Part shown: one piece after another, positions 1-64,000 of the stretch
Numbering within the stretch: the stretch's first letter is position 1
Layout of the letters: each line of letters starts with the position of its first letter
Virus record (IMG/VR): IMGVR_UViG_3300047172_000080
Location: 15,153-79,152 of that record
Strand: one strand, 5' to 3'
DNA: 64,000 bases
Source: a virus
Program-made: the position numbers and the translations under genes
The notes under the pieces: generated by a model
Database searches by the model: none
Seen by the model: only the letters and a program-made list of their open reading frames with translations
What the model was told of the DNA's origin: nothing

Positions 1-318
1 TATAGGGCTATTTACTCTATCACTAACTTCATTAAACTTAGCTCTGACACACTCACCTAAATCCAAGTTTAAAGCATTAGCAATATGATCCACGTAAGTA
101 ACGATATCTGCTAGTTCTTTGCCTATTTCGTTAATATCTATCTTATCCCCTCGTCTGAGTTTTTTAATGAGGTTACAGGCTTCTCCTACTTCACCAGCAG
201 TGGCACAACCCCAATCTGTAAGTGTCCAATCGCTACATTTATGAAAGTGTTTTTCACAACGTTCTACATTGGCTATTCTTAATTCTGCAAAATTCAACGG
301 TTTAACAACGTTAAGCAT
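1..318 (-). CDS. MazG-like nucleotide pyrophosphohydrolase (runs off window start)
   Basis: Manual translation from ATG at 318: MLNVVKPLNFAELRIANVERC...AGEVGEACNLIKK...GKELADIVTY...KFNEVSDR. The GEVGE and ELAD acidic motifs are typical of MazG. Not in the ORF track because no stop lies inside the window. Confidence 0.85.
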   Translation of the reverse strand, partial: MLNVVKPLNFAELRIANVERCEKHFHKCSDWTLTDWGCATAGEVGEACNLIKKLRRGDKIDINEIGKELADIVTYVDHIANALNLDLGECVRAKFNEVSDRVNSPI

Positions 319-526
319 ATTTTATATTAACTCCTGTTATAATTACATGTGTACCAAAAGTTATCATTGGATCAAATGTAGCTTCTTCATTTCTATTTAA
401 ACTAACTCCACTAGTGTTGCTTATCTTAAGATAAAGTTCTCCGGTTTTATCTTCTTTAAAAAAAGCAAACATAGGAACGTCTTCAAATGCTATTATTTTT
501 GAACCATCTTCTATAATTACTTTCAT
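311..526 (-). CDS. hypothetical protein
   Basis: 71-aa ORF packed tightly between neighbours. Confidence 0.6.
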   Translation of the reverse strand: MKVIIEDGSKIIAFEDVPMFAFFKEDKTGELYLKISNTSGVSLNRNEEATFDPMITFGTHVIITGVNIKYA

Positions 527-527
527 A

Positions 528-1055
528 TTATTCTATAATGACATCTACGATTGCGGGGTTATTATTAATATAATACATAGCTTCTCGTTCTGTTCTAAAA
601 AACAAATCAATAACAGGTAATCGGCCATGACTAGCTTTTCGTGATATTACATCTGATCCTGTATCCACAGCTACGACGCTATGCCCATCAGGAAGGCTTA
701 TATGGCTTCCATATGGTATTAGATTAGGATCTACAGCAGCACTAATTCCACTTTGTAAAGCAACCCCAGTTGAACTTTCCAAATGCCTAGAGTAGTAATC
801 ACTACCACCAGCACCACTTGCCCAGTAAGTTGTAAGTCTTACTTTAATGGCTTTAGGTTCTTTTTCTTTTGTTATTTCACTAGAAACATCTTTTTTACTT
901 TTAAGTAAAAAATGGGTATTTGGTGAAAATGTGTGATTACTAGTTATTACGTGGCATTTTGTATTATATACAGAAAAGCCAATGCTTTTAGCTTCTGTAT
1001 TGAATATACATAATACAAATAATATAACTATCGTTATGAATGACTTCATTCCCAT
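528..1055 (-). CDS. 3D (Asp-Asp-Asp) domain protein with N-terminal signal/TM segment, putative peptidoglycan lytic enzyme
   Basis: TTY...STG...AAVDPNLIPYGS...AVDTGS...VIDLFF motifs; hydrophobic N-terminus. Confidence 0.8.
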   Translation of the reverse strand: MGMKSFITIVILFVLCIFNTEAKSIGFSVYNTKCHVITSNHTFSPNTHFLLKSKKDVSSEITKEKEPKAIKVRLTTYWASGAGGSDYYSRHLESSTGVALQSGISAAVDPNLIPYGSHISLPDGHSVVAVDTGSDVISRKASHGRLPVIDLFFRTEREAMYYINNNPAIVDVIIE

Positions 1056-1070
1056 ACTGCCCCTTTCTGT

Positions 1071-1619
1071 TTAGGTTTCTATTTTTTCGACATAACTTAT
1101 CGCTTTATTAATGTGATAGTCGAAAAGCTCTTTAAGCGCGGTATTCTTATCCTTATCATCTGATTTATTACCATTTGGCATAATGACATCAGGAAATAAT
1201 TCAGGAGGACTAGACATACCAAAGTCATGGAAAATTTTACCTAAGTAAACGTTAATATCTCCATTAAATTTTATTGTATCATGTCTTATCAGATAAGATT
1301 CCGCTAAAGATTTAACAGCTTCTTCAGGAGTTAATATAGATACAATAAAAGGATCGACTGCAACATTAGATAGTAAATGAGAACAAGTCTCAAAAACATT
1401 CCAATTAGTTTCAAATAAATCAGATGTTAGAATTTCAATAGCTGCATTTAACTTATCTAATTGCATATCATTCAAGGACATACTGTAAGTTTTATCAATC
1501 TCACTTCTAATAACTTCAGGGTCCCATTCCAATGCTTCTGCACCAAATACAGATATAAAAACTATAAGCAAAGCTATAGCTGGTGCTTCTAAATCTTTAT
1601 ATACTTCGTTAATAAACAT
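1071..1619 (-). CDS. hypothetical phage protein
   Basis: 182-aa ORF, no recognised motif. Confidence 0.6.
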   Translation of the reverse strand: MFINEVYKDLEAPAIALLIVFISVFGAEALEWDPEVIRSEIDKTYSMSLNDMQLDKLNAAIEILTSDLFETNWNVFETCSHLLSNVAVDPFIVSILTPEEAVKSLAESYLIRHDTIKFNGDINVYLGKIFHDFGMSSPPELFPDVIMPNGNKSDDKDKNTALKELFDYHINKAISYVEKIET

Positions 1620-1656
1620 AATACAATTTTAGCCTATAACTTGAATGAAAGTCTAG

Positions 1657-1758
1657 TTAAACAGCCTCTAAGTCTTTTTCAAAAAATACAGAAATAACTG
1701 TCTGTATAAATCTTAGAACAGCAATCGACACTTTTACCCAATATAAAAAAACGCTCAT
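1657..1758 (-). CDS. possible small membrane peptide (33 aa)
   Basis: AAGGAG Shine-Dalgarno, then ATG at 1758: MSVFLYWVKVSIAVLRFIQTVISVFFEKDLEAV*. Fills the intergenic gap. Confidence 0.4.
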   Translation of the reverse strand: MSVFLYWVKVSIAVLRFIQTVISVFFEKDLEAV

Positions 1759-1766
1759 CTTACTCC

Positions 1767-2186
1767 TTATTTCTTGTTGTACTCTTCAAACTCTCCACTG
1801 CTAGTAGTATAGAACATTTTTTTAAAACCAACCTGTTCTAACAACGACTGACACCCTTTACAGGGATAACTATTATTTATTTTCTGATTTCTATCTATTC
1901 TAATATTTACAAATGTGATATCTGTACAATCATCTTTACCATACTTAATACAACCTTGTAGTTCAGAATGGGACCCTACAGTATGACCTATATGTTCATT
2001 TTGTCTATTAGAATAATTGTATTTTAAATTTTTAGCATTAGTCTTTGAATCATTGATTCCTATACTCAATATTTTACTTTTTTTAATTAAAAAAGTTACA
2101 TGATGATTTCTAATATCATCTCTATTTCTTGGTGCTAATGCTCTGGCTATTTCTATTAATCTGTTAAATTTCGAGGAGCCTATCAT
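1767..2186 (-). CDS. zinc-dependent cytidine/dCMP deaminase-family protein
   Basis: HSE (HxE) and PCKGC (PCxxC) motifs. Confidence 0.8.
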   Translation of the reverse strand: MIGSSKFNRLIEIARALAPRNRDDIRNHHVTFLIKKSKILSIGINDSKTNAKNLKYNYSNRQNEHIGHTVGSHSELQGCIKYGKDDCTDITFVNIRIDRNQKINNSYPCKGCQSLLEQVGFKKMFYTTSSGEFEEYNKK

Positions 2187-2222
2187 TGTTTAAAAATATT
2201 TCTGAAGAAAATTTTCTATTTC

Positions 2223-2288
2223 TAATGTTACAATTAAGGTTGATCGAGTGTATATTAACCCTGTTGATCAACCTTAATTGTAACATTA
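2223..2288. repeat. perfect 23-bp inverted repeat with 20-nt spacer
   Basis: taatgttacaattaaggttgatc (2223-2245) and gatcaaccttaattgtaacatta (2266-2288). Confidence 0.95.
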
Positions 2289-2401
2289 TCTATCATAGAA
2301 TCTGAATTAATGTGTATATTTTCTATAAAAGGAGCAGACTCATCAACACCTGCATCTTTAATTAATGAACACCATAATTCCATTGTTTCTGAAACAGTCA
2401 T
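2255..2401 (-). CDS. possible 48-aa hypothetical protein
   Basis: ATGA overlap with the upstream stop; MTVSETMELWCSLIKDAGVDESAPFIENIHINSDSMIDNVTIKVDQQG*. Confidence 0.4.
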   Translation of the reverse strand: MTVSETMELWCSLIKDAGVDESAPFIENIHINSDSMIDNVTIKVDQQG

Positions 2402-2958
2402 ATTTCTAAACTCCTGTCATTTTTAATAAAGGCGTCTCTTTGAGTAGTATCTACCTTAACTTTTTCTTTAACTCTACGTTCTACTGTAGAAACAACTGTT
2501 CTTTCGGAGCCTGGAATTGCTAAATCTACACCAACCCTATATCCTACCGTACCATCTGGATTAACAGACATAAGATTACCATTCGAATCAATAAGGGCAT
2601 TTCCTCTTTGGCTTACTAAAACAGTATTATTAGGAGGTGAATTTGTTGTTACTCTAAATACCGTTGTCATATTACTTATACTATTATCCAAATCTCTAGC
2701 CATCTCATTAACAAACATATCTCTAATTGTAGATCTAACATCAATATTTTGAGTCAGTGTAGCTGCTGTTAATCGTTCATCATTAATAGCTATTTTTTCT
2801 TGATTTGAAAATTGAGTATCTGCATAAGCTATTAAATCAGGAAACAACGAGCCTATTGTAGGGTTAATTAAGAATTCCCTTAAGACAGCCTTAGGGACAT
2901 GCATTAACTTAATACCTTTAAACTTACCTAAAGGACATTTATCATTACCTCTTAACAT
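2398..2958 (-). CDS. hypothetical protein with N-terminal DUF3820-like motif
   Basis: CPLGKFKGIKLMHVP resembles the (M)PFGKYKG...vP motif. Confidence 0.5.
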   Translation of the reverse strand: MLRGNDKCPLGKFKGIKLMHVPKAVLREFLINPTIGSLFPDLIAYADTQFSNQEKIAINDERLTAATLTQNIDVRSTIRDMFVNEMARDLDNSISNMTTVFRVTTNSPPNNTVLVSQRGNALIDSNGNLMSVNPDGTVGYRVGVDLAIPGSERTVVSTVERRVKEKVKVDTTQRDAFIKNDRSLEI

Positions 2959-2993
2959 AGGAGAACCATACCTCCTTCTAGAGGATTTTCAAA

Positions 2994-4022
2994 CTAAATA
3001 TGATTTATACCTGATAGTTCAAAAAATAAAGGTAAGTCAGAATTAGGCATAGTAGGAAGCACATCCCTTAATTCATTCGAATCTTGAGGATCTATATCTG
3101 CACCAAATGCCTGCTTATAAATATCGGTAGAAACTTTTTGAAGATCTTGCATCTTATAATAGTTTTCGCCTAGCTTAACTACATCTAAAACTTCTGCTAC
3201 TTTCTCTACACTCATACTAAAAATCTGGTCTACAGGATCACCTAGAACAGAATATTTATTATAATTATCATAGCAACCAGCCATTTTTTCCATATCATGA
3301 CAAGCTGAAGCTATCTTCATAAAGTCATTGATATCATCAAGGCCATCTACTTGCTCAGAAAGGGCCACGTAAGCGGTTTTAAACTCGGGATTAGGGTTAT
3401 GCTTACTTCTACGAATAAGCTCTGTCTTAACGTGTTCTGGATGAGCATAAAACATACCTGCATACTTACAGACTAGATCAGGTAGTTCATCCACACCTAA
3501 ATCAGTAGCATGTTTAACAAAGTTTTCGCAAATTTCTTGACGCCACTGAAAAGGAATCTTACGGTAATTTTGAATATATTGTTCAGAAGCGAGTTTTAAA
3601 TCCGAGGCAGTTTTAAACGGAAAAAGTTGCATCCCATCTCTTTCAAATACAACTTTTTCTGTATAATCCGCTGCTTCTTTTTTAAGTAATGATTCTTTAT
3701 AGTTTTTTAAATCTTCAGTAATTTCAAATAACTCAGCAGCTTTTTGTAAACGATTTTCGACTTCTGCAGTATAAGTTTTATTGTATCTTTCTTCTAATGC
3801 TGCTTTTTTGTTAATAAAGTGTACATAACTTAGATAAGTACTTTCCTTTGTATTCTTTGGAAAAGCCTTATTATAGACATCGGCAAAAGCTTCCTTAGGT
3901 AAACCACTTAAATCTTTAAGTTCTGCTTCTTGAATATAATCGGGAACATGTTCAGCCTTTTTTAAAAATCTATGGAGTTCTCTAAAGGAATAATCTGAAG
4001 TCTGATCAAAAGAAATTTTCAT
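2994..4022 (-). CDS. K-x-A-rich protein, possibly head-associated
   Basis: 342-aa ORF with about 15 K-x-A tripeptides, like the head-module proteins. Confidence 0.55.
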   Translation of the reverse strand: MKISFDQTSDYSFRELHRFLKKAEHVPDYIQEAELKDLSGLPKEAFADVYNKAFPKNTKESTYLSYVHFINKKAALEERYNKTYTAEVENRLQKAAELFEITEDLKNYKESLLKKEAADYTEKVVFERDGMQLFPFKTASDLKLASEQYIQNYRKIPFQWRQEICENFVKHATDLGVDELPDLVCKYAGMFYAHPEHVKTELIRRSKHNPNPEFKTAYVALSEQVDGLDDINDFMKIASACHDMEKMAGCYDNYNKYSVLGDPVDQIFSMSVEKVAEVLDVVKLGENYYKMQDLQKVSTDIYKQAFGADIDPQDSNELRDVLPTMPNSDLPLFFELSGINHI

Positions 4023-4059
4023 TTGTATTTATTAATGCCTGAAGTACATTTACTACTCC

Positions 4060-5358
4060 ATGTCTACCAATTTATCGAATTTTAACAGTAAAGTCAATCT
4101 AGCAAAAGTGGTTAAACAGTTTCCTGAATACAATGACTGGTTACTTCAAGAAGTTAAACCTTATGGTGAATTTGTAAGTAACGCTGATTTTAGTTCGGTT
4201 TGTAATATCTTTGATATTTGGATAGATAAAGATAAAAATCAATTATTATCATCAGAAATCGTGTTTGAGGATATTACAACTAAATATCCACATTTATTAA
4301 AAGATCCTGTTATTTTTAACAATTATAAGCAAAAAACTATTGGTGAAGCTGAGCGAATGGAAAAGCTTTGGAGAAGTGTAGTTGAACATAGCCAAACTGA
4401 ATTAAACTCAAAACTGTACCCTATTAATGAAAGTGGAGGTAAAATCAGTTTAGGTAAGTACTTTACTTACAGTGGTTATCCTGGAGTAGTAGAAAATAAA
4501 TTCGGGCATATATCTGAAAATACTAGAAACCTATTTAATACCATGCAGAAATCATGGTTAAAGCTTCATGGTTTTAGTAAACCTATTATTGTACCTTACT
4601 ATTATACTCCTAAACATATTTCTTATATTGAAGTATTTGATGCCTTGGATGAATCAACGTGGGAAAATAGACGAATACTATATAGAAATGAGTATGCAGG
4701 ATTTGCTGGTACAAGAGGGCATATTTTACCGGACTTTAAAGCCTTAATGAATAGGCAAGGATGTTTATGGAATTACACTTTAGACTACTGGAATAAGACA
4801 GTTGTAACCATAGATGAAGATTGTCCTATTTGGGTACTTTTACATATTTATAAAACAGCAAAGCTTACAAAGTTTGCAATTGATCCGCTGGATATAATTA
4901 AAGATAAAAATCTAGGTAGTTTAGTAGAACCTTATTTAAAAGATCTATCGAAAGAACAAGTTAGAGTTTTACAAGAGAAACTTGAATATACCGATTTATT
5001 AGATAAATGGAAAAACATTAAAAGTACCAGTTACGCAGTAGGTGACATTACGTACTTTAAACGCCCAGAAGGTTACTTCTATATTTATAAAGGCAAAGAA
5101 TTTCAACTGACTAATTTTAGTATTACTTTAGTTGATCGAATAAAAAAAGATGATAAGCCTTTTTATATATTAGATATAATTCAAGGCGATAAAACAATTA
5201 CATTTGAAATTCCTCAAACTAAATTTAATTCCAGGTTAGGACTTATTAATCATTTAAGAGAATTATTTTATGATTGTGATTTAGAGCCTCCAAAAATTTA
5301 TCAACCTAGTGGAGAGCATAAATTAATGAACTTCATCTTTGATTATTTTGATAGCTAA
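4060..5358 (+). CDS. hypothetical protein; the only long convincing + strand gene
   Basis: 432-aa ORF divergent from 2994..4022; no motif recognised with confidence. Confidence 0.7.
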   Translation: MSTNLSNFNSKVNLAKVVKQFPEYNDWLLQEVKPYGEFVSNADFSSVCNIFDIWIDKDKNQLLSSEIVFEDITTKYPHLLKDPVIFNNYKQKTIGEAERMEKLWRSVVEHSQTELNSKLYPINESGGKISLGKYFTYSGYPGVVENKFGHISENTRNLFNTMQKSWLKLHGFSKPIIVPYYYTPKHISYIEVFDALDESTWENRRILYRNEYAGFAGTRGHILPDFKALMNRQGCLWNYTLDYWNKTVVTIDEDCPIWVLLHIYKTAKLTKFAIDPLDIIKDKNLGSLVEPYLKDLSKEQVRVLQEKLEYTDLLDKWKNIKSTSYAVGDITYFKRPEGYFYIYKGKEFQLTNFSITLVDRIKKDDKPFYILDIIQGDKTITFEIPQTKFNSRLGLINHLRELFYDCDLEPPKIYQPSGEHKLMNFIFDYFDS

Positions 5359-5413
5359 ACGAAAGAGGAGTTGGGGCTACTGCTCCTTGCAATAAAATTA
5401 ATACCTAAGGAAG

Positions 5414-5438
5414 TGGATAGGAGTGACCCTCCTATCCA
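5414..5438. terminator. hairpin between convergent genes
   Basis: tggataggag/ctcctatcca perfect 10-bp stem with 5-nt loop. Confidence 0.55.
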
Positions 5439-5446
5439 AGAAACCC

Positions 5447-5632
5447 TTACTTCCCCTTCCGTGCTTCCAACTCTAAAGATCTTCTTCTTGCCGAATTATG
5501 CCAAAATCTTCTTGTTTCTGGTGAAGCATGTTCTTAACCTTCACCTTCTTTAAGTAATGCTATAATTTGTTCATTACTTTCCGCTGCTAAGATCCTCTGA
5601 CGTAGGCCAATCTTCGTTGGTGTTGTCTTCAT
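5447..5632 (-). pseudogene. small ORF interrupted by an in-frame TAA
   Basis: MKTTPTKIGLRQRILAAESNEQIIALLKEGEG*EHASPETRRFWHNSARRRSLELEARKGK*; internal stop at 5534-5536. Confidence 0.55.
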
Positions 5633-5749
5633 ATGGATTTAGGGGTTTACACTTTCTTGTTATATGGGGTTACTATCACTTTTAACTGTCTGTCTTCTTT
5701 ATGTGTGTGAGAGGGCAGATTAGTTAAATTGTCAAAAAAAAAGCGTTTT

Positions 5750-7060
5750 TTATCCAGTATATAGGTTTGATATCCCCCCTACATACTGGACTTTCTCTTG
5801 TGAGAGACATGTAGAAAGAGTACACTTCACAAAGTCGTGTAACTTATACTTCCTACCATGACTAATCGATGTGCATTAGCCATTTTCAGAGGGAACGTGC
5901 GTCATCACCGCATAACCTCTTATTGTTTGAATCTCCGTAGATTCCGCTCTATGCCTATTACGCTATTTATACTCGCATAGACGAGTTGGAAGAGTAGGTG
6001 CTTGCTACTATTGTTGTGATTTTCACAAACACCTACTCACTCCCGCAATCAACTAACTGGCAAATAAAACCGAGAAAAAAATAAATGTTATTGGTTACAT
6101 TGGTTTCAAACTACCTCCTGGAGTCAGGATGTTATGTTAAGCATCCTTAAATGGGGAAAAATGCAACGTGCTGTATCTTGGGGATACAACACGCTTAGTA
6201 GTATAGACCTGCATTGTCAGTCGTTTAGACGGCCAACCGCACGATCTTGGAACTTCTTCCATTTCTAGAAATTATTATTTATTCGCCCTTGCATGTGAGG
6301 AGAGTTTACTTAACTTCTCACATGCAAGGGTTTTCAGGGTTTCCAATTTCCCTAGCTTATTTTCTACTGCCCATAGAGATAACAAGCAAATTCATATGGG
6401 CGCTTCACGACTACTTGGTACTTTAATATTCAACCGTGAATATTGAATATAAAGGTTTTTGATGTGGAGATCTCTAACTCCAGGAAAAATCAACGCATTA
6501 GGAGAGCATCGAGTTTCTGTAAACTCTGTACTCAAAACTGAATTACTTTTTCAAGGTAGTCCTTCCTATTAGGACAATATATATATATATATAATTACTT
6601 ACTGCTTGAAAAGCTAGACAATTCCCCCGCTAATTCAGTATTTATGTGGCTCTATAAGATTTACTTTAATTCAGTAAAGCAGCCGCTTATAGCATAAACA
6701 TGTTTTTAGGTTCATGTCGTAAGTGAAGAGAATTTACCCCTCCTATCAGGCAATGATAAAGTTCTAAATGCTGCTGGTCCAGGTAACCCTTGGATTACTG
6801 CCGTAATTGCCAAACTCGTGTCCTACCACGGCGATGCGTCTAGATCAGCTATAATACACCATCAAGAAAACAGAAGTTCTCCATCTATTGATATACTATA
6901 TTTGCCATGCCGATCAAAATTATAGATTGAAGTCCACTTGTTCACACAACGCATCGCCTAAGCTCAAGCTATAGAAAAGCTCTTTTCGTAACTATTACTA
7001 GAATACGATTCGCCCAACAGCATTCATGGCATCGGTTCAACAAGTGGACTTCAATCTACA
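5750..7060 (-). ncRNA. candidate large (~1.3 kb) structured non-coding RNA
   Basis: No ORF of 60 aa or more. Near-continuous hairpins: 20-bp 6923-6942/7039-7058, 14-bp 6286-6299/6317-6330, 13-bp 5753-5765/5778-5790, 9-bp 5992-6000/6030-6038 and others. Stem mismatches are A-C on + and therefore G-U on the minus strand. Confidence 0.7.
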
Positions 7061-7091
7061 TAATTTATATAAGGGAAATCTTTTCTGACAT

Positions 7092-7244
7092 CTACTTGAT
7101 GTATGTTTGAATGTGGTTGTGTGAAAATCTCTCAATTTGTGGAGCACATTCAGCTTTAAAAGAACGAGTATTTGACCCTACATCTAGGTACATTTTAGCA
7201 CAAGTAGATGCCAGAAAAGTGAAACAGAAACTAACAGCTTCCAT
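7092..7244 (-). CDS. possible 50-aa leader ORF upstream of the structured RNA
   Basis: ATG just downstream of the promoter motif; MEAVSFCFTFLASTCAKMYLDVGSNTRSFKAECAPQIERFSHNHIQTYIK*. Confidence 0.35.
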   Translation of the reverse strand: MEAVSFCFTFLASTCAKMYLDVGSNTRSFKAECAPQIERFSHNHIQTYIK

Positions 7245-7251
7245 TACTTAT

Positions 7252-7293
7252 TATTATACCAAATATATACTGTTTATTCGGGGAGGGGAGGGG
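7252..7293 (-). promoter_or_regulatory. CCCC-N23-TGGTATAATA promoter, copy 1
   Basis: Extended -10 (TGGTATAAT) with a C-tract exactly 23 nt upstream; five copies in the window. Confidence 0.75.
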
Positions 7294-8001
7294 TTAATAC
7301 CCATTATACCCCCCATAAGCACAATTATCTTGTCCATTATTGCCTTGGACAGTATTAAAGGGGCGGGGGTATGAATTAGGAACATTACTGCGCTTATTAG
7401 CTGCCCCTGTTTCAATAGAATCGGGATTAGGACTAAAAGCAGCGTATTCAATATTAAAATATGACTTACCGAGAATTGAAGTTCTAGGTTTAATGCTAAT
7501 AGCTTGATTTACCAAGCCTACAGCCCACACATCTAACTCATAAGTACCTTCTAACAAGGTTCCTGTTACTGAATTAGGAATAAAAATGACATAATGGTTA
7601 CAATCTTTAGAATCTGTGTAGATACCGTTGTTTAATATACCTGCCCAAGTATAGGTGATAAGATATTGAGAAGCTTTAACAATTACATTCAATGTGTACT
7701 TGGTTAAATCTATAGGCTTTCCATCTAAATATAGAAATGCGTCATAAATAACATCTTCTCCCTGATACCATACAGCAGAAGCATGATCTGAGCCAATAAA
7801 GTTAGAGCCTGGAATTCCTAAAGTATTTAAATCAGATTGTGGAATATTAGGATTATTAACTCTAGGAATAAGTTTAGAAGTTATTGGTATACAATTATCA
7901 AGTGGAATAGAACCTGAAGTAGGAGGGCAAGGATTACTACCTAGTTCAAAAGTAGTAGGTTGTGCAATGTCTACTTCATAGTAAGGGGGAGTTACAGGCA
8001 T
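7294..8001 (-). CDS. putative virion protein with BppU-like/Ig-like domain
   Basis: YQGEDVIY...DGKPIDLT...T.TL.EG.Y.LDV pattern; last gene of the tail module. Confidence 0.45.
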   Translation of the reverse strand: MPVTPPYYEVDIAQPTTFELGSNPCPPTSGSIPLDNCIPITSKLIPRVNNPNIPQSDLNTLGIPGSNFIGSDHASAVWYQGEDVIYDAFLYLDGKPIDLTKYTLNVIVKASQYLITYTWAGILNNGIYTDSKDCNHYVIFIPNSVTGTLLEGTYELDVWAVGLVNQAISIKPRTSILGKSYFNIEYAAFSPNPDSIETGAANKRSNVPNSYPRPFNTVQGNNGQDNCAYGGYNGY

Positions 8002-8315
8002 GTTTGTTCTAATTTTTTTGTATTTATATTTTTTCTATAATAACACAATTTATCAATTCCAAGTATACTTTTCATTTTAAGAAAATCTTCAGGGGTTAAG
8101 CTGTTTAAAGCATTTTCCATTTGAGGGCGTAATTGAGCATAAGGGTTAACCTTATTTCCACCACATGTTTTGCACCCACCTTTAGAAGGAGTTGTTACTT
8201 GTTTAGATAGAACGTTTAATGAATTAAAGGCAGGTATGGTTAATAAGGCAGGCTTACTATTAAGTAGATGTGAAATTTGACTTGCAGATGTTATAACCAG
8301 AGTTTGCATACTCAA
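7992..8315 (-). CDS. hypothetical protein with CxxC
   Basis: GGCKTCGG motif. Confidence 0.55.
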   Translation of the reverse strand: MSMQTLVITSASQISHLLNSKPALLTIPAFNSLNVLSKQVTTPSKGGCKTCGGNKVNPYAQLRPQMENALNSLTPEDFLKMKSILGIDKLCYYRKNINTKKLEQTCL

Positions 8316-8361
8316 AATATAACACCTAAATAGTAAAAAACAAAATCCTTATTTTGTTTCC

Positions 8362-8393
8362 AATAGGGCTATGGATAGAACCATAGCCCTATT
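8362..8393 (-). terminator. hairpin downstream of 8410..8895
   Basis: 13-bp perfect stem aatagggctatgg/ccatagccctatt. Confidence 0.65.
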
Positions 8394-8409
8394 TATTTAA
8401 TGCCTACCT

Positions 8410-8895
8410 TTAGGCACCAGCCGTAGCTTCAACCGGAGGCTGTTCCTGGCGGTTGGGGCGATTCATCGGAACACGGAGTTCCTTGCCCAACGGAGCGTGC
8501 GGGGTTTCGTTGGTTTTACTGGGAATCACCGAATCCTCGTGGACCTGCTGAATTTGTCCACGGAGTTCCTGATTCTTTTCAGCCAACTCTTCCGCCGCAG
8601 AGGCGATCTTCCCGGCTTCCCGTTTGATCACTTCTTCCGAACGCTGAATTTGAACCTCAGGTTGGACCGTCATGGACGGCTTCCTGAAGTTGCTCAGCAC
8701 GGCGGCGAACTTCTGTTTCATGGTGAACATGGCCTGTTTCGCGGTATGAACCACGACAGCCCCATAGTATTGGAACCCAAGGGTTCCCGCGACACCGATT
8801 CCAACACATCCTGCCGCCGCAAGACAAGCAACCGGCTTGCTCATGACGACATTGCGATTGGTTCCGATCTCAACGTTGATTGTAGGAGTGTCCAT
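8410..8895 (-). CDS. GC-rich membrane-anchored coiled-coil protein (likely recent acquisition)
   Basis: TM-like VACLAAAGCVGIGVAGTLG followed by a coiled coil; visibly higher GC than the flanks. Confidence 0.65.
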   Translation of the reverse strand: MDTPTINVEIGTNRNVVMSKPVACLAAAGCVGIGVAGTLGFQYYGAVVVHTAKQAMFTMKQKFAAVLSNFRKPSMTVQPEVQIQRSEEVIKREAGKIASAAEELAEKNQELRGQIQQVHEDSVIPSKTNETPHAPLGKELRVPMNRPNRQEQPPVEATAGA

Positions 8896-8969
8896 AGTTT
8901 TCTTTCTTTTCTTTCTGGTTTATTTGTTAGTTATAACAAGCCCACATTTTAAGTGAACTTTCGTTAAAT

Positions 8970-9018
8970 TATTATACCAGTTATAACCCTTAATTTTGTA
9001 CGGGGGTAGGGGAGGGGG
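8970..9018 (-). promoter_or_regulatory. CCCC-N23-TGGTATAATA promoter, copy 2
   Basis: tattatacca at 8970-8979 and gggg at 9003-9006 on +. Confidence 0.75.
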
Positions 9019-9020
9019 CT

Positions 9021-9045
9021 AAAAAAGAGGAATGGAACCTCTTTT
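9021..9045 (-). terminator. intrinsic terminator
   Basis: aaaagagg/cctctttt stem followed by a T-run on the minus strand. Confidence 0.6.
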
Positions 9046-9048
9046 AAA

Positions 9049-9345
9049 CTATCCTCCTTCGTTTTGCAGCCCTTTATTATACTGTGCCAATTTCTGAGCA
9101 TAGTAATTATAAGCTATACCTTCACATTGAATACGAATCTCCGAACAAGGAGTTTCAACATGGTGTTGTGTGTAACATAAAGGGCATTTTGGAGGCTTAG
9201 GACAATACCTCTCGATAGCCTCCTGTAGCATATTAATAGCTCCTGCTACTTCATCAGGAAGAGGGCCGTCTTTCCAACTATCTGACCCTGTTACTAATGT
9301 AGCATCATAAAGCTTATCAATATACTCACCTTTAGTATTATTCAT
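9049..9345 (-). CDS. hypothetical protein with Cys/His cluster
   Basis: CPLC...HH...C; has its own promoter and terminator. Confidence 0.6.
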   Translation of the reverse strand: MNNTKGEYIDKLYDATLVTGSDSWKDGPLPDEVAGAINMLQEAIERYCPKPPKCPLCYTQHHVETPCSEIRIQCEGIAYNYYAQKLAQYNKGLQNEGG

Positions 9346-9389
9346 TAATAACCTTTTTTAAAGCAATACGTAATTGTATTACCTTTAAT

Positions 9390-9431
9390 TATTATACCAA
9401 TTTATAGGTATATTTAACCCAAGGGGAGGGG
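9390..9431 (-). promoter_or_regulatory. CCCC-N23-TGGTATAATA promoter, copy 3
   Basis: tattatacca at 9390-9399 and gggg at 9423-9426 on +. Confidence 0.75.
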
Positions 9432-9433
9432 TG

Positions 9434-10306
9434 TTAGTTGGGAGCTAGTTGAAGGGTATGGCAGAGATCACTACTCTGCAGAGTCAAACCTATAAACAAC
9501 GAATGGGTGTTAGCTGGTTCTGTTCCATTAATACCATCATAGAAGTTTTCAGGAAGTCCTGTCGTAACATTACTAATAGCTGTTCCAAAAATTAAGTTAA
9601 TATTCAATCCAGGAGCAATATTAAAATTACCATTGCTATCAGGAGGCACTCCATTAATAAACGAGATAATATCAGGACAATCGCATAAAGCAGGATTTAT
9701 AAAATTATCCTCACAAGTTAATGGAATACCAAAACTATCTCCTGCTTGAAAATTAATAAGATTGTTAATTGTATCAAAACTAATATCAAAGTTATAACCT
9801 TCAAAAAAAGTAATAGCTCCTGTAAGGTTAATAGTAGATTGAGAAACTAGGGGTAATAATGCTGAATAACTATAAAGACCACCACTTTCGTAACTTGGAG
9901 TAATAGCTAATTCATTAACTCCAATCCAATCATTATAAAATTCAAATACTAAAGAAGGTTCAACTATAAGGTTAGCAAAAGTATTAATCGCCGCAGGAAT
10001 TGCGGAGATTAGGTCGGTATTCACCGCAAGAGCACTATGGTTAGCTCCTTTAATATACTGAATACCTGTTAAAGAGGTACTGAAGGTAAAACTGACACTA
10101 TTGGTAAAATTAAAAATTATTGTACCACTAACTGAATTATCAATTGATAACAGTTTATAACTTCCTGAATAAGCTGAATTATTAACAATTAATAAATCCA
10201 AAATAAGTCCATTATCCAAAACATAAGATGTGTTAGCTGTTTTAGGACAATTTAAAATAAAAGGGTAAGCCCTTAAAGCATTTTCATTAAGCCATTCAAG
10301 AGTCAT
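9434..10306 (-). CDS. tail fibre/baseplate-periphery paralogue 5
   Basis: N-terminal LEWLNENALRAYPF and INGVPPDSNGN motifs shared with neighbours. Confidence 0.55.
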   Translation of the reverse strand: MTLEWLNENALRAYPFILNCPKTANTSYVLDNGLILDLLIVNNSAYSGSYKLLSIDNSVSGTIIFNFTNSVSFTFSTSLTGIQYIKGANHSALAVNTDLISAIPAAINTFANLIVEPSLVFEFYNDWIGVNELAITPSYESGGLYSYSALLPLVSQSTINLTGAITFFEGYNFDISFDTINNLINFQAGDSFGIPLTCEDNFINPALCDCPDIISFINGVPPDSNGNFNIAPGLNINLIFGTAISNVTTGLPENFYDGINGTEPANTHSLFIGLTLQSSDLCHTLQLAPN

Positions 10307-10307
10307 A

Positions 10308-11012
10308 TTAGAAATTATTAGTGTTCACGATTTTTGTAAGATTAGACCCAGGTTGAGAACCTACGAGTGAAACATTTAATGATCCTATTCCATCCCCATT
10401 GATTTGAATAACTTGATCACTTGATATAAAGATATTGTTATTAGTAGGAGAAATGAGATTCAATAATTTCAAGGCTGGAGAAAGTAAAGGGTAAGGCAAC
10501 TTAAAATTACCTACAGCATTAAAAGTTAAACCGTTTGAACCTATTGTATTATAAAATATAGTATTATCCGAAGAAGGTGTAGTTAAAACAACATTTCCAA
10601 ATAAACCAGCTAAAGAAAATACTCCTGAATTTAAGCTTATTGATTTTACTGTTGTGGCTACGAATGAAAGATTAAATTGTAACACTTGACCAACAAAGGT
10701 ATTCCACAAGGTATTTACACCGTCTTGAAAAGTTAATTTTCCAATATATCTTGTACCTACCATTAATCGTAAAAAGTTAGTACCTGCCACATAATCACTT
10801 TGTAAGAATATGAAATTAGTAGTACCTGTATCATAGGTAATATTTAAAGTTAAGAAATCAGTAGATACTTCTATATAATTTAGAACAGGTATGAAATTAT
10901 CAAACTGTTGAAAATTAGCATCTACAATAATATTGTTGTAAGGTGCATCCTCTGTAAAAGGATAAGCACTTACAGCGTTCTGATTTTCCCAATCTAAATC
11001 AAAGATACTCAT
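10308..11012 (-). CDS. tail fibre/baseplate-periphery paralogue 4
   Basis: N-terminal LDWENQNAVSAYPF. Confidence 0.55.
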   Translation of the reverse strand: MSIFDLDWENQNAVSAYPFTEDAPYNNIIVDANFQQFDNFIPVLNYIEVSTDFLTLNITYDTGTTNFIFLQSDYVAGTNFLRLMVGTRYIGKLTFQDGVNTLWNTFVGQVLQFNLSFVATTVKSISLNSGVFSLAGLFGNVVLTTPSSDNTIFYNTIGSNGLTFNAVGNFKLPYPLLSPALKLLNLISPTNNNIFISSDQVIQINGDGIGSLNVSLVGSQPGSNLTKIVNTNNF

Positions 11013-12310
11013 TAAAATGTTTGTGTATAAAATACAACCAATTGTAAACTAGCTGGAGTTCCTGTAACACCTGAAATTGCTAATTGAATATTACTTGTAT
11101 TTGTAAATGCATTAGCTCCTGTCGCTAATGCAACTAAACTATTAGCAGTATAGATATTACCTCCTGACGTAAATGATCCTGTGTTGGCTACAACTAAACT
11201 TGTTAAGCCTGTAACATTTACAGAATCTATTTTTACAGTGAATGTAGCTGATCCTGTATCGATCAAAGCATAAATTTTACTAATTACCCCATTTATACCT
11301 GCTGGATTAATAATTGTATAAGAACCTGTAGTTGGGGAGGCTTGTGTAAGTGTAAAAATAGTTACATAAGGCCATGATAAATATTCAGGATTTGTCTCAA
11401 ATAAGAAATTAACTACTGGAGTTTGAGATTTTGAATAATATTCCTCTTCCCCAATAAAATCCGAATTTCTATTTACTAAGTAATTTGGATCAACAGGAGC
11501 TAACGAAGTTTGATTGAGGGTACAAAACGAACTTAAATCCAAATCTATGGTAGTAGCATTAATGGAGCTATTTACTGAATCGCCATAAAAAATAACAGGA
11601 TCTATACCAAACAAATAAATATTTGCATCATCGGCGTAATCATCAATTGGGTAAGGTACTACTTCTTTATTAATGGTTAAAATTTCAGGAGTCGGACAAT
11701 TTCTAAACTGTGAATTTAAGTCGGCTATACTCAGAATGTCAGAATTATCTATAACAGCTAACTCACAACTGTTACCTACATTTGTTTCAATTAAATTTGT
11801 AAGTGCCCCAAAATTGATATTACCTGTTAAAGTTTGTTCTCTGTAATTTAAATTTTTAACTCCTGGAGGATTAAATACTACATAAGTTGAAATTTCTAAA
11901 CCTGATTGATTAGGCAGACTAAAATCTAATATTCCATTTGTAGATAAAATTACATCTGCTTGCCCCGATATTAAAAAACCTGAAGAGTAACCATCTACGT
12001 TTGTTAAATTAAGAACTTGAAAATCAGAGGTAATAACAGCACTAAAAAATCCAATCGGTATAGTTAAATTAAACGAGGAATGTTTATGTAAAACAGCTAC
12101 ACTAACTGTTAAGATATTATTACTAAGAGAAACCTGAGAAATGAAAGGTTGGTAATCTAACACGTTGCTAAAAGCTGGAATAGATAAAGAAATAGCCGCT
12201 ATTACGTAATTATTAAGTAGTAATCCATTATTACTTAACTTTGTAGCTCCTTGTTGAATAGGATAACTTCTTTCAATATTCTTATTAAGAAAATCTAAAT
12301 CATTAATCAT
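11012..12310 (-). CDS. tail fibre/baseplate-periphery paralogue 3
   Basis: N-terminal LDFLNKNIERSYPI. Confidence 0.55.
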   Translation of the reverse strand: MINDLDFLNKNIERSYPIQQGATKLSNNGLLLNNYVIAAISLSIPAFSNVLDYQPFISQVSLSNNILTVSVAVLHKHSSFNLTIPIGFFSAVITSDFQVLNLTNVDGYSSGFLISGQADVILSTNGILDFSLPNQSGLEISTYVVFNPPGVKNLNYREQTLTGNINFGALTNLIETNVGNSCELAVIDNSDILSIADLNSQFRNCPTPEILTINKEVVPYPIDDYADDANIYLFGIDPVIFYGDSVNSSINATTIDLDLSSFCTLNQTSLAPVDPNYLVNRNSDFIGEEEYYSKSQTPVVNFLFETNPEYLSWPYVTIFTLTQASPTTGSYTIINPAGINGVISKIYALIDTGSATFTVKIDSVNVTGLTSLVVANTGSFTSGGNIYTANSLVALATGANAFTNTSNIQLAISGVTGTPASLQLVVFYTQTF

Positions 12311-12312
12311 GG

Positions 12313-15012
12313 CTAATAAAGAGTTATAGTAAGTGGATAAGAAGGACTTGTTCCTGTTCCATTAGTAGCAGTAAGATTAACACTTGTCGATCCTGGCGAA
12401 CCACTTGGAGTACCAGATATAACGGCACCCGAAAGAGATAATCCTGTAGGTAATGATCCACTGACGGCATAACTGGTGGGGGAATTTGAAGCTGTGATAG
12501 TGTAAGAGAAAGAAACACCAATATTTCCTACAGCTGTTGAAGCACTGGTAACAACAGGTGGAGAGTTACTTATATAGATAGTAAGAGTTAGCGTACCTGT
12601 GCCTGTTCCATTCGTAGCTCCAACTACAACAGTATATGGAGAACCTGAATATGCTGTAGGAATACCTCTAATTAAGCCAGTACTAGTATTTAAAGATACA
12701 CCAGGAGGAAAACTACCAGATACTAAAGAAAAAGAAGTTGGTGTAAGAGTAGCGGTAATTTGATATGCAAAAGCGTTTCCTAATGAACCTGAAGCAGTAG
12801 AAGCACTGGTAACAACAGGAGCATTTAAAGATACTGTTATATTGAATAAACCATGACCACTAGAGGCTGTGCTTGTACCAGCTATATTACTAGCTGTAGA
12901 ACTCACTGTAAATGTACCTGTTTCGTTAGTCGTTCCATAAATAATACCACGAGCAGAATCAAAATCCAAAGCAGTAGGATAGCCACTAGCTGTATAAGAT
13001 GTAGGAAAACCTGTTGATACTAATTGATAAAAGAAAGGAAGTCCATAATCAGCAGTTTGATTAGTTGTAGTTAATACAGGTATGGCTACAACTTGTAAAT
13101 AAAGTGTAAATGGAGTGGAGATTCCTTCAGAATTAGAAACTAGCATTTCAATGCTATAAGTTCTATCCATTGTATCAGTTGACGTACCTAAGATATTATT
13201 TATCATGGAACCAATTGTAGAATTAGTAGTAGCCCACAATGGTAAAGTGGAAGATACAAAAGTGACAGTGGTAGGAGAACCTGTTCCTGTAACTTTATAA
13301 GTAAAAGCACTTCCAGCTGCAATTGTAAGAGAATCAGAAGAAGTAATAGTAGGAGGGCAATTAGCACTTGTTAGGCTAATAGTTTCGTCAATTAAGCTAA
13401 TTGAGGGATTGTCTGTATCATCTCCTATTGCTACCACTTCTAATGTATAACCGGCCCCACATGGAGCGAAATACGTATTTTCATAAGTAGCATACGTTTT
13501 ACAAGTTAATGTACCTGAGTTAACCCCAAAAGTAATATTGTTATCATATCTTATTTTTTCTGTGCCTGGAATTACAGTCAACCCACTAGAAGGAGTTAAT
13601 GTTATTGCATAAGTAACTGTAAGTGTACTAGGATTTTCTATAACACAAACAATAGATAAAAACGTACCATAATTTCCGAACTCATCCTGTCCTTCTGAAG
13701 TAGAGTAGATTAATTCTCCATTTGGTATATTAATTGTAGGAGCGATATTTGTGTTATAATCAATGATAGCTTCATTCAATTCTTCAAATACACCCCAATC
13801 GCTAACTGTAAAATTTGAACCTGTTAAAGATATTGAAGGAAGGGAAGAAAGAGTTATCGTAGTAGAATTTGTAACTGCAATAATTTGAAAAGAATAGGTT
13901 AACAAAGTAGAAGCATCTGTAAAAGTAATAGTCTTACCTTCATGAAAATACTTAATAAATCCTGCCGCAGAAGGATAAACCTCAGAGCCTGAATAAGTGG
14001 AAGTAAAACTAGTAGCGGTAAATGTAGTAGTACTTGTAGATAAATTACCTACACCTGTAGTCTGGTAATTAGAATCCGCATATAAAAATAATTCCTGTAA
14101 TCCATTAAATACACGATTTAAATATTTTGCAAAAGCATTCAAATTTTCAACAGGACATTTAGGAGTACAATTATTAGTAATTAAAAAACTATGACCAATT
14201 TGTAAAGCATCAAAAGTATCAGGAGTTTGATAAGGGATAGAAAATGGATCATAATTACTTAATTCGGAACCATATATTATTAAATCACTTGCATTCAATA
14301 AAGACATTGAATAACAAGGACTTGGCACTAAATATAGATTTCCATACTGATTAGGAGATATACCGTTGATAGTATATACAAATTCCGTTGGAAATAAGTC
14401 CGTACAAGGATCAAATAACCCTGTTCCTAATCTCGCTCCTACGTCTATAACCAGATTGTTATCATCATTATTTCCTATAGTATTAGCATCAAAACGCATA
14501 GCTACATTAGGATTACCATCATTATAAACTTCTACATATTCATCAGGATAATTATTAGAGAAAATTAAATTTACAACTCTAGGCATTGGTTGAATAACCG
14601 CAGAATTTACCAATGCTGATTCATTATAAGCATAATCTTGATTAAACGAACTTGTTAATAAAGGTAAAAAACCAGGACCGAACACCATCTTTACACTGGA
14701 AACATCGGTAGATGTTGATAAGTATGGAGGATTTCCTGGAACTGTGTTGTCTACTATATCTGAAATAAAGAAAGCTACACTAAGAGCTGTACCCAAAGAA
14801 GGTGTAGAAAATAAAAACTGAGCTGTTCCAGCTATAGTATCGACGGTAATATTAGATATAAAAACATCCTGAATCAAAGGATGGTAGGAATAAAAAATAA
14901 TATCTCCAAACCAATTAGGTTGAATAGGTAAAGTAACGTTATCAACATTACTTTCTTTAAATGGATAACGGTTAAGTAGATTATTATTGTAGTAATCTAG
15001 AAAATTAGGCAT
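12313..15012 (-). CDS. tail fibre/adhesin paralogue 2 with C-terminal tandem putative-Ig (He_PIG-like) domains
   Basis: N-terminal LDYYNNNLLNRYPF; about four repeats of the type PVVTSASTA.G..G..F.Y.ITA...PTS......LP.GLSL...G.I.G.P. Confidence 0.7.
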   Translation of the reverse strand: MPNFLDYYNNNLLNRYPFKESNVDNVTLPIQPNWFGDIIFYSYHPLIQDVFISNITVDTIAGTAQFLFSTPSLGTALSVAFFISDIVDNTVPGNPPYLSTSTDVSSVKMVFGPGFLPLLTSSFNQDYAYNESALVNSAVIQPMPRVVNLIFSNNYPDEYVEVYNDGNPNVAMRFDANTIGNNDDNNLVIDVGARLGTGLFDPCTDLFPTEFVYTINGISPNQYGNLYLVPSPCYSMSLLNASDLIIYGSELSNYDPFSIPYQTPDTFDALQIGHSFLITNNCTPKCPVENLNAFAKYLNRVFNGLQELFLYADSNYQTTGVGNLSTSTTTFTATSFTSTYSGSEVYPSAAGFIKYFHEGKTITFTDASTLLTYSFQIIAVTNSTTITLSSLPSISLTGSNFTVSDWGVFEELNEAIIDYNTNIAPTINIPNGELIYSTSEGQDEFGNYGTFLSIVCVIENPSTLTVTYAITLTPSSGLTVIPGTEKIRYDNNITFGVNSGTLTCKTYATYENTYFAPCGAGYTLEVVAIGDDTDNPSISLIDETISLTSANCPPTITSSDSLTIAAGSAFTYKVTGTGSPTTVTFVSSTLPLWATTNSTIGSMINNILGTSTDTMDRTYSIEMLVSNSEGISTPFTLYLQVVAIPVLTTTNQTADYGLPFFYQLVSTGFPTSYTASGYPTALDFDSARGIIYGTTNETGTFTVSSTASNIAGTSTASSGHGLFNITVSLNAPVVTSASTASGSLGNAFAYQITATLTPTSFSLVSGSFPPGVSLNTSTGLIRGIPTAYSGSPYTVVVGATNGTGTGTLTLTIYISNSPPVVTSASTAVGNIGVSFSYTITASNSPTSYAVSGSLPTGLSLSGAVISGTPSGSPGSTSVNLTATNGTGTSPSYPLTITLY

Positions 15013-15031
15013 CTGACACCTACTTTACCTG

Positions 15032-15928
15032 TTAAGTTGGACAGGCACAACTACTATTAGCAATATTAGTAAATGCTGTAAGTTCTGTATTTAATTGATT
15101 TAAAAATGTCTTCAAATCATTACAACTTAGTTCTAACTGATTTACCCTTTGAGTTAACGAAGATAAGTCATCACAACCTGAACAAGGAGTACAGCAGCTA
15201 TCTTCTAACTGTAATGTATATTGTGTATCTGTATTAATATTACTACAACCTAAACCAATAAATGAAATATTACCCGTTAATGGATCGGGTTGCACACCGT
15301 TAATAGATTGAACAGGTACTAATGTAGTACATGAACTATTTAATCCTAACCCATCTCCTGCATCCAGGATTAATAAATTATTAACTGAATCATAACTATA
15401 TCGAAGATTATTTCTAGCTACAACATTTACACTTCCTGTAAGTGTCTGTGTATTACCCTTTGAATCAAGAAATGTAATTTGGTCTACACCTGTTGTTGAT
15501 ACATTTATAACTCTAGGTAGAAATTCAGTAGCATTAATTGAAAATAAAAATATACCTGATGTTAACGTTTGAATTGTATTTAATGAACCTATAGTGATTC
15601 TACCTGTCGAGCTTTGGTAATCTCCAGGAACAGTTTGAAGTAAGTAATCACTATAATTGGAAAAATTTGTAACAGGGATAGTAAATGATCCTACTATTAG
15701 GTTATTACTATCAGAAATAGTAATTTCAAAATAAGAAATAGTACTCTCTATTTGAGAAATATAACAACTGATAGAAGGATCGGATGAAATACTTAATTGA
15801 ATATCTACAATGAAATCATTGGGAATAGTAAATACCCCACTATTATCAATTAGAGTTAAATCATCTCTAATTGGGTAATTTCTAAGAGAGTTTAAATTCT
15901 CCCATTGTAATGAATCAATGAATGGCAT
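15032..15928 (-). CDS. tail fibre/baseplate-periphery paralogue 1
   Basis: LQWENLNSLRNYPI; SINGVQPDPLTGN; CCTPCSGC followed by a coiled coil. Confidence 0.55.
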   Translation of the reverse strand: MPFIDSLQWENLNSLRNYPIRDDLTLIDNSGVFTIPNDFIVDIQLSISSDPSISCYISQIESTISYFEITISDSNNLIVGSFTIPVTNFSNYSDYLLQTVPGDYQSSTGRITIGSLNTIQTLTSGIFLFSINATEFLPRVINVSTTGVDQITFLDSKGNTQTLTGSVNVVARNNLRYSYDSVNNLLILDAGDGLGLNSSCTTLVPVQSINGVQPDPLTGNISFIGLGCSNINTDTQYTLQLEDSCCTPCSGCDDLSSLTQRVNQLELSCNDLKTFLNQLNTELTAFTNIANSSCACPT

Positions 15929-15938
15929 AACAAAAAGC

Positions 15939-17903
15939 CTAAATTAACGACCAATAAATATCTAATATGCCAATATCATAATTATAAGGATTTGTAGGAG
16001 CAGTACTTTGTAATAGTTTAAAATTAATAATTGTATCTGGTCCTATACTTGCCCCAGGAATTACTAGTAATGTTGGCTGAACTGCTAAAGGACTCAAAGC
16101 TGTATAATTTGCAGGAAAGGTAATAATTGCAGGTGCTAAAGTTGTAGTAGTAAATGTGGTTGAATTACTTATAGGTGGTCCTCCAGCAGTGCTAATAGCA
16201 TATTGAAAAGAGAAACCGACATTCAAAGGTGTGCTCGTTGTATTAGTAAATCCAAAAACGTGAAGAACTAACTTTAATGACATATTTACGGGAAAAAGTT
16301 TAGGTAGTAAGATTTTACCAATTATTCCTGCTGGAGAAGGACTAGAATATTTTAAACGTATATAAGAATTTAGACCTAAAAATTCCAACGTAGAATTTAC
16401 AGGGTCCAAGGAATCTAACGCTCCTACACTTCCTTGACCATTTTGTGTAATAACATAATTTCCATTAGTATCGTTTGTTAACGACAAACCTGAATTAGTT
16501 GGAGTTGTTAATGTAGAAACTATAGGGGCAGTTGTTAAAGTTAATTTACCAGTCGCTTGACTAAAAGTAAGATTGACTATAGCGGTAGGATTAGCTGTAC
16601 TGTCAACAGGAGTATCAAAATTAGTTGTAGTCTGTACAACAATATTTCCAGTACTGGCTGGTAATGAGAGATTATCCGCGTTAAGAAACTTAATCATATT
16701 AACTGTCCCATCATCATAGGCAGTTAAGCTAGAAACAATAACATCCTTTAAATTAGGATTAAACTTTGTAATCAATAATTGTATAATAGGGCGCTCTATA
16801 TCAGAACTAACCACTGTAGGCCACATTGCAGGTGTCCATGAGCCACTTGCCAAATCTTCAGCCCAAGGCTGCGTAGGAGCGGTATTGGAATACCACCATA
16901 ATCCATACTGATCAATTGAATAAATACCATTCTTTCCATTAACATCAGTTGAATTAACTTGAATCTGACTTACACCATTTGTAGTTAAAATAGATTGAGC
17001 TGCTGGATCAGGAGGTAATAAATTTAGTAATAAAGTAGCTTGCTGCTTTTCAAAAGTTGATAAACTACCCGCTCCAGAGTTATCTGCGTTATCGGTAGTA
17101 AATACGTTAGGAATGTTATAAAAAAATGTAGCTCCTGAGGGAATAGTATATGATGTTGGTAAAACAGAAACAGGGACCCACCCTAATCTAGTTAAATCTG
17201 GAGATGTAATAGTCCATACACCACCTGTATTAACAGGTGTACCAGCTGGACGGTCTAAAACCTGAAGTTGAACTGAATAAAACAAAGCTGAAAACTGATC
17301 AACTTGAGGATTAAGAATAATTGTACTATCATCTATAGCGTAACCTATATAAACACTTAAACCAGAAGGAGTACCAGTCAATAAACCAGGAGTCTTAGAA
17401 CTTAAAAATAAAGGACCAGGACTGAAAGTTTCTCTAACTCCTGTGCTGGAAATATCTAGTAAACCGTTAACTGGATCATCTAATGGAGAAGTTAAACTTA
17501 ATAAACCTTCCATATACACATCAGCTGAAGTATTTGAAATATTTTGAGTAATCCCAAAACCGTAAGAAGATATATTAGGGCTATAAAAAGCAGTAGATAA
17601 AGAATTACCAAATTCGGAAAGTGCTCTCTTTATTCCTTTTTCACCTGTAATTAAATTGTTGTAATAATATACACACCATTGAGTTCCAGGAGTCATTACA
17701 CCAGCTGTAATTTCAGAGGAACTTAAAGGAAGACCAGGAGCTACTAAAACAGACTTATTTTGCAACTCTTGCAAAGTATTGTACAAATACTGATCATTCT
17801 GAGAAAGTTGGTCAAATACTGGATTAACAGACTGTGCTGAGACATCTTCTCCATTATTAAGAACAGTAACCTGAGATATCCAAGGAACGTTAGCATTGCT
17901 CAT
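15939..17903 (-). CDS. putative tail fibre/baseplate structural protein
   Basis: N-terminal NGEDVSAQSVNPVFDQLSQNDQYL resembles fibre attachment segments; synteny. Confidence 0.5.
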   Translation of the reverse strand: MSNANVPWISQVTVLNNGEDVSAQSVNPVFDQLSQNDQYLYNTLQELQNKSVLVAPGLPLSSSEITAGVMTPGTQWCVYYYNNLITGEKGIKRALSEFGNSLSTAFYSPNISSYGFGITQNISNTSADVYMEGLLSLTSPLDDPVNGLLDISSTGVRETFSPGPLFLSSKTPGLLTGTPSGLSVYIGYAIDDSTIILNPQVDQFSALFYSVQLQVLDRPAGTPVNTGGVWTITSPDLTRLGWVPVSVLPTSYTIPSGATFFYNIPNVFTTDNADNSGAGSLSTFEKQQATLLLNLLPPDPAAQSILTTNGVSQIQVNSTDVNGKNGIYSIDQYGLWWYSNTAPTQPWAEDLASGSWTPAMWPTVVSSDIERPIIQLLITKFNPNLKDVIVSSLTAYDDGTVNMIKFLNADNLSLPASTGNIVVQTTTNFDTPVDSTANPTAIVNLTFSQATGKLTLTTAPIVSTLTTPTNSGLSLTNDTNGNYVITQNGQGSVGALDSLDPVNSTLEFLGLNSYIRLKYSSPSPAGIIGKILLPKLFPVNMSLKLVLHVFGFTNTTSTPLNVGFSFQYAISTAGGPPISNSTTFTTTTLAPAIITFPANYTALSPLAVQPTLLVIPGASIGPDTIINFKLLQSTAPTNPYNYDIGILDIYWSLI

Positions 17904-17906
17904 ATA

Positions 17907-18506
17907 TTAAGATAAAAATTGGATGCCCCATGTGAAGGTCAGGGCGTAATTATTATTCCAAGTAACAGGATTAAAGTTTACGCGACTAAACACTAAGTCT
18001 GTTGAGGCATTGGTAGGATTAGGTTGTGCTACTAATGCAATTTCGTAAATATTAGAAACTCCATTAGTAAAAGCTGCTCCTCCGAACGCAGTAGCTGATG
18101 AAATCTGTGTAGTATAGAAAGATGTATTATCTATATAACCAGCTCCACTAGGAGAATAAGAAGGAGCAAAGCTTAAAGCTTGCCTCAAATAACCAAAAGG
18201 CGGAGTAAAAGAACTAAATGGTACAGAGTAATTAACATCTATGACAGGAGGGGTAAAGCTAGAAGTATTATTATAACCTATATAGAAACCAGAAATATTA
18301 TACCCAGGTTTTCCTGATAAGGCATAACTCAACGCCTGTGCTCCCATATTCAGCACTAAATTTCTTTTATCGACCAAGAGTTCAGTAACACCAGTTTCTT
18401 TATGAGTTCTAAAGATCTTAACAAACCCTTGAATCATGTCGTTTAAATTACCTTTAATAAGACCATCAATAGCAAAATTATGATTATGGAGATAAGGTTC
18501 GTTCAT
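17907..18506 (-). CDS. putative baseplate/tail-collar protein
   Basis: NLVLNMG...EIAL...VFSR...LTFTWGIQF pattern typical of tail-collar/baseplate proteins. Confidence 0.55.
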   Translation of the reverse strand: MNEPYLHNHNFAIDGLIKGNLNDMIQGFVKIFRTHKETGVTELLVDKRNLVLNMGAQALSYALSGKPGYNISGFYIGYNNTSSFTPPVIDVNYSVPFSSFTPPFGYLRQALSFAPSYSPSGAGYIDNTSFYTTQISSATAFGGAAFTNGVSNIYEIALVAQPNPTNASTDLVFSRVNFNPVTWNNNYALTFTWGIQFLS

Positions 18507-18507
18507 G

Positions 18508-20316
18508 TTAAGGGCTAAAGTCTATTAATTTAATATGTGGGACTGTTTGAGACGTTGCTCCAGAGTTGGGTATAGTTGTAAACAACTTACCTGCAACGCA
18601 TTTAGCACCGCCTGTATATACTGTACCATTCAGCCCTATTTTTACAAGATTATAAGAATTTGTTAAGGGTCCAAAACTATTTAGTGGACTATGACCAATG
18701 GAAAACAATCTCTTTAAAGCGTTTGTATAAGAATAAGGAGAATCAGGAGAAATATAACCATTAGAATCAGAACCATCACAATTCAAACCTGTACCTACTC
18801 CAGCTATAGATAAACAGTTATTTAAATTATCATATATTTCGGTATTAACACTTACGTTAATAACCATCATAAAATAAACATGTTTTGGAAGATAACCTTT
18901 TATATCATCAAACAAATTAAAAAATGTAGAAGTCTGATCAGGAGACGCAAAGTTTAAAACAAAACAAGCAGAGTTATTTTTTAAAAAATTATGAAATATA
19001 AAATCTAAAGGATTAAGAGGATAGGCTACTAAATTAGAAGCAGGATTAGAACTACTAGTCAAACCTAGAGCTTTAATAATAGCTGCTTTGTTAACTGGTT
19101 CATTAATATAATTTTCAAAAGTTAAAACATCAGCAGGAGAACCTTCTACAGGAAAATTTAAAACACCAGCAGGGTTAAGTGTAATTAACTGTAAAGAGTT
19201 AGGAAAAAACAACTGGCTCTGATAATTACCCAAAAACAAATAAGAACTAAAAGGTACTAAGGCATTATTAGAAAAAGCAGTTTTCCACCAATCTTTCTGA
19301 GAAACAGTATCATAATAAGTAAGTAAACTTACAAATGTATCCCCTGCATAAAAAATCGCTCCAGGAATAACTGATGGGTTGATAACAGAATCTAAATCAA
19401 ACAAATAACTATTTTTATCTGTCACGACAACGTTGTTATATTCATTAACAGCTACATATTGTACAACTTCTTGAGGTTCAATAACAGGAACTACACCTCC
19501 TATATATGCCATGAGACTTTTTAAAGCTAGTATGTTACAACCTCCTACAGCAATGTTAAAAAACCTTTTAAGGATATCTTTATAATTTTCAGACGAGGGT
19601 AAGTTGATATTAAATATTTGTCCGAAATTTTTATACAAATTTTGAATATCAATCTTAACATTATACACCCATAAAAATAATAGTTGATCTTGTTGGGTTA
19701 CCCCATTTTCATCAACATATGTAACAGGAACTCCTGTATCACCAATAATATCGATAATTGTATTTTTAGGATTATCAAATGGATTCTTGTTAAAATACAA
19801 AACATTGTCATTCAAAGTAACATCTACACCAGCTATATAAAATACTGAAGGGTTGAATACTTGGTTTGTAACTAATGAAAATGAACCTATTGTAAAATTA
19901 GGAGTAATGGAATAAACAAACTGAGATGTCGATTTAGGAAATCCAAACTGAAACACTTGATTAGCGTATAAAGGATCAGTAGTTGGTTGAGGACCAAAGA
20001 CTGCTCCATTTTGTTCAAAAATAAAAGGGCTTTTGTTTAATAAAGATTTTTGAATAGTAAGAGGTTGCCAAATCTGTTTATGATAAACAGGGATATCTTT
20101 TACACCATAGCAATAAACAGCTTCAGTTAAGTCCTGATAAGCTTGAAGTAATTCTTCTGCTCTACCGATAGTAAGTCCTTTAATAGTGCCTTGTTCAGAA
20201 AATATCTGATTCCAAAAACTACCTAAACTCTGCTGTAAGAAATTAGGGTTAGTAGGCTCTCCTGTAAAAGGATAAGACGTACTAGGACTAGTAGGAAAAT
20301 CTAAATTGAGAGCCAT
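18508..20316 (-). CDS. putative baseplate wedge protein
   Basis: Directly follows the baseplate J-like gene; LGSFW N-terminus and LPKHV motif. Confidence 0.5.
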   Translation of the reverse strand: MALNLDFPTSPSTSYPFTGEPTNPNFLQQSLGSFWNQIFSEQGTIKGLTIGRAEELLQAYQDLTEAVYCYGVKDIPVYHKQIWQPLTIQKSLLNKSPFIFEQNGAVFGPQPTTDPLYANQVFQFGFPKSTSQFVYSITPNFTIGSFSLVTNQVFNPSVFYIAGVDVTLNDNVLYFNKNPFDNPKNTIIDIIGDTGVPVTYVDENGVTQQDQLLFLWVYNVKIDIQNLYKNFGQIFNINLPSSENYKDILKRFFNIAVGGCNILALKSLMAYIGGVVPVIEPQEVVQYVAVNEYNNVVVTDKNSYLFDLDSVINPSVIPGAIFYAGDTFVSLLTYYDTVSQKDWWKTAFSNNALVPFSSYLFLGNYQSQLFFPNSLQLITLNPAGVLNFPVEGSPADVLTFENYINEPVNKAAIIKALGLTSSSNPASNLVAYPLNPLDFIFHNFLKNNSACFVLNFASPDQTSTFFNLFDDIKGYLPKHVYFMMVINVSVNTEIYDNLNNCLSIAGVGTGLNCDGSDSNGYISPDSPYSYTNALKRLFSIGHSPLNSFGPLTNSYNLVKIGLNGTVYTGGAKCVAGKLFTTIPNSGATSQTVPHIKLIDFSP

Positions 20317-21938
20317 TAGAGTAGATTAATAACAATGTTATTTGAAGGTGTAACATTTCCAGTACTAGAATTAAAGTAGTCTATAAAGAAATTAGTAGTG
20401 TTAGGTGTAATACCTGCACTTAATATAGAAGGTATAATTAATTCATTTTCACTTGTAATTATATTAGTACTACCATCTAATCCATAAATATTACCAGTCA
20501 TATTAATTGGAAATTGTACATAACCAATAGGATACTTATAGCAAAGATTAGTAATAGCCGAAGCAGTTAGAGCTTGTCCAAAATCTAATGTATTAATGTA
20601 GTTAAAAATATCTTGTTGTAAATTAGGTATACCAACTGATGCAACTGTATCGGTTATATTTTTTCGAACAATATTTATATTCAGATTAACAAAACAAGGA
20701 ACAACTGCCTTGATTAAATAATCCGCAGCAGGAAATCTAGTACCATCATTTAAAAATACTTGCTGAATGGGTAAGATATTAGGTTGATAAAAGAAGGTAA
20801 AATCAAAATCTAAATTTGCACCAATGGCTAAAGACGGATTTTCAGTATATTGAAAAGTTACTGTAGCAACTTGATAAGCTGAGAAACGTGCATCACTAAC
20901 TGTTCCGATTTGACTGTTACGTGTAGTGTTAATTTGACTATACCCAAATTCGACACTATTAATAATTAATGTTCCTACGGTATTAATTACATTATTTACA
21001 GGTGTAGGAAGAATTCCTTTAATATAATAAAATCCTGGACAATCAGAAGTAAGAAGATTAACCTGCCATACTCCTGCAGCTATCTTAGTTCCTGCTTTAG
21101 TAACTGTAAGAGTAGAAGGACCTACGCTCGTTCTTACATATACATCGGCCATTCCAGCTGTAGAAAAACCAAATACATTTTCCTTACAACGAACCATTTC
21201 TGCGTCATTTGCCCCAATAACATGAACAGCTTGAAAACCTGGAAAATTATTAGATAAATAATTATCAATTGAATTCTGTGATGTTAGATTATTATTAGTT
21301 AGAGCGACTTGAAATCTAGGAATTAACGCTTGATCTGTTTCTTCAGGTAAACCAGAAGAAAAATTTCCATATGCGGCTAATGAGACAACGTTAGGATTTG
21401 TAAAATTACTCCCTAACGTAAATTGAGTCTGATCAGAAACTTGATATTGGGAACCTACAGTAGAAGCTTGAATAGGTAAAATTATATAGTAGTTATTACC
21501 TTGTGTGTAAATAGGAAGATAATTATTAGTCGTACTTGAGTTTACAGAAAATGTGTAGTCTTGAGTTGTATTATAAATTAAACCTAAGGTGGATTGTACA
21601 AATTGAGCACTCTTAGGAACTTTAATATTTTGATTATTAGATAAAATAATTTTTAAATTACCGGCAGCAATTGTACCCGCTATACGAGTGGTATTATAAT
21701 TTGAAGCTACCTCATCAATAGCTGGTGTAATTGTAGGAGTAGGAGAAGCTAAAGCTGTTTGGACTGAATTAGTCTGTTCATAAGTTTGAATATCATTATA
21801 AATAGAATTATCTAAGGTAGCAGATAATTTAATTACAAGTTCAGATAATGCAGAACCTGGACTAAGATCCGCTGTAGGATTAACCCCTTGTATAAAAGTA
21901 GTTAATCTAGATATAGTATCAGTAATTGTTTCAGCCAT
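20316..21938 (-). CDS. baseplate J/gp6-like wedge protein
   Basis: DLSPGSALSEL, R.AGT.AAG, GNFSSGLPEETD, G.ADVYV motifs. Confidence 0.8.
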   Translation of the reverse strand: MAETITDTISRLTTFIQGVNPTADLSPGSALSELVIKLSATLDNSIYNDIQTYEQTNSVQTALASPTPTITPAIDEVASNYNTTRIAGTIAAGNLKIILSNNQNIKVPKSAQFVQSTLGLIYNTTQDYTFSVNSSTTNNYLPIYTQGNNYYIILPIQASTVGSQYQVSDQTQFTLGSNFTNPNVVSLAAYGNFSSGLPEETDQALIPRFQVALTNNNLTSQNSIDNYLSNNFPGFQAVHVIGANDAEMVRCKENVFGFSTAGMADVYVRTSVGPSTLTVTKAGTKIAAGVWQVNLLTSDCPGFYYIKGILPTPVNNVINTVGTLIINSVEFGYSQINTTRNSQIGTVSDARFSAYQVATVTFQYTENPSLAIGANLDFDFTFFYQPNILPIQQVFLNDGTRFPAADYLIKAVVPCFVNLNINIVRKNITDTVASVGIPNLQQDIFNYINTLDFGQALTASAITNLCYKYPIGYVQFPINMTGNIYGLDGSTNIITSENELIIPSILSAGITPNTTNFFIDYFNSSTGNVTPSNNIVINLL

Positions 21939-21940
21939 AA

Positions 21941-22420
21941 TTAGTTAAGAGGTACAGGTAAAATAAAAACAACACTATCTCCTGCTATAGACGTAATAGC
22001 AATTGATAAGTTTAGAGTAGAGCCAGTTACAGAAAAAGAACTCATAGTAGCTGATTTTAACTGTTCATCAGCAGGAATAGAAGGATTATTACTTTGATAG
22101 CCTCGAAAAACCGCTAAAACATCTAAATTAGCAAAATTAAATAAATGGAGAACATTTAATCTGGTTAAATTAGATCTATTTTGCAAATCTAATAAAAACT
22201 CAGTACCAAAATCAGAAGTATTAATTTGCGACCCTACTTTTGTCAGAAACATAATAGCATACTTCTGAACTAACTTATTAATACCTGCAATATATTGAGA
22301 AGGATTACCAAATTCAACAGTTACAGGTATTTGAGTATTAGGAATATAAGCTGCTACCTTTAAGATATTTATATCTATAAGACGTTCACTATAATCTGTA
22401 CTAAAACTTGTAATAGCCAT
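21941..22420 (-). CDS. gp25-like baseplate/sheath initiator
   Basis: GINKLVQ...FLTKVGS....DFGT motif; lies upstream of the J-like gene. Confidence 0.7.
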   Translation of the reverse strand: MAITSFSTDYSERLIDINILKVAAYIPNTQIPVTVEFGNPSQYIAGINKLVQKYAIMFLTKVGSQINTSDFGTEFLLDLQNRSNLTRLNVLHLFNFANLDVLAVFRGYQSNNPSIPADEQLKSATMSSFSVTGSTLNLSIAITSIAGDSVVFILPVPLN

Positions 22421-22842
22421 TATGTATTCTGTGTAGATACCACTTGATCAAGATAAGTAAAAGCACTGTAACTTTGCTGAACAGCTAACATATTTCGATA
22501 AGCTTTTTGACTTAAATCATCCCTATAATATTGTAATCTAGTTTTATGTCTAGCTACGAAGCATTTTTGAAAAGAATAAAGCGTAGAAAGTTGAATTTTT
22601 AAAGTATGTATACCTTGCTTCTGATCTGCATTTTGAACCTGAAGTCTTTGACTAATTTGATCATTAATACTTGAGCGATCTGTAACTGTTCTTAGATTAG
22701 CTAAAGTTAAATCTTTAGTATAACCTATTTGGTTAGCAACCCATTTCCTACCTGTACTATCTCCATTTAAACGGTCTACAGGAATGCCTAAAATAAACCA
22801 TTTAATTAAGCTATTCAAATAATCTGTTATATTTTTAAACAT
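22420..22842 (-). CDS. hypothetical protein
   Basis: 140-aa ORF in the operon. Confidence 0.6.
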   Translation of the reverse strand: MFKNITDYLNSLIKWFILGIPVDRLNGDSTGRKWVANQIGYTKDLTLANLRTVTDRSSINDQISQRLQVQNADQKQGIHTLKIQLSTLYSFQKCFVARHKTRLQYYRDDLSQKAYRNMLAVQQSYSAFTYLDQVVSTQNT

Positions 22843-22843
22843 A

Positions 22844-23479
22844 TTAGTTTTTCCACCCTTCTTGTATCTTATCAGTAATAAATTTAATTCTCGAACTTAA
22901 AGTAGATTGAGAAATCCCTAATTGTTTTGCTAATTTATCATTATCTAAGACAGTCTTACCTCCAAAACCTGTTCGATGCTCTAGAATTAGTTTATCTCTA
23001 GGGGATAAATCGTGATGTACAAAATGCACCCATTCATCATTCTCTCCTTCTATAAACACAGGAGTATCCATCATATTTGCAACATTCACTGTTTGTTTAC
23101 GATTTTCCAATACTGTATTAACCTGATGCACACCTAATTTTGTATAATCAGCTATTTCATCTAAAGTAGCTTCCCTACCTAATTCAGCTTCTAATATTTT
23201 TTCAGCTTTATTAATCTTATTAAGCATAAACTGCTGATTTTCAGGAAGTCGTACAGATTGCCCATATTGGGTAGGTAATCTTGATAATTTCTTTAAAGAA
23301 TTAGTTAAATGCGTAGAAAACTTACCAATAGAGGGGTCGTAAGATTTAGCAGCTTCATTAGCTATCTTAAAAGCTTCTATTTTTACAGCAGATAATGGAA
23401 GATTAGTAGCATGTTTTCTAGCTTCATGAAGAATCAGCTTCTTATGTTCATCTAATAATTTTTGTTGGTCCTTAGTCAT
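22844..23479 (-). CDS. sigma-70 family RNA polymerase sigma factor (regions 2-4)
   Basis: YDPSIGKFST (region 2), VRLPE, LGREATLDEIADY (region 3), LSPRDKLIL...LAKQLGISQSTLS (region 4 HTH). Confidence 0.85.
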   Translation of the reverse strand: MTKDQQKLLDEHKKLILHEARKHATNLPLSAVKIEAFKIANEAAKSYDPSIGKFSTHLTNSLKKLSRLPTQYGQSVRLPENQQFMLNKINKAEKILEAELGREATLDEIADYTKLGVHQVNTVLENRKQTVNVANMMDTPVFIEGENDEWVHFVHHDLSPRDKLILEHRTGFGGKTVLDNDKLAKQLGISQSTLSSRIKFITDKIQEGWKN

Positions 23480-23480
23480 A

Positions 23481-25115
23481 TTACGTTATATCTTGTATAA
23501 ATTGATTTTGCACACCTAAAGCATCTCCATAAGAATACTGATAAATAGGATCTTGATCCACACTATCAATCTTTAAGCCTGATCTACCACAATTAAAAGA
23601 TATTGTAGTAGTAGCTGTTCCACTATTAGGGGGGCTAAGTGATATTCTATGTGTAACTCGTTGAACCATGAAAGCTATCCAATTACTTGGATATTTAGTA
23701 TACATCTTTCCTACTGTACCAGGACACCAGCTATTACTAAAAGAAGATAATATAGTACCACCACGATCTCCATATCTTGCTTGGTAATACTTTATTTGAG
23801 CATAGGTATCTCCCATTTGCTTTACTTTTCCATTGTAAGCATCATTAGCAGCTTCAGCTATTTGTTCTTCAGTAAGTGTAGCTCTTCCAACAGGCGTTGA
23901 CATAGATTCTACTTTTTTACCAGGAGCTACGTTGGTTGGTTTTTTTACTTGGTTATCTATACTATTAGGAGCAGCTCCAGGCAAATAAATTGATGCACAA
24001 GCCGTTTCAAATAACAAAGGACTAACTTCTACGACAAGAAGCGCAACGCCAGGACTTTTAGAGTGCGCATTTTTTTTAGGATAAGCACCTTGATAACAAG
24101 AGTTAGTTGCAAAAGAGCCAAGCATAGGAACTTTTTGAGTTACTAAAGCAACATATCCTACATCTTTGTAACCACTTTCATTATAAGAGTAGTCATTATA
24201 ATCAGCAGGATAAACTAAATTAGGAGTTGAGCTATGTTGTCCAGTTCCAGGTTTAGGAACATCCATAGTTAAAAAACCATTATCTGGAACTACGAATATT
24301 TGAGAATTTCCTACAATTAATAAACAACCTAAATCACCATAAAAATCTACCATGTTCTCCCATAATACTCGTGGACCGTGAGTAAAACTTTCAACTACTC
24401 CACCACCTGTTCCATAACTACCACAATCAGTTAATGCTTTTAATTGTGAAAGTGCATCTATGTTTAAATTTTCAATTAATGACTGACATGCGGTTAACTT
24501 AGCTTGTCTTCCTTCATTTTCTAAAACATCTATTAAGGTAGAAAAATCCGAATTTTCATCTGGAGATGGTACTAAGTTACTTAAGGCATCACCACTTATT
24601 TGATAATTTAAAGTTGCAATTACTAAAGCTTTATATAATTCAGCAATAGATTGTCCTTTAAAAGGAATACCATTTAAATAATTTTGTAATGAAGAAGTAT
24701 CATCTGCAGCTATACCATTAAATCCAATAGTATTAACCATGTGAAAAGGGTCCATACCATAAGGACTTAAACCAGGAAGTGTAGTATCTGCTTCTAATAA
24801 TAATTGAGCATTTCCTTTAAAAACAGCTGCGTAACTAATGTGACCCATAGATTGACTAATTGAAATACCGTCAAATAACCCTTCAAATTTTATTTCATTT
24901 GTAAAACCTGTTATTTTATCATTTACTGAAAAAGAAATAGTACAAACATTTTGTCTTTTATACTTATCTGGATTTTGAAGTAGAGCTAATGAAGTTGAAT
25001 CGGCTGCATCAATTTCAACCAAACATTCAGGTATGGCATTTACGCCATAAGATATTGTTATACCTATAGGTTTTAAATCTATACCAGATACTGAAGCTGT
25101 AACGTCAGAAGCCAT
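23481..25115 (-). CDS. putative baseplate hub (gp27-like)
   Basis: Synteny; beta-rich N-terminus; C-terminal PG...VQRVTHRI...TTISF. Confidence 0.5.
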   Translation of the reverse strand: MASDVTASVSGIDLKPIGITISYGVNAIPECLVEIDAADSTSLALLQNPDKYKRQNVCTISFSVNDKITGFTNEIKFEGLFDGISISQSMGHISYAAVFKGNAQLLLEADTTLPGLSPYGMDPFHMVNTIGFNGIAADDTSSLQNYLNGIPFKGQSIAELYKALVIATLNYQISGDALSNLVPSPDENSDFSTLIDVLENEGRQAKLTACQSLIENLNIDALSQLKALTDCGSYGTGGGVVESFTHGPRVLWENMVDFYGDLGCLLIVGNSQIFVVPDNGFLTMDVPKPGTGQHSSTPNLVYPADYNDYSYNESGYKDVGYVALVTQKVPMLGSFATNSCYQGAYPKKNAHSKSPGVALLVVEVSPLLFETACASIYLPGAAPNSIDNQVKKPTNVAPGKKVESMSTPVGRATLTEEQIAEAANDAYNGKVKQMGDTYAQIKYYQARYGDRGGTILSSFSNSWCPGTVGKMYTKYPSNWIAFMVQRVTHRISLSPPNSGTATTTISFNCGRSGLKIDSVDQDPIYQYSYGDALGVQNQFIQDIT

Positions 25116-25116
25116 A

Positions 25117-25938
25117 TTAGTTTAATAAATTATTAAGCTGTAAAATATAACAATTCAAAAGTCCTGCAAAACGATACACAGGATTATAATGCATTGTCCA
25201 CAAGTTATACGAAGAAGGATCATTAATAGTAGTGTTATAATTCAACATACCATTAACAATAGGTAGATTAGTTAATAGATTGTTAAACAATAAACTGAAA
25301 TCAAAATTAAATGGAGCTTGGGCTATAAACTCCCAATTTAAACCAGAGGCATCACTTAGATCAATTAAGTTTCCACCAATACTAAAAGATAAGCCTGTAT
25401 TAGCTATAGGTATTACATCTGTAGTAATATTGGCTAAATTTGAGGATGCTTTAATTATAAAATTGGAAGTTAAATTAGGGGAACTTCCTGTTTCATTATA
25501 ATAAACATTATTAGATTTAGAATAAATAGATAGATAAATACCTGTCACTTGAGATACAACTATATCATCATAATTTTTAGAAATATTAGATGAGGCATTA
25601 TATTGCCCAAACAAAAAAATAGGGTAATTTGCATTAGAAGTAAGGGGATTAGATAATTGTTGTACTATAAAATAATCAGAAATAGTATCTAAATCATAAG
25701 TAAGACGATTATCTAAACTATATACAAAATGTTGCTGGTCAGCAGCACGTAATATTTGAAGGTAAGTAAAAGCTAAAAATTCAGCATAGAACCTAGATAT
25801 TCCTGCTGGAAAAAGTAAGTTATAAAATGCCACAAGTGGGGGAGGTAATACTAAAGAAGTAAATTTTGGGGCTATATACTCATTAGTATTTCCAACATCT
25901 GTTAAATTTAAAAGTAATGTACGGTAATGATTAATCAT
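25117..25938 (-). CDS. putative baseplate protein
   Basis: MINHYRTLLLN start; within the baseplate operon. Confidence 0.45.
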   Translation of the reverse strand: MINHYRTLLLNLTDVGNTNEYIAPKFTSLVLPPPLVAFYNLLFPAGISRFYAEFLAFTYLQILRAADQQHFVYSLDNRLTYDLDTISDYFIVQQLSNPLTSNANYPIFLFGQYNASSNISKNYDDIVVSQVTGIYLSIYSKSNNVYYNETGSSPNLTSNFIIKASSNLANITTDVIPIANTGLSFSIGGNLIDLSDASGLNWEFIAQAPFNFDFSLLFNNLLTNLPIVNGMLNYNTTINDPSSYNLWTMHYNPVYRFAGLLNCYILQLNNLLN

Positions 25939-25941
25939 AAC

Positions 25942-26385
25942 TTATTGAGAATCTGAAATGATATTAAGTGTAATCGAGAACGATGCCATTGTATCAGGTT
26001 CTCCTACTACCTCTACAGAACTATTAACAACTACCGCCGTAGCTGCATAAGATCCAAATGATACTTTTACACTTTGCCCTCTAACCGAACCAAATGCTGA
26101 ATATAAAGCGTCAACTCCAGGAAGATTACAATTACAATCAGAAAAAATCATACCATTTACAACGACATTTCCTAATCCTTTTCCAAAATGGAAATAATCA
26201 ATAATATCATCAAAGGTAAGAAAATACTGAATAATTTCTGAAGTCTGTACAGCTAAGCTTGTGTACATTATATAGTTATCATCAGTTACTACATTATCCA
26301 AAAAGTCTATTTGTAAAATAGAGCCATCACTTCGGGTAGTGTTAAAAACATCTTGTCCATTAAATGTGTAAAAATAAGCAGCCAT
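25942..26385 (-). CDS. putative tail-tube initiator-like protein
   Basis: Immediately after the tape measure; tube-like size; FG...G.V.V.G pattern. Confidence 0.45.
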   Translation of the reverse strand: MAAYFYTFNGQDVFNTTRSDGSILQIDFLDNVVTDDNYIMYTSLAVQTSEIIQYFLTFDDIIDYFHFGKGLGNVVVNGMIFSDCNCNLPGVDALYSAFGSVRGQSVKVSFGSYAATAVVVNSSVEVVGEPDTMASFSITLNIISDSQ

Positions 26386-26386
26386 A

Positions 26387-29290
26387 TTATTTTACCTGTC
26401 CAATAGTAGTAGCTAATGCACCAAGGCTATCAGCGATAGCATTTTTACCTTTACCTGTAATAGTATCTAAAATACTTTGCAGTATATCCGTAGGAGATTT
26501 TTCTTCATCCTGTTTAGTGGTTCCATCTGCTTGTAATCTATTATTAGCCGCATCATTAATTTTCTGAGTAACATCATTTAAAGATGACAACTTGGTAACT
26601 TCATCATCACTATATAATTGATTACCTTTACTATCTTTAGCACTAGCTACTAAGGTACTTAGACTACCAGCTCCAGCTGCTGCTTTAGACAATTGATCTA
26701 CTCCTCCATATTGTTTTATTAACCCCTTAATAGTTTGGTCATTAGTTAAGTCTGGAGAAGTCTTTAACATATTATCAAACTCACCCTCAAATGTTTTCTT
26801 CCATTGAGTATTAACAGCTTTTACTCTAGGAGCATCAACAGCAGAAGTAATGGATTTAGCTCCAAAATCCCCAAGCTCCCCTGAATTACCCGCGTCAATA
26901 ACATCTTGATTAATAAGATCAGGATTATTCTGGAAAAATGCCTTAGCATCTTTAGACATTGTAGATTTAGGATTAGTTAATTCCTTATTTAAGGCATCTA
27001 CAGAATTAATACTACTTCCATTTAAAGCATTATAAGCTTCTTCAATTTGACTCTTAGAGGCTTTTAATTTAAGACCTGAATCTACAAATGCAGTTGATAT
27101 ATCTTGACCTGTAACACCTCTAGCTCCTTTACTTTTATAGTTTCTAGTCAATGTGTCAAAAGCATCTAAAGCTTTACCAGTTAAATCCTGTTGTGATTTA
27201 GTAGAGTTAGGTTGGTAATACGAAGCCTTTAAACCTCCGAAAGCCGATTCAATTGAATTATAATCCCCATCTTGAAGTGAATTATAATAATTTTGAAATA
27301 ATCCTGAACGGTCGTGTGCTAAATCTTTAGACATAGCTGTATCATCTCTAATAGATCGATCACGAATAGAATTTAAAATATTATTACGAGCAGAAGCTCC
27401 AGGAATATCATTTAAAATTGAAGATTGAATGACGGGATTATTTGCAAATTCATTAGTTAAACCATAAGCTCCTGCTTTATCTAAATATCCCTCAACATTA
27501 GCTATTGGATCAGCTCCTCCATGTAATAAAGCATTTTGTAATCCTGTATATGAAAGCTTAGATCCTTTTAATTGAGATTTAAAAACTGCGGTAGGAATAA
27601 AATCTGAATACGCTTGAGCCTTAGCTGCTATCTCTGGATCATTTTTATATCTTCCACCTAATTCAGGACGATCCAAAACTGCTGTAATATTATCACGAGG
27701 AATTCCTAAAACATTACCTATACTATTTTGTAATCCAATAACTGAACCGTAAGAACCACCTACTCCCGTTCCTGCGCTTTTATAATAATCAGCAAATATT
27801 TTATCAAGTTGAGCAGTAGCTCCTCCACCTTGTTGTTTAGCTAACCCATAAGCTACTGCGGCCATTGTATTAGGTACACTTTGAGCACTAGTTAGTGTAG
27901 CTGCGTTTAGCTGGTTATTTATACCTTGAGAACCTCCCATTGCTCTAGAAGCATCTGGACTTAACATCGAATTCAATGCTTGAGCTTTGATGCTATTATC
28001 TAGTACAAACTGCATTGTACTACTACCCATGTACGCTAATTCAGGATGTTGAGCAGCAATATCTTGCATACTCTTATTCATATCCACAAGTGTCTTTATA
28101 TTTTGACCTGTTATTCTGGCTACAGCTGCAACATCCCTACCTAATTTTTCAATCTTATCAGCACTTACTTTACTAGTAAGATCTCCACCATTAGGACCTA
28201 ATACACTATTAATGGCTCCTACAAGATCACTACCCATACCCATCGCACCGGCAATAGGTCTAAAAGCATCCAAAGCACCTTCAGAATTTTTACCAAATCC
28301 TCGATAGGCACTAGATATATTTTGTCTTCCTAACAATTGTAAATTAGCGGCACTTAAAAAGTTACCAGACATTTCTTCTTCAGAAAATCCTCTGGATTGT
28401 TGATAATTCATTCCAGCTAAAATTTGAGTACCTACCTTGGGTAAATTACCTGCTGCGGTTGAAAAGTACGCGCCGGGATCAGCTTTAATAAGTTTTTGAA
28501 ATCCTTCTGCATTAAAAACACCACTACTATCAACAAAGTTATTTTTTGCTAATGCTTGTAAATTGGAAGGTAAATTATTTAAATAATCATTTGAAACCTT
28601 AACTTTGGCTGCTGTATCTGAAGCATCTCTAATTTTTTTAATTTCACTTTGTAGATTATTTTTTAAATCATTGTTAATCCAACTATTATTAATATTGTTC
28701 ATATTAAAATGACTTGGATCAACACCATATACTTTTGCTAAATCTTGATTTCTAGAAAAGAAACTTTGAGCAGAATCTTGAATGTGCTTTTGCTGTTCAA
28801 GTATATAATTCGAATCTACTGTTCTCTTATTATACAAGATGCCTTCCATTTGTTTAGACATCTGTTGTATCTGTAAAGGTCCTATTTGGCCCCCAGTCAT
28901 ACCAAAAGCACCTAAAGTAGCGCCATTTAAACCTCCGTAAAGCTGAGATTGGGCTAACATAGGGTTAGACCCAGTTAAAAGCTTTAAAGCTTGTGCTACA
29001 GGCCCTGTGGGGTCACCCAACATCAAACCCGCACCCTGCATAAAAGGACTTCTAGGATTAAGTCCTAAATAAGATGAAAAAGCGTTATCAGAAAAAGCAT
29101 TCTTTTGAACTTGCATGTATTGACGATCTCGTTCTCGTCTTAGATAAGCGTCATAAACAGATTGATCTGCATTAACTTTTAGACGCTGATTAAAGTTACC
29201 TAATACCTGCAACAGTCTACCAAACAAGTCATCATTGCTTGTATAACCCCTCAAACCTTGATTTTTGGTATAACTATCGACGCTACTCAT
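26387..29290 (-). CDS. tape measure protein (putative)
   Basis: 967-aa helical A/G/Q/N-rich protein directly after the frameshifted chaperone pair. Confidence 0.7.
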   Translation of the reverse strand: MSSVDSYTKNQGLRGYTSNDDLFGRLLQVLGNFNQRLKVNADQSVYDAYLRRERDRQYMQVQKNAFSDNAFSSYLGLNPRSPFMQGAGLMLGDPTGPVAQALKLLTGSNPMLAQSQLYGGLNGATLGAFGMTGGQIGPLQIQQMSKQMEGILYNKRTVDSNYILEQQKHIQDSAQSFFSRNQDLAKVYGVDPSHFNMNNINNSWINNDLKNNLQSEIKKIRDASDTAAKVKVSNDYLNNLPSNLQALAKNNFVDSSGVFNAEGFQKLIKADPGAYFSTAAGNLPKVGTQILAGMNYQQSRGFSEEEMSGNFLSAANLQLLGRQNISSAYRGFGKNSEGALDAFRPIAGAMGMGSDLVGAINSVLGPNGGDLTSKVSADKIEKLGRDVAAVARITGQNIKTLVDMNKSMQDIAAQHPELAYMGSSTMQFVLDNSIKAQALNSMLSPDASRAMGGSQGINNQLNAATLTSAQSVPNTMAAVAYGLAKQQGGGATAQLDKIFADYYKSAGTGVGGSYGSVIGLQNSIGNVLGIPRDNITAVLDRPELGGRYKNDPEIAAKAQAYSDFIPTAVFKSQLKGSKLSYTGLQNALLHGGADPIANVEGYLDKAGAYGLTNEFANNPVIQSSILNDIPGASARNNILNSIRDRSIRDDTAMSKDLAHDRSGLFQNYYNSLQDGDYNSIESAFGGLKASYYQPNSTKSQQDLTGKALDAFDTLTRNYKSKGARGVTGQDISTAFVDSGLKLKASKSQIEEAYNALNGSSINSVDALNKELTNPKSTMSKDAKAFFQNNPDLINQDVIDAGNSGELGDFGAKSITSAVDAPRVKAVNTQWKKTFEGEFDNMLKTSPDLTNDQTIKGLIKQYGGVDQLSKAAAGAGSLSTLVASAKDSKGNQLYSDDEVTKLSSLNDVTQKINDAANNRLQADGTTKQDEEKSPTDILQSILDTITGKGKNAIADSLGALATTIGQVK

Positions 29291-29717
29291 TTTTTACTTT
29301 TTCTTCAATGGCTACAAAACTACTTTTCTTTTTATCTTTATTAAAAACAGAAACTAAGGACTTAAGACCGGCAGAAACTTCTTTTAACTCTTTATCTGTT
29401 AACCCTTTCTTGGTATTTTTAACAGCTTTTACCTTATCTATATTATCATCCTTAACTAAGGAAGGAAATTTAAACCTTTGATAATCCTTGTAAGAATTTT
29501 GAGCTAAGTTAAAACCATTTATCTTAAGCTGCATTAACCCTTCAGCCATAGCAGCGTCTCGACCAGTCTTAACGGCACATATATCACTAAGCAGCTGTTG
29601 CTCTGCAAGATACATTATTACTTCTTCACGAGAAGTATTCCAAGACGAGCGTTTTTTAAAATCAAGCCAGCCGTTAGAGAACGCTGTCCAAAGTAACCTT
29701 ATTCGGCGGCTTTCCAA
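29283..29717 (-). CDS. tail assembly chaperone, -1 frameshift extension (gpT-like)
   Basis: Starts with TTG in the -1 frame, overlapping the slippery heptamer of the upstream gene. Confidence 0.65.
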   Translation of the reverse strand: MESRRIRLLWTAFSNGWLDFKKRSSWNTSREEVIMYLAEQQLLSDICAVKTGRDAAMAEGLMQLKINGFNLAQNSYKDYQRFKFPSLVKDDNIDKVKAVKNTKKGLTDKELKEVSAGLKSLVSVFNKDKKKSSFVAIEEKVKNE

Positions 29718-30277
29718 AAATTTGGATCTATTACTGCTCGTTCAAGTTGAAACAACTTGTTTTCAAAAAGCATGAAGGATTTAATAAAAGCAGCTAATTT
29801 ATAAGTACGCCAATTTTTAAATTTATCAGCCTTAGCTTTTACATAAGTACAATAAGGTTTATCTTTATCAATTTGAAAAGTTGCTTTATCAATATCTTTA
29901 GTATCAAAAGGAAAGCCATCAATTGAATCTAACGATAAAGCTAATCTATAAATCATGATAGTTAAAAGATAACTTTCTGTATTATTAGCGACTCCAGATA
30001 TTTCATCTAGATTAATTTGTTTTAAAACATCATTATTTTGATCTACTGTGATAGAATTAAAAACAACTTTTATTTTTCCATCAAACAATAAAGATTCATC
30101 AGAAAAAACAGAGTCAGATATAAATGATTTAAAAAACTGCTCTTTATCTTTTTCTGTAATTTCTGCTTTTACATTATTACTGTCTAAAGAAATTCCTGTA
30201 GGATTCGCAAACTGTTCAGGTAATTGAATCTCAGGTTTTTCTTCTTCTTTAACTACTTCTTTTTTAGGTCTGCCCAT
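29699..30277 (-). CDS. tail assembly chaperone (gpG-like)
   Basis: Ends DPNFWKAAE with A-AAT-TTT heptamer; lies upstream of the tape measure. Confidence 0.65.
   Translation of the reverse strand: MGRPKKEVVKEEEKPEIQLPEQFANPTGISLDSNNVKAEITEKDKEQFFKSFISDSVFSDESLLFDGKIKVVFNSITVDQNNDVLKQINLDEISGVANNTESYLLTIMIYRLALSLDSIDGFPFDTKDIDKATFQIDKDKPYCTYVKAKADKFKNWRTYKLAAFIKSFMLFENKLFQLERAVIDPNFWKAAE
29717..29723 (-). other. programmed -1 ribosomal frameshift site A AAT TTT
   Basis: CCA AAT TTT TGG is an X XXY YYZ heptamer; the -1 frame reads TTG GAA AGC into 29283..29717. Confidence 0.7.
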
Positions 30278-30281
30278 ATGT

Positions 30282-32657
30282 TTATGTTATTTTGTATATT
30301 GGATAATTAGCTAAAGTATCTGTTGATAATAGTTTAGCTGTTGGTAATCCGTCTGTTTTCTCTGCTAAATCTAAACCATCAGGAGTTTTTTGTAAATTAG
30401 TAAATCCAGAAGTATTGATATAAATTGAATCAAATAAATCCGATCCTGGATAAGGATATGAATCATTTACACTTTTCTCCGTCCAAGGAGTATATAACCC
30501 AGTACTTGCAAAAGCATCTTGTTGCTGAGCAATAGTTTGAGGAATAGGGTCCGTTGTACCTTTAATTTTACCGTAAGCAGCTGTAGATAAGAACTTAAAC
30601 TTTAGTTTGGTAAAATCATCCTTAGTATTAAATGAATCTACGTCTTGTAAAACATTAGTAGAAATAAGAGTACTAGCTGGTGCAACTAATGATGGAATAT
30701 CTAAAGCTCCTTTAATAGGATCTACATAAGGGTCATTAGGAATATAAGAAAATCCCATCCATTCTCCTTTCTGACCGAATGCTGTAGAACCTGCTCCACC
30801 TACAGCACAAAAACCAGAAGACGCTAGAATTGCTGAACCAACTGAATATAATCCTAATAAAGTCTCAGCAGCTATTTCAATAGTGTTATTAGAACTTATT
30901 TGTATTAACGATCCTTGTTCTTGAAGAAGGTTATCAGATTTTAAAACCAAATTATTAGCTGCATATTGTAAAATATCTGTAGTGGCATAGTTATAAATAC
31001 CTAAAGTTGATTTAAAGACAATACCTCCAACATTTTCAATGGCTCCACTATTTCCTTTAGGAGTTCCTATAGAAGGAGTATTACCATTAGCTTGAAAAAT
31101 AAGACCTGAATTATCAGAATAAAAATATTGAGCTAAGTCAGACTTAAATCTGATTCCCCCGGTAGTAGAAGATAAATCTATATCATTATTCGAAGCAATC
31201 GATACAAATTGCCCAATTTTACCAATAAGATTTCTTAAAGGTTGTAGGATTAAATCTTTAGCAGGTTGTATATAGATATTTCCGCCTTCAGAAACAATAG
31301 CTGAACCCCATGCATCTTTTAACAAAAATCCACCATTAGGCATTAAATAAAAACCTGATAATCTAAGAGTATAAGCTGCTTGATTTTTAGCTGGTGTTTG
31401 AGGATCTACGTTACCGATATTATTAATAGGAGATTCTTTAGTGATATCTTCGTTAATAGCAAAATCTTTTTCATGTTGATTAATATTACTATAATTCAAA
31501 GTCTGCATTGTATACGCGACATAATCACGTAACTGCAAGAAATACATGAAAGGATTACCCTGCACAGTAAATGAATTATCAAATTCAAATTCTTTTTTTA
31601 CAGGATAAGTAATATTTGAAGCATCGTCTCCCGTAGGATCTTCAGGAGTTCGAATACGTTGAGGAACTCTAATCCAATTTACTTTTTCAATAAACACATC
31701 TTTAATCGTTCTAAAATGTGTTCCACCATCTGTACCTAAATGAAAATTAAAAGCCCCTAAATCAGGAGTTTTTGGAAGTGTTCCATCTAAATCAGGTATA
31801 TTAGTTTTATCAGGAATAGTTAAAAAAACGTTAATGAAATCACCTAATCTACCAAGATAGCTTTTAAATCTTTCTATGGCTTTAACTCGTTCATTAGTTG
31901 TCTGGGTATAAAAATCTATAGAATCATCAGCTGTATTAATTCCTGGTTCTGTAAATGGTTTTACTGCTACATCCTGTGTACGAATAGGAAAACCGTAAGT
32001 TTCTTGAGGAATGTGCGTAGCTGCAAATTCAGCTAATAACGCTTTACCATCATGGTATATATTATAATCCCCTAAAGCTGTCATATGTTGGAAATTATGG
32101 CTTATAATACGCACCAGATCGTCTAGGAGGTGACATTGCACCTGCGCCAGCTCTGACCCCTTAAGATGCGCCATATGCTGAAATAACGCCATCATAACGC
32201 CAAATTCATTAGCTACAACGTGATCTGCGTCGTTAACGTCAGTAGGACGACGCATGTTTTGAAAAAGAGCTTTTCCTACATCTGTACCATATCCTTGTAG
32301 ATTTCCAGAATCTACGATAGAATCACCTTGCCCTATATGACTTCGACCAGGGTAGTCTATATAACCTAAATCCGTATTAGGAGTAGCTCCAATTATGAAA
32401 CATTGTGTAAACGTATTTTTATAGCACAAGACAGTCATTCCCGGTTGGGGAAGATAACAGGATTTAAAACCGAATAAATTAGCAAAACAAGAAGATAGTG
32501 GAATAGCTTGAAATCTTGTAGAAGATGTAGCTTCATTATTAATTGGGCATACAACTACATTATAAGTTATAGGGTCTGAAGATTCTACAACAGCAGTAAA
32601 TAATCCACTAAACTCTTTAGCTTTGTCGGATATCTTGGCGTTATCAAGCTTTGACAT
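30282..32657 (-). CDS. putative baseplate spike/hub (gp5/VgrG-like)
   Basis: N-terminal OB-like LPQPG..V...IIG; later beta-helix-like repeats (GNIYIQPAKDLIL, SNNDIDLSS). Confidence 0.6.
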   Translation of the reverse strand: MSKLDNAKISDKAKEFSGLFTAVVESSDPITYNVVVCPINNEATSSTRFQAIPLSSCFANLFGFKSCYLPQPGMTVLCYKNTFTQCFIIGATPNTDLGYIDYPGRSHIGQGDSIVDSGNLQGYGTDVGKALFQNMRRPTDVNDADHVVANEFGVMMALFQHMAHLKGSELAQVQCHLLDDLVRIISHNFQHMTALGDYNIYHDGKALLAEFAATHIPQETYGFPIRTQDVAVKPFTEPGINTADDSIDFYTQTTNERVKAIERFKSYLGRLGDFINVFLTIPDKTNIPDLDGTLPKTPDLGAFNFHLGTDGGTHFRTIKDVFIEKVNWIRVPQRIRTPEDPTGDDASNITYPVKKEFEFDNSFTVQGNPFMYFLQLRDYVAYTMQTLNYSNINQHEKDFAINEDITKESPINNIGNVDPQTPAKNQAAYTLRLSGFYLMPNGGFLLKDAWGSAIVSEGGNIYIQPAKDLILQPLRNLIGKIGQFVSIASNNDIDLSSTTGGIRFKSDLAQYFYSDNSGLIFQANGNTPSIGTPKGNSGAIENVGGIVFKSTLGIYNYATTDILQYAANNLVLKSDNLLQEQGSLIQISSNNTIEIAAETLLGLYSVGSAILASSGFCAVGGAGSTAFGQKGEWMGFSYIPNDPYVDPIKGALDIPSLVAPASTLISTNVLQDVDSFNTKDDFTKLKFKFLSTAAYGKIKGTTDPIPQTIAQQQDAFASTGLYTPWTEKSVNDSYPYPGSDLFDSIYINTSGFTNLQKTPDGLDLAEKTDGLPTAKLLSTDTLANYPIYKIT

Positions 32658-32699
32658 TTAACCAATGTAATCCCTTTTCAGGAATTTACAATATTAGAT

Positions 32700-33131
32700 T
32701 TAAGCTAAGCTTAACTGTAAGAACTCGATAGTAACAGAATCGATAACTGTCTTACCTTCAGCTTCACCAGCTAGTGAATATTGCGAAACAACACAACCGG
32801 AAGCAAGAACAGAAATACCAGCTCCACCATCGCAAGAGCCAAAGGATACTGTAATAGAACCTGGATTACAAACATTCCAACCTGGACGAGAGAAAAGAGT
32901 TGTTGCATCATCAGTAAGTAAACGAGCAATGTTAATAGAACCTGCAGGCTGACCAGCATAAATAACAGCTTTCTGATTACCTATTGTACGTCTACGAGTA
33001 ATTGGCTGAGCTACACCTATAGAAATATTAGTAGCATCAGTAACAATTCCACCCCAATTTAATATACCATTGTCTGCGGTAATAGGGGCTTCGATTGATT
33101 GTTGATTTTGGCCGAAAACGTCTGTACTCAT
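32700..33131 (-). CDS. tail tube protein
   Basis: 143 aa, after the sheath; Q.I.R...IG...G...G.I...R...GCVV..Y......V..EF pattern. Confidence 0.7.
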   Translation of the reverse strand: MSTDVFGQNQQSIEAPITADNGILNWGGIVTDATNISIGVAQPITRRRTIGNQKAVIYAGQPAGSINIARLLTDDATTLFSRPGWNVCNPGSITVSFGSCDGGAGISVLASGCVVSQYSLAGEAEGKTVIDSVTIEFLQLSLA

Positions 33132-33197
33132 GAAAGTGTTCCTTTATTGTTATTTAATACTACTAAAATCTTTATAGTTATAGAAGCTAATTCTAAT

Positions 33198-33398
33198 TTA
33201 TTTTAATCCTAGTTGCCTAACTACCTCATCAAAATTCTTATCTTCTCCTCTAGTAAGACGTATATAGCCATTCCTACTAGGTAAAAATTTAAAAAGTACC
33301 GCAGGTTCTCCGTCTTCAGTATCAATCAACATAGACTGTGCATCTTTTGTTGAAAAAAGAACAGGATTTTTAAAATCTCCTCCTATTACAACGTGCAT
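33198..33398 (-). CDS. hypothetical protein
   Basis: 66-aa ORF in the operon. Confidence 0.5.
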   Translation of the reverse strand: MHVVIGGDFKNPVLFSTKDAQSMLIDTEDGEPAVLFKFLPSRNGYIRLTRGEDKNFDEVVRQLGLK

Positions 33399-33613
33399 AA
33401 TTCGCTAGCTTGTTTATTAATGTTTATTAAATGACTAATAGTATCTAAATCTTCAACATCATAATCCAATTCATCATCAGAATATTTTTCTAAAGTTTCT
33501 TGTATATAAGGCGTATGGCAAGCATATTTCCACAAGGATAATAGATCAAAATCACTTAATCCATTATCCGTTGCGGATTTAATAAAACCTGCAATAAAGG
33601 CATCCTTATTCAT
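33386..33613 (-). CDS. small GFxKxA-leader family protein
   Basis: MNKDAFIAGFIKSATDNGLSDFDLLSLWKYA matches the leader of the head-module proteins. Confidence 0.6.
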   Translation of the reverse strand: MNKDAFIAGFIKSATDNGLSDFDLLSLWKYACHTPYIQETLEKYSDDELDYDVEDLDTISHLININKQASELCTL

Positions 33614-33618
33614 TAACT

Positions 33619-36600
33619 TTATGCTGTTGTCGCAGATACTGTAACTGTCTGACCTACAACAAGATTAAGATTAATAATATTAAGAGGATAACCAACAACA
33701 AGCTGAACTACGATATTAACTTTATCAAGGAACGTAGCATCTTGGGCTATAGATACAACCTGAGAACCAGGAAGTAATTGAGGACCAGCGGGAGTATCTT
33801 GATTAAGTGTTTGTAGAGTAATTAATAGCGCGTTGAGGGAATCCTTCATCAAACGTAAGGTAAATGAATTAATGTTATATTTACCAACATAAGGCTGTAA
33901 ATTAGCCTTCATTTGATAACTAACACTATCAACATTACGAGTAATTGAATCTTCTGCAGAATTTAGATTTCCAGAAGCTTCCGCAGTTGTTAATTGCTGG
34001 CGAATATATGGAGTAGCCCCAATTGCAGTCTGAGTTAAAATAAATGCACCATTCTCAGCTAAAGTATTAAGATTAGCATAATTGAAGTTTGTCAATGTTT
34101 CAGAAAGATCATCACATCCTAAAACTGTAGCGTTTGTTAATCCTTGATTAGCAGGAACACCTGATGCTAATCCTGCAACTTGAGCAGCTATTAAATATCC
34201 AGGTGTAACAACGCCAGCAGACTTTGCGGTATCAGGAACAATAACTCTGACACGCCTATCATTATAAGCTCCAATTAAAGCACCTAAATTAGCTGCTTGT
34301 TCAGAAGAAGTATAATTACGTTGTAATTGGAATTTAGTACCTACTGAGATAGGACCAGCAAGACCTACTGTAGTAACAAGTGAACTATTAGTTCTAACTT
34401 CTGCAACAGGAATTGAAGTGTAAGAAACAGTACCATTAGGATTAGAGATAAAGTTAATAAATACATTATCTCCTGGTCTAACTCCGTCAGTTACAAATGA
34501 AGCACCAACAACACTGAATAATGAATAAGTAGTCGTAGGATTTTCTGGATCAGCAGCTACAGTAGCTAACCAATTACTGTTATTAGGCTGTTCATTATAA
34601 AGAAGTTTAGATGAAACATTAGGAATAGATATCCAAGCGATTCTCCAATTACCAACAGTTGAAGAACTTTGGGCATCTGCAAAAGCTACAACAGCTTCCT
34701 GAACAGTAGGATCAAAAGTCATTGGAACTAAACTATAACCTTGGCTTGCTCCACTTGTACCTGCAAGAATACCAAGTGCAGTATTAAATCCAGTAAGATC
34801 ATTGCTAGCAACACTAATATAGCTTACTGAAGCACCTGCACTATTTAATAATGCATAGTAGCACCCTTGAGCTATTGGGTTAGCAGGATCAATAGTACCG
34901 ACAACAGCAGTAATCTGGCTAGAATCAGTAAATGTTCCTACTGAAGTTGAATTAGTTGGAACTAATGCACGATAAGTAACGAAAAGATTACCGGCAGTTA
35001 TTGGTAACGCAACTGGAACTCCCCCAGCGACTAATAGAGGATCACTTGTTGTAATACCTGAATTAATTGTAATACCTGTAGTAGTTGGAGCATAATTTAA
35101 AGTACCATCAACGACAGAAGCAATAGGATTAACTAAATAACCTTGTTGAACTTCAGAAAGAACTACTGTAAATGTAGAAGCACTAGCAATACTAGCCGCA
35201 GGTAAGTTATCTGCAAAAACCAAACTCTTAACTGCCCCTAGTAAAGGAGCGTTAGCTGGAATATAGTATTTATCACCTAAGATAAATCCACCATTGTTAG
35301 ATCCAGCTGCAAAAGCACCAGTAACTCCTAGTGTGCCAACTTGGAAAACTGTAGAAGCAATAGGTTGAACATTAGGTGAATTATCTACATTTGATGATGT
35401 AACGCTAAGAATTGCTGCAGTGGAGGCATTAGAACCATTAGAAGCTAATAATGGCCCACCACGAACAACAGTAAGAGTATAAACTATATTACTAGCACCA
35501 GTATATGTTCCAGCACCAGTAGGCTTAACTTGAGCAACTGTGGCACTAACTGCTAGTGTCCAAGCATTACCAACAATAAATGTACCTGAGCCAGTTACTG
35601 TAAAGTTAACTACGTTGTTACCATTATTATCAATTGGCAATGTACCTGACGAAATTGTTACACCAGTAACAGGAGTAAATGCTCCTGCAGCTGAACTAAC
35701 TGTAAATACAGCGGCTCCTAATAATCCACCAGTTGTACAAGTGACTGTGTAGGTATCACTTAGAATTCTTTGAGTATTATATCCAACATAAGCCGTACCT
35801 GATTTAGCTACTATTGTAAGACTTCCAGGAGCTGATCCAGGACCTGAATAAGTTGGACTACCAATAACTGAGGTGTTAATAGCTGCGTTAGCAGGATCAT
35901 TATAAGTTCCACCAACTGTATAAGTTAACCCTGTAGCACCTGAAGCAATTGAGCTACTTAAAGTAATCGAAGAAGGACTGTTATAAGCAACAATCTTGAA
36001 AGCACCTATTGTATTAATGGTAATAAAATTATTAACCATAGCTGCAGTAAATGGAGCCGTAACTGATGTAAATATGGGAGAACTAGATGTAGTTACACCA
36101 TCGGTAGCAGTTGCTAAAACTGGGGCGACAACTGAAGCTAATCCACTGTTCTGTGCAACTGTATCTGCGACTAAACCTGTAACCTTAGTAGTTAATGTAT
36201 TACCTAAGTTATCAGTAATAACGGCAACGTCTCCAACTTGAACATCTCTATTTGAAAGATACGAAGAACGGTTGAAACCATTTAAAGTTTGGGCAACAGT
36301 TCCTGAACCATTGGTAAATCTTAAACGATTAGGATAAGGACTACCACTAGGAGCAGTTACCAAAGCTGCTGCGGCATTTCCACTATTGCTGCTTAAACCA
36401 GTATTAGGAAGATATTGAGCTAAAACATTATCAATATTTAAAGCTACAAATGAGGTATCTACTGTAGTACCTACAGGCTGATTAGGATAAGCATAAGTAA
36501 CATCAGTTTCGTATTGATATTCATTTCCTAAAGAAGGAGTTGTAGGATTAACAACTGCGGTGCTAGCTTTTTCAGCTGCTACTAAATATCTAAATAAATC

Positions 36601-36711
36601 ATATTGCGCTCCAATAACAAGAGCATTAAGAATTGGGGTACTGTCAGTAGGAGTCTGTAAAAAAGTCTGACTGACGTAAACATTTGGTGGTGTGTAAGAG
36701 GATAAAGCCAT
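33619..36711 (-). CDS. contractile tail sheath protein
   Basis: YTPPNVYVSQ N-terminus; C-terminal GYLIAAQVAGL...QGLTN...IRQQLTT...EDSITRNVD...YPLN.I.L.L sheath motifs. Confidence 0.85.
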   Translation of the reverse strand: MALSSYTPPNVYVSQTFLQTPTDSTPILNALVIGAQYDLFRYLVAAEKASTAVVNPTTPSLGNEYQYETDVTYAYPNQPVGTTVDTSFVALNIDNVLAQYLPNTGLSSNSGNAAAALVTAPSGSPYPNRLRFTNGSGTVAQTLNGFNRSSYLSNRDVQVGDVAVITDNLGNTLTTKVTGLVADTVAQNSGLASVVAPVLATATDGVTTSSSPIFTSVTAPFTAAMVNNFITINTIGAFKIVAYNSPSSITLSSSIASGATGLTYTVGGTYNDPANAAINTSVIGSPTYSGPGSAPGSLTIVAKSGTAYVGYNTQRILSDTYTVTCTTGGLLGAAVFTVSSAAGAFTPVTGVTISSGTLPIDNNGNNVVNFTVTGSGTFIVGNAWTLAVSATVAQVKPTGAGTYTGASNIVYTLTVVRGGPLLASNGSNASTAAILSVTSSNVDNSPNVQPIASTVFQVGTLGVTGAFAAGSNNGGFILGDKYYIPANAPLLGAVKSLVFADNLPAASIASASTFTVVLSEVQQGYLVNPIASVVDGTLNYAPTTTGITINSGITTSDPLLVAGGVPVALPITAGNLFVTYRALVPTNSTSVGTFTDSSQITAVVGTIDPANPIAQGCYYALLNSAGASVSYISVASNDLTGFNTALGILAGTSGASQGYSLVPMTFDPTVQEAVVAFADAQSSSTVGNWRIAWISIPNVSSKLLYNEQPNNSNWLATVAADPENPTTTYSLFSVVGASFVTDGVRPGDNVFINFISNPNGTVSYTSIPVAEVRTNSSLVTTVGLAGPISVGTKFQLQRNYTSSEQAANLGALIGAYNDRRVRVIVPDTAKSAGVVTPGYLIAAQVAGLASGVPANQGLTNATVLGCDDLSETLTNFNYANLNTLAENGAFILTQTAIGATPYIRQQLTTAEASGNLNSAEDSITRNVDSVSYQMKANLQPYVGKYNINSFTLRLMKDSLNALLITLQTLNQDTPAGPQLLPGSQVVSIAQDATFLDKVNIVVQLVVGYPLNIINLNLVVGQTVTVSATTA

Positions 36712-36740
36712 AATTTGTAATTTCCTAATCGATTCTCTTA

Positions 36741-36769
36741 ATAATAATGGGTTACTGTATAATTTGCAA
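36741..36769 (-). promoter_or_regulatory. sigma70-like promoter for the sheath operon
   Basis: TTGCAA-N17-TATTAT. Confidence 0.45.
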
Positions 36770-36780
36770 TGCCTTATTTA

Positions 36781-37473
36781 CTATTGATTTAATAAGGGAG
36801 AATAGTTTGTTAAATTGAGAAAAACTGTTTTACTAATCGTTTTAAGTTTTAAGTGATCGCCTATGATTAAAGTGTTCGAATCAAACGTGACATCTATGGG
36901 GATAATTACAATATAATAATCCTTACATTCTTTATATTCTTGAGGTTTAGTAATCGCAGCCATACGAAACCATCTAAACTTAAAATCGTTCTTTATTTGA
37001 TGTTCGAATTGTAAAAGAGGTTTAGCTGTCCATTCAGCTATTTGTTCTGCAAGTCCTACAGGAGAAGCAATGCAGGCAATATTACATCTCATTGAAGAAA
37101 TGTGTAATTTAGTTTCTTCACTGTTAATAGGATTAATCTTAGTACGTTGCCCTATTACGGGAGAAGTATAACTAGCATCGCCACGAGCTACAATTATGGA
37201 TGGGCGCATGTTCAAAGGATTTGGAGCCCACTCTAATTCCATTCCTATAAATACATTTGAATCATTTGCTGTTAGATTAATAGCATTAGCTTTATATCTT
37301 TGATTAAAACCATAACCAGAAAGAGCAGGATCATCGTTTAACCAGTGTGTAGTAACTATTTCTTTTATAATTCTTTGTACATTGTAAGGAGTTAAATAAA
37401 GAGTAGCCTTAGGAGTATCCAACGCCTCTCTTTCCATTGGAGACTGGTAAGGGAGAGGTAATTCAATAGGCAT
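36781..37473 (-). CDS. putative tail terminator/completion protein
   Basis: Immediately upstream of the sheath; RPSIIVARG motif. Confidence 0.55.
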   Translation of the reverse strand: MPIELPLPYQSPMEREALDTPKATLYLTPYNVQRIIKEIVTTHWLNDDPALSGYGFNQRYKANAINLTANDSNVFIGMELEWAPNPLNMRPSIIVARGDASYTSPVIGQRTKINPINSEETKLHISSMRCNIACIASPVGLAEQIAEWTAKPLLQFEHQIKNDFKFRWFRMAAITKPQEYKECKDYYIVIIPIDVTFDSNTLIIGDHLKLKTISKTVFLNLTNYSPLLNQ

Positions 37474-37474
37474 A

Positions 37475-37795
37475 TTAAAAACACTCCACTAATAAATTTT
37501 TTTCCTGCATTTGTTCATCAACCCATTCCATAATAGTTTGTCCCATTTCTATTTCATTAGCTCTAATATTACACCAACTTTTAAATCGTGGATCATTAGC
37601 TAACTTTGTAAATGCTTGTTCCTTATTTCTATGTTGTTCACGATGATCTTGGCAATATTTTGATACACCTGAAGATTCGTGTGTAATTCTACAAGCACTG
37701 GATGTTTTTTGTTTGTGCTGCCCACCATTTCCAGAGCCTCTCAAATATTCAATTTTAAAATCTTTTTTTGTTAATTTAAAAATAGGTTTATTCAT
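37475..37795 (-). CDS. stand-alone class I release-factor (peptidyl-tRNA hydrolase, GGQ) domain protein
   Basis: RGSGNGGQHKQKTSSACRITH..SG...CQDHREQHRNKEQA. Confidence 0.9.
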   Translation of the reverse strand: MNKPIFKLTKKDFKIEYLRGSGNGGQHKQKTSSACRITHESSGVSKYCQDHREQHRNKEQAFTKLANDPRFKSWCNIRANEIEMGQTIMEWVDEQMQEKNLLVECF

Positions 37796-38640
37796 TAAAC
37801 TCCAGGTTGCTGATCCAATGGAAGCTGTGAAATTTGATAACTTGGAACAGGAATTTGATAAACTGTATCGGAAGTTGGAAGCAGTTGCAAACTAAGTTTT
37901 TGAACTAGTTGGATAGATGTTCCTGGAAAATAAACTCCTTGAGGAGAAGGGTCATCTGCCACATTATATCGTTCTCCTGTTTGAGCATTGACAATAACGT
38001 CTCGTGAATCCACAAAAGGAAAACCTAGAGTTCTAACCATAACACTTAAACTTTCCTTAACACCTTGTCCATCAGGTGATTGTGTCTTTCCTCTAATTGA
38101 TTGCTCTTTCCTAAATACCATAGGTACTGGAGCAAAATAACCACCAGTTATACCTACTCCATAACCTCCTATATTATCTGTAAGTACTGCACCAGAAATA
38201 GGGTCAACACTACTTAAGTCTATTTGACCATAAACTTTTCTTTTTAATAGATAACCTTGCCATCCTGCAAATTTACTAGAGAGCAATGCTTCTTTACGAA
38301 TAATATCAGAAGCCATTCTATATTTTCTTTTAGTAGTAGGAGTCGAATCAAAAGAAAGTATTTCAGAATAATAAATGTTATTACTTCCTGTAGTTAATTT
38401 AACTCTGTAAAGTAAATCTCTAGACCAATTTTGTTTAATTCCTGTGTCATCTATAGCAAAAAAAGAATCACCTGCATTAATAGTATAAATTATTTCTGAA
38501 AAATCAAAAGTAGATGAAGCTTCTACTTGAAAATTATAAGGAGGTATATCAACAAAGCCTTGAGCTATTCGCCACTGTAATTGATGCCCAGTGGAAAAAT
38601 TAAGTCTAACAGTAAAGTTACTAAATACAGGTGAAGGCAT
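37795..38640 (-). CDS. putative neck/head-closure protein
   Basis: Synteny; YGVGITGGYFAP motif. Confidence 0.55.
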   Translation of the reverse strand: MPSPVFSNFTVRLNFSTGHQLQWRIAQGFVDIPPYNFQVEASSTFDFSEIIYTINAGDSFFAIDDTGIKQNWSRDLLYRVKLTTGSNNIYYSEILSFDSTPTTKRKYRMASDIIRKEALLSSKFAGWQGYLLKRKVYGQIDLSSVDPISGAVLTDNIGGYGVGITGGYFAPVPMVFRKEQSIRGKTQSPDGQGVKESLSVMVRTLGFPFVDSRDVIVNAQTGERYNVADDPSPQGVYFPGTSIQLVQKLSLQLLPTSDTVYQIPVPSYQISQLPLDQQPGV

Positions 38641-38641
38641 G

Positions 38642-38917
38642 TTATAAGTATCGCGCTATTTGATTAGCAAAGGCAACTGAAAAACCTCTAGCTTGATAAT
38701 AAGATGAATGTTTATAAATATTATAAAATGGTTTAAATCGTTGGTCAGCTATTACTTTAGGTAACGCATTTATTATTGAAGAAGGATCTTTTTTTCCTGG
38801 AGCTATATACCCTCTTAAGATCTGTGCAATCTTCTTAAATCCTTTAAGCCTAAATAAAAAATCAGCTGCCTTGGTAGGGTTAGATAAATTTTTTAATACT
38901 TCTACAATACTAGTCAT
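38642..38917 (-). CDS. small basic hypothetical protein
   Basis: 91-aa ORF in the neck operon. Confidence 0.5.
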   Translation of the reverse strand: MTSIVEVLKNLSNPTKAADFLFRLKGFKKIAQILRGYIAPGKKDPSSIINALPKVIADQRFKPFYNIYKHSSYYQARGFSVAFANQIARYL

Positions 38918-38920
38918 AGG

Positions 38921-39367
38921 CTAAGGAAAAGCTATTCGACCCCAATCAGAACCTTTTCTACCATAACACTGAGATAAATTTTGATTAGTTTTAAGATTAG
39001 TAACCATATTTACATGTTCATCCCAAAGTTCTTTACCTAATGCTTTAAATATTTCAGCTTTATCTTTATCATTAATTTGAACACCGTTTTCTGAATAAGT
39101 TAAATTATTTGAAGCTTCATTAATAGATGCTGAACTTAACAAGTAACCAGCTACTCCCCTAATTAATAAATATCTAGAAGGATAAGACTCAGCACTTACC
39201 CAAACATTACTAGGAGGATTTGTTATATTATAAAAATCGCAAACAGATAAAATAGCTTCATTAATCATTTCATCTGACCAACGACAACCATCAACAAGTG
39301 AGTTAAATTGTGGTTTGTCCTGAAGGAATAGACGAATTTTATCATTGGTAACTATAGATTGAGCCAT
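38921..39367 (-). CDS. putative head-tail adaptor (neck) protein
   Basis: IRLFLQD...SDE.I..A...N...P...LTYSENGVQINDK pattern; synteny. Confidence 0.6.
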   Translation of the reverse strand: MAQSIVTNDKIRLFLQDKPQFNSLVDGCRWSDEMINEAILSVCDFYNITNPPSNVWVSAESYPSRYLLIRGVAGYLLSSASINEASNNLTYSENGVQINDKDKAEIFKALGKELWDEHVNMVTNLKTNQNLSQCYGRKGSDWGRIAFP

Positions 39368-39373
39368 ATCCTA

Positions 39374-39402
39374 ATAGTACCAGTTATAACTATGTTTTAC
39401 AA
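39374..39402 (-). promoter_or_regulatory. sigma70-like promoter for neck genes
   Basis: TTGTAA-N17-TACTAT with extended TG. Confidence 0.5.
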
Positions 39403-39530
39403 CTAACCAATAATCTTTCTTAAATTCTGAATAATTATTCTAATAAAACTTTTAACAGGTTTATTTTTAAACCTTTCTATAGGCCAACCAAATTTATCCT
39501 TTAAATACCAAGGGTAGTCTGTATTTTCCA

Positions 39531-39767
39531 TTAAAACCAACTTCCTCTTAATTGATAAATCAAATCCAGATAGTCATTATAATTTGGGGCATTTGCTAAT
39601 TTTATTAAATAGTTTTCAGCCATATAATAAAATTCCTTATCTCGTCCATTGGGTTTACCTGCTCCTTCCCATAAATAATAAGCTAGAATTTTAGTATCAG
39701 ATTCTATTGGTCTTGATGACCCTGGCACAATATGGCAATAATTATTGTTTATCATTTGTTCCTCCAA
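39531..39767 (-). CDS. DUF2934-like protein
   Basis: AYYLWEGAGKPNGRDKEFYYMAE. Confidence 0.75.
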   Translation of the reverse strand: MEEQMINNNYCHIVPGSSRPIESDTKILAYYLWEGAGKPNGRDKEFYYMAENYLIKLANAPNYNDYLDLIYQLRGSWF

Positions 39768-40185
39768 CTGGTCTATCTAATATGTCTTCAATTTTAATTT
39801 CTTCAAAGTCTACAAGCTCATCTAATATACTTAAATTTTTTAATTTATCAACCCAATGTGCAGGTCCGGTAACAACAGGAGTAGCATAGTTACTTCTAAC
39901 ACTTATTCTAACAGCCTCCTGTTCTTTTCTAGATAAATCAAAATACTGATTCCAAAAATTATCAAGCATTACAATACAATCTATATATTGCAATTTCAAA
40001 TCCAATAACGTAGCTCCTAAATTATTTTCATTTTCTTTTAAAGAAAAAGTGACATCAGAAATTGCTCCCCATGTAGGTAACGCTAAAGCTGCTTGTTTAA
40101 GCTTAATTTTTTCCATATTAGCACCCATAACATCATTTACGATTCCCTTGTTCAACTGAGGAAATAAAATCTGCTGCTTTTTCAT
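39742..40185 (-). CDS. hypothetical protein
   Basis: ORF in accessory cluster. Confidence 0.5.
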   Translation of the reverse strand: MKKQQILFPQLNKGIVNDVMGANMEKIKLKQAALALPTWGAISDVTFSLKENENNLGATLLDLKLQYIDCIVMLDNFWNQYFDLSRKEQEAVRISVRSNYATPVVTGPAHWVDKLKNLSILDELVDFEEIKIEDILDRPVGGTNDKQ

Positions 40186-40423
40186 TTAATACCTCATCAG
40201 AAATTTTACTTTCTTCTCTAAGGTATTCAATCCATTCTGGTGTATAAATAACTGCATATTCGCTATCTTGCTCTTTAACAATTTCTACAAATTCTTTAAA
40301 CATCTTTTCCTGCTCATGAGCATAAGGAACAAATGTTTCAGTAGCATCTGCTCCAGAAAACATACTAGGAGTATGCCCACAAATGTCTGTGGTTTTATTA
40401 ATCATTTCTTCATACTTTGTCAT
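40133..40423 (-). CDS. hypothetical protein
   Basis: ORF in accessory cluster. Confidence 0.5.
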   Translation of the reverse strand: MTKYEEMINKTTDICGHTPSMFSGADATETFVPYAHEQEKMFKEFVEIVKEQDSEYAVIYTPEWIEYLREESKISDEVLNEKAADFISSVEQGNRK

Positions 40424-40626
40424 ATTTTTTTACCTTTCATTATACCTGCTTTATAAGCTGCGTGTATTACATCGTCTATACCAAAAAATCCACCTAGTTC
40501 AGGATCATTTGGATAGATAGGACAAGCACAACCTCTAAAATAATAAGAAGTTTGTCCTCCCTCTTTTAAAGTTACTACACCAATTTGATTCAATTGTTCT
40601 GTAGTTAAAACTTTAAAGCCTAACAT
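40420..40626 (-). CDS. hypothetical protein
   Basis: ORF in accessory cluster. Confidence 0.5.
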   Translation of the reverse strand: MLGFKVLTTEQLNQIGVVTLKEGGQTSYYFRGCACPIYPNDPELGGFFGIDDVIHAAYKAGIMKGKKI

Positions 40627-40847
40627 GCTGGTCTATCCATCCAATCTGGAAAACAATGCTTACCTACGATATCTACCATAATATATTCTTCATCACATCT
40701 AGCCTTATCTTTAGGATTAGTATTTTCATACTTAATAGCATTACAATCTGGAAGTACTTCAACTTCTAATTGATTTCGTAAATTACCCGATAAATCATGT
40801 TGAGAAATAAGATACTTATTCTCTCCAATTTTTCTAAATGTATTCAT
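40620..40847 (-). CDS. hypothetical protein
   Basis: ORF in accessory cluster. Confidence 0.5.
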   Translation of the reverse strand: MNTFRKIGENKYLISQHDLSGNLRNQLEVEVLPDCNAIKYENTNPKDKARCDEEYIMVDIVGKHCFPDWMDRPAC

Positions 40848-40849
40848 AT

Positions 40850-42199
40850 TTATTTACTTTCCCAATAGTATTTAAGTGCAACTTGGGTACATAGTTCCTG
40901 AAATTGTGCTGGTGTATAACCATCGCCTTTTTCTACTAAATTGTCAACCTCATGACTACAATCTTCTAATATTCTTTTAGCCATATTTAATCTAGATTGC
41001 TTTGTCATCTTTTTTAATTCAATGATCTTATCTAATCTCCCCGGTCTACTACTCATTCCATTCTCTGCAAAATTACCCATTGCAGGGTCTATTTTAGTAA
41101 TATCGTTAGTTGTAACTATTGTAAGTACCCCATCACTATTTGAAACACCACTGATACAATTAAGCAAACAATCGAAAGTAATACCATCTTTCCCTTGAAC
41201 ATTATTTCTACCGTGAAATACGCCGTCTAAGTCTTCGAATAAGGCGATTACAGGGGCATTACCCATCATGCTCTCCCATTCTCTATTTAGATCCTCATTA
41301 GTCATCGTGGCGAGATCATAGATATAAATAGGCATGTCTAATACTTGGCCTAACGCTCTAGTCATCGCCGTTTTTCCTGTTCCTGGAATTCCAAATAATA
41401 ATATACCTAAGCGATAAGGTATAGACTTTTTTCTAAACCAATCTGCAGAGTTTTTCCACCTTTTAATTTCTTCTATATACTTATCTACTTCTGGAGGAAA
41501 CTCTAGCGTTTCAAAAGGCTTATCAGCTATATCTTCTCCTATATCATCTTTATTCCATTTTAATATACGTGAACCAGATTCTAATAAAACATCTCTACCT
41601 GACGAAGATGTACGCGCTTTGGGAATGTCTATTCCCGGTTGAGTAACATTTCCATTTCTTAATGATTGTCTAGTACCTACTACCTTTCGTACAAAGAATC
41701 TTTTATACTCTTTAACTTCCAATTTAGCAATATTTCTATCATTGTATAAATCAATAGCTTCTATTAATAATTCATCAAACTTAAATGTTCCTCTAAAAAA
41801 ACTATAATTACCACGAATAAAAATAGTTTCTAATCCTGGATCTGAACCTCCGGTAGTAGGGCTATTATTATTAGAAGATTGAGCCCCGTTGTTGTTTACA
41901 AAGATAGGTGTCCAACCTCTCCAAAAAATAGTTAGCCCCTTTCCTATAATTTCAAATCCTACTATTATAAATTTACTAATAGGACGTACATGAAAAAGTC
42001 TTCCTAAGTAAGCTCTATCTCCCACATGTCTCCTATTAAATTTTTCCCATAACAATAGTTGCATAGAATAATTTAAATACCCTTCCAATTCTACACTAAC
42101 AATAATATAAGAACGTAACCTATTGATAGCCCCTTGTATATAAGACCAACCTGTAGCCAATACTGTACCGATTGCTGCGAATCCAAAATAATTCATCAA
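40850..42199 (-). CDS. BCS1-like membrane-anchored AAA+ ATPase
   Basis: N-terminal TM; W...SIPYRLGILLFGIPGTGKT (Walker A), LFEDLD (Walker B), TTND, RPGRLD. Confidence 0.85.
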   Translation of the reverse strand: MMNYFGFAAIGTVLATGWSYIQGAINRLRSYIIVSVELEGYLNYSMQLLLWEKFNRRHVGDRAYLGRLFHVRPISKFIIVGFEIIGKGLTIFWRGWTPIFVNNNGAQSSNNNSPTTGGSDPGLETIFIRGNYSFFRGTFKFDELLIEAIDLYNDRNIAKLEVKEYKRFFVRKVVGTRQSLRNGNVTQPGIDIPKARTSSSGRDVLLESGSRILKWNKDDIGEDIADKPFETLEFPPEVDKYIEEIKRWKNSADWFRKKSIPYRLGILLFGIPGTGKTAMTRALGQVLDMPIYIYDLATMTNEDLNREWESMMGNAPVIALFEDLDGVFHGRNNVQGKDGITFDCLLNCISGVSNSDGVLTIVTTNDITKIDPAMGNFAENGMSSRPGRLDKIIELKKMTKQSRLNMAKRILEDCSHEVDNLVEKGDGYTPAQFQELCTQVALKYYWESK

Positions 42200-42242
42200 A
42201 GAAGCTACTATGTTTAGTAACTATGTCAAATACCTAATAGCT

Positions 42243-42266
42243 AAAAAAAAAGGGATAGAACCTTTT
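42243..42266 (-). terminator. weak intrinsic terminator
   Basis: aaaagg/cctttt stem plus T-run; loop similar to those at 8362 and 9021. Confidence 0.4.
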
Positions 42267-42270
42267 ATTT

Positions 42271-42684
42271 TTATACCAACGTGTTTCTGAAGATAAGCAG
42301 CTTATCGTGCAACAACTTATTCTCTGCTAATCGAACGTTATTAACACTAATTGATTCCTTTTTTAATTCTTCGGCTAATGAACTTGAAGAGCATAGTCTG
42401 ATATTATCTCGTAAGTAATCATCGCTCGAATTTAAAGCAGATAACAAAATCTCTACATCATTTAAACTCATTTCAAAAGGAAGAGATTTAGCATGATCGT
42501 GTTTCATATTCCACTCTTTAAGAACCTTATCATATACGTAAATCTTACCTGACAAGGTAAGGATACATACATTATCTGCCTGATCCCAATAGGTAGCACC
42601 TATTTCTTCTCCTTTTACTTGATCAACAAAAGCATCGTGTTGTTCCACACCCAAAAGAATTGATTTTTTGTATTCGTGATTCAT
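42271..42684 (-). CDS. hypothetical protein
   Basis: 137-aa ORF behind promoter copy 4. Confidence 0.6.
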   Translation of the reverse strand: MNHEYKKSILLGVEQHDAFVDQVKGEEIGATYWDQADNVCILTLSGKIYVYDKVLKEWNMKHDHAKSLPFEMSLNDVEILLSALNSSDDYLRDNIRLCSSSSLAEELKKESISVNNVRLAENKLLHDKLLIFRNTLV

Positions 42685-42703
42685 AAGTTAATGTCCTTTA
42701 ACT

Positions 42704-42740
42704 TATTATACCAATTAATTACCCCATTTTAGGGGAGGGG
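42704..42740 (-). promoter_or_regulatory. CCCC-N23-TGGTATAATA promoter, copy 4
   Basis: tattatacca at 42704-42713 and gggg at 42737-42740 on +. Confidence 0.75.
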
Positions 42741-42795
42741 TTAATTTAACCAATAATCACTACAACTAACACAGTAGATATAAGAATATGGTCTA

Positions 42796-42950
42796 TTAAA
42801 GTTCCCCGGCCTAAAGGCACGGGGATTTAGCCGAGTCCTTCACCAACGCCAAATCGCCATGCAGAACGCACGATTCAGAGTTAATATCGACAGACCCGTT
42901 GCTTGTGCGGGCTTTAAGGCTCCGCGTCCCCGCAGCGTTGCACGCTATGG
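42796..42950 (-). ncRNA. probable TnpB omega/reRNA scaffold (5' end uncertain)
   Basis: Established location overlapping the tnpB 3' end and the right-end hairpin; guide would be the flank starting at 42795. Confidence 0.5.
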
Positions 42951-43992
42951 AGACAGACCGCGCCCGAATGTTTTTCGAGGCTTGAAGGTCGGCATCGTCT
43001 TTGTGGCCGCACTTCTGACAGCAGAAGCGCAAGCCTTTCCGGTTCGATGCCGAGACATGGCCGCAGGCGCTACACCCACGGCTTGTGTTGCGAGGGCTAA
43101 CCGCCTCCAATTCTATGCCGACAGCCGCAGCCTTATAGGCGATCTTGAATCGCATATCGGCATATGGCCAGCGATGGACTTTGGAACGGAGGTCTTTCCC
43201 CTTACTCAGCGAACTGTCTCGGATATTGCTGAGTTCTTCTACAACGATGCGCCTTGCTCCAACCTCAACCGCGTAGCTGACCAGTGCCTTACTTGCCGTG
43301 TGGAGCAAGTGCGCGGTTACGGCAGCCTCATGCCCGGACATCCTTCGCAGGAGCCTCCGGGCACTTCTGGTGCCAACCGACTGGACAGCGGCGCGGGTGC
43401 GCCGGATGCAAGAACGACGGTGATTCAACACCCCGCCGTGGAAGAAAAATGGTTTGGCGTTCACCGAGTTCGTGGCGACCAACATCCGTTTGATGCCGAA
43501 ATCGCAGCCAACGATACAACCTTCGGTCTTCGGCTCGGCGATCTCAACTTCGTGAGCCAAGCAGAGGAACCACTGTTTGCCAATTCGCTTGATTTTGGAA
43601 TCTTTCCATGCGCCTTCTGGCAGTTGACGAGAATCGCTGACAGTCAGGAGTTCACCCCAAAGTGTGATGCCTTTATTGGTGCGGTTGAAGTCCCGCTTCC
43701 ACACCGTCGGGATGACGGCACGGGAAAACTTCGCAAGCCTCCAACGCTTGTTCGCCTTGGCGGTCTTGTAGGTAGCGCAGACGGTTTTGCAGAGGGAGCA
43801 GGCAAGTTGGGAAGGCAGTCCCATTTCTCGGAGATTGGCATAGTGGGCTTTTGCCAGCCGATTCGAGTTCAATTCCTCAGTCTTGAAGGCAATCGCCGAA
43901 AGCCAGTTTGCGGCTTTCAGCCAAACAGTAAGCAGGCCGTCAGCTTTTGTGCTGCCGGAAATCTTGAGCTTGACTGTGTGGATTGCTTTCAC
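42811..43992 (-). CDS. tnpB: RNA-guided endonuclease TnpB
   Basis: RuvC GCDFG / VVEEL / DADLQASKNI motifs and CSACG...CQKCG zinc ribbon; probable GTG start at 43992. Confidence 0.92.
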   Translation of the reverse strand: MKAIHTVKLKISGSTKADGLLTVWLKAANWLSAIAFKTEELNSNRLAKAHYANLREMGLPSQLACSLCKTVCATYKTAKANKRWRLAKFSRAVIPTVWKRDFNRTNKGITLWGELLTVSDSRQLPEGAWKDSKIKRIGKQWFLCLAHEVEIAEPKTEGCIVGCDFGIKRMLVATNSVNAKPFFFHGGVLNHRRSCIRRTRAAVQSVGTRSARRLLRRMSGHEAAVTAHLLHTASKALVSYAVEVGARRIVVEELSNIRDSSLSKGKDLRSKVHRWPYADMRFKIAYKAAAVGIELEAVSPRNTSRGCSACGHVSASNRKGLRFCCQKCGHKDDADLQASKNIRARSVSIACNAAGTRSLKARTSNGSVDINSESCVLHGDLALVKDSAKSPCL

Positions 43993-44022
43993 TACATTGA
44001 AGACTACTACCAAGAAAAAACA

Positions 44023-44172
44023 ATGTCAACCGAATTGCGAAGGAATAATCACAGCGTTTCCAGATTGCTCGTGCATCTGGTTTTCGTCGTGAACGAGACG
44101 CTCAAACTCTACGTCCAGTCACAACAAACCAAAGCCGCCCTAAAGGGCGGGGTTTCAACCCACAAATTTTGA
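44023..44172 (+). pseudogene. tnpA: internally deleted IS200-type Y1 transposase
   Basis: MSTELRRNNHSVSRLLVHLVFVV fused directly to ETLKLYVQSQ; the HUH core is missing. Confidence 0.8.
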
Positions 44173-44318
44173 TGAACAAGTCGTTTTCTTCAATCATGTT
44201 TTTACAAATTAAACATGGATAAGGAGGGTAAGGTAACTCAGGCTGTAAGGGAAATCCTTGTAGTTTACGATTCGCTATTATTACCCCTAGTCTGTCGGAA
44301 GCCTTCATAATTTTGATT

Positions 44319-45821
44319 TTAAGCTCTCCATACCCATCTCTTTTTACCACAATCCCAAATCTTGTACAATCCTCTTTGATTAGCCCATTGCTCTTCTGTT
44401 AAATTAATTGGGCAATTTACTCTATTTTTTCTTTGAGATTGTTTAGAAACTCTAATATGGTTTTTTAAATCAGCGTAATCATAATCTATATCCATTTCTT
44501 TCTCTAAAGTAAAACCTAATGACTTATATACGTGTCCTTGACTCCATCTATTATCACTCCAACTCCAAATTTCATTACATTTATACTGTTCTCGAAGAAA
44601 TTTAAATAATCTAGAAGCTCCCCCTACTACTGTATAGTTAGATTTAAAACATAATCTATCTAGCCAGATTTTAGTGTCTGTAATGTCAAAAGGATGCCTA
44701 CCAAAGCTCATTACTCCTATTAACTCATTATTATAAAATAGACCGGCAAAATACTTACCAAGAGAATTTGCTCCTTGGATATGATATAACTCAATAAATT
44801 TATTAGCTTCCTGAACTTCAATTTCTCGTACTTCGCATTTACGAGCATAAAGTCTATTTTCATTCTTATTTAAAACAGATCTTAAAAAACCTTTTACTTG
44901 GTCTTTTCTTTCTAACCATTCATCTTCAAAAATAGTAATTAATCTTACTCCTTTAGCTTCACATCCTAGTCTTTTATTGTTGCGACTAGTCTTATTTTTA
45001 TTGAATAAATTAGAATGCCATCTCAATCCATTATATTCTATACCTAAGTTTATGGATTCCTCATAAAAATCTATTTCATATCCTGATAATATTTTAAAAT
45101 CAGAATTAAAATTAAAACCAAAAGAATTAAGCCAATCCTGAATAATCGCTTCTTCTTTCCCATATCCACTAACCCATGCCGAACCATATGTAGCGAATCT
45201 AGTTGTTATTTTCTGCTCACGGATTATAGCTGAATCTTTAATAATACTATTTCTTTTTAAAATACCTTGTATATTTTCTCTAGAATAACCTATTTCATTT
45301 TTATGCTTACTAGCTATTTGGTCAGCTGTTAAATTAAGAACCAAATATTCGTATCTAATAACCTCTATATTTGTTTTAGATTCTTTATAAAGAATAAGCT
45401 CATTGGGCCTTTTTATACCTAAACTAGAAGCATGTTGTTTAACATTCGTGTATTTTGTATTATAAATTTGCGTTAACTCTTCTTTAGACTTAGTTAGATA
45501 GTTGTTTTCAAATTCCTTATCATCTCCAAATTCTGTTAACTTTCGTCTATCTACATCATATTTATCTAAAATTCTATACAACGATGTTTGAGATATATTA
45601 TATTTTAAGAGTACATCTCTATAAGATAGATTTTTAAAATCTTCTACAATTACTAACTCATTTACTTTCAACGCTTTTTTATTTAAACCTAATTTTGAAG
45701 CCTTTAATTTAATGCTATGCCAAAGTCTTCCAGGTAATAAATTACAAATATCTTCTTTAGTTAATTTACAATAGCTATTAACTAATATTTCTACTTCTTC
45801 GTTTGACCAAGTTTTACACAT
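44319..45821 (-). CDS. Hef-like putative homing endonuclease (HTH repeats, PD-(D/E)xK-like domain, GNAT-like C-terminus)
   Basis: EIDFY...GIEYNGLRWHS...LITIFEDEW; YARKC...HIQG...VVGGASRLF...SDNRWS.G..Y..LGF...IWDCG. Confidence 0.7.
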   Translation of the reverse strand: MCKTWSNEEVEILVNSYCKLTKEDICNLLPGRLWHSIKLKASKLGLNKKALKVNELVIVEDFKNLSYRDVLLKYNISQTSLYRILDKYDVDRRKLTEFGDDKEFENNYLTKSKEELTQIYNTKYTNVKQHASSLGIKRPNELILYKESKTNIEVIRYEYLVLNLTADQIASKHKNEIGYSRENIQGILKRNSIIKDSAIIREQKITTRFATYGSAWVSGYGKEEAIIQDWLNSFGFNFNSDFKILSGYEIDFYEESINLGIEYNGLRWHSNLFNKNKTSRNNKRLGCEAKGVRLITIFEDEWLERKDQVKGFLRSVLNKNENRLYARKCEVREIEVQEANKFIELYHIQGANSLGKYFAGLFYNNELIGVMSFGRHPFDITDTKIWLDRLCFKSNYTVVGGASRLFKFLREQYKCNEIWSWSDNRWSQGHVYKSLGFTLEKEMDIDYDYADLKNHIRVSKQSQRKNRVNCPINLTEEQWANQRGLYKIWDCGKKRWVWRA

Positions 45822-45896
45822 AAATCAATTATACAAAACACATTTTAAATTTTTTAGCGGGCACATATTCATAAGTTAAACCACCTATCTATACTC

Positions 45897-45934
45897 TATT
45901 ATACCAGTTTAACAACTAACTTTTTAATAGGGGG
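45897..45934 (-). promoter_or_regulatory. CCCC-N23-TGGTATAATA promoter, copy 5
   Basis: tattatacca at 45897-45906 and gggg at 45930-45933 on +. Confidence 0.7.
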
Positions 45935-45940
45935 CTAAAT

Positions 45941-45973
45941 AAACAAAAAACCCTGAGAAATTAATCTCAGGGT
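45941..45973 (-). terminator. intrinsic terminator after the major capsid gene
   Basis: accctgaga/tctcagggt 9-bp stem followed by TTTTTGTTT on the minus strand. Confidence 0.85.
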
Positions 45974-46002
45974 CTTAAGTACTTTAATTAGCTAATTATT
46001 TA

Positions 46003-46965
46003 TTAACCATTAAAATCCCACAAGCATGCACCTTTAACATTACCAATTGATATACCCAACTCAAGGTATTGAAAGAAAGACAACCACCATGCCTTATTTT
46101 CCATGTACGCCGTTAACGGCTGTAGTCTGAAGTACTTCCCAAGGAACTCTTCAGAACTGAAGGCGTATATTTGACCATCTGGAACAAGTTGGTTCTTGAT
46201 AGTATAGATTGCTTTGACACCGTTAAGAGTCTTGCAAGGAACACCATTTTCGAACATTTGCTGAGATAGATCACCACCTGCTTCATCACGACCAAATTTG
46301 ATGAAGTCCTGAGCAGTAGAGGTATTCATGAGCATAATACCCTTTGAAGAACCACCATCAGGCTGCATAGGACCGAAGGGAACTTTAAGTCTAGTGATAG
46401 ACTTGAAGGCTTCAGCTAGGTTATCACGAGTAAGACCAGGGAACTGGATATACTGAGGTAAACCTAAGCCATTAAGTGGGTTAGGGGTATTGAGCGCGCC
46501 AATAACCGCGTTAATCTTATTCATGAATCGTGAATCTACTTCAGTACCTAAGTCTTTAGTAGAAATTTCAAGAAGGATCTGGCGAATATCATAATCGTAA
46601 GTACGAAGTTTGCTGATATCTTTCTTGAAGTTAGGAGTCATGGTACGAGCGAAGAAGACAGGATAACGAGTACCTTTGAATACGAAACCATCAGGAGTGT
46701 TACCGTAAGGGACAGTTACTGCAGGAGCAACGTCTGGTTCACGATCACACCACTTAACGATAACTTCAGGGTCTTGAGCCTTGTCGAGTTCGTCATTGGC
46801 AATATCGATAGGAGTGATTACTTTTTCAGCAAAGCTGTCTTCACGTAAGATATTACGTGTATAAGCCATAGCCGAAGCTTCTGCTTCTTTAACATTACCA
46901 TTTAATACCTGATCAATGAACTGATCATTGAAGGGTTTAATTTGTTCTTTAGAGAGTTTTTCCAT
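46003..46965 (-). CDS. major capsid protein (HK97 fold, putative)
   Basis: 320 aa; follows protease, scaffold and decoration genes; strong terminator; codon usage looks highly expressed. Confidence 0.75.
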   Translation of the reverse strand: MEKLSKEQIKPFNDQFIDQVLNGNVKEAEASAMAYTRNILREDSFAEKVITPIDIANDELDKAQDPEVIVKWCDREPDVAPAVTVPYGNTPDGFVFKGTRYPVFFARTMTPNFKKDISKLRTYDYDIRQILLEISTKDLGTEVDSRFMNKINAVIGALNTPNPLNGLGLPQYIQFPGLTRDNLAEAFKSITRLKVPFGPMQPDGGSSKGIMLMNTSTAQDFIKFGRDEAGGDLSQQMFENGVPCKTLNGVKAIYTIKNQLVPDGQIYAFSSEEFLGKYFRLQPLTAYMENKAWWLSFFQYLELGISIGNVKGACLWDFNG

Positions 46966-46987
46966 ATATTTATATAATGTTAATAGT

Positions 46988-47518
46988 TTAAGCAGATCCT
47001 AGTTTAACTTGTAGAACTTGAATTGGTCCTTGGATAGCAACCGAAGTGCCTCCACCTACGATACTTCCAGATGAGCTAGTAGCAGTTGTGGCAACGCCTG
47101 GGAAAGCACGTACACCATAAACTCTACCAACAACAAGGTCAGTAGAACCAGCGGCAACGAGTACACCAGATGAATTAACTGTTACTTTACTACCAACTGG
47201 GAAGTTAGCAGCTGTAATAGCAGATTGTCCACCAGATACCTGATCAGTTTCAATAACTGTATTGCCGTCTAAGCCGATAGCAGCTATTTTACCTGATTCG
47301 AGAACGTCGCCATCAGTATCGTTGTTAAGTGAGAAACCGAGTAAATCCTGATTGGAAGAAGCTACTGGGGTTGTGGTAGAAGATCCCAAGAGGATGTTGC
47401 TTGTAGTGGGGTCAAGACGAACAGCACTTCCTGCGAAGATAGTACCAGAGGTAGCTACCCCCCCACGGAAATCTGTCTGAGCAAGCGTATAAGCTTGGCC
47501 TTTCAAAAATGAAATCAT
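46988..47518 (-). CDS. capsid decoration/cement protein (putative)
   Basis: Small G/S/T-rich beta protein immediately upstream of the capsid gene. Confidence 0.6.
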   Translation of the reverse strand: MISFLKGQAYTLAQTDFRGGVATSGTIFAGSAVRLDPTTSNILLGSSTTTPVASSNQDLLGFSLNNDTDGDVLESGKIAAIGLDGNTVIETDQVSGGQSAITAANFPVGSKVTVNSSGVLVAAGSTDLVVGRVYGVRAFPGVATTATSSSGSIVGGGTSVAIQGPIQVLQVKLGSA

Positions 47519-47660
47519 ATATTTTTCCTTAGTTTAGTTTGAGTATTTTAAATTGTTTCTTTTGCTACTCAGAGAAAACCCGATCAAGGTGTTTACCATC
47601 TGCTTCGCTGATTAAGATAAGTATTAATTTATCTATATGTTTATTATTATAAATATTTAA

Positions 47661-49058
47661 CTAAACGTCAACATTATTTATTAAATTATTTTCTACCCAA
47701 GTATATACAGCTTCAGCTGCTTCTTCATTATTTTTATCATTAACTAAGTATTCATGATTAGGAAGTAGGTTAACATTAAAGTTTTTCATTGTAGAAATAG
47801 TATGTAATTTATGAAAACCAAAACTACCTTTGTATGATTCAGATTCTACAGCAAATGTAGAAGCAAGTTCATAAGGAGCTATTTTAATTCCTTTATTAAT
47901 TAATTCTTGTTTTCTGCTTCTATTAAAATCTGAATCATTTTCTCGTAATAATATTTGGTCACTTGGATGACAAGCTTCCAATGTGGGGTCAAATTTTAAA
48001 TCCTTCACAGCTTTAAAAAAATTCTTACTATAAAAACAAAAACCAAGATTGCCTACTTGATTATTAGGCAACCAATTCCAAGGAGAACCAATTACATCAT
48101 ATTTAAAAAATTCATCAGTCCAAGCGTAAGGATTAACAATATACCCATCAGGATGAATTTGAAGTATATGTTCAGTAAAATGCTCCAAATAATTTGAAAA
48201 TTGAGTTAACCCCCAAATACACATATCTTGCCAATGCTCAAATTTAGGAATTTTTACAAATGTAAAATTATTCATACCTAAAGATGAAGGTGGTAATTCA
48301 TTACTAAAATAAACAACTTTATCTACATCTACCCGATTATAAGAATGTTTAAGTGCCTGCAAGGTATCAGTATGATTAATAGTAGCTACAGCATATAATG
48401 TAGTATTAGGCAATTTAGGTTTAACAGGGCTATCCTCTAGTAAAGCCAATTTTGTATAAAATCTAGGTATAGCGTCTTTTTCGAAACCGAGTTCATAAGA
48501 GTTATGAAGATTTATTGTTTCTTGATGATCGTGATAGTTATATCCTTCTTCTAACTTAATCATCTTGTTATAAATTTTAGATATAACCTGAACTTCATAA
48601 TTCTCTTTTTGAAGATAATAGTTAAGCATTGTTTGTTCAGCTAAACAGATATCTTCTTTCCTATGGCTCCATACTTTCTCAAACAATTGAAAATGCTCTG
48701 GTGAATACATATATAAGCCAGCATTCAAATATTTACTAGAATCGATGTCATGCATCCAAGACACATTTTGGACAAAATCTGTATCTGTTCTATCTAAACA
48801 TGCAGTGAAGGTTTGTTTTCCGTTATTAAATATTTCTAAAGGATTCCACTTTTTTAGGCAATAAATATCAGAATCAAAGTACAAATAAGAATCTGCTTTA
48901 AACTGTTTATGAATTAAACATTTGAGCCATACAGGAGAAATACCTTTCTCTTCAAGTGTATAAACATGACATTTTAAACCTGTCATTTGCTGCATTCTTA
49001 ATGCAGCATAATAAGCGTCCTTTTTATAATTACCTACACCTAAAGTAATTCCGATCAT
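47661..49058 (-). CDS. two-domain glycosyltransferase (GT8-like plus DUF5672-like)
   Basis: YFDSD, YLNAG, EQTMLN; then IHPDGYIVNP.AW.DEFF.YD.IGSPW...GNLGF. Confidence 0.75.
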   Translation of the reverse strand: MIGITLGVGNYKKDAYYAALRMQQMTGLKCHVYTLEEKGISPVWLKCLIHKQFKADSYLYFDSDIYCLKKWNPLEIFNNGKQTFTACLDRTDTDFVQNVSWMHDIDSSKYLNAGLYMYSPEHFQLFEKVWSHRKEDICLAEQTMLNYYLQKENYEVQVISKIYNKMIKLEEGYNYHDHQETINLHNSYELGFEKDAIPRFYTKLALLEDSPVKPKLPNTTLYAVATINHTDTLQALKHSYNRVDVDKVVYFSNELPPSSLGMNNFTFVKIPKFEHWQDMCIWGLTQFSNYLEHFTEHILQIHPDGYIVNPYAWTDEFFKYDVIGSPWNWLPNNQVGNLGFCFYSKNFFKAVKDLKFDPTLEACHPSDQILLRENDSDFNRSRKQELINKGIKIAPYELASTFAVESESYKGSFGFHKLHTISTMKNFNVNLLPNHEYLVNDKNNEEAAEAVYTWVENNLINNVDV

Positions 49059-49107
49059 TTAGGAATATCTCATAACTGTGAGATATATCAATAACTATTT
49101 AAAAATT

Positions 49108-49527
49108 TTAATCCTCTAATAGATCTGCAAAACCAACCTTAGAACTACCATTTGGTCCACCTAAAAAAGCTCTATTATAGATTGGATCAAAATCATTGGC
49201 ATCAGCAGATTTTACTGTAGCAGAAGAAGGAACTCCACAACCTAATACGTCTTTAGATGCACATACTTGAGAAAGAGCTTTTGCTAAATAGGAAGGATTA
49301 GAACTAGCTTTCTTTACGAAATCTTTATAAGCAAAACGATCAGTTATAAAATCTGAATCATAAAGTGCGTCAGCAGCTATCTTTACAGCATTATCTAACT
49401 TATCTTGATCTACTTGCTTAGCTTCAGCTTGTTTTTTAAGTTCTGCAACTTCTTCTTCTAATGAACTAATCTTTACTAAAGCTAAATTATTAAACTCAGC
49501 TACTTTTTGAAGTAATTCCTTGTTCAT
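49108..49527 (-). CDS. putative scaffold-like head protein
   Basis: Coiled coil with K-x-A motifs; head module. Confidence 0.5.
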   Translation of the reverse strand: MNKELLQKVAEFNNLALVKISSLEEEVAELKKQAEAKQVDQDKLDNAVKIAADALYDSDFITDRFAYKDFVKKASSNPSYLAKALSQVCASKDVLGCGVPSSATVKSADANDFDPIYNRAFLGGPNGSSKVGFADLLED

Positions 49528-49681
49528 TATGCTTATGTTGTTCTAAGTCTACTAACCCATCTATAAACTCCATTACTTTAACTTTCTCTTCTTTAGGAAG
49601 TAAAAGTAAGGAGTCTATAGCTTCTTGTTTAATACCCTTATTTTGTGATTTCAACTTCTTTAGTTTTAAGCTTTGATTCAA
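49496..49681 (-). CDS. small hypothetical protein (start uncertain)
   Basis: Fills the gap between head genes. Confidence 0.3.
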   Translation of the reverse strand: MNQSLKLKKLKSQNKGIKQEAIDSLLLLPKEEKVKVMEFIDGLVDLEQHKHNEQGITSKSS

Positions 49682-50612
49682 GCTGTGTTAATACTAGAGA
49701 AGCAATCTTTTCAGCATGTTCAGCATCTGCTTTTTCTGCAGCTACTTTAGCTAATTGCGCTTCTTTTGCTTTTTCTTCAGCAGTCTTTTCTGTAGTTATT
49801 TTAGAAATCTCCTGCTCAAGAGTAGCAACTTTTTCAAGTAATACATTATCAGAAGCACTCTTATAAAGATTGTCAAAATAAGCTGCACCAGCTTCTTCAG
49901 CTACTTTTTCATTAATTACAGGTTCAGAAGTTACGGTAGGTGAAGCTACTTTGATTTCAGAAGCCATTTGAGTAATTAGTTCATCAAAGTCTCTACGACC
50001 AGCTTCTTTTAAAAACGCCTTTTCAGAAGCTGACTTTTCGATATACCCACTTGATTTTAATAGATCTACAATAAGTTCAGCACCTAGATTATAAGCAGCA
50101 ATCTTCTGAGCTAATTTTTCATTTACTACAGCAGCAATTTTAGCATCACTTACGACTTTACCTGCTTCTTCTTTAGAAGGTTCCTGTTTAAATTCATTTT
50201 CATTCTTTTCAGGCTTAACTTCGTTCTTTGCAACAGTATTAGTATCAGCAGGAACTGATTCCTGTTTGGTATCGGCACCAGGAGTACCAACAACAGTTTC
50301 TTGGCCTTCTGAATATTTGGTAATTAAAGAATGAATTTCTTCTGAAAGTTTCTTTAGATCACCAGCAGATTTAACACTGTTATCACTTACGACTTTACCT
50401 GCTTCTTCTTTAGAAGGTTCCTGTTTAAATTCGTTAGTATTATTTTCTGGTTTTACTTCGTTCTTATTAATTGTATTCGTAGCAGTAGGAATAGACTCAG
50501 GTTTTGTGTCTGCGCCGGGAGTACCTACAACAGATTCTTTACCACTTGCTTGTTTACGAACAAGATTTTGAATTTGATCGACTACTGATGCATGTTTGTT
50601 TAATTTTGCCAT
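49638..50612 (-). CDS. putative scaffolding protein with duplicated ~52-aa segment
   Basis: K/E/A-rich with many K-x-A sites; VVGTPGADTK...EFKQEPSKEEAGKVVSD occurs twice. Confidence 0.6.
   Translation of the reverse strand: MAKLNKHASVVDQIQNLVRKQASGKESVVGTPGADTKPESIPTATNTINKNEVKPENNTNEFKQEPSKEEAGKVVSDNSVKSAGDLKKLSEEIHSLITKYSEGQETVVGTPGADTKQESVPADTNTVAKNEVKPEKNENEFKQEPSKEEAGKVVSDAKIAAVVNEKLAQKIAAYNLGAELIVDLLKSSGYIEKSASEKAFLKEAGRRDFDELITQMASEIKVASPTVTSEPVINEKVAEEAGAAYFDNLYKSASDNVLLEKVATLEQEISKITTEKTAEEKAKEAQLAKVAAEKADAEHAEKIASLVLTQLESKLKTKEVEITK
50145..50432. repeat. 51-bp exact direct repeat within the scaffold-like gene
   Basis: 50145-50195 is identical to 50382-50432. Confidence 0.9.
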
Positions 50613-50647
50613 ATTTGTATTTCCAGATTATTTTATATTATATTAAA

Positions 50648-51382
50648 TTATTTAGTGATTGTAAACTTTTCCTTTAACAATCTATCTACACCAGCTTCTT
50701 TTAAAATAGCTAGAGTTTGATCGTATGTTAAATTATCAGCAGATGCCTTCTCCCCAATTCCTTGGAAATAAGCCAAGGTATCTTCATCTACTTCAGAGGC
50801 TATCTTGGTAACTTGAGCTGTCTTTTGGAAAGCTACTTTACAAGTCTCAATTGAATTATTTAATGCTTCTCCATAGAAATTAACAGCATCTTCGATTGAA
50901 TAGCCTTTTGAAGAAGCACTTTTTAAGAAACCACTAATATATTCAGAAGTCTTAGCTATAGCTAAATTCTGTTGATGCTCAGGAGCCATTTCTCCCATTC
51001 CTGAGTCTTGTTGCCCACCAGCTTGTAAATGCTGAGCTACTAGAGCAGCAACCTGTTCTATTTGTTCGTCAGAAAGAGGCATTCCCTGTCCTTGACTAGG
51101 ATCTCCACCCATAGAAGGATCTTGGACAGAAGGAGCCTGATGAGGACGCCCATGATGAGCATGAGAAGGATGAGCGGGGTGTTCAGGAGGAAGAGCCGAA
51201 GGATCTGTACCTTGACTAGGATCTCCACCTTGAGACGATAAATGCGCCATTAAAGCTTCAAGTTGAGCAGGATCAACATCTTCGCCAGATGCTTGTTTAA
51301 TTACTTGAGCAACTTCTTGAACAGAGGCTCCTTGTTCCTTAGCGGCAGTTAAAAAATTTATAAAGGCTTCTTTTTCAATCAT
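50648..51382 (-). CDS. head-module protein with three leader-like helical repeats and a Q/P/H-rich linker
   Basis: AFINFLTAAKEQG, YISGFLKSASSKG, YFQGIGEKASADN. Confidence 0.6.
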   Translation of the reverse strand: MIEKEAFINFLTAAKEQGASVQEVAQVIKQASGEDVDPAQLEALMAHLSSQGGDPSQGTDPSALPPEHPAHPSHAHHGRPHQAPSVQDPSMGGDPSQGQGMPLSDEQIEQVAALVAQHLQAGGQQDSGMGEMAPEHQQNLAIAKTSEYISGFLKSASSKGYSIEDAVNFYGEALNNSIETCKVAFQKTAQVTKIASEVDEDTLAYFQGIGEKASADNLTYDQTLAILKEAGVDRLLKEKFTITK

Positions 51383-51450
51383 GGGATTTTTCTTTCGATT
51401 ATTGTTAATGTTATTATTTTATAAGATACTATACAAGTCTTTATTTACTA

Positions 51451-54063
51451 TTATCTTCTATTTACTACAAGAGTATTAATCATGAAATCATCGGTTAACT
51501 TACCTTGATCATCTAAGTAACTAAGAGCAGAAAGTTGATAATTAGCATATTTAACAGCTAATTGCTCTTCAAATAAAGATTTTGATTTAACACTAGATTC
51601 CTTTTTTAATTCTACTTTAGGTCTAGTTACTATAGTAATTCTCATGATTCTATTCTTAACAGGTTCGTCAAATAAAGAATGATCACCAGTAAGAGACTTA
51701 ACTAATTCCATAATTTCAGAAGGAACTCTTGAACTTGAACTAGGTTCAAAATCTTCATTATGTAATTCCTCATCATTATCTTTTAATTTTTCATGTATAG
51801 AAGGAAGATGAGTTTTCATTCCTTCTAAATGATCATCGTTCATTTTATTATCAAAAATATATTTAAAAAACTCCTCTGGTGTAAATATGATTCCTTTATC
51901 TGCAAGAGCTTTGAGTAATTGATGATGATCAAATTTACGTAATTCGCTAATAGTTTTATCTGATATTTCAGATGAGTAATTAATTTTAGGAAGTTCATTC
52001 TTAATGAACTTATCTCTGGAATTTTCAACTTTACCAGAAGCTATCATATCAATATGTTTTTCTAACTTAGCTAGTTTATTAACAATTGATCTTTTATTAG
52101 ATGCAAACTTAGAAAGAGTTAAAGAAGGAGGAAGATATATTTCTGCAGCTTGTTTTAAATTATTAGTATAACGATCTTGAATATTATTGCTATCTGAAGC
52201 ATTTTTTTCCAAATTATTTAATGAATAAGCTACTCTATCAGCAGGACGCCTTACTTTACTAATTTCAAAGAACTCAGGGTCTGGATTTAACATTCCTACC
52301 ATTTTACCTTCTTTAGTAATCTCACCTAATTGAGAAGGGATATGCTTACATCTTTTTTTAGCATCAGGAGCTTTATGTCCACAAATAGAACAAACATCGT
52401 AAGGTACTTGGCAATTTGAAACCCCTATAAAATTAGCAACAAAAGAATGATCCCCTGGAATAGTTAAATCATATACTTTTTCTTGAAGGTGAATTTTTTC
52501 AATTTTATAAATTTGATGATAAACACATGACCCTTCAATGTAGCATCTCTGTTTTTTAATAGAATAAGGCAGAGATATTTTGTCTTTTCCTTGATACTTA
52601 AGTCCAGTTAAATTTCTGGTCATTAACCGCTCAGAATATCCATATTCTTTAGGTATTTTATACAAACTCAAATATTTAATCTGGTCCGAATTAAATTTAA
52701 TTGTGTAAGAGGTGCATTTTTTACTTTTACACTTACCAAAGACAGCAATGATATTATTTCTCCACGCTAACTGGCATAATTGCCATATCAAGATTTTAGA
52801 AATAGATGAGCCGATTACAATATGGTGATTTTTATGCCAAGAACCATCTCCTTCTAAATACTTCTCCAATACAATTTTTTGAGTCGTTAAAGGCCATTCC
52901 ATTACCTCTTGAGAAAGCTTTTTAGATCTAGCATACTTACCACCATCTCTTACAAGCTTGTTAAGTAAGTCTATATTTCTACATCTTATTACACGTTTAG
53001 TATTCTCGGGTCTTTCATACTCACTAATTTGTCTCTCTTCTATACCTAAAGCTAATAAAGCTTTTTTTAATTCATTACAATATTCAACTTCTTTAATGTT
53101 AAAAGTCCAATCTATATTCCAATAGTATTTTGAATATTTCTTAGGCGTATAAGCATTTCCTTCTGCTAAATAATAACCTAGTACAATTGCGTAATTTAAA
53201 TCAATTGTAGTTGTCAAAACATAATTAGAAAAAGGAGTAGAAACAAAGTCTCCAACTCTTAAATCTTTAGCAAGTCTATAACCTTCTGCAGCTTTCGAAA
53301 AATTTCTATAAGCTTCCTGATGTGCTATATCTTTGATTTGATGTAAATGGGATCGTAATTGACTAAAACTTTTTCCACATGCAGGACATTTACAATTTTT
53401 TTGATATTTAGGTCTTACCCAAATAGGATGATCATTTGTTGATATTGCTTCATCAGGCAAACCATAGCACTTTAAAAGTATACCTTCATCATCATAAGCT
53501 CGACTCATTGTATGAGAAACAGTTCCTAAATTACCTTGTCTAGTAATAACAGTATCTCCTACAGCAATATCTTTAATCATTCTCTCAGTATTATTAGATA
53601 ATAACACCGGAGTATTTCCTGGAAAACAAGCCATACTAAAAGCTTGTTGTTTACCTGTAGCTATCTTATGGAGTGCTTCTTCATTCTTTGGATTCTTTTC
53701 ATCTAATCCAATCATTAATTCAACACGCTTCATTTTCTTATGATAATCAGAAGCATGAATCTTACCATATACGGGGTCAGTTATTTTATTCTTGTGATTC
53801 TCATGTACTCTACCTGATTTAACAAAAGTATGATGACATCTATCTAAATCATCTTCTAACCAATAATCTCCATTTCTATTATGCCCTGTTGATTCACAAG
53901 CACTAAGAGCTAATAAGTGAACTGGAACTTGATCTTTCCCAACCTTAACATTTTTAAATCTTTCACTACCTGCACGTTTATGTAGTTGTTTCCAATCTGT
54001 GATAATCGCCACAGGTTCAACATCTGTTTTAAAATCGTCTGTAGTACTAAATTTAACTAGCAT
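51451..54063 (-). CDS. putative prohead/capsid maturation protease containing an intein
   Basis: Extein NRNGD...H.NH...FSMA|CQVPYDVCSICG...CKHI...FFEISKV..PAD; sits upstream of scaffold and capsid genes. Confidence 0.65.
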   Translation of the reverse strand: MLVKFSTTDDFKTDVEPVAIITDWKQLHKRAGSERFKNVKVGKDQVPVHLLALSACESTGHNRNGDYWLEDDLDRCHHTFVKSGRVHENHKNKITDPVYGKIHASDYHKKMKRVELMIGLDEKNPKNEEALHKIATGKQQAFSMACFPGNTPVLLSNNTERMIKDIAVGDTVITRQGNLGTVSHTMSRAYDDEGILLKCYGLPDEAISTNDHPIWVRPKYQKNCKCPACGKSFSQLRSHLHQIKDIAHQEAYRNFSKAAEGYRLAKDLRVGDFVSTPFSNYVLTTTIDLNYAIVLGYYLAEGNAYTPKKYSKYYWNIDWTFNIKEVEYCNELKKALLALGIEERQISEYERPENTKRVIRCRNIDLLNKLVRDGGKYARSKKLSQEVMEWPLTTQKIVLEKYLEGDGSWHKNHHIVIGSSISKILIWQLCQLAWRNNIIAVFGKCKSKKCTSYTIKFNSDQIKYLSLYKIPKEYGYSERLMTRNLTGLKYQGKDKISLPYSIKKQRCYIEGSCVYHQIYKIEKIHLQEKVYDLTIPGDHSFVANFIGVSNCQVPYDVCSICGHKAPDAKKRCKHIPSQLGEITKEGKMVGMLNPDPEFFEISKVRRPADRVAYSLNNLEKNASDSNNIQDRYTNNLKQAAEIYLPPSLTLSKFASNKRSIVNKLAKLEKHIDMIASGKVENSRDKFIKNELPKINYSSEISDKTISELRKFDHHQLLKALADKGIIFTPEEFFKYIFDNKMNDDHLEGMKTHLPSIHEKLKDNDEELHNEDFEPSSSSRVPSEIMELVKSLTGDHSLFDEPVKNRIMRITIVTRPKVELKKESSVKSKSLFEEQLAVKYANYQLSALSYLDDQGKLTDDFMINTLVVNRR
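52414..53628 (-). mobile_element. intein (405 aa) with LAGLIDADG homing endonuclease
   Basis: Starts CFPGNTPV; TNDHP block B; LGYYLAEG and YLEGDG motifs; ends VYDLTIPGDHSFVANFIGVSN before Cys+1. Confidence 0.92.
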
Positions 54064-54069
54064 AAATTA

Positions 54070-54510
54070 TTACTGCATTGGCATTGGCTGAGCTTCAGGT
54101 TGTTGAGGTTGAGAGCTATGAGACATAGCTTTACCTGCTCCGTATAATCCAGCTGCACCTAAACCACCTACTGCTCCAACTGTTCCTACACCTTTAAGTA
54201 AATCCATTAAATGCTTATCTCTAGCTTGCATATGCCCTATTTGTTCATCACCAATAGCCAGTGGATTAGACCATGGGGCACTTTTAGCATGTTCATGCAT
54301 TCCTTTATAATTATCAGGTATATGAGTAACGTCATTATAACGATTCATTCCAAACTCTTTAGCTTTACCTAAACCACTCATAAAAAGAGCTTTGAGTTCT
54401 TCTAGATTAGCTGGAAAAGCTTGTTTAACTAAACTAGTAATTTCATCTCTTGTAAAACCATATTGTTGAGCACGTTTTACAAAACCATTTACCATTGATT
54501 GTTTGTTCAT
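54070..54510 (-). CDS. GFxKxA-leader cargo protein with Gly-zipper
   Basis: MNKQSMVNGFVKRAQQYGFTRDEITSLVKQA, then GVGTVGAVGGLGAAGLYGAG. Confidence 0.7.
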   Translation of the reverse strand: MNKQSMVNGFVKRAQQYGFTRDEITSLVKQAFPANLEELKALFMSGLGKAKEFGMNRYNDVTHIPDNYKGMHEHAKSAPWSNPLAIGDEQIGHMQARDKHLMDLLKGVGTVGAVGGLGAAGLYGAGKAMSHSSQPQQPEAQPMPMQ

Positions 54511-54517
54511 AATTTTA
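54415..54517. repeat. 103-bp direct repeat copy A (leader-encoding)
   Basis: Matches 58017-58119 with one mismatch (54492/58094). Confidence 0.95.
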
Positions 54518-54938
54518 TTTCTATGTTATCCATCAAGTATCCAATACCCCCACCTAGAGCCATACCTCCTAATCCACTACCTAACGCTAAAGCACCATGA
54601 TGCATTAATGCACGAGAAGACATGTTTGTAGCTGATAAGGCATCCATGTGAAGTATACCAGGAGTAACTCCTAGCATTAATCCTAAATTTGTATCTTTAT
54701 AAGGATTAGGTTTAGATTCTGTTTTTTTTAAATTTGCTTCCTTTGCATTCATATTTATTTGTTGGTTATTATTTCTATTTTTAAATTTATCATACAAAAA
54801 TATAGAGGCTGCAGTACTTGGAACTGCTTTAGTATAAGCATTTATATATTTTGAACCATGATTTTTAAAATGTTTATATAATGAAGGTAAACCTGTAGCT
54901 TCTAAATATTTAACTCCTGAGCCATTCATATTATTCAA
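54507..54938 (-). CDS. Gly-zipper protein
   Basis: GALALGSGLGGMALGGGIGYL. Confidence 0.6.
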   Translation of the reverse strand: MNNMNGSGVKYLEATGLPSLYKHFKNHGSKYINAYTKAVPSTAASIFLYDKFKNRNNNQQINMNAKEANLKKTESKPNPYKDTNLGLMLGVTPGILHMDALSATNMSSRALMHHGALALGSGLGGMALGGGIGYLMDNIEIKL

Positions 54939-55851
54939 ATTTCCCTTCTGTCATTCTACGATTTTTCATCCATTCCTGGACTTTAGGTTTTCCATAAATT
55001 TTCTTCTGAGCATAACTCATCAAAGGAGATAAGGCCATTCCAGCTAGCCCTGCAGCAGCAGCACCTCCAGCTATTCTAGGATTAATATGTGACGCAAAGT
55101 TCTTTACCTTACCTAAAGGATCAACAGAACGATAAGCTGCTTTACGTGCAATATCTCCAGAACTTAAATCATTTCTTTTTCCTAGTTCTTGTACAATATT
55201 TTTAAAATGATGCCCTTGTGGTTGTTCTCCAGGTTTTAAAGAAGATTTAGGAAAGTTAGAACTTAATGTTCTAATTAATTGTGCATCGTTAGCTCCTTCT
55301 AATTTTGTACGAGAAGGTTCTAAACTATGATAGAAATCACTATATAAACCTACTCCATCCCCTTTAGAATTAAAATGTTTTTTAGTATCCCCAGTAGGAT
55401 TTTTAAACTTATCTAATACAGGAACTTCATCTACAGATTCAGGAAATACTCTAGAAAGATCAGGGCGTTCTAAAAAGTCTTTTTCTGATAAACCTTTAGA
55501 CCCATCTTTTTTACCATAACTAGCTTTATTTTTGGTTATCTCTCTTTGAAGAAGATGATCCTTTAACAAGCTATGCCCTACTTGACCACCAATAACTCCA
55601 GTAGCTAGTACAGGAGCTTTATTTAATAAATCATGAATAGTCGCTTGAATAGGATGTTTGTCATAAAAGGTTTCTACTTCTTTATTTTTTTTACCAATAA
55701 GATATTGAGTAGAATCTAAACCTTTTAAACTATCATCTAGTAGTTGATTAGAATCACTTTTTTCAAAGCTATCTAAATCAGGTCGTCTCTGATCTAGATA
55801 ATCAGAAATCATTCTGTGTAAGTGTTCAGGATTGTTTAAGTCTATTGGCAT
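54931..55851 (-). CDS. basic protein with Gly/Ala hydrophobic helices
   Basis: VLATGVIGG; IAGGAAAAGLAGMAL. Confidence 0.6.
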   Translation of the reverse strand: MPIDLNNPEHLHRMISDYLDQRRPDLDSFEKSDSNQLLDDSLKGLDSTQYLIGKKNKEVETFYDKHPIQATIHDLLNKAPVLATGVIGGQVGHSLLKDHLLQREITKNKASYGKKDGSKGLSEKDFLERPDLSRVFPESVDEVPVLDKFKNPTGDTKKHFNSKGDGVGLYSDFYHSLEPSRTKLEGANDAQLIRTLSSNFPKSSLKPGEQPQGHHFKNIVQELGKRNDLSSGDIARKAAYRSVDPLGKVKNFASHINPRIAGGAAAAGLAGMALSPLMSYAQKKIYGKPKVQEWMKNRRMTEGKFE

Positions 55852-55862
55852 AAAATTATAAA

Positions 55863-56132
55863 TTATCCGCGAGCGGCTGTTGTAGCAATAGGATCAGATA
55901 CTGTAGTGGCAGACTCAGGAATACCATGTGTGTTACTAAACACCTTACCCATTCCAAGATTAACCTTAGGTGAAGCAGGCATAGGTGGAGGAGGTTGCAT
56001 AGGGGGGGTCATAGGAGCCATTGTGGGAACCATTTGATTCGATATTTTATACAAAAGTGCTTCTGCTTCTTGGGTAGATAATCCTCGTTGCTTAGCTCTT
56101 TTTATAAAACCATTCTTAAAAAAGTTATTCAT
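55863..56132 (-). CDS. GFxKxA-leader protein with Pro-rich tail
   Basis: MNNFFKNGFIKRAKQRGLSTQEAEALLYKIS. Confidence 0.65.
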   Translation of the reverse strand: MNNFFKNGFIKRAKQRGLSTQEAEALLYKISNQMVPTMAPMTPPMQPPPPMPASPKVNLGMGKVFSNTHGIPESATTVSDPIATTAARG

Positions 56133-56133
56133 A

Positions 56134-56730
56134 TTACAATGCTCTATATGTACCTAATTGATTATTAGCAAATTGACGTTCTTTAGAAAGAGTATCAAAG
56201 GTTGTTTGCATATTGCCAGGGTGTGTTAACTTCTTTAATGAGGTAACATCTTGTTTAGTTTTATTAAAGTGTTTTACACCTCCTGCTAAAGCACCTATAC
56301 CTAACCCTACAGCTCGGCTCCAACCAGGAAGATGTTTAACTAAACTTGTATACTTTGGATTTACTAAAGAAGATGCAGCTTCTCCTGCGAGATGCCCAGC
56401 ACCAAAACCAGCAACGCCACCTAAGATGCCATGACCTACTCCTGATTTAACTCCTTCAATATCAGGATTACGATCATAATATTTATCTCTAAGTTTTAAA
56501 ATATCTTGATTGTATTCACGAGCATATGGGTGAGTATCATCTACATTATAAGCAGGACTTTTTCCTCTTTCAGCCAACATATCTTTAATGTTCTGAAAAT
56601 CCTCAGGTGAGTAATCTGAATTAGCAACTTTACTGACTTCATGATTATACATCGCTTCAGATTCTTCTGTAGTATAACCTTTATCAAAAGCTGACTTCAT
56701 GAAACCATATTTAAAATATTGAGTAAGCAT
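56134..56730 (-). CDS. GFxKxA-leader cargo protein with two Gly-zippers
   Basis: MLTQYFKYGFMKSAFDKGYTTEE...KVA; GILGGVAGFGAG; AVGLGIGALAGG. Confidence 0.65.
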   Translation of the reverse strand: MLTQYFKYGFMKSAFDKGYTTEESEAMYNHEVSKVANSDYSPEDFQNIKDMLAERGKSPAYNVDDTHPYAREYNQDILKLRDKYYDRNPDIEGVKSGVGHGILGGVAGFGAGHLAGEAASSLVNPKYTSLVKHLPGWSRAVGLGIGALAGGVKHFNKTKQDVTSLKKLTHPGNMQTTFDTLSKERQFANNQLGTYRAL

Positions 56731-56736
56731 ATAATT

Positions 56737-57594
56737 TTAACCTTGTACTTGAGGATCTCCTTGATAAGCCGCTTGAGGAGTTGGTTGAGGAGTTGGTTGA
56801 GGAGTTGGTTGAGAAGCATTAGCTATCTGATTTATAAAAGGAGTAGCTACAAACGGTGCGGCTGTTCCACCGATTGTACCAAGTAACCCAGGCTTTTTCG
56901 TAGATGTTTGACCTATAAAATTTATAAATTTATCCGTTAAACTTCTAGATTTAACTCCATTCAATGCTGCTTTTCTCGCAGCCATTGCTCCCAATGCTTC
57001 TGCACCTTCGTAACCACCCCATCCAGCCAATCCTTGACCTAAGAGTTCAATTAACAACGGTAAAATAGCTTCTTTAGTAAAACCTGCATTCTTCATCAAT
57101 GTAGGTAGTGCTTCTTTAGTAACTCCTTTACTCATTGCTTGTTTAGCAAATCCTTCTGTATAAGAATCAACTGCTGATTTTTTATGCATTGAATGTACAC
57201 CCATTCCTAAACCTACAGCACCTACACCAAGAGAACCAACTCCTTTAGTAATCTCCACGTTGTTATCATGCTTCTCTTTTCTCCATGCATCCCAATCAAA
57301 CGTAGGATCATAACTATACGGTTCTTTATCTGCTAATGCCTTAACTTTAGCTATATTGTCAGGAAGGTGGTTAACTGGGTTTACAATATGTTGTTTAAAT
57401 AAAGCGGAGAGAGAAGCTTTCTTTTCAGGTAAACCAGTATGTTTTGTTTTAGTGAAATGCTTTAGTGATGCAGAAGAAATACCTTTAGCCGCTTCTTGAG
57501 CTTTAGGAGATAATTTTTTCATATAGGTAGGATGTTGCTTTGCATTTTCTAAAGCGTACATAAATCTGGATTGAGATTTAGAAGAACTAGGCAT
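56737..57594 (-). CDS. multi-module protein: DUF3008-like N-terminus, internal GFxKxA leader, Gly-zippers, PTPQ repeats
   Basis: MPSSSKSQSRFM...FTKTKHTGLPEKK; YTEGFAKQAMSKG; 12-bp tandem repeat at 56773-56813. Confidence 0.65.
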   Translation of the reverse strand: MPSSSKSQSRFMYALENAKQHPTYMKKLSPKAQEAAKGISSASLKHFTKTKHTGLPEKKASLSALFKQHIVNPVNHLPDNIAKVKALADKEPYSYDPTFDWDAWRKEKHDNNVEITKGVGSLGVGAVGLGMGVHSMHKKSAVDSYTEGFAKQAMSKGVTKEALPTLMKNAGFTKEAILPLLIELLGQGLAGWGGYEGAEALGAMAARKAALNGVKSRSLTDKFINFIGQTSTKKPGLLGTIGGTAAPFVATPFINQIANASQPTPQPTPQPTPQAAYQGDPQVQG

Positions 57595-57599
57595 TATAC

Positions 57600-58112
57600 T
57601 TAAATATTTGTATTTGTATTAAACTGACCAGCTGTTGATTGAGGTGCGTTCTTTTTATCCAGATGCTGCTTTAACAAACTATAAAGTCCTAAAGCTCCTG
57701 CTCCACCTAAAGCATATTGTCCTATAGGACCAGTAGCCATAGTATTAAAATGATCATGAATTCCTCCTGGAGAAGGGCCATTTAATACACTTTCTTGATA
57801 AGCTCTTTCGTGTTCATCATCAATCATACCCAATCCTGGTTGGTCATAGTTATTATGAGGTTCAAAATCATGCTGCTCAAACCTCTGTGGATCAGGTAAT
57901 GAAATACCTTTACGCACATTTTTAATATGTTGAGCCATAGCCATTTGGTCAAATCCATGACGTTCTGGGACTTTCATAAAAGAACGCCCTAAAGCTTTTG
58001 CCACTAGGTCACCTCTAAAAGCTTGTTTAACTAAACTAGTAATTTCATCTCTTGTAAAACCATATTGTTGAGCACGTTTTACAAAACCATTTATCATTGA
58101 TTGTTTGTTCAT
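57600..58112 (-). CDS. GFxKxA-leader cargo protein with Gly-zipper (true start probably 58112)
   Basis: MNKQSMINGFVKRAQQYGFTRDEITSLVKQA; ALGGAGALGLYSLL. Confidence 0.7.
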   Translation of the reverse strand: MNKQSMINGFVKRAQQYGFTRDEITSLVKQAFRGDLVAKALGRSFMKVPERHGFDQMAMAQHIKNVRKGISLPDPQRFEQHDFEPHNNYDQPGLGMIDDEHERAYQESVLNGPSPGGIHDHFNTMATGPIGQYALGGAGALGLYSLLKQHLDKKNAPQSTAGQFNTNTNI

Positions 58113-58119
58113 AATTTTA
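58017..58119. repeat. 103-bp direct repeat copy B
   Basis: Matches 54415-54517 with one mismatch. Confidence 0.95.
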
Positions 58120-58512
58120 AGAAGTAGGAAAATTAACAATTGTTTGATTAGTCCAAGTATCTGCTGTAGCAATTAAAGTAGTTACTGCAGTATTAAAAGC
58201 AGCAATAAATTGTGTAGCAAAATAAGCTGCTTGTTGTTGAGCATACTCACTAGATAAAATTGGATTTGAAGGATCGAACTGAATAGTAAAAGGTAAATCA
58301 GAAATTAGTCTAATCACTTGAGTAGGAAGAGTAAATGCAGGAACTGAACCTCCTGGTGTGTATAACCCTCCAATCGAAATTGTAGGTTCTCCAAAATCTT
58401 GAATAGCTTTAGAAAAAGCTTGAGAAATTTGATTATTGAATACAGAAAAAGTTAAAACGAAAACTCCATTCTGTACTGAGTTAACTTGAGATAAAGATAC
58501 TTGGGTAGACAT
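58117..58512 (-). CDS. putative virion protein
   Basis: Low-charge composition like the structural proteins. Confidence 0.5.
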   Translation of the reverse strand: MSTQVSLSQVNSVQNGVFVLTFSVFNNQISQAFSKAIQDFGEPTISIGGLYTPGGSVPAFTLPTQVIRLISDLPFTIQFDPSNPILSSEYAQQQAAYFATQFIAAFNTAVTTLIATADTWTNQTIVNFPTS

Positions 58513-58516
58513 AAAA

Positions 58517-59776
58517 TTATTGATTAAGAGCCATTAGTTTTTGTTTAAGTAAAGATAAATCTAATTCGCTTATTTGTCCTGCAGCATGTGGTGCAAGAGC
58601 TTGTCCGCTAACCATTTGACGTAAGATTGCTTTCAATACTTCTTTCTGTAAAGCAACCTGAGGAGCAATTTTAACTACTTGTTCAAAAGCAGCTATAACA
58701 TCTGAATGATTTTCTTTTTTTAGAATTGGATCACGTAAAAGTAAATCTTGAAGGATAGCTTGTCTTTCAAAGTTATCCATGACTGAGTTACCTGAAACAG
58801 AGGGTTTTTTAGGAGCTTCCCCTTTAGCTTTTTCAGCTACATTTTTAAAAATCTCATCTAAAAAACCAGCATACTTATCCTGCCCTTCATTCGTTGAAGA
58901 AAGAGTTAGTTCTGTAGGTTTTTTTTTTAACTCTTCAGCTTGTTTATAAATCTCAGCAATATAATCTTTTTCAAATTTGACATTATATTCTGCATCTTCT
59001 GCTTCTTTTTCAGAAGCTAACATTTCATCACTATATTTATAGAACTTTTCCAGTTGATTTAACTCAGGGCAGTTATCAAAGAATTGATAACCTTTATCGT
59101 GGATACCACGTTCTTCAGTTAACCTAGCTTGCTTATAAAGAAGATCCAACATTGGAGTAATTTCTTCTCCAAATTTAGAAATAGCTTGAGATTCAAATTC
59201 TTCAAAACTAGTACGATGCCCTGCATCTTTTCTAAAACTGTCCGCTAAATTAAAAAAACAAGCTTCCATGTTATTCTTTGCTTCGATTTTTGCAATCTTG
59301 GCGTTCATGGCTTCTTTTTCTAACTTAGCAATATAATGTGCTGATTTTTCTAAAACCGCTTTATCAGATAACTGATTAGGTTGATTTTTAGGAGTATCCG
59401 CAATTTTAAGATAAGCTTCCTTATGTAAGGGGCTTGTAAAGATCTTATCTAAATCAGGAATAGGATTAAACAATTCGACAGGAGGAAATTGTTCAGAATT
59501 AAAATGATTAGCTGTCTTTTCATTTTCATTATACAACTCTTTAATAACACCTTGAATATCTGCTAAAGGAAATTCAGCAGCTTTATCACTAGCTGTTTTA
59601 TAATGATTATAATAAAGCGCAGTATTTAAACCTTCGCCAGTACGTTGAATAAAATCATATTTAAGGTCATAATACTCAGCTGCCTTTTTTAAGGCTTCAG
59701 TAGGATTAGTGCCTTTATTAATTTCATTAACTGAATATTGAAGGGCCTCTTTAATGAGGAGATTTGGATTTTCCAT
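58517..59776 (-). CDS. K-x-A-rich head-associated protein
   Basis: Many KEA/KTA/KSA/KQA/KYA sites; C-terminal LLLRDPIL...AP.VA motif. Confidence 0.55.
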   Translation of the reverse strand: MENPNLLIKEALQYSVNEINKGTNPTEALKKAAEYYDLKYDFIQRTGEGLNTALYYNHYKTASDKAAEFPLADIQGVIKELYNENEKTANHFNSEQFPPVELFNPIPDLDKIFTSPLHKEAYLKIADTPKNQPNQLSDKAVLEKSAHYIAKLEKEAMNAKIAKIEAKNNMEACFFNLADSFRKDAGHRTSFEEFESQAISKFGEEITPMLDLLYKQARLTEERGIHDKGYQFFDNCPELNQLEKFYKYSDEMLASEKEAEDAEYNVKFEKDYIAEIYKQAEELKKKPTELTLSSTNEGQDKYAGFLDEIFKNVAEKAKGEAPKKPSVSGNSVMDNFERQAILQDLLLRDPILKKENHSDVIAAFEQVVKIAPQVALQKEVLKAILRQMVSGQALAPHAAGQISELDLSLLKQKLMALNQ

Positions 59777-59821
59777 AAAGCTATTTAGTTATTATGCTGA
59801 TAATTAGACTATTATTCAATT

Positions 59822-60961
59822 CTATTCTTTAACGATTTCTTCGATAGATTTAATAACAGGAGGAGGATTAGATTTAATAGCTGATTGATAAAGATGGTCC
59901 ACTACACCTAAAGATTCAGAATCTGAATCTAGTATATTATTTGAACCAGATGAAATTCTACTTTTCATGCATTCTGTACTTGTTTTTATATTCTCTTCTT
60001 TAACGTTTATAAGTTTTGAACCTTCTCTGGCTATATCTTGACGTATATGCTCACTAATAGCTTTATTCCAATTTATAGCATCCTTACCTGTACGAATTGC
60101 CATCTTAAGATTAAACAAGTTATCTAACGCTGAATTTAATAAGTATTGTTTAATAAAAGTTCGTTCAAGATTACTTAAAGTTTGAGGAGCTAATCTTGAT
60201 CTCAAACCTACATCACCCATTTCATTAATAAGCTTATAGAAATCAAAATCTACATCCGAAGCTATATCATTATCTACAAGCTGTCGTAAATAAGCTGTAT
60301 TAGCCACACCATCTTTTGGAGCATTTGAAAAATCGAAGAAAAGATATCTTAAAGCCTCGATTACTTTAGGTTTAAACCTATACTTTATAGCTATATCTAA
60401 ATCCTTAATACCCAAATAAATATGATAACCTATATGACGTAAGAGAACTTCATTTGATACTGATTGTCTAAAAGATATAGCGTAGTCAATAAATTCATCA
60501 AATTCTACATTAGTATAGTACCTAATTAATTTTTGAATAAATTCATCTTTAATATTTTCTAACTGTTTAACTCGCCAAATCCACCTATGAATAGATAAAT
60601 CACTTTTTTTAGTATACGTGAATCGTTTCCTATTTTCACTTCTTAATCTTAATAGTTGAAGGTGCTCGAATACGTCTCTTTCTTCACTATTAAGTTCTCT
60701 ATAAATTGCTACTCCTTGAGGACTTAATGCACAATTATTACAATATGTGGTTCTATCATTAGGATTAACAAAACGTTTTAAATAACTACCATGAAGTGTA
60801 TTAGATCTAGGATTTGGTACAACTTCTGTAGTGGAGGGATTTACTGGCATAGGTCTTCTAAAAGTATTTAATTTAGCTATAGGATGTTGAAACATATGAA
60901 ATCGCCAATCAGGGCGATGGCATATAGCCCCTACTTTAGGAAATGTAACAATATTAAACAT
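59822..60961 (-). CDS. hypothetical protein
   Basis: 379-aa ORF. Confidence 0.6.
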   Translation of the reverse strand: MFNIVTFPKVGAICHRPDWRFHMFQHPIAKLNTFRRPMPVNPSTTEVVPNPRSNTLHGSYLKRFVNPNDRTTYCNNCALSPQGVAIYRELNSEERDVFEHLQLLRLRSENRKRFTYTKKSDLSIHRWIWRVKQLENIKDEFIQKLIRYYTNVEFDEFIDYAISFRQSVSNEVLLRHIGYHIYLGIKDLDIAIKYRFKPKVIEALRYLFFDFSNAPKDGVANTAYLRQLVDNDIASDVDFDFYKLINEMGDVGLRSRLAPQTLSNLERTFIKQYLLNSALDNLFNLKMAIRTGKDAINWNKAISEHIRQDIAREGSKLINVKEENIKTSTECMKSRISSGSNNILDSDSESLGVVDHLYQSAIKSNPPPVIKSIEEIVKE

Positions 60962-62069
60962 TTTTTCTTGCTGGATGACTCAGATAGGAACCTAATCCAG
61001 ATAAACCTGCACCTAGTAAAGCAAAAGATAATACAGGTTTTGCCATAGCTCTAGGATGAAGAGAACTCAATACTTCTGAAGGAGAAAACTTAGTAGGAGC
61101 TTTAGGCTTCATATCTTTTAAAGATTTGAGTAACCCCACATTAGCTCTTCCAAAGGCTGCTCTACCAGAAGAATTTAACCCATGTAACCCTTGTTCCTTT
61201 AACTTGGTGTTACTTCTTCCTCTAAATTTAGATTGTAACTTAGATTGAATAATTTCATGTAATTTACTATCTACTTTATATTTAAGAGGTGATATAAGAT
61301 TATGGGTTAACTTACCTACACTCTTTAGTCCTTGCGTAGCTGTAGCCAATCCTGCGCCTAATCCTGCCCCTTGTAGAACATTATGAAAATGATCTGAAGT
61401 AGGATCAATATTTTTATCTTTATGTAAATTATTAAGGATAGCTAAATCAGCTCCAGGAAATGCAGACATATTAGGATGTTCATTTAATACCTTTGAAGCA
61501 TTGTCTAAATTTTGTTTATCAAATTTAGCTGAACTACTAGTTAAAGCTGGAATAGTTCCAAAAACTGCACCCTGAGCCATTCCTTGTGTAACTGATTGTC
61601 TGAGATATCTTTTTAATTCATTTTTAGCTTCAGGAGTTTTAAAATTATCTTTAAATGTAATTCTAGGTCTTTCTCCTTTTAATAAATTATGTAGACCTGG
61701 GAGATGAAAAGATTTTTCAGCAAGTCCAAAACCTAAAGATAGAGGTATGGAACCTAAGCCAAATTTAGCTGCAGAAGTTAAAGCCTCCCTCATTACAGGA
61801 TGATCTTTTTTAGAAGCTCTTTGAATTTTATGTACTGCTTGTGCTACTTGTTCTTTACGTTCTGTAGGATCTTTAGACAAGATAGCTGCTGTAGGAAGAA
61901 CGTTGGCAAAAGCAGATCCTACTGGTCTAAGTGAAGGAATATCTTCTACAAAATCTGTGGCTAAAAACTTATGAGGTTTATTTTGATAAACGTAATCTCG
62001 TAAGGTATTAAGAGCTAACCAATCCTTACCTAGATTTTGTGTTGATTTATCATGGTTATCATTTGGCAT
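60954..62069 (-). CDS. basic protein with several Gly-rich hydrophobic helices
   Basis: FGLGSIPLSLGFG; GAGLGAGLA; LLGAGLSGLGSYL. Confidence 0.6.
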   Translation of the reverse strand: MPNDNHDKSTQNLGKDWLALNTLRDYVYQNKPHKFLATDFVEDIPSLRPVGSAFANVLPTAAILSKDPTERKEQVAQAVHKIQRASKKDHPVMREALTSAAKFGLGSIPLSLGFGLAEKSFHLPGLHNLLKGERPRITFKDNFKTPEAKNELKRYLRQSVTQGMAQGAVFGTIPALTSSSAKFDKQNLDNASKVLNEHPNMSAFPGADLAILNNLHKDKNIDPTSDHFHNVLQGAGLGAGLATATQGLKSVGKLTHNLISPLKYKVDSKLHEIIQSKLQSKFRGRSNTKLKEQGLHGLNSSGRAAFGRANVGLLKSLKDMKPKAPTKFSPSEVLSSLHPRAMAKPVLSFALLGAGLSGLGSYLSHPARKNV

Positions 62070-62081
62070 TTTTTAACCATG

Positions 62082-64000
62082 TTAAGAATCAAGTACATCC
62101 TGTTGGGACATGTTAATTGTTAGTTCAGGAGATTTTCTCTTTAAGAATATGATAACATCTCCTAGATTACGAAAAACGTCAGTAAGCAGTTCTACAAACT
62201 TTGGCATGTCATCACGACCATACATTTGTGTAAACTTATCTGTTTCCCAGTGAGTAAGGAATAATAATCTACCAAGCTTATCTAAAGCCCCTAATAAAGC
62301 TGGAGTATATTCAGTAATCTTATCCTCAGGATTAACATACTTAGCTAAAGTAGCGATAGTATGAGTATCGAAGATTTCTTTCTGCCCACTTTCAGCTAAT
62401 TGGGTAGCTCTTTCAATTTCTCCATTAATCCCATCAAGATCAGGCTTAACTCCTAAACCCATTCTGGTAGGATCTTTATCGTAAGAATTATCAATTGGAG
62501 CCATTTTCTCAGAACCAACTCCTGAATAAGTGGGTGTACCAAATTCATCAGCATAAGGAACTTCTTCATCAGGTTGAGCAGGGTAAGCACCTAAATCTGC
62601 AACTTTAAGATAGCCTTTGATTTTATAAGTAGGTTTAATACCATCAATAACTTCTGAAGCTTGTTTCCAATCCATTCCTAAATCTTTAACCATGGCTATT
62701 TTAGCCGTGCGACTATTCTTGAAATGTTTTTTAAATTCTTTAACACTAACAAAATATTCACTACCTGTATTATGTACAGTCATAGGATATACTTGTCTAT
62801 CGCTAAGAATACCTGTAATAGAAGAAACTGGTCCTGGTTTACCCTGATCGTATTTTACTAATTCTTCCACTGCCCAAGGTTTTCTAACAATGATACTTAA
62901 TAGTTTAAAACCAGCGGGGATATAAATATTATTATTTTTATATGTAAATCTACCCCCTGATGATTTAGTCATAGTAATATAAAAATGACTTTCCTTATGA
63001 GGAGGAGTAAAGAAATTACCAGCTGGTAAGTCATGAATACTACCGGGGCGGTCTGAAAGAACTTTACCGCGTCTACTCAATTCTTCTATTTCATAAGCTT
63101 TAACAGGGGATACTTTTAATTTACGTAATCCTGAAGAATCTTTAAAATTAGCTTCTACTTTAAAAGGAACAGATGCTTTTAATTTTTCATTAATTAATAC
63201 ATAAGTATGATCAAATGAAGGTTTAACACTCGCAGCATCTTCGAACTGTTTATAAATATCAGAAAGATCAGCAATTCTAATTTGATCTTTAGTGAACAAT
63301 TTTGAATTATCAACTATGTAAGCTTGCCCTTTACTTGATTCTGAATCTAAGTCTACAACAATAGCATCATTTGTAGCATAAGGTAAATCTAACTGATTAG
63401 GTCTTACTAATACTAAACCATATCTAATCTCCCCAGTTTTCGTAATATACGGGTAGAAGCCAGACTCACTAGGATTAGTAAAACTTTGAGTAACATTAAC
63501 AGGAGCAAATTTAGATTTCTTACTATCGGGACGTTTATCAATTACTAAAAAGCCTTTAGTAGCTAATTCTTCTTTTTCTGCTGGAGCTAAACTCTTTGTA
63601 TCAAAAGATTCACCATCATTTAAAATTCTAACTTCTCCAGAATCGCGATATTCTTTTCCAGGACGTTCAGCTGGAGTAATAGCTTCCGCAATCTTTTCAA
63701 TTGGATAATAACGAAGAAGTGCTTCACAAAAGTCTGCATTGCTCTCAATAGCATACTTAAGTAACGACTTAGTTTCATTATTCTGATCTTTTACATAATC
63801 TAAACAAGAAGCATAAGTATATTTTCCTGTACGAGGAGGAGCAACCATATTACGCATATCCATTGCGGGCATATCCGCTTGAATAGATTGTCTGGTTTCA
63901 TTAGATGGTTGACCTGCATCCTGTGCGTCATCTTTTAAAAACAAATTAGCAAACTCTTCATTAAGAGGATAAAATTGTTCATGATCCTTAGAATAAAGTA
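62082..64000 (-). CDS. large conserved-looking phage protein, 5' part outside the window
   Basis: Frame stays open from 63944 to the window edge (LYSKDHEQFYPLNEEFANLFLKD...). Confidence 0.65.
   Translation of the reverse strand, partial: LYSKDHEQFYPLNEEFANLFLKDDAQDAGQPSNETRQSIQADMPAMDMRNMVAPPRTGKYTYASCLDYVKDQNNETKSLLKYAIESNADFCEALLRYYPIEKIAEAITPAERPGKEYRDSGEVRILNDGESFDTKSLAPAEKEELATKGFLVIDKRPDSKKSKFAPVNVTQSFTNPSESGFYPYITKTGEIRYGLVLVRPNQLDLPYATNDAIVVDLDSESSKGQAYIVDNSKLFTKDQIRIADLSDIYKQFEDAASVKPSFDHTYVLINEKLKASVPFKVEANFKDSSGLRKLKVSPVKAYEIEELSRRGKVLSDRPGSIHDLPAGNFFTPPHKESHFYITMTKSSGGRFTYKNNNIYIPAGFKLLSIIVRKPWAVEELVKYDQGKPGPVSSITGILSDRQVYPMTVHNTGSEYFVSVKEFKKHFKNSRTAKIAMVKDLGMDWKQASEVIDGIKPTYKIKGYLKVADLGAYPAQPDEEVPYADEFGTPTYSGVGSEKMAPIDNSYDKDPTRMGLGVKPDLDGINGEIERATQLAESGQKEIFDTHTIATLAKYVNPEDKITEYTPALLGALDKLGRLLFLTHWETDKFTQMYGRDDMPKFVELLTDVFRNLGDVIIFLKRKSPELTINMSQQDVLDS

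What the first reader, a model, noticed from the sequence alone, without database searches (positions are those of the whole stretch)
5750..7060. Candidate giant (~1.3 kb) structured non-coding RNA in a jumbo-type phage
Seen: in an otherwise gene-dense genome, 1.3 kb has no ORF and is tiled with roughly twenty stems. Examples: 5753-5765/5778-5790, 5858-5866/5875-5883, 5948-5954/5975-5981, 5992-6000/6030-6038, 6167-6177/6183-6193, 6286-6299/6317-6330, 6537-6545/6631-6639, 6923-6942/7039-7058. Several are nested into multibranch domains. Stem imperfections are repeatedly A-C on + (5761/5782, 5861/5880, 6171/6189), i.e. G-U on the minus strand, which points to selection on a minus-strand RNA rather than on DNA palindromes. 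A promoter at 7252-7293 points into the region and a T-run follows at ~5734-5742. Known: phages carry large ncRNAs such as GOLLD and ROOL, which are shorter, and I see no hallmark of them or of self-splicing introns. Inference: possibly an undescribed large RNA class.
Basis: partly seen in the sequence, partly recalled or inferred. Interest (0 to 1): 0.9.

Follow-up and report, generated by a model that had tools for sequence, protein, structure and literature searches.

The report
Phage non-coding RNA operon with pistol
A gene-free 1.5 kb of an uncultured freshwater jumbo phage is most likely one promoter-to-terminator unit. It would make a chain of tightly folded RNAs of no known family plus an odd-shaped copy of the pistol self-cutting ribozyme, and it sits where related phages keep tmRNA, tRNA or GOLLD RNA genes.

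Summary
Window 5359-7293 has no ORF over 59 aa, and no stop-codon reassignment opens it. The minus strand of 5915-7246 folds far better than shuffles (z -8.7; plus strand -5.4; three coding controls -0.2 to -1.3).

A promoter motif used five times in the window, always on the minus strand, points into the region at 7293-7250. A hairpin plus U9 ends it near 5735.

Its core and pseudoknot are intact, but 12 extra bases sit at the cleavage junction.

GOLLD, ROOL and tmRNA models find nothing, even at E<=10. In 14 of 20 related phages the same slot holds a tmRNA. Two relatives carry a GOLLD RNA followed directly by a pistol ribozyme.

Confident base pairs span at most 370 nt, and one 430-nt stretch is barely structured. 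I therefore read it as an RNA operon: two ~140-nt stem-closed modules, a 370-nt multibranched domain, hairpins, the pistol and a tail. I do not read it as one giant RNA.

No homologue of the RNA body was found, so covariation is untested. Earlier notes of this scan describe GOLLD-pistol islands and stem-closed modules on other phage DNA.

The parts
7250..7293 (-). Phage promoter: C-rich element CCCCTCCCCTCCCC, about 22 nt, then extended -10 TGGTATAAT. Inferred transcription start near 7246.
   Evidence: The same motif occurs five times in the window, all on the minus strand in intergenic gaps (45906, 42713, 9399, 8979, 7261). The C-rich part has 2 matches against 0.01 expected. It is conserved in L024 and G021. 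In G021 it precedes a protein gene. L030 has a related but looser form, a C7 run then TGTTATAAT, in front of its RNA island.
7223..7245 (-). Small 5' hairpin (10 bp) at the predicted transcript start.
   Evidence: MFE.
7080..7219 (-). Module M1: about 100 nt closed by a 19-bp helix (1 G-U).
   Evidence: Inverted repeat I2; fold z -4.8; pair probability 0.96.
6921..7060 (-). Module M2: about 96 nt (three-way junction) closed by a 21-22 bp helix, of which 20 bp are perfectly complementary.
   Evidence: Inverted repeat I1; fold z -6.6; pair probability 0.98. No copy elsewhere in the record or in IMG/VR. No structural homologue in 25 related records.
6843..6915 (-). D3: 73-nt extended hairpin.
6490..6842 (-). 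Weakly structured linker with short hairpins and a (TA)9 tract at 6578-6596.
   Evidence: 6490-6920, which also includes the D3 hairpin, gave z -1.7. There are few confident pairs.
6116..6485 (-). D4: 370-nt multibranched domain closed by a 12-14 bp helix. It is the largest single fold and the best candidate for a 'large RNA'.
   Evidence: z -7.3; closing helix p 0.96. It contains a perfect 14-bp hairpin at 6286-6330.
6155..6195 (-). Terminator-like hairpin (13 bp) followed by GCAUUUUU, inside D4. Possibly a partial terminator.
5988..6115 (-). D5 (6059-6115) and D6 (18-bp hairpin 5988-6043). D6 ends 1 nt before the pistol.
5911..5986 (-). Pistol-type self-cleaving ribozyme motif with a variant P3/junction. 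Predicted cut between G5916 and U5915.
   Evidence: RF02679 at 39.6 bits, cut-off 34.5. P1, the 6-bp pseudoknot UCUAUG/CAUAGA, the AUAAAUA linker, GAGCG and P2 GCGUA/UAUGC can all be read from the sequence. A 12-nt insert separates the P3 hairpin from the GU junction.
5735..5915 (-). 3' tail (predicted 3' cleavage product, about 180 nt): three hairpins. The last is 5752-5791 (14 bp), followed by AUAAAAAACGC and then U9 (5742-5734).
   Evidence: z -4.2; sequence.

Best explanation
The stretch is one non-coding transcription unit on the minus strand, about 1.5 kb long. It starts at a phage promoter (7293-7250, start near 7246) and ends at a hairpin plus U9 near 5735.

It lies in the slot between two conserved convergent genes where related freshwater jumbo phages keep tmRNA, tRNA-Met or tRNAs.

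The transcript is a chain of independently folding RNAs:
- two ~140-nt modules, each closed by a 19-22 bp helix;
- a 73-nt hairpin and a loosely folded linker;
- a 370-nt multibranched domain and two hairpins;
- a pistol-type ribozyme and a 180-nt tail.

Inferred processing: the long closing helices are cut by a host RNase III-type enzyme, which releases the modules much as rRNAs are released from their operon. If the pistol is active, it cuts at G5916|U5915. That would separate the structured RNAs from the terminator tail, leaving the upstream RNA with a 2',3'-cyclic phosphate end.

The unit is the positional and architectural counterpart of the promoter-GOLLD-pistol-modules-terminator islands of related phages. 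Its RNAs belong to no known family.

Shown: absence of coding capacity, excess minus-strand folding, the promoter motif, the pistol motif and the synteny. Inferred: transcription, processing, and any function. My guess at function is help with, or interference in, translation during infection, as is supposed for the tmRNA, tRNAs and GOLLD in this slot.
For: - No ORF, and no genetic code opens one.
- z -8.7 on the minus strand, -5.4 on the plus strand, about -1 in coding controls.
- GC is 0.36-0.39 against 0.29-0.34 in most neighbouring 600-nt windows, as expected of RNA genes in an AT-rich genome.
- The promoter motif recurs five times on the minus strand and is conserved in relatives.
- Pistol motif above the Rfam cut-off on the same strand. 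Its pseudoknot covaries with the pistols of relatives: UCUAUG/CAUAGA here, ACUUGG/CCAAGA in L030 and L052.
- Both flanking genes are homologous to those of L005 and about 20 further records. Their slot holds a tmRNA in 14 of 20, tRNAs in one, and an unassigned ~270-nt promoter-terminator RNA in the closest relative, L024.
- L030 and L052 carry GOLLD (141 and 150 bits) 9-11 nt upstream of a pistol. L030's lies inside a 2.2-kb ORF-poor island that has a related promoter-like motif (C7 run then TGTTATAAT), a T-run end and 17-bp stem-closed modules.
- Modularity: confident pairs span at most 370 nt, the domains have separate z-scores, and the middle is weak.
Against:
- No homologue of any part except the pistol and the promoter was found, so there is no covariation for any stem.
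- The pistol has 12 extra nt between P3 and the GU junction. Harris et al. 2015 (PMC4604425) state that this junction length is strictly conserved, so it may be inactive.
- Long near-perfect stems could also be young DNA palindromes.
- A terminator-like hairpin at 6195-6165 could end most transcripts before the pistol.
- Thermodynamic folding cannot see tertiary contacts that might join the domains into one particle.
Confidence: 0.55

Rival explanations
1. One giant ornate RNA of a new class. It would be about 1.33 kb (7246-5916), or its 370-nt core D4 plus accessory domains. It would work as a single particle, a functional analogue of GOLLD or ROOL, with its 3' end made by the pistol ribozyme.
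For: - A single promoter and no internal copy of the promoter motif.
- Very strong overall z.
- The pistol lies 1 nt after the last hairpin, as it lies 9-11 nt after GOLLD in L030 and L052.
- GOLLD itself is built of two domains joined by a variable linker (PMC12286853), so modular folding does not exclude a single particle.
- The slot is the tRNA/tmRNA neighbourhood typical of GOLLD and ROOL.
Against: - No confident long-range helix joins the domains, other than a 5-bp end-to-end pairing.
- 6490-6920 is barely structured.
- M1 and M2 are closed by 19-22 bp near-perfect helices, which look like excision stalks rather than an ornate core.
- There is an internal terminator-like hairpin.
- No homologues, so no conserved core can be shown.
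Confidence: 0.2
2. A highly divergent GOLLD RNA, with a 3' domain beyond the reach of the covariance model, followed by its pistol.
For: GOLLD-pistol units occur in two related phages. Earlier notes of this scan report divergent GOLLDs next to pistols in other genomes (unchecked AI notes).
Against: - RF02032 gives no hit at E<=10 in the 2.3-kb region, in the 536 nt just upstream of the pistol, or in the whole 79-kb record.
- The GOLLD 3' region is described as universally conserved (PMC12286853).
- There is no BLAST or nhmmer similarity to the L030 or L052 GOLLDs.
Confidence: 0.04
3. A DNA-level or decaying element: a replication origin, remnants of mobile inverted-repeat elements, or a dead RNA island with a broken pistol. 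In this reading the stems are palindromes with no RNA function.
For: - 20 bp of perfect and 19 bp of near-perfect inverted repeats, and a (TA)9 tract.
- The plus strand also folds better than shuffles (z -5.4).
- The pistol junction is aberrant.
- No conservation in any relative.
Against: - The region is richer in GC than its flanks, not poorer.
- There are no iterons or direct repeats.
- There are no other copies of the inverted repeats in the record or in IMG/VR.
- The minus strand folds 54 kcal/mol better, with more G-U pairs.
- An intact promoter points in.
Confidence: 0.12
4. A long structured leader or a small-protein locus. The candidate ORFs are the 50-aa ORF 7244-7092(-), which starts 8 nt after the -10 box, and the 32-aa ORF 5632-5534(-). 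The RNA structure would be regulatory.
For: The ORFs exist. The first would be leaderless from the predicted start.
Against: - No Pfam match.
- No Shine-Dalgarno sequence.
- The 50-aa ORF runs through the 5' arm, the interior and the 3' arm of M1.
- More than 1 kb of structure with no downstream gene.
Confidence: 0.05

Closest known systems
GOLLD-pistol RNA islands of related freshwater phages (L030 = IMGVR_UViG_3300043803_002473; L052 = IMGVR_UViG_3300042453_005575); GOLLD = Rfam RF02032
   Same: Same phage group, and the same strand as the tRNA and tmRNA genes. In L030 a related, looser promoter-like motif leads into an ORF-poor 1.7-2.2 kb island, with a large structured RNA directly upstream of a pistol motif, stem-closed modules and a T-run end.
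   Different: The window has no GOLLD 3' domain and no sequence similarity outside the pistol. Its stem-closed modules lie upstream of the pistol, not downstream. Its pistol has an aberrant junction.
Pistol self-cleaving ribozyme (Rfam RF02679; Harris et al. 2015, PMC4604425)
   Same: P1, the 6-bp pseudoknot, the A-rich linker, GAGCG, P2 and a GU before P2'. The score is above the curated cut-off. About 45 nt are 91-93% identical to the 60-bit pistols of G006, G007, G008, G031 and G032.
   Different: A 12-nt insert lies between the P3 hairpin and the GU junction, so the motif is 76 nt long against 68-69 nt in all seven relatives. Activity is unknown.
RNase III processing stalks (16S/23S stems of rRNA operons; phage T7 early-transcript sites). 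Recalled knowledge.
   Same: Long (19-22 bp), nearly perfect helices formed by the two ends of a unit inside a polycistronic RNA.
   Different: No cleavage data. The cargo is unknown small RNAs, not rRNA or mRNA.
Phage tmRNA / tRNA-Met genes in the syntenic slot of relatives (RF00023)
   Same: Same position between the homologues of the 432-aa and 235-aa genes, and the same strand.
   Different: No tmRNA or tRNA signal in the window or in the whole 79-kb record.
ROOL RNA (a large ornate RNA of phages and prophages near tRNA islands; PMC5737381)
   Same: A large structured non-coding RNA of a phage, in a tRNA-type neighbourhood.
   Different: No Rfam hit to any large-RNA family.

Membership tests
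Pistol ribozyme (RF02679) | Covariance-model score at or above the curated cut-off. | tested here: met
   39.6 bits against 34.5; E 3.4e-5 in the 2.3-kb search.
Pistol ribozyme (RF02679) | P1 hairpin whose loop forms a 6-bp pseudoknot with the P2-P3 junction strand. | tested here: met
   UCUAUG (5981-5976) pairs with CAUAGA (5953-5948), 6 of 6 Watson-Crick. It covaries against ACUUGG/CCAAGA in L030 and L052.
Pistol ribozyme (RF02679) | Highly conserved linker and core nucleotides (AUAAAUA, GAGCG). | tested here: met
   Identical to the consensus in the cmscan alignment.
Pistol ribozyme (RF02679) | P3 directly abutting a junction of strictly conserved length (2 nt, usually GU) before P2' (PMC4604425). 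| tested here: not met
   The P3 hairpin 5944-5929 is followed by 12 nt (AAACAAUAAGAG) before G5916-U5915. The model aligns P3 with four deletions and non-canonical pairs. All seven relatives have the standard length.
Pistol ribozyme (RF02679) | Self-cleavage. | not testable with these tools
   Needs an in vitro transcription and cleavage assay.
GOLLD RNA (RF02032) | Universally conserved 3' domain that matches the family model. | tested here: not met
   No hit at E<=10. The positive controls L030 and G004 score 141 and 150 bits.
GOLLD RNA (RF02032) | Phage or prophage location near tRNA islands. | tested here: met
   The slot holds tmRNA or tRNA in relatives. This concerns context only, not membership.
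ROOL and other large Rfam RNAs | A match to the family model. | tested here: not met
   The only family in Rfam 15 that reaches its gathering score in the window is Pistol. Nothing relevant appears at E<=10.
tmRNA (RF00023) | tRNA-like domain, tag reading frame, and a model or ARAGORN hit. | tested here: not met
   ARAGORN finds none. RF00023 finds none at E<=10 in the record. No tag-like frame or T-loop motif.
RNase III-type stem-closed modules | About 20 bp of nearly uninterrupted duplex formed by the two ends of a unit. | tested here: met
   M1: 19 bp with 1 G-U. M2: 21-22 bp. Pair probabilities 0.96-0.98.
RNase III-type stem-closed modules | Cleavage by RNase III, and stems kept by compensatory change. 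| not testable with these tools
   No homologues and no RNA data.

The most novel reading that the evidence does not exclude
The 370-nt multibranched domain D4 is the core of a previously undescribed class of large phage RNA, alone or together with its neighbours as a ~1.3-kb particle. In this lineage it has taken the place of tmRNA or GOLLD in the 'translation RNA' slot. It would be matured by an unusual pistol variant that tolerates a 12-nt junction insert.
Probability: 0.2. Interest if true: 0.85.

Novelty: new variant of a known kind. Interest (0 to 1): 0.5.

Why it matters
Self-cleaving ribozymes such as pistol have no established biological job. The giant phage RNAs GOLLD and ROOL are known to build cages, but their function is also unknown.

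This phage group puts three things side by side in one genomic slot: tmRNA/tRNA in most members, GOLLD plus pistol in two, and here an orphan set of strongly folded RNAs plus a pistol variant. That gives a concrete and testable role for pistol, namely maturation of non-coding RNA operons in phages. It also suggests that quite different large RNAs may be interchangeable there.

If the pistol copy is active, its 12-nt junction insert would also widen the known sequence space of the class.

The weakness is that the RNA body is an orphan. Without relatives or RNA data, its reality as a functional RNA rests on folding statistics and context alone.

Tried and rejected
- **Alternative genetic codes.** No single stop reassignment opens the region.
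- **tmRNA in disguise.** No ARAGORN or RF00023 hit, no T-loop, no tag-like frame.
- **Divergent GOLLD.** Three Rfam searches at E<=10, one restricted to the 536 nt upstream of the pistol, gave nothing.
- **Homologue hunts.** All of these found only the pistol core, the promoter or a chance 18-mer:
  - INPHARED phages by blastn;
  - blastn and nhmmer against 45 related loci;
  - whole-record BLAST of 29+2+1 related IMG/VR records;
  - IMG/VR pattern scans with the M2 stem and the 6286-6330 hairpin;
  - a single-sequence covariance model of M2 against 25 records;
  - the 432-aa family in GTDB genome contigs.
- **Closer relatives.** Proteins at 69% and 49% identity to the 432-aa flank exist (P0002, P0003).
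- **M1 and M2 as paralogues.** The M2 model hits M1 at only 13-14 bits, on both strands. That reflects the long stem only, so they are not paralogues.
The 10-bp complement 6949-6958/6830-6839 is real. By my estimate about one such match is expected by chance in 1.5 kb, so I did not count it.
- **G-U asymmetry.** 59 against 38 G-U pairs is not significant on its own once base composition is allowed for (my rough binomial estimate, p about 0.07).
- **Small ORFs.** No Pfam match.

Full report
**Setting**

The window is bases 15153-79152 of a 79-kb IMG/VR virus record that CheckV rates 39% complete. That implies a phage of about 200 kb. Its relatives are freshwater-metagenome phages of up to 204 kb.

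Nearly all genes lie on the minus strand. The finding sits between the 432-aa ORF 4060-5358(+) and the 235-aa ORF 7294-8001(-), which converge on each other. Neither has a Pfam family.

**Observation**

The gap 5359-7293 has no ORF above 59 aa. Every frame carries many copies of all three stop codons, so no reassigned code opens it.

| Stretch (minus strand unless noted) | z-score |
|---|---|
| 5915-7246 | -8.7 |
| 5915-7246, plus strand | -5.4 |
| three coding controls, same length | -0.2, -0.9, -1.3 |
| M1 | -4.8 |
| M2 | -6.6 |
| D4 | -7.3 |
| 3' tail | -4.2 |
| 6490-6920 | -1.7 |

In 200-nt sliding windows the minus-strand z is mostly between -1.2 and -4.7 from about 5300 to 7100 (two windows sit near zero) and stays near zero from 7000 to about 7800. 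The region is richer in GC (0.36-0.39) than the genes directly flanking it (0.29-0.34), as structured RNA genes are in AT-rich genomes; this argues against an origin-type AT-rich element.

**Direction and ends**

The motif CCCCTCCCC(T), about 22 nt, then TGGTATAAT occurs five times in the window. All five are on the minus strand and in intergenic gaps. At least three lie directly upstream of ORFs (8895, 9345, 42684), and the fifth points into the gene-free region at 7293-7250.

The motif is conserved after the 235-aa homologue in L024. In G021 it precedes a protein gene. L030 has a related but looser version, a C7 run then TGTTATAAT, in front of its RNA island. It is therefore a promoter class of this phage group, and the inferred start is near 7246.

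At the far end, a 14-bp hairpin (5791-5752) is followed by AUAAAAAACGC and U9. A second terminator-like hairpin with a U5 tail lies at 6195-6165.

**Known element inside**

Rfam finds one family in the whole window: Pistol (RF02679) on the minus strand at 5986-5911, at 39.6 bits against a cut-off of 34.5.

Read from the sequence, these features are present:
- P1;
- a perfect 6-bp pseudoknot, UCUAUG/CAUAGA;
- the AUAAAUA linker and GAGCG;
- P2, GCGUA/UAUGC;
- a GU before P2'.

The pseudoknot covaries with that of the pistols in L030 and L052. About 45 nt are 91-93% identical to the 60-bit pistols of five other phages.

However, 12 nt separate the P3 hairpin from the GU junction. Harris et al. 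2015 state that the length of this junction is strictly conserved (PMC4604425), and all seven pistols in relatives have the standard 68-69 nt. So this is a pistol by model score and core, but with one defining feature not met, and its activity is open. The predicted cut is G5916|U5915. The thermodynamic fold also offers a competing 5-bp helix, 5920-5916/5892-5888, which would hide that site.

**What it is not**

- GOLLD, ROOL, tmRNA and introns give no hit even at E<=10, including a search limited to the 536 nt upstream of the pistol.
- ARAGORN finds no tRNA or tmRNA.
- There is no tag-like frame or T-loop.

**Context in relatives**

Both flanking genes have homologues in about 20 IMG/VR records, in the same convergent arrangement. 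Between them:
- 14 of 20 carry a tmRNA on the strand equivalent to the window's minus strand, often with tRNA-Met;
- one carries two tRNAs;
- the closest relative, L024 (39% identity in the 432-aa protein), carries the same promoter, an unassigned structured RNA of about 270 nt (the 546-nt gap folds with z -5.4) and a clean intrinsic terminator.

Two further relatives (L030/G003 and L052/G004) have, a few kb away, a GOLLD RNA (141 and 150 bits) ending 9-11 nt before a pistol ribozyme. They share 780 nt at 82% identity that runs from GOLLD into the pistol. The L030 unit lies in a 2.2-kb ORF-poor island that begins with a C7 run and TGTTATAAT, ends at a T-run and contains modules closed by 17-bp stems. 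Pistols occur in 7 of 28 related records. In the G007 group, the pistol sits between protein genes with other conserved flanks.

The literature I could search describes GOLLD and ROOL near tRNA islands, but not a link between GOLLD and pistol.

**Anatomy**

On the minus strand, from 5' to 3':

| Element | Coordinates | Notes |
|---|---|---|
| 5' hairpin | 7245-7223 | 10 bp |
| M1 | 7219-7080 | 19-bp closing helix |
| M2 | 7060-6921 | 21-22 bp closing helix |
| D3 | 6915-6843 | 73-nt hairpin |
| loose linker | 6842-6490 | contains (TA)9 |
| D4 | 6485-6116 | 370 nt, multibranched |
| D5, D6 | 6115-5988 | hairpins |
| pistol | 5986-5911 | variant junction |
| tail | 5915-5735 | about 180 nt, ends in the terminator |

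At pair probability >=0.7 no helix spans more than 370 nt, except a 5-bp pairing of the chosen ends. M1 and M2 are not paralogues.

**Reading**

The evidence fits a promoter-to-terminator operon of separate structured RNAs better than it fits one 1.3-kb ornate RNA. The reasons are the autonomous domains, the long near-perfect closing helices that resemble RNase III stalks (recalled knowledge of rRNA operons and T7), the weak middle, and the modular, reshuffled content of the same kind of island in relatives.

The pistol, if active, would detach the structured RNAs from the terminator tail and give them a cyclic-phosphate 3' end. This is inference.

A single giant particle is not excluded, because GOLLD itself is built of two domains joined by an unresolved linker.

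**Limits**

- No homologue of the RNA body exists in anything I could reach.
- So neither covariation nor expression was tested. Functional status rests on folding statistics, promoter, ribozyme motif, GC content and synteny.

**Earlier notes of this scan**

AI notes had flagged this same stretch and the promoter class. On other phage DNA they had described GOLLD-pistol islands with orphan RNAs and stem-closed modules. I used them as leads only. I reproduced the GOLLD-pistol adjacency independently on L030 and L052, and the 'divergent GOLLD' reading was tested here and failed.

**Verdict**

This is a real non-coding unit, probably transcribed from the minus strand, with an unusual pistol copy and orphan structured RNAs. 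I rate it a new variant of the known phage RNA-island theme. Interest is moderate, and would be high if D4 or the whole transcript proves to be a new large RNA class.

Noticed in passing
L012 7462-7869(-), L016, L029, L038 and others: The tmRNAs of these phages encode unusually long tags of about 30 aa with a conserved ...EADA.L......AE.LAA* pattern. One example is ANENSFAMTVEEADALLNSFEFEDAEALAA. ARAGORN missed several of them that Rfam found (L041, L045, L046).
   Followed up: partly
L030 11423-11904(-); L052 10511-~11304(-): A GOLLD RNA (141 and 150 bits) ends 9-11 nt before a pistol ribozyme. The two phages share the whole unit at 82% identity. I found no paper that links the two families.
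   Followed up: partly
L061 (G007) 5150-5830(-); L070, L071: In five phages a 60-bit pistol sits between protein genes. On both sides it is flanked by conserved non-coding sequence that matches no Rfam family.
   Followed up: no
L024 7520-7835(-): The closest relative has, in the same slot, the same promoter, a structured RNA of about 270 nt with no Rfam match, and a clean intrinsic terminator (stem ACACACACUCG.../...CGAGUGUGUGU followed by U6).
   Followed up: partly
window 8410-8895(-): A 161-aa ORF with GC 0.50 in a genome of about 0.31 GC. It has its own copy of the C-rich promoter and a terminator hairpin, and a hydrophobic N-terminal segment. It looks like a recently acquired foreign gene.
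   Followed up: partly
window 2221-2290: A long hairpin in the 210-nt gap between ORFs 1767-2186 and 2398-2958. The M2 model picked it up at 24 bits on both strands, which reflects long-stem architecture only.
   Followed up: no
L005 9476-9513(+); L046 4097-4133(-): abiF RNA motif (RF03085) above the cut-off in two related phages.
   Followed up: no
window 5300-5640(-): The stretch between the U9 terminator and the end of the 432-aa gene also folds well on the minus strand (z -3.1 to -4.7). It holds a 32-aa ORF (5632-5534) with no Pfam match.
   Followed up: partly

Follow-up and report, generated by a model that had tools for sequence, protein, structure and literature searches.

A predicted helical-hairpin tag shared by a scaffold-position phage protein and many unrelated proteins: a candidate head-loading module

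What is known about the ways in which proteins are addressed to the inside of a viral shell? The scaffolding protein of P22-type phages carries a C-terminal helix-turn-helix domain, which binds the coat and has served to bring foreign cargo into P22 particles. In herpesviruses, the assemblin and scaffold polyprotein has cleavage sites of the form (V/L)-x-Ala|Ser. The genes for the head-internal proteins of T4 lie scattered outside the head module. These proteins, IPI-III and Alt, bear a capsid-targeting sequence (CTS), which is removed by the prohead protease gp21 and for which a concept of programmable delivery already exists; still, the selection of proteins for the scaffolding core and for enclosure in the head has been called 'mysterious' even for T4 (PMC9958956). 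Ejection and internal proteins of the giant phages SPN3US and phiKZ are likewise processed by the prohead protease (PMC7411985, PMC10052503).

Here, we describe a tag in a window of 64,000 nucleotides (positions 15,153 to 79,152 of IMG/VR virus record IMGVR_UViG_3300047172_000080), for which a T4-CTS-like role in head loading, with docking, co-assembly into the core, enclosure in the capsid and processing by the protease, appears the most probable function, at roughly 0.55 as judged from sequence comparisons and structure models. An earlier note had seen a common leader at the start of five reading frames, one copy inside a further protein and about three in another, and these observations have stood up. 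Translated in all six frames, the complete genome (79,152 bp) has exactly seven matches to the strict pattern [FYM]..GF.K[RSQ]A...G[LFYV][ST], where 1.5e-5 are expected by chance and none was found in 200 shuffles. Five lie at residue 5-6 of minus-strand reading frames (54070-54510, 55863-56132, 56134-56730, 57600-58112 and 33386-33613), and the remaining two fall within 56737-57594 (residue 145) and 50648-51382 (residue 148). When only the five copies at N-termini are used to build an HMM, it independently recovers the copy in 50648-51382 (domain E 4e-4) and matches the internal copy in 56737-57594 weakly (E 0.08-0.27).

The array of tagged genes is encoded on the minus strand. It begins at 57600..58112, where the sensible start is the ATG at 58112; the 170-aa product consists of the leader (residues 1-31, ending in K-Q-A) and a tail of the widespread 'RGD/A..A..L' subfamily with a Gly-rich C-terminal segment. 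The next product (56737..57594, 285 aa) combines a conserved, phrog_28725-like N-terminal domain, with PEKKA at its end, with Gly/Ala-rich segments and the internal module copy at residues 145-175. There follow two further tagged genes, 56134..56730 (198 aa; leader ending in K-V-A, tail with two glycine-zipper-like segments) and 55863..56132 (89 aa; Pro/Met-rich tail), then two untagged members, 54931..55851 (306 aa; C-terminal Ala/Gly hydrophobic segment; weak similarity to a portion of a 757-aa protein that relative L004 encodes in the same place) and 54507..54938 (143 aa; glycine-zipper-like segments), and a fourth tagged gene, 54070..54510 (146 aa), whose tail has relatives among the tagged proteins of L006, L013 and L014. 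The tails, first described as unrelated, are so at the BLAST level, apart from a weak match between the 54070 and 56737 proteins (E 4e-5) and from the Gly/Ala-rich hydrophobic segments that most array members have in common, tagged or untagged. The leaders of 54070-54510 and 57600-58112 are near-identical (29/31 residues) and are housed in a 116-nt direct repeat (54402-54517 and 58004-58119, 95% identity), which spans the leader codons and 7 nt upstream; the nucleotide match indicates that the leader was recently copied from one tail to a different one. A reading of the leader as a signal peptide was rejected, as a hydrophobic core is absent.

A survey for cargo diversity with a leader profile, proposed earlier as a check, bears out the modularity on a broader scale. 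In metagenomes, a 36-column tag profile detects 312 protein clusters (clustered at 50% identity) at E<=1e-3. A single N-terminal tag is found in 89 of the 150 best representatives, while 51 have two or three copies and are acidic proteins. By BLAST, the 89 single-tag tails fall into 55 unrelated groups, which speaks for shuffled domains and against the divergence of a single gene. As the module also occurs internally and C-terminally in family members, it is a portable domain and not a strict leader; what holds of the term is that a single copy is nearly always N-terminal.

These data also bear on a more ordinary explanation, a paralogous family whose N-terminal domain has an activity of its own, such as nucleic-acid binding by a small helix-turn-helix, and which involves neither addressing nor cleavage. 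We regard it as very improbable. The internal and C-terminal copies would suit it, as would faint similarities to the Pfam families MerR-DNA-bind and sigma-70 region 1.1 (E 0.07-0.08), but these lie far below the cut-offs, a two-helix hairpin of 30 residues is smaller than DNA-binding HTH domains, the tails belong to 55 unrelated groups, and the 116-nt repeat represents a transfer of the leader alone. For the same reasons, unrelated tails and duplication of the leader alone, a simple paralogue family was rejected.

The tag is without record in Pfam, PHROG or the searched literature. Searches of Pfam, PHROGs and NCBIfam with the array proteins, the three-copy protein and their neighbours gave nothing for the tag and only sub-threshold hints (MerR-DNA-bind, sigma-70 r1.1, holin, tape measure), and no paper with the motif strings in a phage context was found in the literature searched. 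A word-based homologue search with the leader region returned the genome's own proteins alone, and one tagged member (P0074) had no tblastn match at E<=1 among 50,697 phage records, a set that should comprise T4-like phages. Nor did the region or the portal-like protein find a counterpart in cultured phages by megablast and tblastn. In these searches, no cultured phage proved to carry the tag; it is absent from the nearest ones and essentially absent from 185,579 prokaryote genomes, where it occurs in only one 2.5-kb MAG contig.

What links the tag to the head is a protein of 244 residues (50648..51382, minus strand), encoded directly after the protease, as in all six relatives examined, at the position of a scaffold gene. 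This acidic protein, which we call the hub, contains the module three times (residues 2-36, 144-178 and about 199-239); a conserved helix lies at its centre, and its linkers are disordered. That the tag is common to a scaffold-like protein, as proposed earlier, is thereby supported. The N-terminal copy scores 45.9 bits with a profile that includes it, versus only 2.2 bits with the independent five-copy HMM, and the third copy is backed by the family alignment and a predicted hairpin. In the AlphaFold2 model, hairpins are predicted at residues 4-32, 146-197 and 200-239 with a pLDDT of about 90, connected by disordered linkers; the packing between modules is not confident (pTM 0.40), and the hub model gave no significant fold match. 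The best explanation of these predictions is that the tag is a folded helix-turn-helix docking module of about 32 residues, and the hub is probably part of the scaffolding core. In form, the module resembles the P22 coat-binding domain, as its roughly 30 residues, conserved basic ones among them, form a helix-loop-helix, and as it stands at the C-terminal end of a scaffold-position protein and, fused to a cargo, would address it to the procapsid. In contrast to P22, the fusions are apparently natural and affect many genes, and the module is present three times in the hub; the likeness is one of form, and we do not claim homology. A parallel to encapsulin cargo-loading peptides had also been drawn. 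Both are short addressing elements for varied cargo of an HK97-fold shell, but the encapsulin peptide is a short, extended stretch at the C-terminus that fits into a defined pocket of the shell, whereas the element described here is a helical hairpin, mainly at the N-terminus, of a phage that has a tail as well as scaffold and protease and whose genome encodes a tail sheath (PHROG E 1.5e-10); the parallel does not hold.

The earlier assignments of the neighbouring protease and capsid genes could both be substantiated. The model of the product of 51451..54063 (minus strand) has T4 gp21 as its top match in VIA-align (Z 8.2, 141 aa, rmsd 3.8), followed by the VZV (Z 6.2) and HCMV (Z 4.4) proteases, the assemblin-fold match covering model residues 16-210. 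BFVD yields 26 matches at E<=1e-3, annotated prohead proteases among them, while Foldseek against the PDB gave nothing, with the pseudorabies protease only at E 2.2, a PDB sequence search retrieved intein matches only, and an IMG/VR scan with the C-extein gave no matches. H101 and S152 are invariant in 29 homologues and form a putative catalytic pair; an intein with a LAGLIDADG-like endonuclease region (about 52414-53628) is inserted two residues after the invariant Ser. By its modelled fold, this protein is thus a prohead protease of the gp21/assemblin type (MEROPS S77/S21-like), with a helical C-terminal extension. The gene at 46003..46965 (minus strand) encodes a major capsid protein of 320 aa with HK97 fold and without delta domain (0.98 by atlas features, TM 0.85). 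Between hub and capsid genes, 49638..50612 (minus strand) encodes an acidic, repeat-containing protein that is rich in Lys-x-Ala (16 sites versus 5.0 expected), a candidate for the main scaffold or core protein, so that the gene order is protease, hub, scaffold-like protein, major capsid protein.

Lys-x-Ala is a recurrent theme of these proteins. The tag contains it twice; in N-terminal tags, K13 is conserved in 99%, A15 in 100% and K30 and A32 in about 80%, while internal copies are relaxed. In the head region, 89 sites compare with 40.5 expected, core-like proteins are also enriched, and among orthologues of 58517-59776, 11 of 17 sites are conserved at 42% identity. Lys-x-Ala is further conserved at residues 26-28 of the major capsid protein, and L-K-L-A-S at the end of the protease domain. 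The enrichment and conservation in head-core proteins would fit a cleavage code, while the sites may instead be conserved simply as parts of helices. With herpesvirus assemblin, the system shares the superfamily of the protease fold, the long helical C-terminal extension and Ala as candidate P1 residue; it differs in belonging to a phage, in that T4 gp21 is the better structural match, and in that cleavage is a prediction.

How well does the genomic context agree with a function in the head? The earlier note placed the array beside the protease, scaffold and capsid genes, which is correct for this genome. Among the relatives compared (184-204 kb), the main arrays of the four near-complete ones are about 50-120 kb away from the protease, so that the vicinity is specific to this genome; in L001 and L005 (about 200 kb), the two with annotated flanks, they lie directly upstream of collagen-like tail-fibre genes. 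Moreover, the tagged gene at 33386..33613 (minus strand; 75 aa, the module followed by a very acidic tail) has orthologues between sheath and tube genes in all relatives examined, and L014 has a tagged gene in a region syntenic with window positions 1-4000. The distant arrays, their tail-fibre neighbours in L001 and L005 and the sheath-tube copy count against head loading. They would be expected if the module docked proteins elsewhere in the virion or on the machinery that assembles it, be it tail fibres, baseplate, neck or an assembly chaperone, with the hub as an adaptor merely encoded in the head module. We consider this unlikely, since the hub is always at the scaffold position, directly following the protease in G000 and G001-G005 and lying within the same head module in G007; since every relative has one or two tagged genes inside the head module, between portal-like and capsid genes; and since the tails in the family are small, basic and of low complexity, with no receptor-binding or fibre-like domains. 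The scattered genes of T4 moreover make gene position weak evidence. Tube and portal-like protein are candidate assignments from position and size; as the portal-like protein (62082-63944) had no usable match in the structure atlas, its label is based on size, position and conservation only.

The composition of the tails raises a further alternative. Tagged genes could encode small host-directed or membrane proteins outside the virion, active in takeover, exclusion or lysis control, with the hairpin as a cytoplasmic oligomerisation or partner-binding domain and the Gly/Ala segments as anchors. Glycine-zipper-like segments indeed occur in most array members of the window and in 29 of the 89 family tails, one with a match to Pfam Gly-zipper_YMGG, and variable arrays of small genes are typical of accessory regions. 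Yet no more than 15 of the 89 tails pass a hydrophobicity threshold that is itself modest, the module recurs in several copies in the conserved protein of the scaffold position, which is soluble and acidic, the arrays run in the same direction as the structural (late) genes, and the Lys-x-Ala enrichment ties the tagged proteins to head proteins, which together render this alternative improbable. As to charge, 75 of the 89 family tails are net positive (median +5) and the hubs mostly acidic, which matches the basic internal proteins and acidic scaffolds of T4 (PMC9958956). The tails of the window's own tagged proteins are near neutral, not basic; this, and the fact that glycine-zipper-like segments also suit membrane proteins, counts against head loading.

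In the head-loading scenario, the hub, with its three modules on disordered linkers, would form part of the scaffolding core, and dozens of unrelated, mostly small basic proteins with single, nearly always N-terminal modules would join it, either through contacts between modules or through a partner to which both hub and clients bind, possibly the inner capsid face or the main scaffold. The clients would be enclosed as the HK97-fold shell forms; the gp21-fold protease would then digest the core and might cut the tag at its two Lys-x-Ala sites, so that the tails would stay behind with the DNA inside the head and may be ejected later. While motif, modularity, hairpin prediction, protease and capsid identity, hub position and charge asymmetry are shown, we infer encapsidation, cleavage and ejection.

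The comparison with T4, drawn already in the earlier note, holds for the conserved N-terminal element on otherwise unrelated, mostly small basic proteins from variable loci, for the gp21-family protease in a head module with scaffold and capsid genes, and for core proteins rich in a short candidate cleavage motif (cf. T4 gp22, gp67 and gp68, which are degraded). It does not extend to homology, as the tag showed no sequence similarity to the CTS in the tblastn search with P0074 and is three times longer (about 32 residues, predicted as a hairpin, versus about 10), as it recurs within a core protein and may also stand in the middle or at the C-terminus of a protein, and as the candidate cut motif is Lys-x-Ala versus Leu/Ile-x-Glu. 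SPN3US and phiKZ are comparable as large myophages that have a gp21-type protease and numerous candidates for proteins inside the head. Their proteins, in contrast, carry propeptides cut at a short motif, and no sequence relation to the tagged proteins was found. We know of no shared folded tag among them.

More tentatively, one may envisage a core of hub and clients, in which a multivalent, disordered acidic hub with three hairpins gathers dozens of exchangeable basic one-copy clients, the payload is rewired by recombining a tag of 100 nt, and a gp21-fold protease with herpes-like Lys-x-Ala specificity dismantles the hub and frees the clients. If true, this would be a natural, evolvable loading system that differs in mechanism from the T4 CTS and is common among large phages not yet cultured. 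As candidate for the addressing element, a folded domain is common to the core protein and its presumed clients, and it offers a concrete binding hypothesis: module with module, with the scaffold or with the capsid interior. With 312 clusters and no record in Pfam, PHROGs or the searched literature, naming the tag would annotate many 'hypothetical' phage proteins; the family exposes a pool of probable virion-delivered proteins, and the candidate Lys-x-Ala protease code could serve as an annotation rule for the clade. Programmable delivery by means of this tag is speculation. In keeping with head loading, the virions of Salmonella phage Arash, the closest relative in culture, contain 116 proteins (PMC10585845).

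What role might be assigned to the ~32-residue GFxKxA leader, or tag, of this virus? The reading we favour, at a probability of roughly 55%, is that of a docking module for loading proteins into the head. It draws on the repetition of the module in a conserved, acidic protein in scaffold position (the hub), its attachment to many unrelated small basic proteins, the presence of a gp21-fold protease, a conserved short motif that saturates core-like proteins, and the packing of 116 proteins into the virions of a distant cultured relative, Salmonella phage Arash (PMC10585845). Taken together, these features follow the same logic as the T4 core with its capsid-targeting sequence (CTS; PMC9958956). 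The concept as such has precedents in the T4 CTS and in P22 scaffold-fusion loading. No description of this tag, its hub or the candidate Lys-x-Ala (K-x-A) code was found in the libraries and literature searched. Of the capsid-addressing tag proposed in the earlier note, the modularity and the sharing with a protein at the scaffold position hold. The analysis shows the motif and its modular use, predicted hairpins, what the neighbouring genes are, synteny, and the statistics on charge and motif; a binding partner for the tag, and encapsidation, cleavage and ejection (or injection) of the tagged proteins, are what we infer.

The strict motif, [FYM]..GF.K[RSQ]A...G[LFYV][ST], has exactly seven matches in the six-frame translation of the entire 79,152-bp genome, with 1.5e-5 expected and none in 200 shuffles. 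Five lie at the start of an ORF, as originally claimed, namely at residues 5-6 of 54070-54510, 55863-56132, 56134-56730, 57600-58112 and 33386-33613; two are internal, again as claimed, at residue 145 of 56737-57594 and at residue 148 of the hub (50648-51382). An HMM built from the five N-terminal copies recovered the hub copy (domain E 4e-4) and, weakly, that of 56737-57594, but nothing further anywhere in the genome. A 116-nt direct repeat, its two copies 95% identical, contains the leaders of 54070-54510 and 57600-58112 and stops where the tails start; the leader alone was therefore copied recently between two different tails. Stripped of their leaders, the tails in the window are near neutral in charge and unrelated by BLAST, except for a weak match between 54070-54510 and 56737-57594. 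The idea that unrelated sequence follows each leader is thereby tempered, also by the Gly/Ala-rich, glycine-zipper-like hydrophobic segments common to most members of the array (54070-58112), including the untagged 54507-54938 and 54931-55851. A role outside the virion, at the membrane or in host takeover, we consider improbable. The array genes lack a recognizable Shine-Dalgarno sequence and start mostly ~1-12 nt after the upstream stop (e.g. TAAAATT-ATG) or overlap the upstream gene, suggesting that their translation is coupled or that the host makes only weak use of Shine-Dalgarno sequences.

A 36-position profile of the tag, run against 1.84 billion representatives, returned 312 proteins at E<=1e-3. 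Among the best 150 of these, 89 are 75-400 aa long and carry a single N-terminal copy, 51 bear two or three, seven a single internal or C-terminal one, and three are spurious. The tails of the 89 fall into 55 BLAST groups with few Pfam matches (DUF6321, a Gly-zipper, an acylphosphatase-like domain, and weak ones to ATP-grasp); 75 are net-positive (median +5), and most of the multi-copy proteins are acidic. Scanning IMG/VR with the pattern gave 15 loci, most with 3-8 adjacent and co-oriented tagged genes. No match was found in cultured phages; Arash and Vibrio phage D69, the closest cultured relatives that were examined, lack the tag, and among 185,579 prokaryote genomes the tag occurs on one 2.5-kb MAG contig only. 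No Pfam or PHROG family covers it, and searches of the phage literature found none of its motif strings. That it is a plain domain family seems to us very improbable.

The hub is an acidic protein of 244 aa on the minus strand, for which about three copies had been claimed. They are traceable as the strict match at residue 148, an N-terminal profile match (residues 2-36; 45.9 bits when this copy is itself part of the profile, only 2.2 bits with the independent HMM of the five N-terminal copies), and a C-terminal copy seen in the family alignment and as a predicted hairpin. The AF2 model (22 homologues, mean pLDDT 74) predicts hairpins at 4-16/21-32, 146-158/163-197 and 200-215/220-239, the first module at pLDDT ~90, with a conserved central helix and a disordered linker (52-104). 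Confident packing between the modules was not found in this model (pTM 0.40), and a fold search with it gave no match. The neighbouring scaffold-like acidic protein 49638-50612 (minus strand) contains a ~50-residue internal tandem duplication (...VVGTPGADTK..E..P..TNT..KNEVKPE.N.NEFKQEPSKEEAGKVVSD...) and, after it, a helical tail rich in Lys, Ala and Glu.

For the protease gene, 51451-54063, family searches matched nothing except its intein (~52414-53628, minus strand; ~405 aa with LAGLIDADG-like motifs). This is inserted two residues past the invariant Ser (FSMA|C ... SN|C), and one relative (G003) carries a ~358-aa insert at the same site. The 479-aa orthologue in the syntenic IMG/VR locus L004 lacks the intein and has >461 metagenomic homologues, every one labelled 'hypothetical'. 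The AF2 model (29 homologues, mean pLDDT 64, 65-85 in the N-terminal domain) is matched best in VIA-align by T4 gp21 (5jbl_A; Z 8.2, rmsd 3.8, 141/165 residues, model residues 16-210), followed by the VZV (Z 6.2) and HCMV (Z 4.4) proteases. Foldseek found nothing in the PDB; a search of BFVD gave 26 matches at E<=1e-3, annotated prohead and capsid-maturation proteases among them. Given these structural matches, the family invariants His101 and Ser152 and the gene order, we accept the modelled protein as a prohead protease of the gp21 fold. Its surroundings include an HK97-fold capsid protein (46003-46965; atlas features 0.98, TM 0.84-0.85 against clusters labelled 'phage major capsid protein'), 28-30% identical to the Arash MCP and to its unannotated counterpart in three Vibrio phages, a tail sheath (33619-36711; PHROG E 1.5e-10), and a candidate portal (62082-63944), so named only for its size, its position, its conservation and its weak similarity to an Arash virion protein. 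Several other minus-strand genes are interspersed. The gene 44319-45821, transcribed just after that of the capsid protein, encodes 500 aa that resemble homing endonucleases/HNH proteins and include a Mom-like domain (PHROG 3339 E 5e-80; Pfam Mom E 1.7e-8). Within the structural region, a TnpB/IS605 OrfB-like gene (42811-44013; Cas12f1-like TNB domain E 2.5e-18, PHROG transposase E 3.5e-34) adjoins an AAA ATPase gene (40850-42199), and G+C is 40% at 40-44 kb of the window against ~33% elsewhere. A glycosyltransferase-like gene (47661-49058; DUF5672 E 3.6e-8, weak Glyco_transf_8) interrupts the head module at the point where L004 has two tagged genes.

The window, bases 15153-79152 of a single virus record of 79,152 bp, has ~33% G+C and nearly all genes on the minus strand. 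The record is probably a fragment of a larger genome; relatives with the same head genes measure 184-204 kb at completeness ratings of 94-100%, and one of 95 kb is rated 49%. In five relatives (G001-G005), as here, the protease gene is directly followed by that of the multi-copy hub, which in a sixth (G007) lies within the same head module. Each relative has one or two tagged genes in the head module, in most cases right ahead of the capsid gene, and a small acidic tagged gene between sheath and tube, orthologous to 33386-33613. The position of the array beside the protease, to which the earlier note had drawn attention, is real in this genome but is not a feature of the system, because the main arrays of near-complete relatives lie ~50-120 kb away; judged against Arash, the array here seems to have been inserted between the gp220 orthologue and the protease. 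The two relatives' loci with annotated flanks, L001 and L005, have their main arrays directly upstream of collagen-like tail-fibre genes. These positions, and the tagged copy between sheath and tube, speak for the main rival to head loading, in which the module docks onto tail or fibre structures; we regard it as unlikely, though the likeliest of the alternatives. Arash (OQ632216, 137.9-156.5 kb), the nearest cultured relative, has the order portal-like gp218, gp220, protease gp222 and MCP gp226; its virions contained all but one of the annotated proteins in between. As it lacks the tag, Arash could be used as a comparison system free of it.

K-x-A could mark sites of cleavage. It occurs 89 times in the head region against 40.5 expected, and is hardly enriched elsewhere (81 against 64.3). 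The excess is strongest in 58517-59776 (17 against 4.7), 49638-50612 (16 against 5.0), the hub (7 against 1.7), 33386-33613 (4 against 0.3) and 2994-4022 (15 against 2.4). Of the 17 sites in 58517-59776, 11 are kept in the orthologue from L004, to which overall identity is 42%; from the separate conservation of K and A we estimate that ~5 would be expected. The capsid protein has a conserved K-x-A site too, at residues 26-28, and so does the protease domain where it ends, the family consensus there reading L-K-L-A-S. In N-terminal tags K13-R-A15 is 99-100% and K30-x-A32 ~80% conserved, while in internal copies K13 drops to 61% and K30 to 50%; in several relatives, ...EKKA joins a conserved N-domain to the tag. 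This pattern is circumstantial but as expected of a candidate cleavage code, comparable in role to the L/I-x-E code of T4, and would place Ala at P1, as preferred by the herpes assemblins. The 342-aa protein 2994-4022 (minus strand) has the strongest K-x-A excess of the genome (z 8.8), and in another IMG/VR locus, L014, its orthologue is directly followed by a tagged gene.

Follow-up and report, generated by a model that had tools for sequence, protein, structure and literature searches.

The locus described here lies in a window of 64,000 nucleotides (positions 15,153 to 79,152 of the IMG/VR record IMGVR_UViG_3300047172_000080) and comprises an array of minus-strand genes whose two outer members, P1 and P7, carry the copies of a 103-bp repeat at their 5' ends. 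The relevant features, in window coordinates, are the following:

46003-46965, minus strand: major capsid protein candidate, marking the surrounding genes as a head gene cluster
50648-51382, minus strand: scaffold-like protein directly after the protease, with one internal copy of the leader module (residues 148-170) according to the leader HMM
51451-54063, minus strand: putative head-maturation protease with a 405-aa intein (exteins 53629-54063 and 51454-52413)
54070-54510, minus strand: P1, 146 aa, with leader module, helix, variable linker, Gly-rich segment and polar tail; relative, L003_4774
54415-54517, minus strand: repeat copy A, covering codons 1-32 of P1 and the 7 nt before them
54507-57594, minus strand: five genes between the repeat copies, three of them with relatives in the related locus L003
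54507-54938, minus strand: gene between the repeat copies
54931-55851, minus strand: gene between the repeat copies
55863-56132, minus strand: leader-bearing gene between the repeat copies
56134-56730, minus strand: leader-bearing gene between the repeat copies
56737-57594, minus strand: gene between the repeat copies, with a DUF3008-like N-terminus
57600-58112, minus strand: P7, 170 aa, of P1-like architecture; full-length relative, P0087, with its own diverged leader
58017-58119, minus strand: repeat copy B, covering codons 1-32 of P7 and the 7 nt before them
58117-58512, minus strand: conserved 131-aa gene upstream of P7; repeat copy B begins with its TAA stop codon

The array appears to be encoded upstream of a putative head-maturation protease in the head gene cluster of an uncultured large myovirus. 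The head-cluster assignment is based on the match of the capsid protein candidate to phage Arash and on intein-less homologues of the protease, which match PHROG 18299 ('head maturation protease') only, with E-values of 1e-7 to 1e-10. The protease exteins had no match in Pfam, comparison of the protease profile with solved structures returned nothing meaningful, and neither the portal candidate nor the relatives of the scaffold-like protein matched PHROGs, so that the portal assignment is positional. No clear leader module was detected in the head cluster of Arash, the nearest cultured phage, and the 'structural' proteome of Arash, comprising 116 proteins, is too inclusive to inform. The array proteins themselves gave only sub-threshold noise against Pfam and PHROGs. 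Megablast found no close relative of positions 50000-64000 among cultured phages, viral contigs queried with P7 or a 419-aa neighbour yielded no related loci, and the ESM Atlas returned only low-score leads for P7.

P1 and P7 have a common layout: a two-helix N-terminal module of about 24-32 aa (the leader) is followed by a variable linker and then by a hydrophobic, Gly-rich segment, and the protein ends in a short polar tail. In the AlphaFold2 model the helices span residues 3-16 and 21-31, at a pLDDT of about 80, and are followed by a break at residue 32. N-terminal modules of this family were found in four proteins of the window and in 30 distinct proteins from about 20 related loci; across these loci the module occurs both N-terminally and internally, including in the scaffold-like gene after the protease, and in most members it closes with the motif L-x-K-x-A. 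It is widespread in one clade of uncultured large myoviruses, within their predicted head gene clusters. BLAST leaves the downstream parts of the 30 module-bearing proteins in 20 unlinked clusters, one of them an acyl-carrier-like domain in L003. In alignment, the scaffold-like protein also displays a weaker N-terminal resemblance to the module, and the product of 56737-57594 contains an internal leader-like stretch that was seen by eye only and scores below the leader HMM cutoff used.

Direct comparison of the two repeat copies confirmed the single-base difference reported by the first-pass annotation, 102 of 103 positions being identical. The copies are in direct orientation with a spacing of 3602 bp (repeat search and blastn self-comparison, E 2.5e-46), and the repeat occurs twice in the full 79-kb viral record. 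Each copy consists of 7 nt 5' of the start codon (ATG at 54510 in P1 and at 58112 in P7, both on the minus strand) and exactly codons 1-32, ending in the residues KQAF. The lone mismatch, C at 54492 versus T at 58094 on the plus strand, is a nonsynonymous transition, so that residue 7 is Val in P1 and Ile in P7. Identity is lost sharply at both edges, with 8 of the next 13 nucleotides matching. The seven upstream bases, TAAAATT, resemble the stop-plus-AT-rich start context usual for the neighbouring genes, so their identity says little in favour of an exchanged unit that included the initiation region. The leader module is retained as the unit, as proposed earlier. Cleavage by the protease after KQAF, which that proposal took as the end of the unit, is conjecture.

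The similarity of the two leaders points to a recent event, as had been suggested: their DNA is 99% identical, synonymous sites included, against 47-56% for the other leader paralogues of the array. Across the clade, mean leader identity is 34% within genomes and 37% between them; the within-genome value is not above the between-genome value, which makes the near-identical P1/P7 pair a rare recent event, and the idea that the leaders of each genome evolve in concert throughout the clade was rejected. A leader-spanning repeat of this kind was absent from all others of the 80 related loci, and the exact leader pattern had no match in the viral or metagenome contigs searched. A second, more similar leader pair in L003 was considered as another recent event and rejected, since its members have 64% amino acid identity but only 58% DNA identity.

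Beyond codon 32, each protein has a relative of its own. The downstream part of P1 scored 163 against L003_4774 (shuffled sequences, 29.8 +/- 5.4), and P7 matched P0087, a full-length relative from another metagenome, across residues 2-148 (phmmer E 7e-12; cargo z = 14). Both relatives bear diverged leaders of the same family, about equally similar to the leader common to P1 and P7 (about 17 of 32 residues each, manual count), and the leader-cargo junctions agree, with KQAG followed by RGD in P0087 and KQAF followed by RGD in P7. Between P1 and P7, no similarity was detectable in the central ~70-90 aa (p = 0.37), whereas the Gly-rich segments were similar (p = 0.0003). The first-pass annotation had regarded the leader as grafted onto a new cargo, and had itself set homology of the downstream regions against that reading. 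Distant homology was found: cargo-only profiles of the two lineages aligned with an hhalign probability of 85% (E 6.6e-6), and the cargo of P0087 compared with that of L003_4774 gave z = 7.8. Remote homology between the P1 and P7 lineages thus appears to extend to what follows the leader, where it resides largely in the Gly-rich segment and the tail. As a separate observation, a 50-aa ORF of L003, considered as a possible remnant of a P7-like gene, showed marginal similarity to such a gene (p about 0.03).

The reading that we consider probable is a recent gene conversion between the ancient paralogues P1 and P7, with a tract limited to the leader module. P1 and P7 would be anciently diverged members of a fast-evolving small-protein family, in which a recent recombination of non-reciprocal type (gene conversion or copy-choice) would have copied one gene's 5' end over the other's, across a tract extending approximately from the start codon to codon 32. 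The tract would end where the module ends because no nucleotide similarity lies beyond to extend it. Conversion, rather than another form of recombination, is the mechanism that we infer, as the locus resembles gene conversion between dispersed paralogues in its short, sharply bounded and near-identical tract, synonymous sites included (102/103 versus 47-56%), in its homologous but anciently diverged flanking coding sequence, the central region having no detectable similarity, and in the existence, for each paralogue, of a separate relative with a diverged tract (L003_4774 for P1, P0087 for P7).

The same abrupt loss of identity after codon 32, together with the dissimilar central parts, would also be expected if recombination had recently placed the leader on a new, unrelated protein and created a novel fusion, and leaders of the clade do occur on many downstream parts that BLAST leaves unlinked (the 20 clusters). 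This is nevertheless unlikely, since the P7 relative P0087 already bears a leader with a matching junction and the cargo-only profiles reveal a remote homology between the two lineages. A recent duplication of the whole gene followed by very fast divergence outside the leader would account for the single overall architecture of the two proteins; however, a leader with about 1% DNA divergence beside a saturated remainder is incompatible with one duplication date, and the distinct relative that each copy has in another genome effectively refutes the idea, to which we assign hardly any probability.

The viral record, a contig assembled from a metagenome, was judged 39% complete, and the leader was not found in any independent contig searched, so an assembly artefact or a two-strain chimera, in which the repeat copies would not reside on one DNA molecule, was considered. 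We regard this as improbable: the copies differ at one base, both run in frame into intact genes tightly coupled to their neighbours, and P1 and P7 each have an independent relative elsewhere; by reasoning, moreover, with two repeat copies the drawn order is the sole linear path that uses every segment. Selection at the nucleotide level, through an RNA structure or translation signal common to both genes, would suit the presence of the start region inside the block, but it is very improbable given that the RNA fold was no better than that of shuffled sequence (z = 0.13), that other leader genes of the operon lack such nucleotide identity, that the seven upstream nucleotides are generic, and that no relatives conserving the same nucleotides with covarying pairs were found.

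Gene conversion between P1 and P7 would leave a direct repeat through which, as the first-pass annotation anticipated, the 3.6-kb interval could in principle be deleted or duplicated. In phage T4, direct repeats flanking a few kilobases, even of 6-10 bp, are substrates for deletion and amplification (PMC9391042), and a 103-bp repeat with 3.6 kb of separation would qualify likewise. Since L003 conserves three of the genes in between, deletion of the interval may well harm the phage.

The closest precedent for the proteins themselves is given by the internal proteins IPI, IPII and IPIII of T4 with their capsid targeting sequences, the propeptides of IPII and IPIII being identical. As in T4, a short N-terminal sequence is common to otherwise divergent proteins of one phage, and the genes are near those of the protease and scaffold. 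Packaging, cleavage and ejection of the proteins are putative here. The module is a two-helix hairpin of 24-32 aa, against 10-19 aa in T4; it did not resemble the T4 propeptide family (Pfam scans, no match) and, unlike the T4 targeting sequence, is also found internally in scaffold-like proteins. The protease, lacking any Pfam match, is not placeable in the family of T4 gp21. The giant phages phiKZ and SPN3US are reported to encode paralogous families of processed head and ejection proteins near the morphogenetic protease (PMC5694885, PMC7411985), and the arrangement is similar here; no sequence relationship to those processed proteins was found.

Because a copy of the module also lies within the scaffold-like protein adjoining the protease, the module quite possibly docks its proteins onto the prohead scaffold core, although we would stop a little short of calling this probable. 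A more far-reaching version is tentative and, in our view, rather doubtful: the helical hairpin (~24-32 aa) may be a portable docking tag that mimics a scaffold repeat and loads varied proteins into the prohead, in which case the 103-bp tract would be a tag exchange between cargo genes caught in progress, and the system would be a second one for packaging tags, non-homologous to the T4 capsid targeting sequence. Its cargos would then include Gly-rich proteins that look membrane-active, and an acyl-carrier-like domain as well.

With this tract, a recombination event can be dated within a presumed head-associated protein family that has no Pfam or PHROGs annotation, and the tract shows that the conserved N-terminal module acts as a separate recombination unit. 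The event itself would be an ordinary gene conversion between paralogues. The 103-bp direct repeat that results could make a 3.6-kb block of head genes unstable. If the module is a packaging tag, it would provide a parallel to the T4 targeting sequence in an unrelated clade and help to explain how heads come to be loaded with varied proteins.

Base-by-base alignment of window positions 54415-54517 and 58017-58119 gave 102 matches over 103 positions, and a repeat search placed the two copies in direct orientation with a spacing of 3602 bp (blastn self-hit E 2.5e-46); the block occurs twice in the entire 79-kb viral record. In each of two genes, P1 and P7, it takes in the 7 nt preceding the ATG and codons 1-32; both copies end in KQAF, and beyond the block identity falls away on either side. 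The one-base difference, the extent of the block and its stop after KQAF, as described in the first-pass annotation, were thereby confirmed. The sole mismatch is a transition, giving Val7 in P1 and Ile7 in P7. As the 7 upstream nucleotides (TAAAATT) resemble the ordinary stop-plus-AT-rich start context of adjacent genes, they are not counted as proof that the initiation region belongs to the exchanged unit.

Sequence matches identify the surrounding region as a head gene cluster. The phage is AT-rich (34% GC) and a myovirus by its sheath match, and its IMG/VR source record is judged 39% complete. Every gene of this region lies on the minus strand, including:

57600-58112, minus strand: P7, 170 aa, repeat at the 5' end
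54070-54510, minus strand: P1, 146 aa, repeat at the 5' end
51451-54063, minus strand: putative head-maturation protease, 870 aa, with a 405-aa intein
46003-46965, minus strand: major capsid protein candidate, 320 aa, 30% identity (E 8e-25) to the annotated major capsid protein of Salmonella phage Arash, the nearest cultured phage

In order of transcription, conserved genes are followed by a 131-aa gene, P7, five more small genes, P1, the protease and two scaffold-like proteins. Intein-less protease homologs (84 found, 457-483 aa) match PHROG 18299 'head maturation protease' and form the majority; the intein is inserted between FSMA and C. Protease versions of 852-985 aa in four related loci (L005, L019, L028 and L029) align along the entire intein-bearing protein, so possession of an intein by this gene recurs within the clade. 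Part of the gene for the 324-aa scaffold-like protein is doubled, as an internal direct repeat at 50145-50575 (158-194 nt, 77-82% identity). For the 465-aa protein at 47661-49058, which has a DUF5672 match, the related loci offer no counterpart; in its place they carry one or two small leader-bearing proteins, flanked by the 139-aa and 176-aa genes. Here the head cluster seems to have undergone either a replacement or an insertion. Just past the capsid gene (40850-45821) lie an AAA ATPase-like gene and a 500-aa homing-endonuclease/Mom-like protein, and ORFs overlap on both strands at 42811-44172.

A leader HMM, seeded from the four window leaders, was iterated over the ORFs of 80 related loci gathered via protease alignment. 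The resulting module of ~24 aa has the core aromatic-x-x-G-F-x-K-x-A-x-x-x-G, then an acidic helix ending L-x-K-x-A, and is present in ~20 of the closer loci, at the N-terminus of small proteins in about half of the instances and internally in the rest, chiefly in the scaffold-like gene directly after the protease. By BLAST, the 30 distinct N-terminal bearers fell into 20 downstream clusters, most with Gly-rich segments. The first-pass reading of KQAF as a cleavage site is unsupported; K-x-A is simply the conserved motif that closes the second helix. The AlphaFold2 model of P1 has helices at residues 3-16 and 21-31 (pLDDT about 80) and a break at residue 32; beyond it come one more, weaker helix and a rest modelled at low confidence. 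The identity block therefore stops at a module boundary. No clear leader module was found in the head cluster of Arash, which is too distant, and its proteome list was too inclusive to serve as evidence.

A 75-aa ORF adjoining the tail sheath gene (33386-33613, minus strand) also starts with the module (HMM E 4e-7) and is resembled by L015_20763, so the module is not limited to the head cluster. In the closest related locus, L003, the gene just upstream of the protease (L003:8892-9305) encodes a 137-aa protein in which a leader-like start is followed by a phosphopantetheine-binding (acyl-carrier-like) domain (PF00550, Pfam E 5e-5, above cut-off), a clearly different downstream part behind this kind of leader. 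The window array protein at 56737-57594 has a DUF3008-like start (PHROG matches E 1e-5) and an apparent mid-protein leader-like stretch, seen by eye only; its L003 relative (L003:5401-6831) is much longer (476 aa; Pfam DUF3008 E 0.006). Within the L003 array a mobile endonuclease has probably inserted: a 358-aa gene (L003:3516-4592) encodes helix-turn-helix and DUF559/restriction-endonuclease-like domains, and a 50-aa Gly-rich ORF comes after it.

The repeat had been read as the recent grafting of a leader onto a new cargo, that is, a new downstream part. The repeat is real, the event recent and its unit the leader, but the cargo is not new. An exhaustive phmmer search with P7 over 1.84 billion representatives retrieved P0087, a 163-aa protein from another metagenome aligning over residues 2-148 (E 7e-12); the downstream parts of the two score z = 14. 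P0087 carries a diverged version of the family leader followed by an RGD junction as in P7, and thus the P7 downstream part already bore a family leader long before the 103-bp event. The P1 downstream part likewise matches that of its L003 relative, L003_4774 (score 163 vs 29.8 +/- 5.4 for shuffles). Cargo-only profiles of P7 plus P0087 and P1 plus L003_4774 aligned with an hhalign probability of 85% (E 6.6e-6), and P0087 against the L003_4774 cargo gave z = 7.8. The Gly-rich segment and the tail supply most of the signal (p = 0.0003), with no detectable P1-P7 similarity in the central region (p = 0.37). These remotely homologous profiles, together with relatives bearing family leaders, indicate that P1 and P7 are ancient full-length paralogs.

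The P1 and P7 leaders share 99% DNA identity, whereas the P1 leader is 47-50% identical to the other two window leaders and those two are 56% identical to each other, which bears out the claimed recency. No near-identical DNA repeat over a leader was found in the other 80 loci, where the next most similar within-genome pair (L003) shows 64% amino acid and just 58% DNA identity; the tract thus represents a single recent event. Pervasive homogenisation of leaders was ruled out, as clade-wide identity within genomes (34%) does not exceed that between genomes (37%; permutation p = 0.99). An RNA element as the reason for the shared nucleotide block is unsupported by its predicted fold (z = 0.13), and an assembly artefact is unlikely given that the copies differ at one base, that the reading frames are intact and coupled to their neighbours, and that P1 and P7 each have an independent relative. 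Because a near-identical tract lies within two old paralogs, each with its own relative bearing a diverged tract, we infer a recent gene-conversion tract within this leader-bearing family: non-reciprocal recombination (gene conversion or copy-choice) would have put the leader tract of one paralog onto the other, confined to the only part still similar enough. By manual count, about 17 of the 32 shared-leader residues are alike with the L003_4774 leader, and about equally many with that of P0087. In L003, the P1 relative occupies the first array position, the place of P7 in the window, so the array has also been rearranged.

In T4, direct repeats of even 6-10 bp drive deletions and amplifications by recombination (PMC9391042), so the 3.6-kb block between the two 103-bp copies could be lost or duplicated in this way. 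Losing it may carry a cost for the phage, since three of its genes have relatives in L003.

The leader family is a more interesting object than the 103-bp event, which is modest in itself. The closest precedent for an identical leader on two head-protein genes is offered by the T4 internal proteins, whose N-terminal capsid targeting sequences of 10-19 aa are cut off by the protease. Compared with these, the module is longer, also occurs internally and shows no sequence relation; there is no support for placing the leader proteins in that family. Its recurrence inside a scaffold-like protein, the position of its genes upstream of the protease and the T4 analogy suggest that the module may be a tag docking proteins onto the prohead core.
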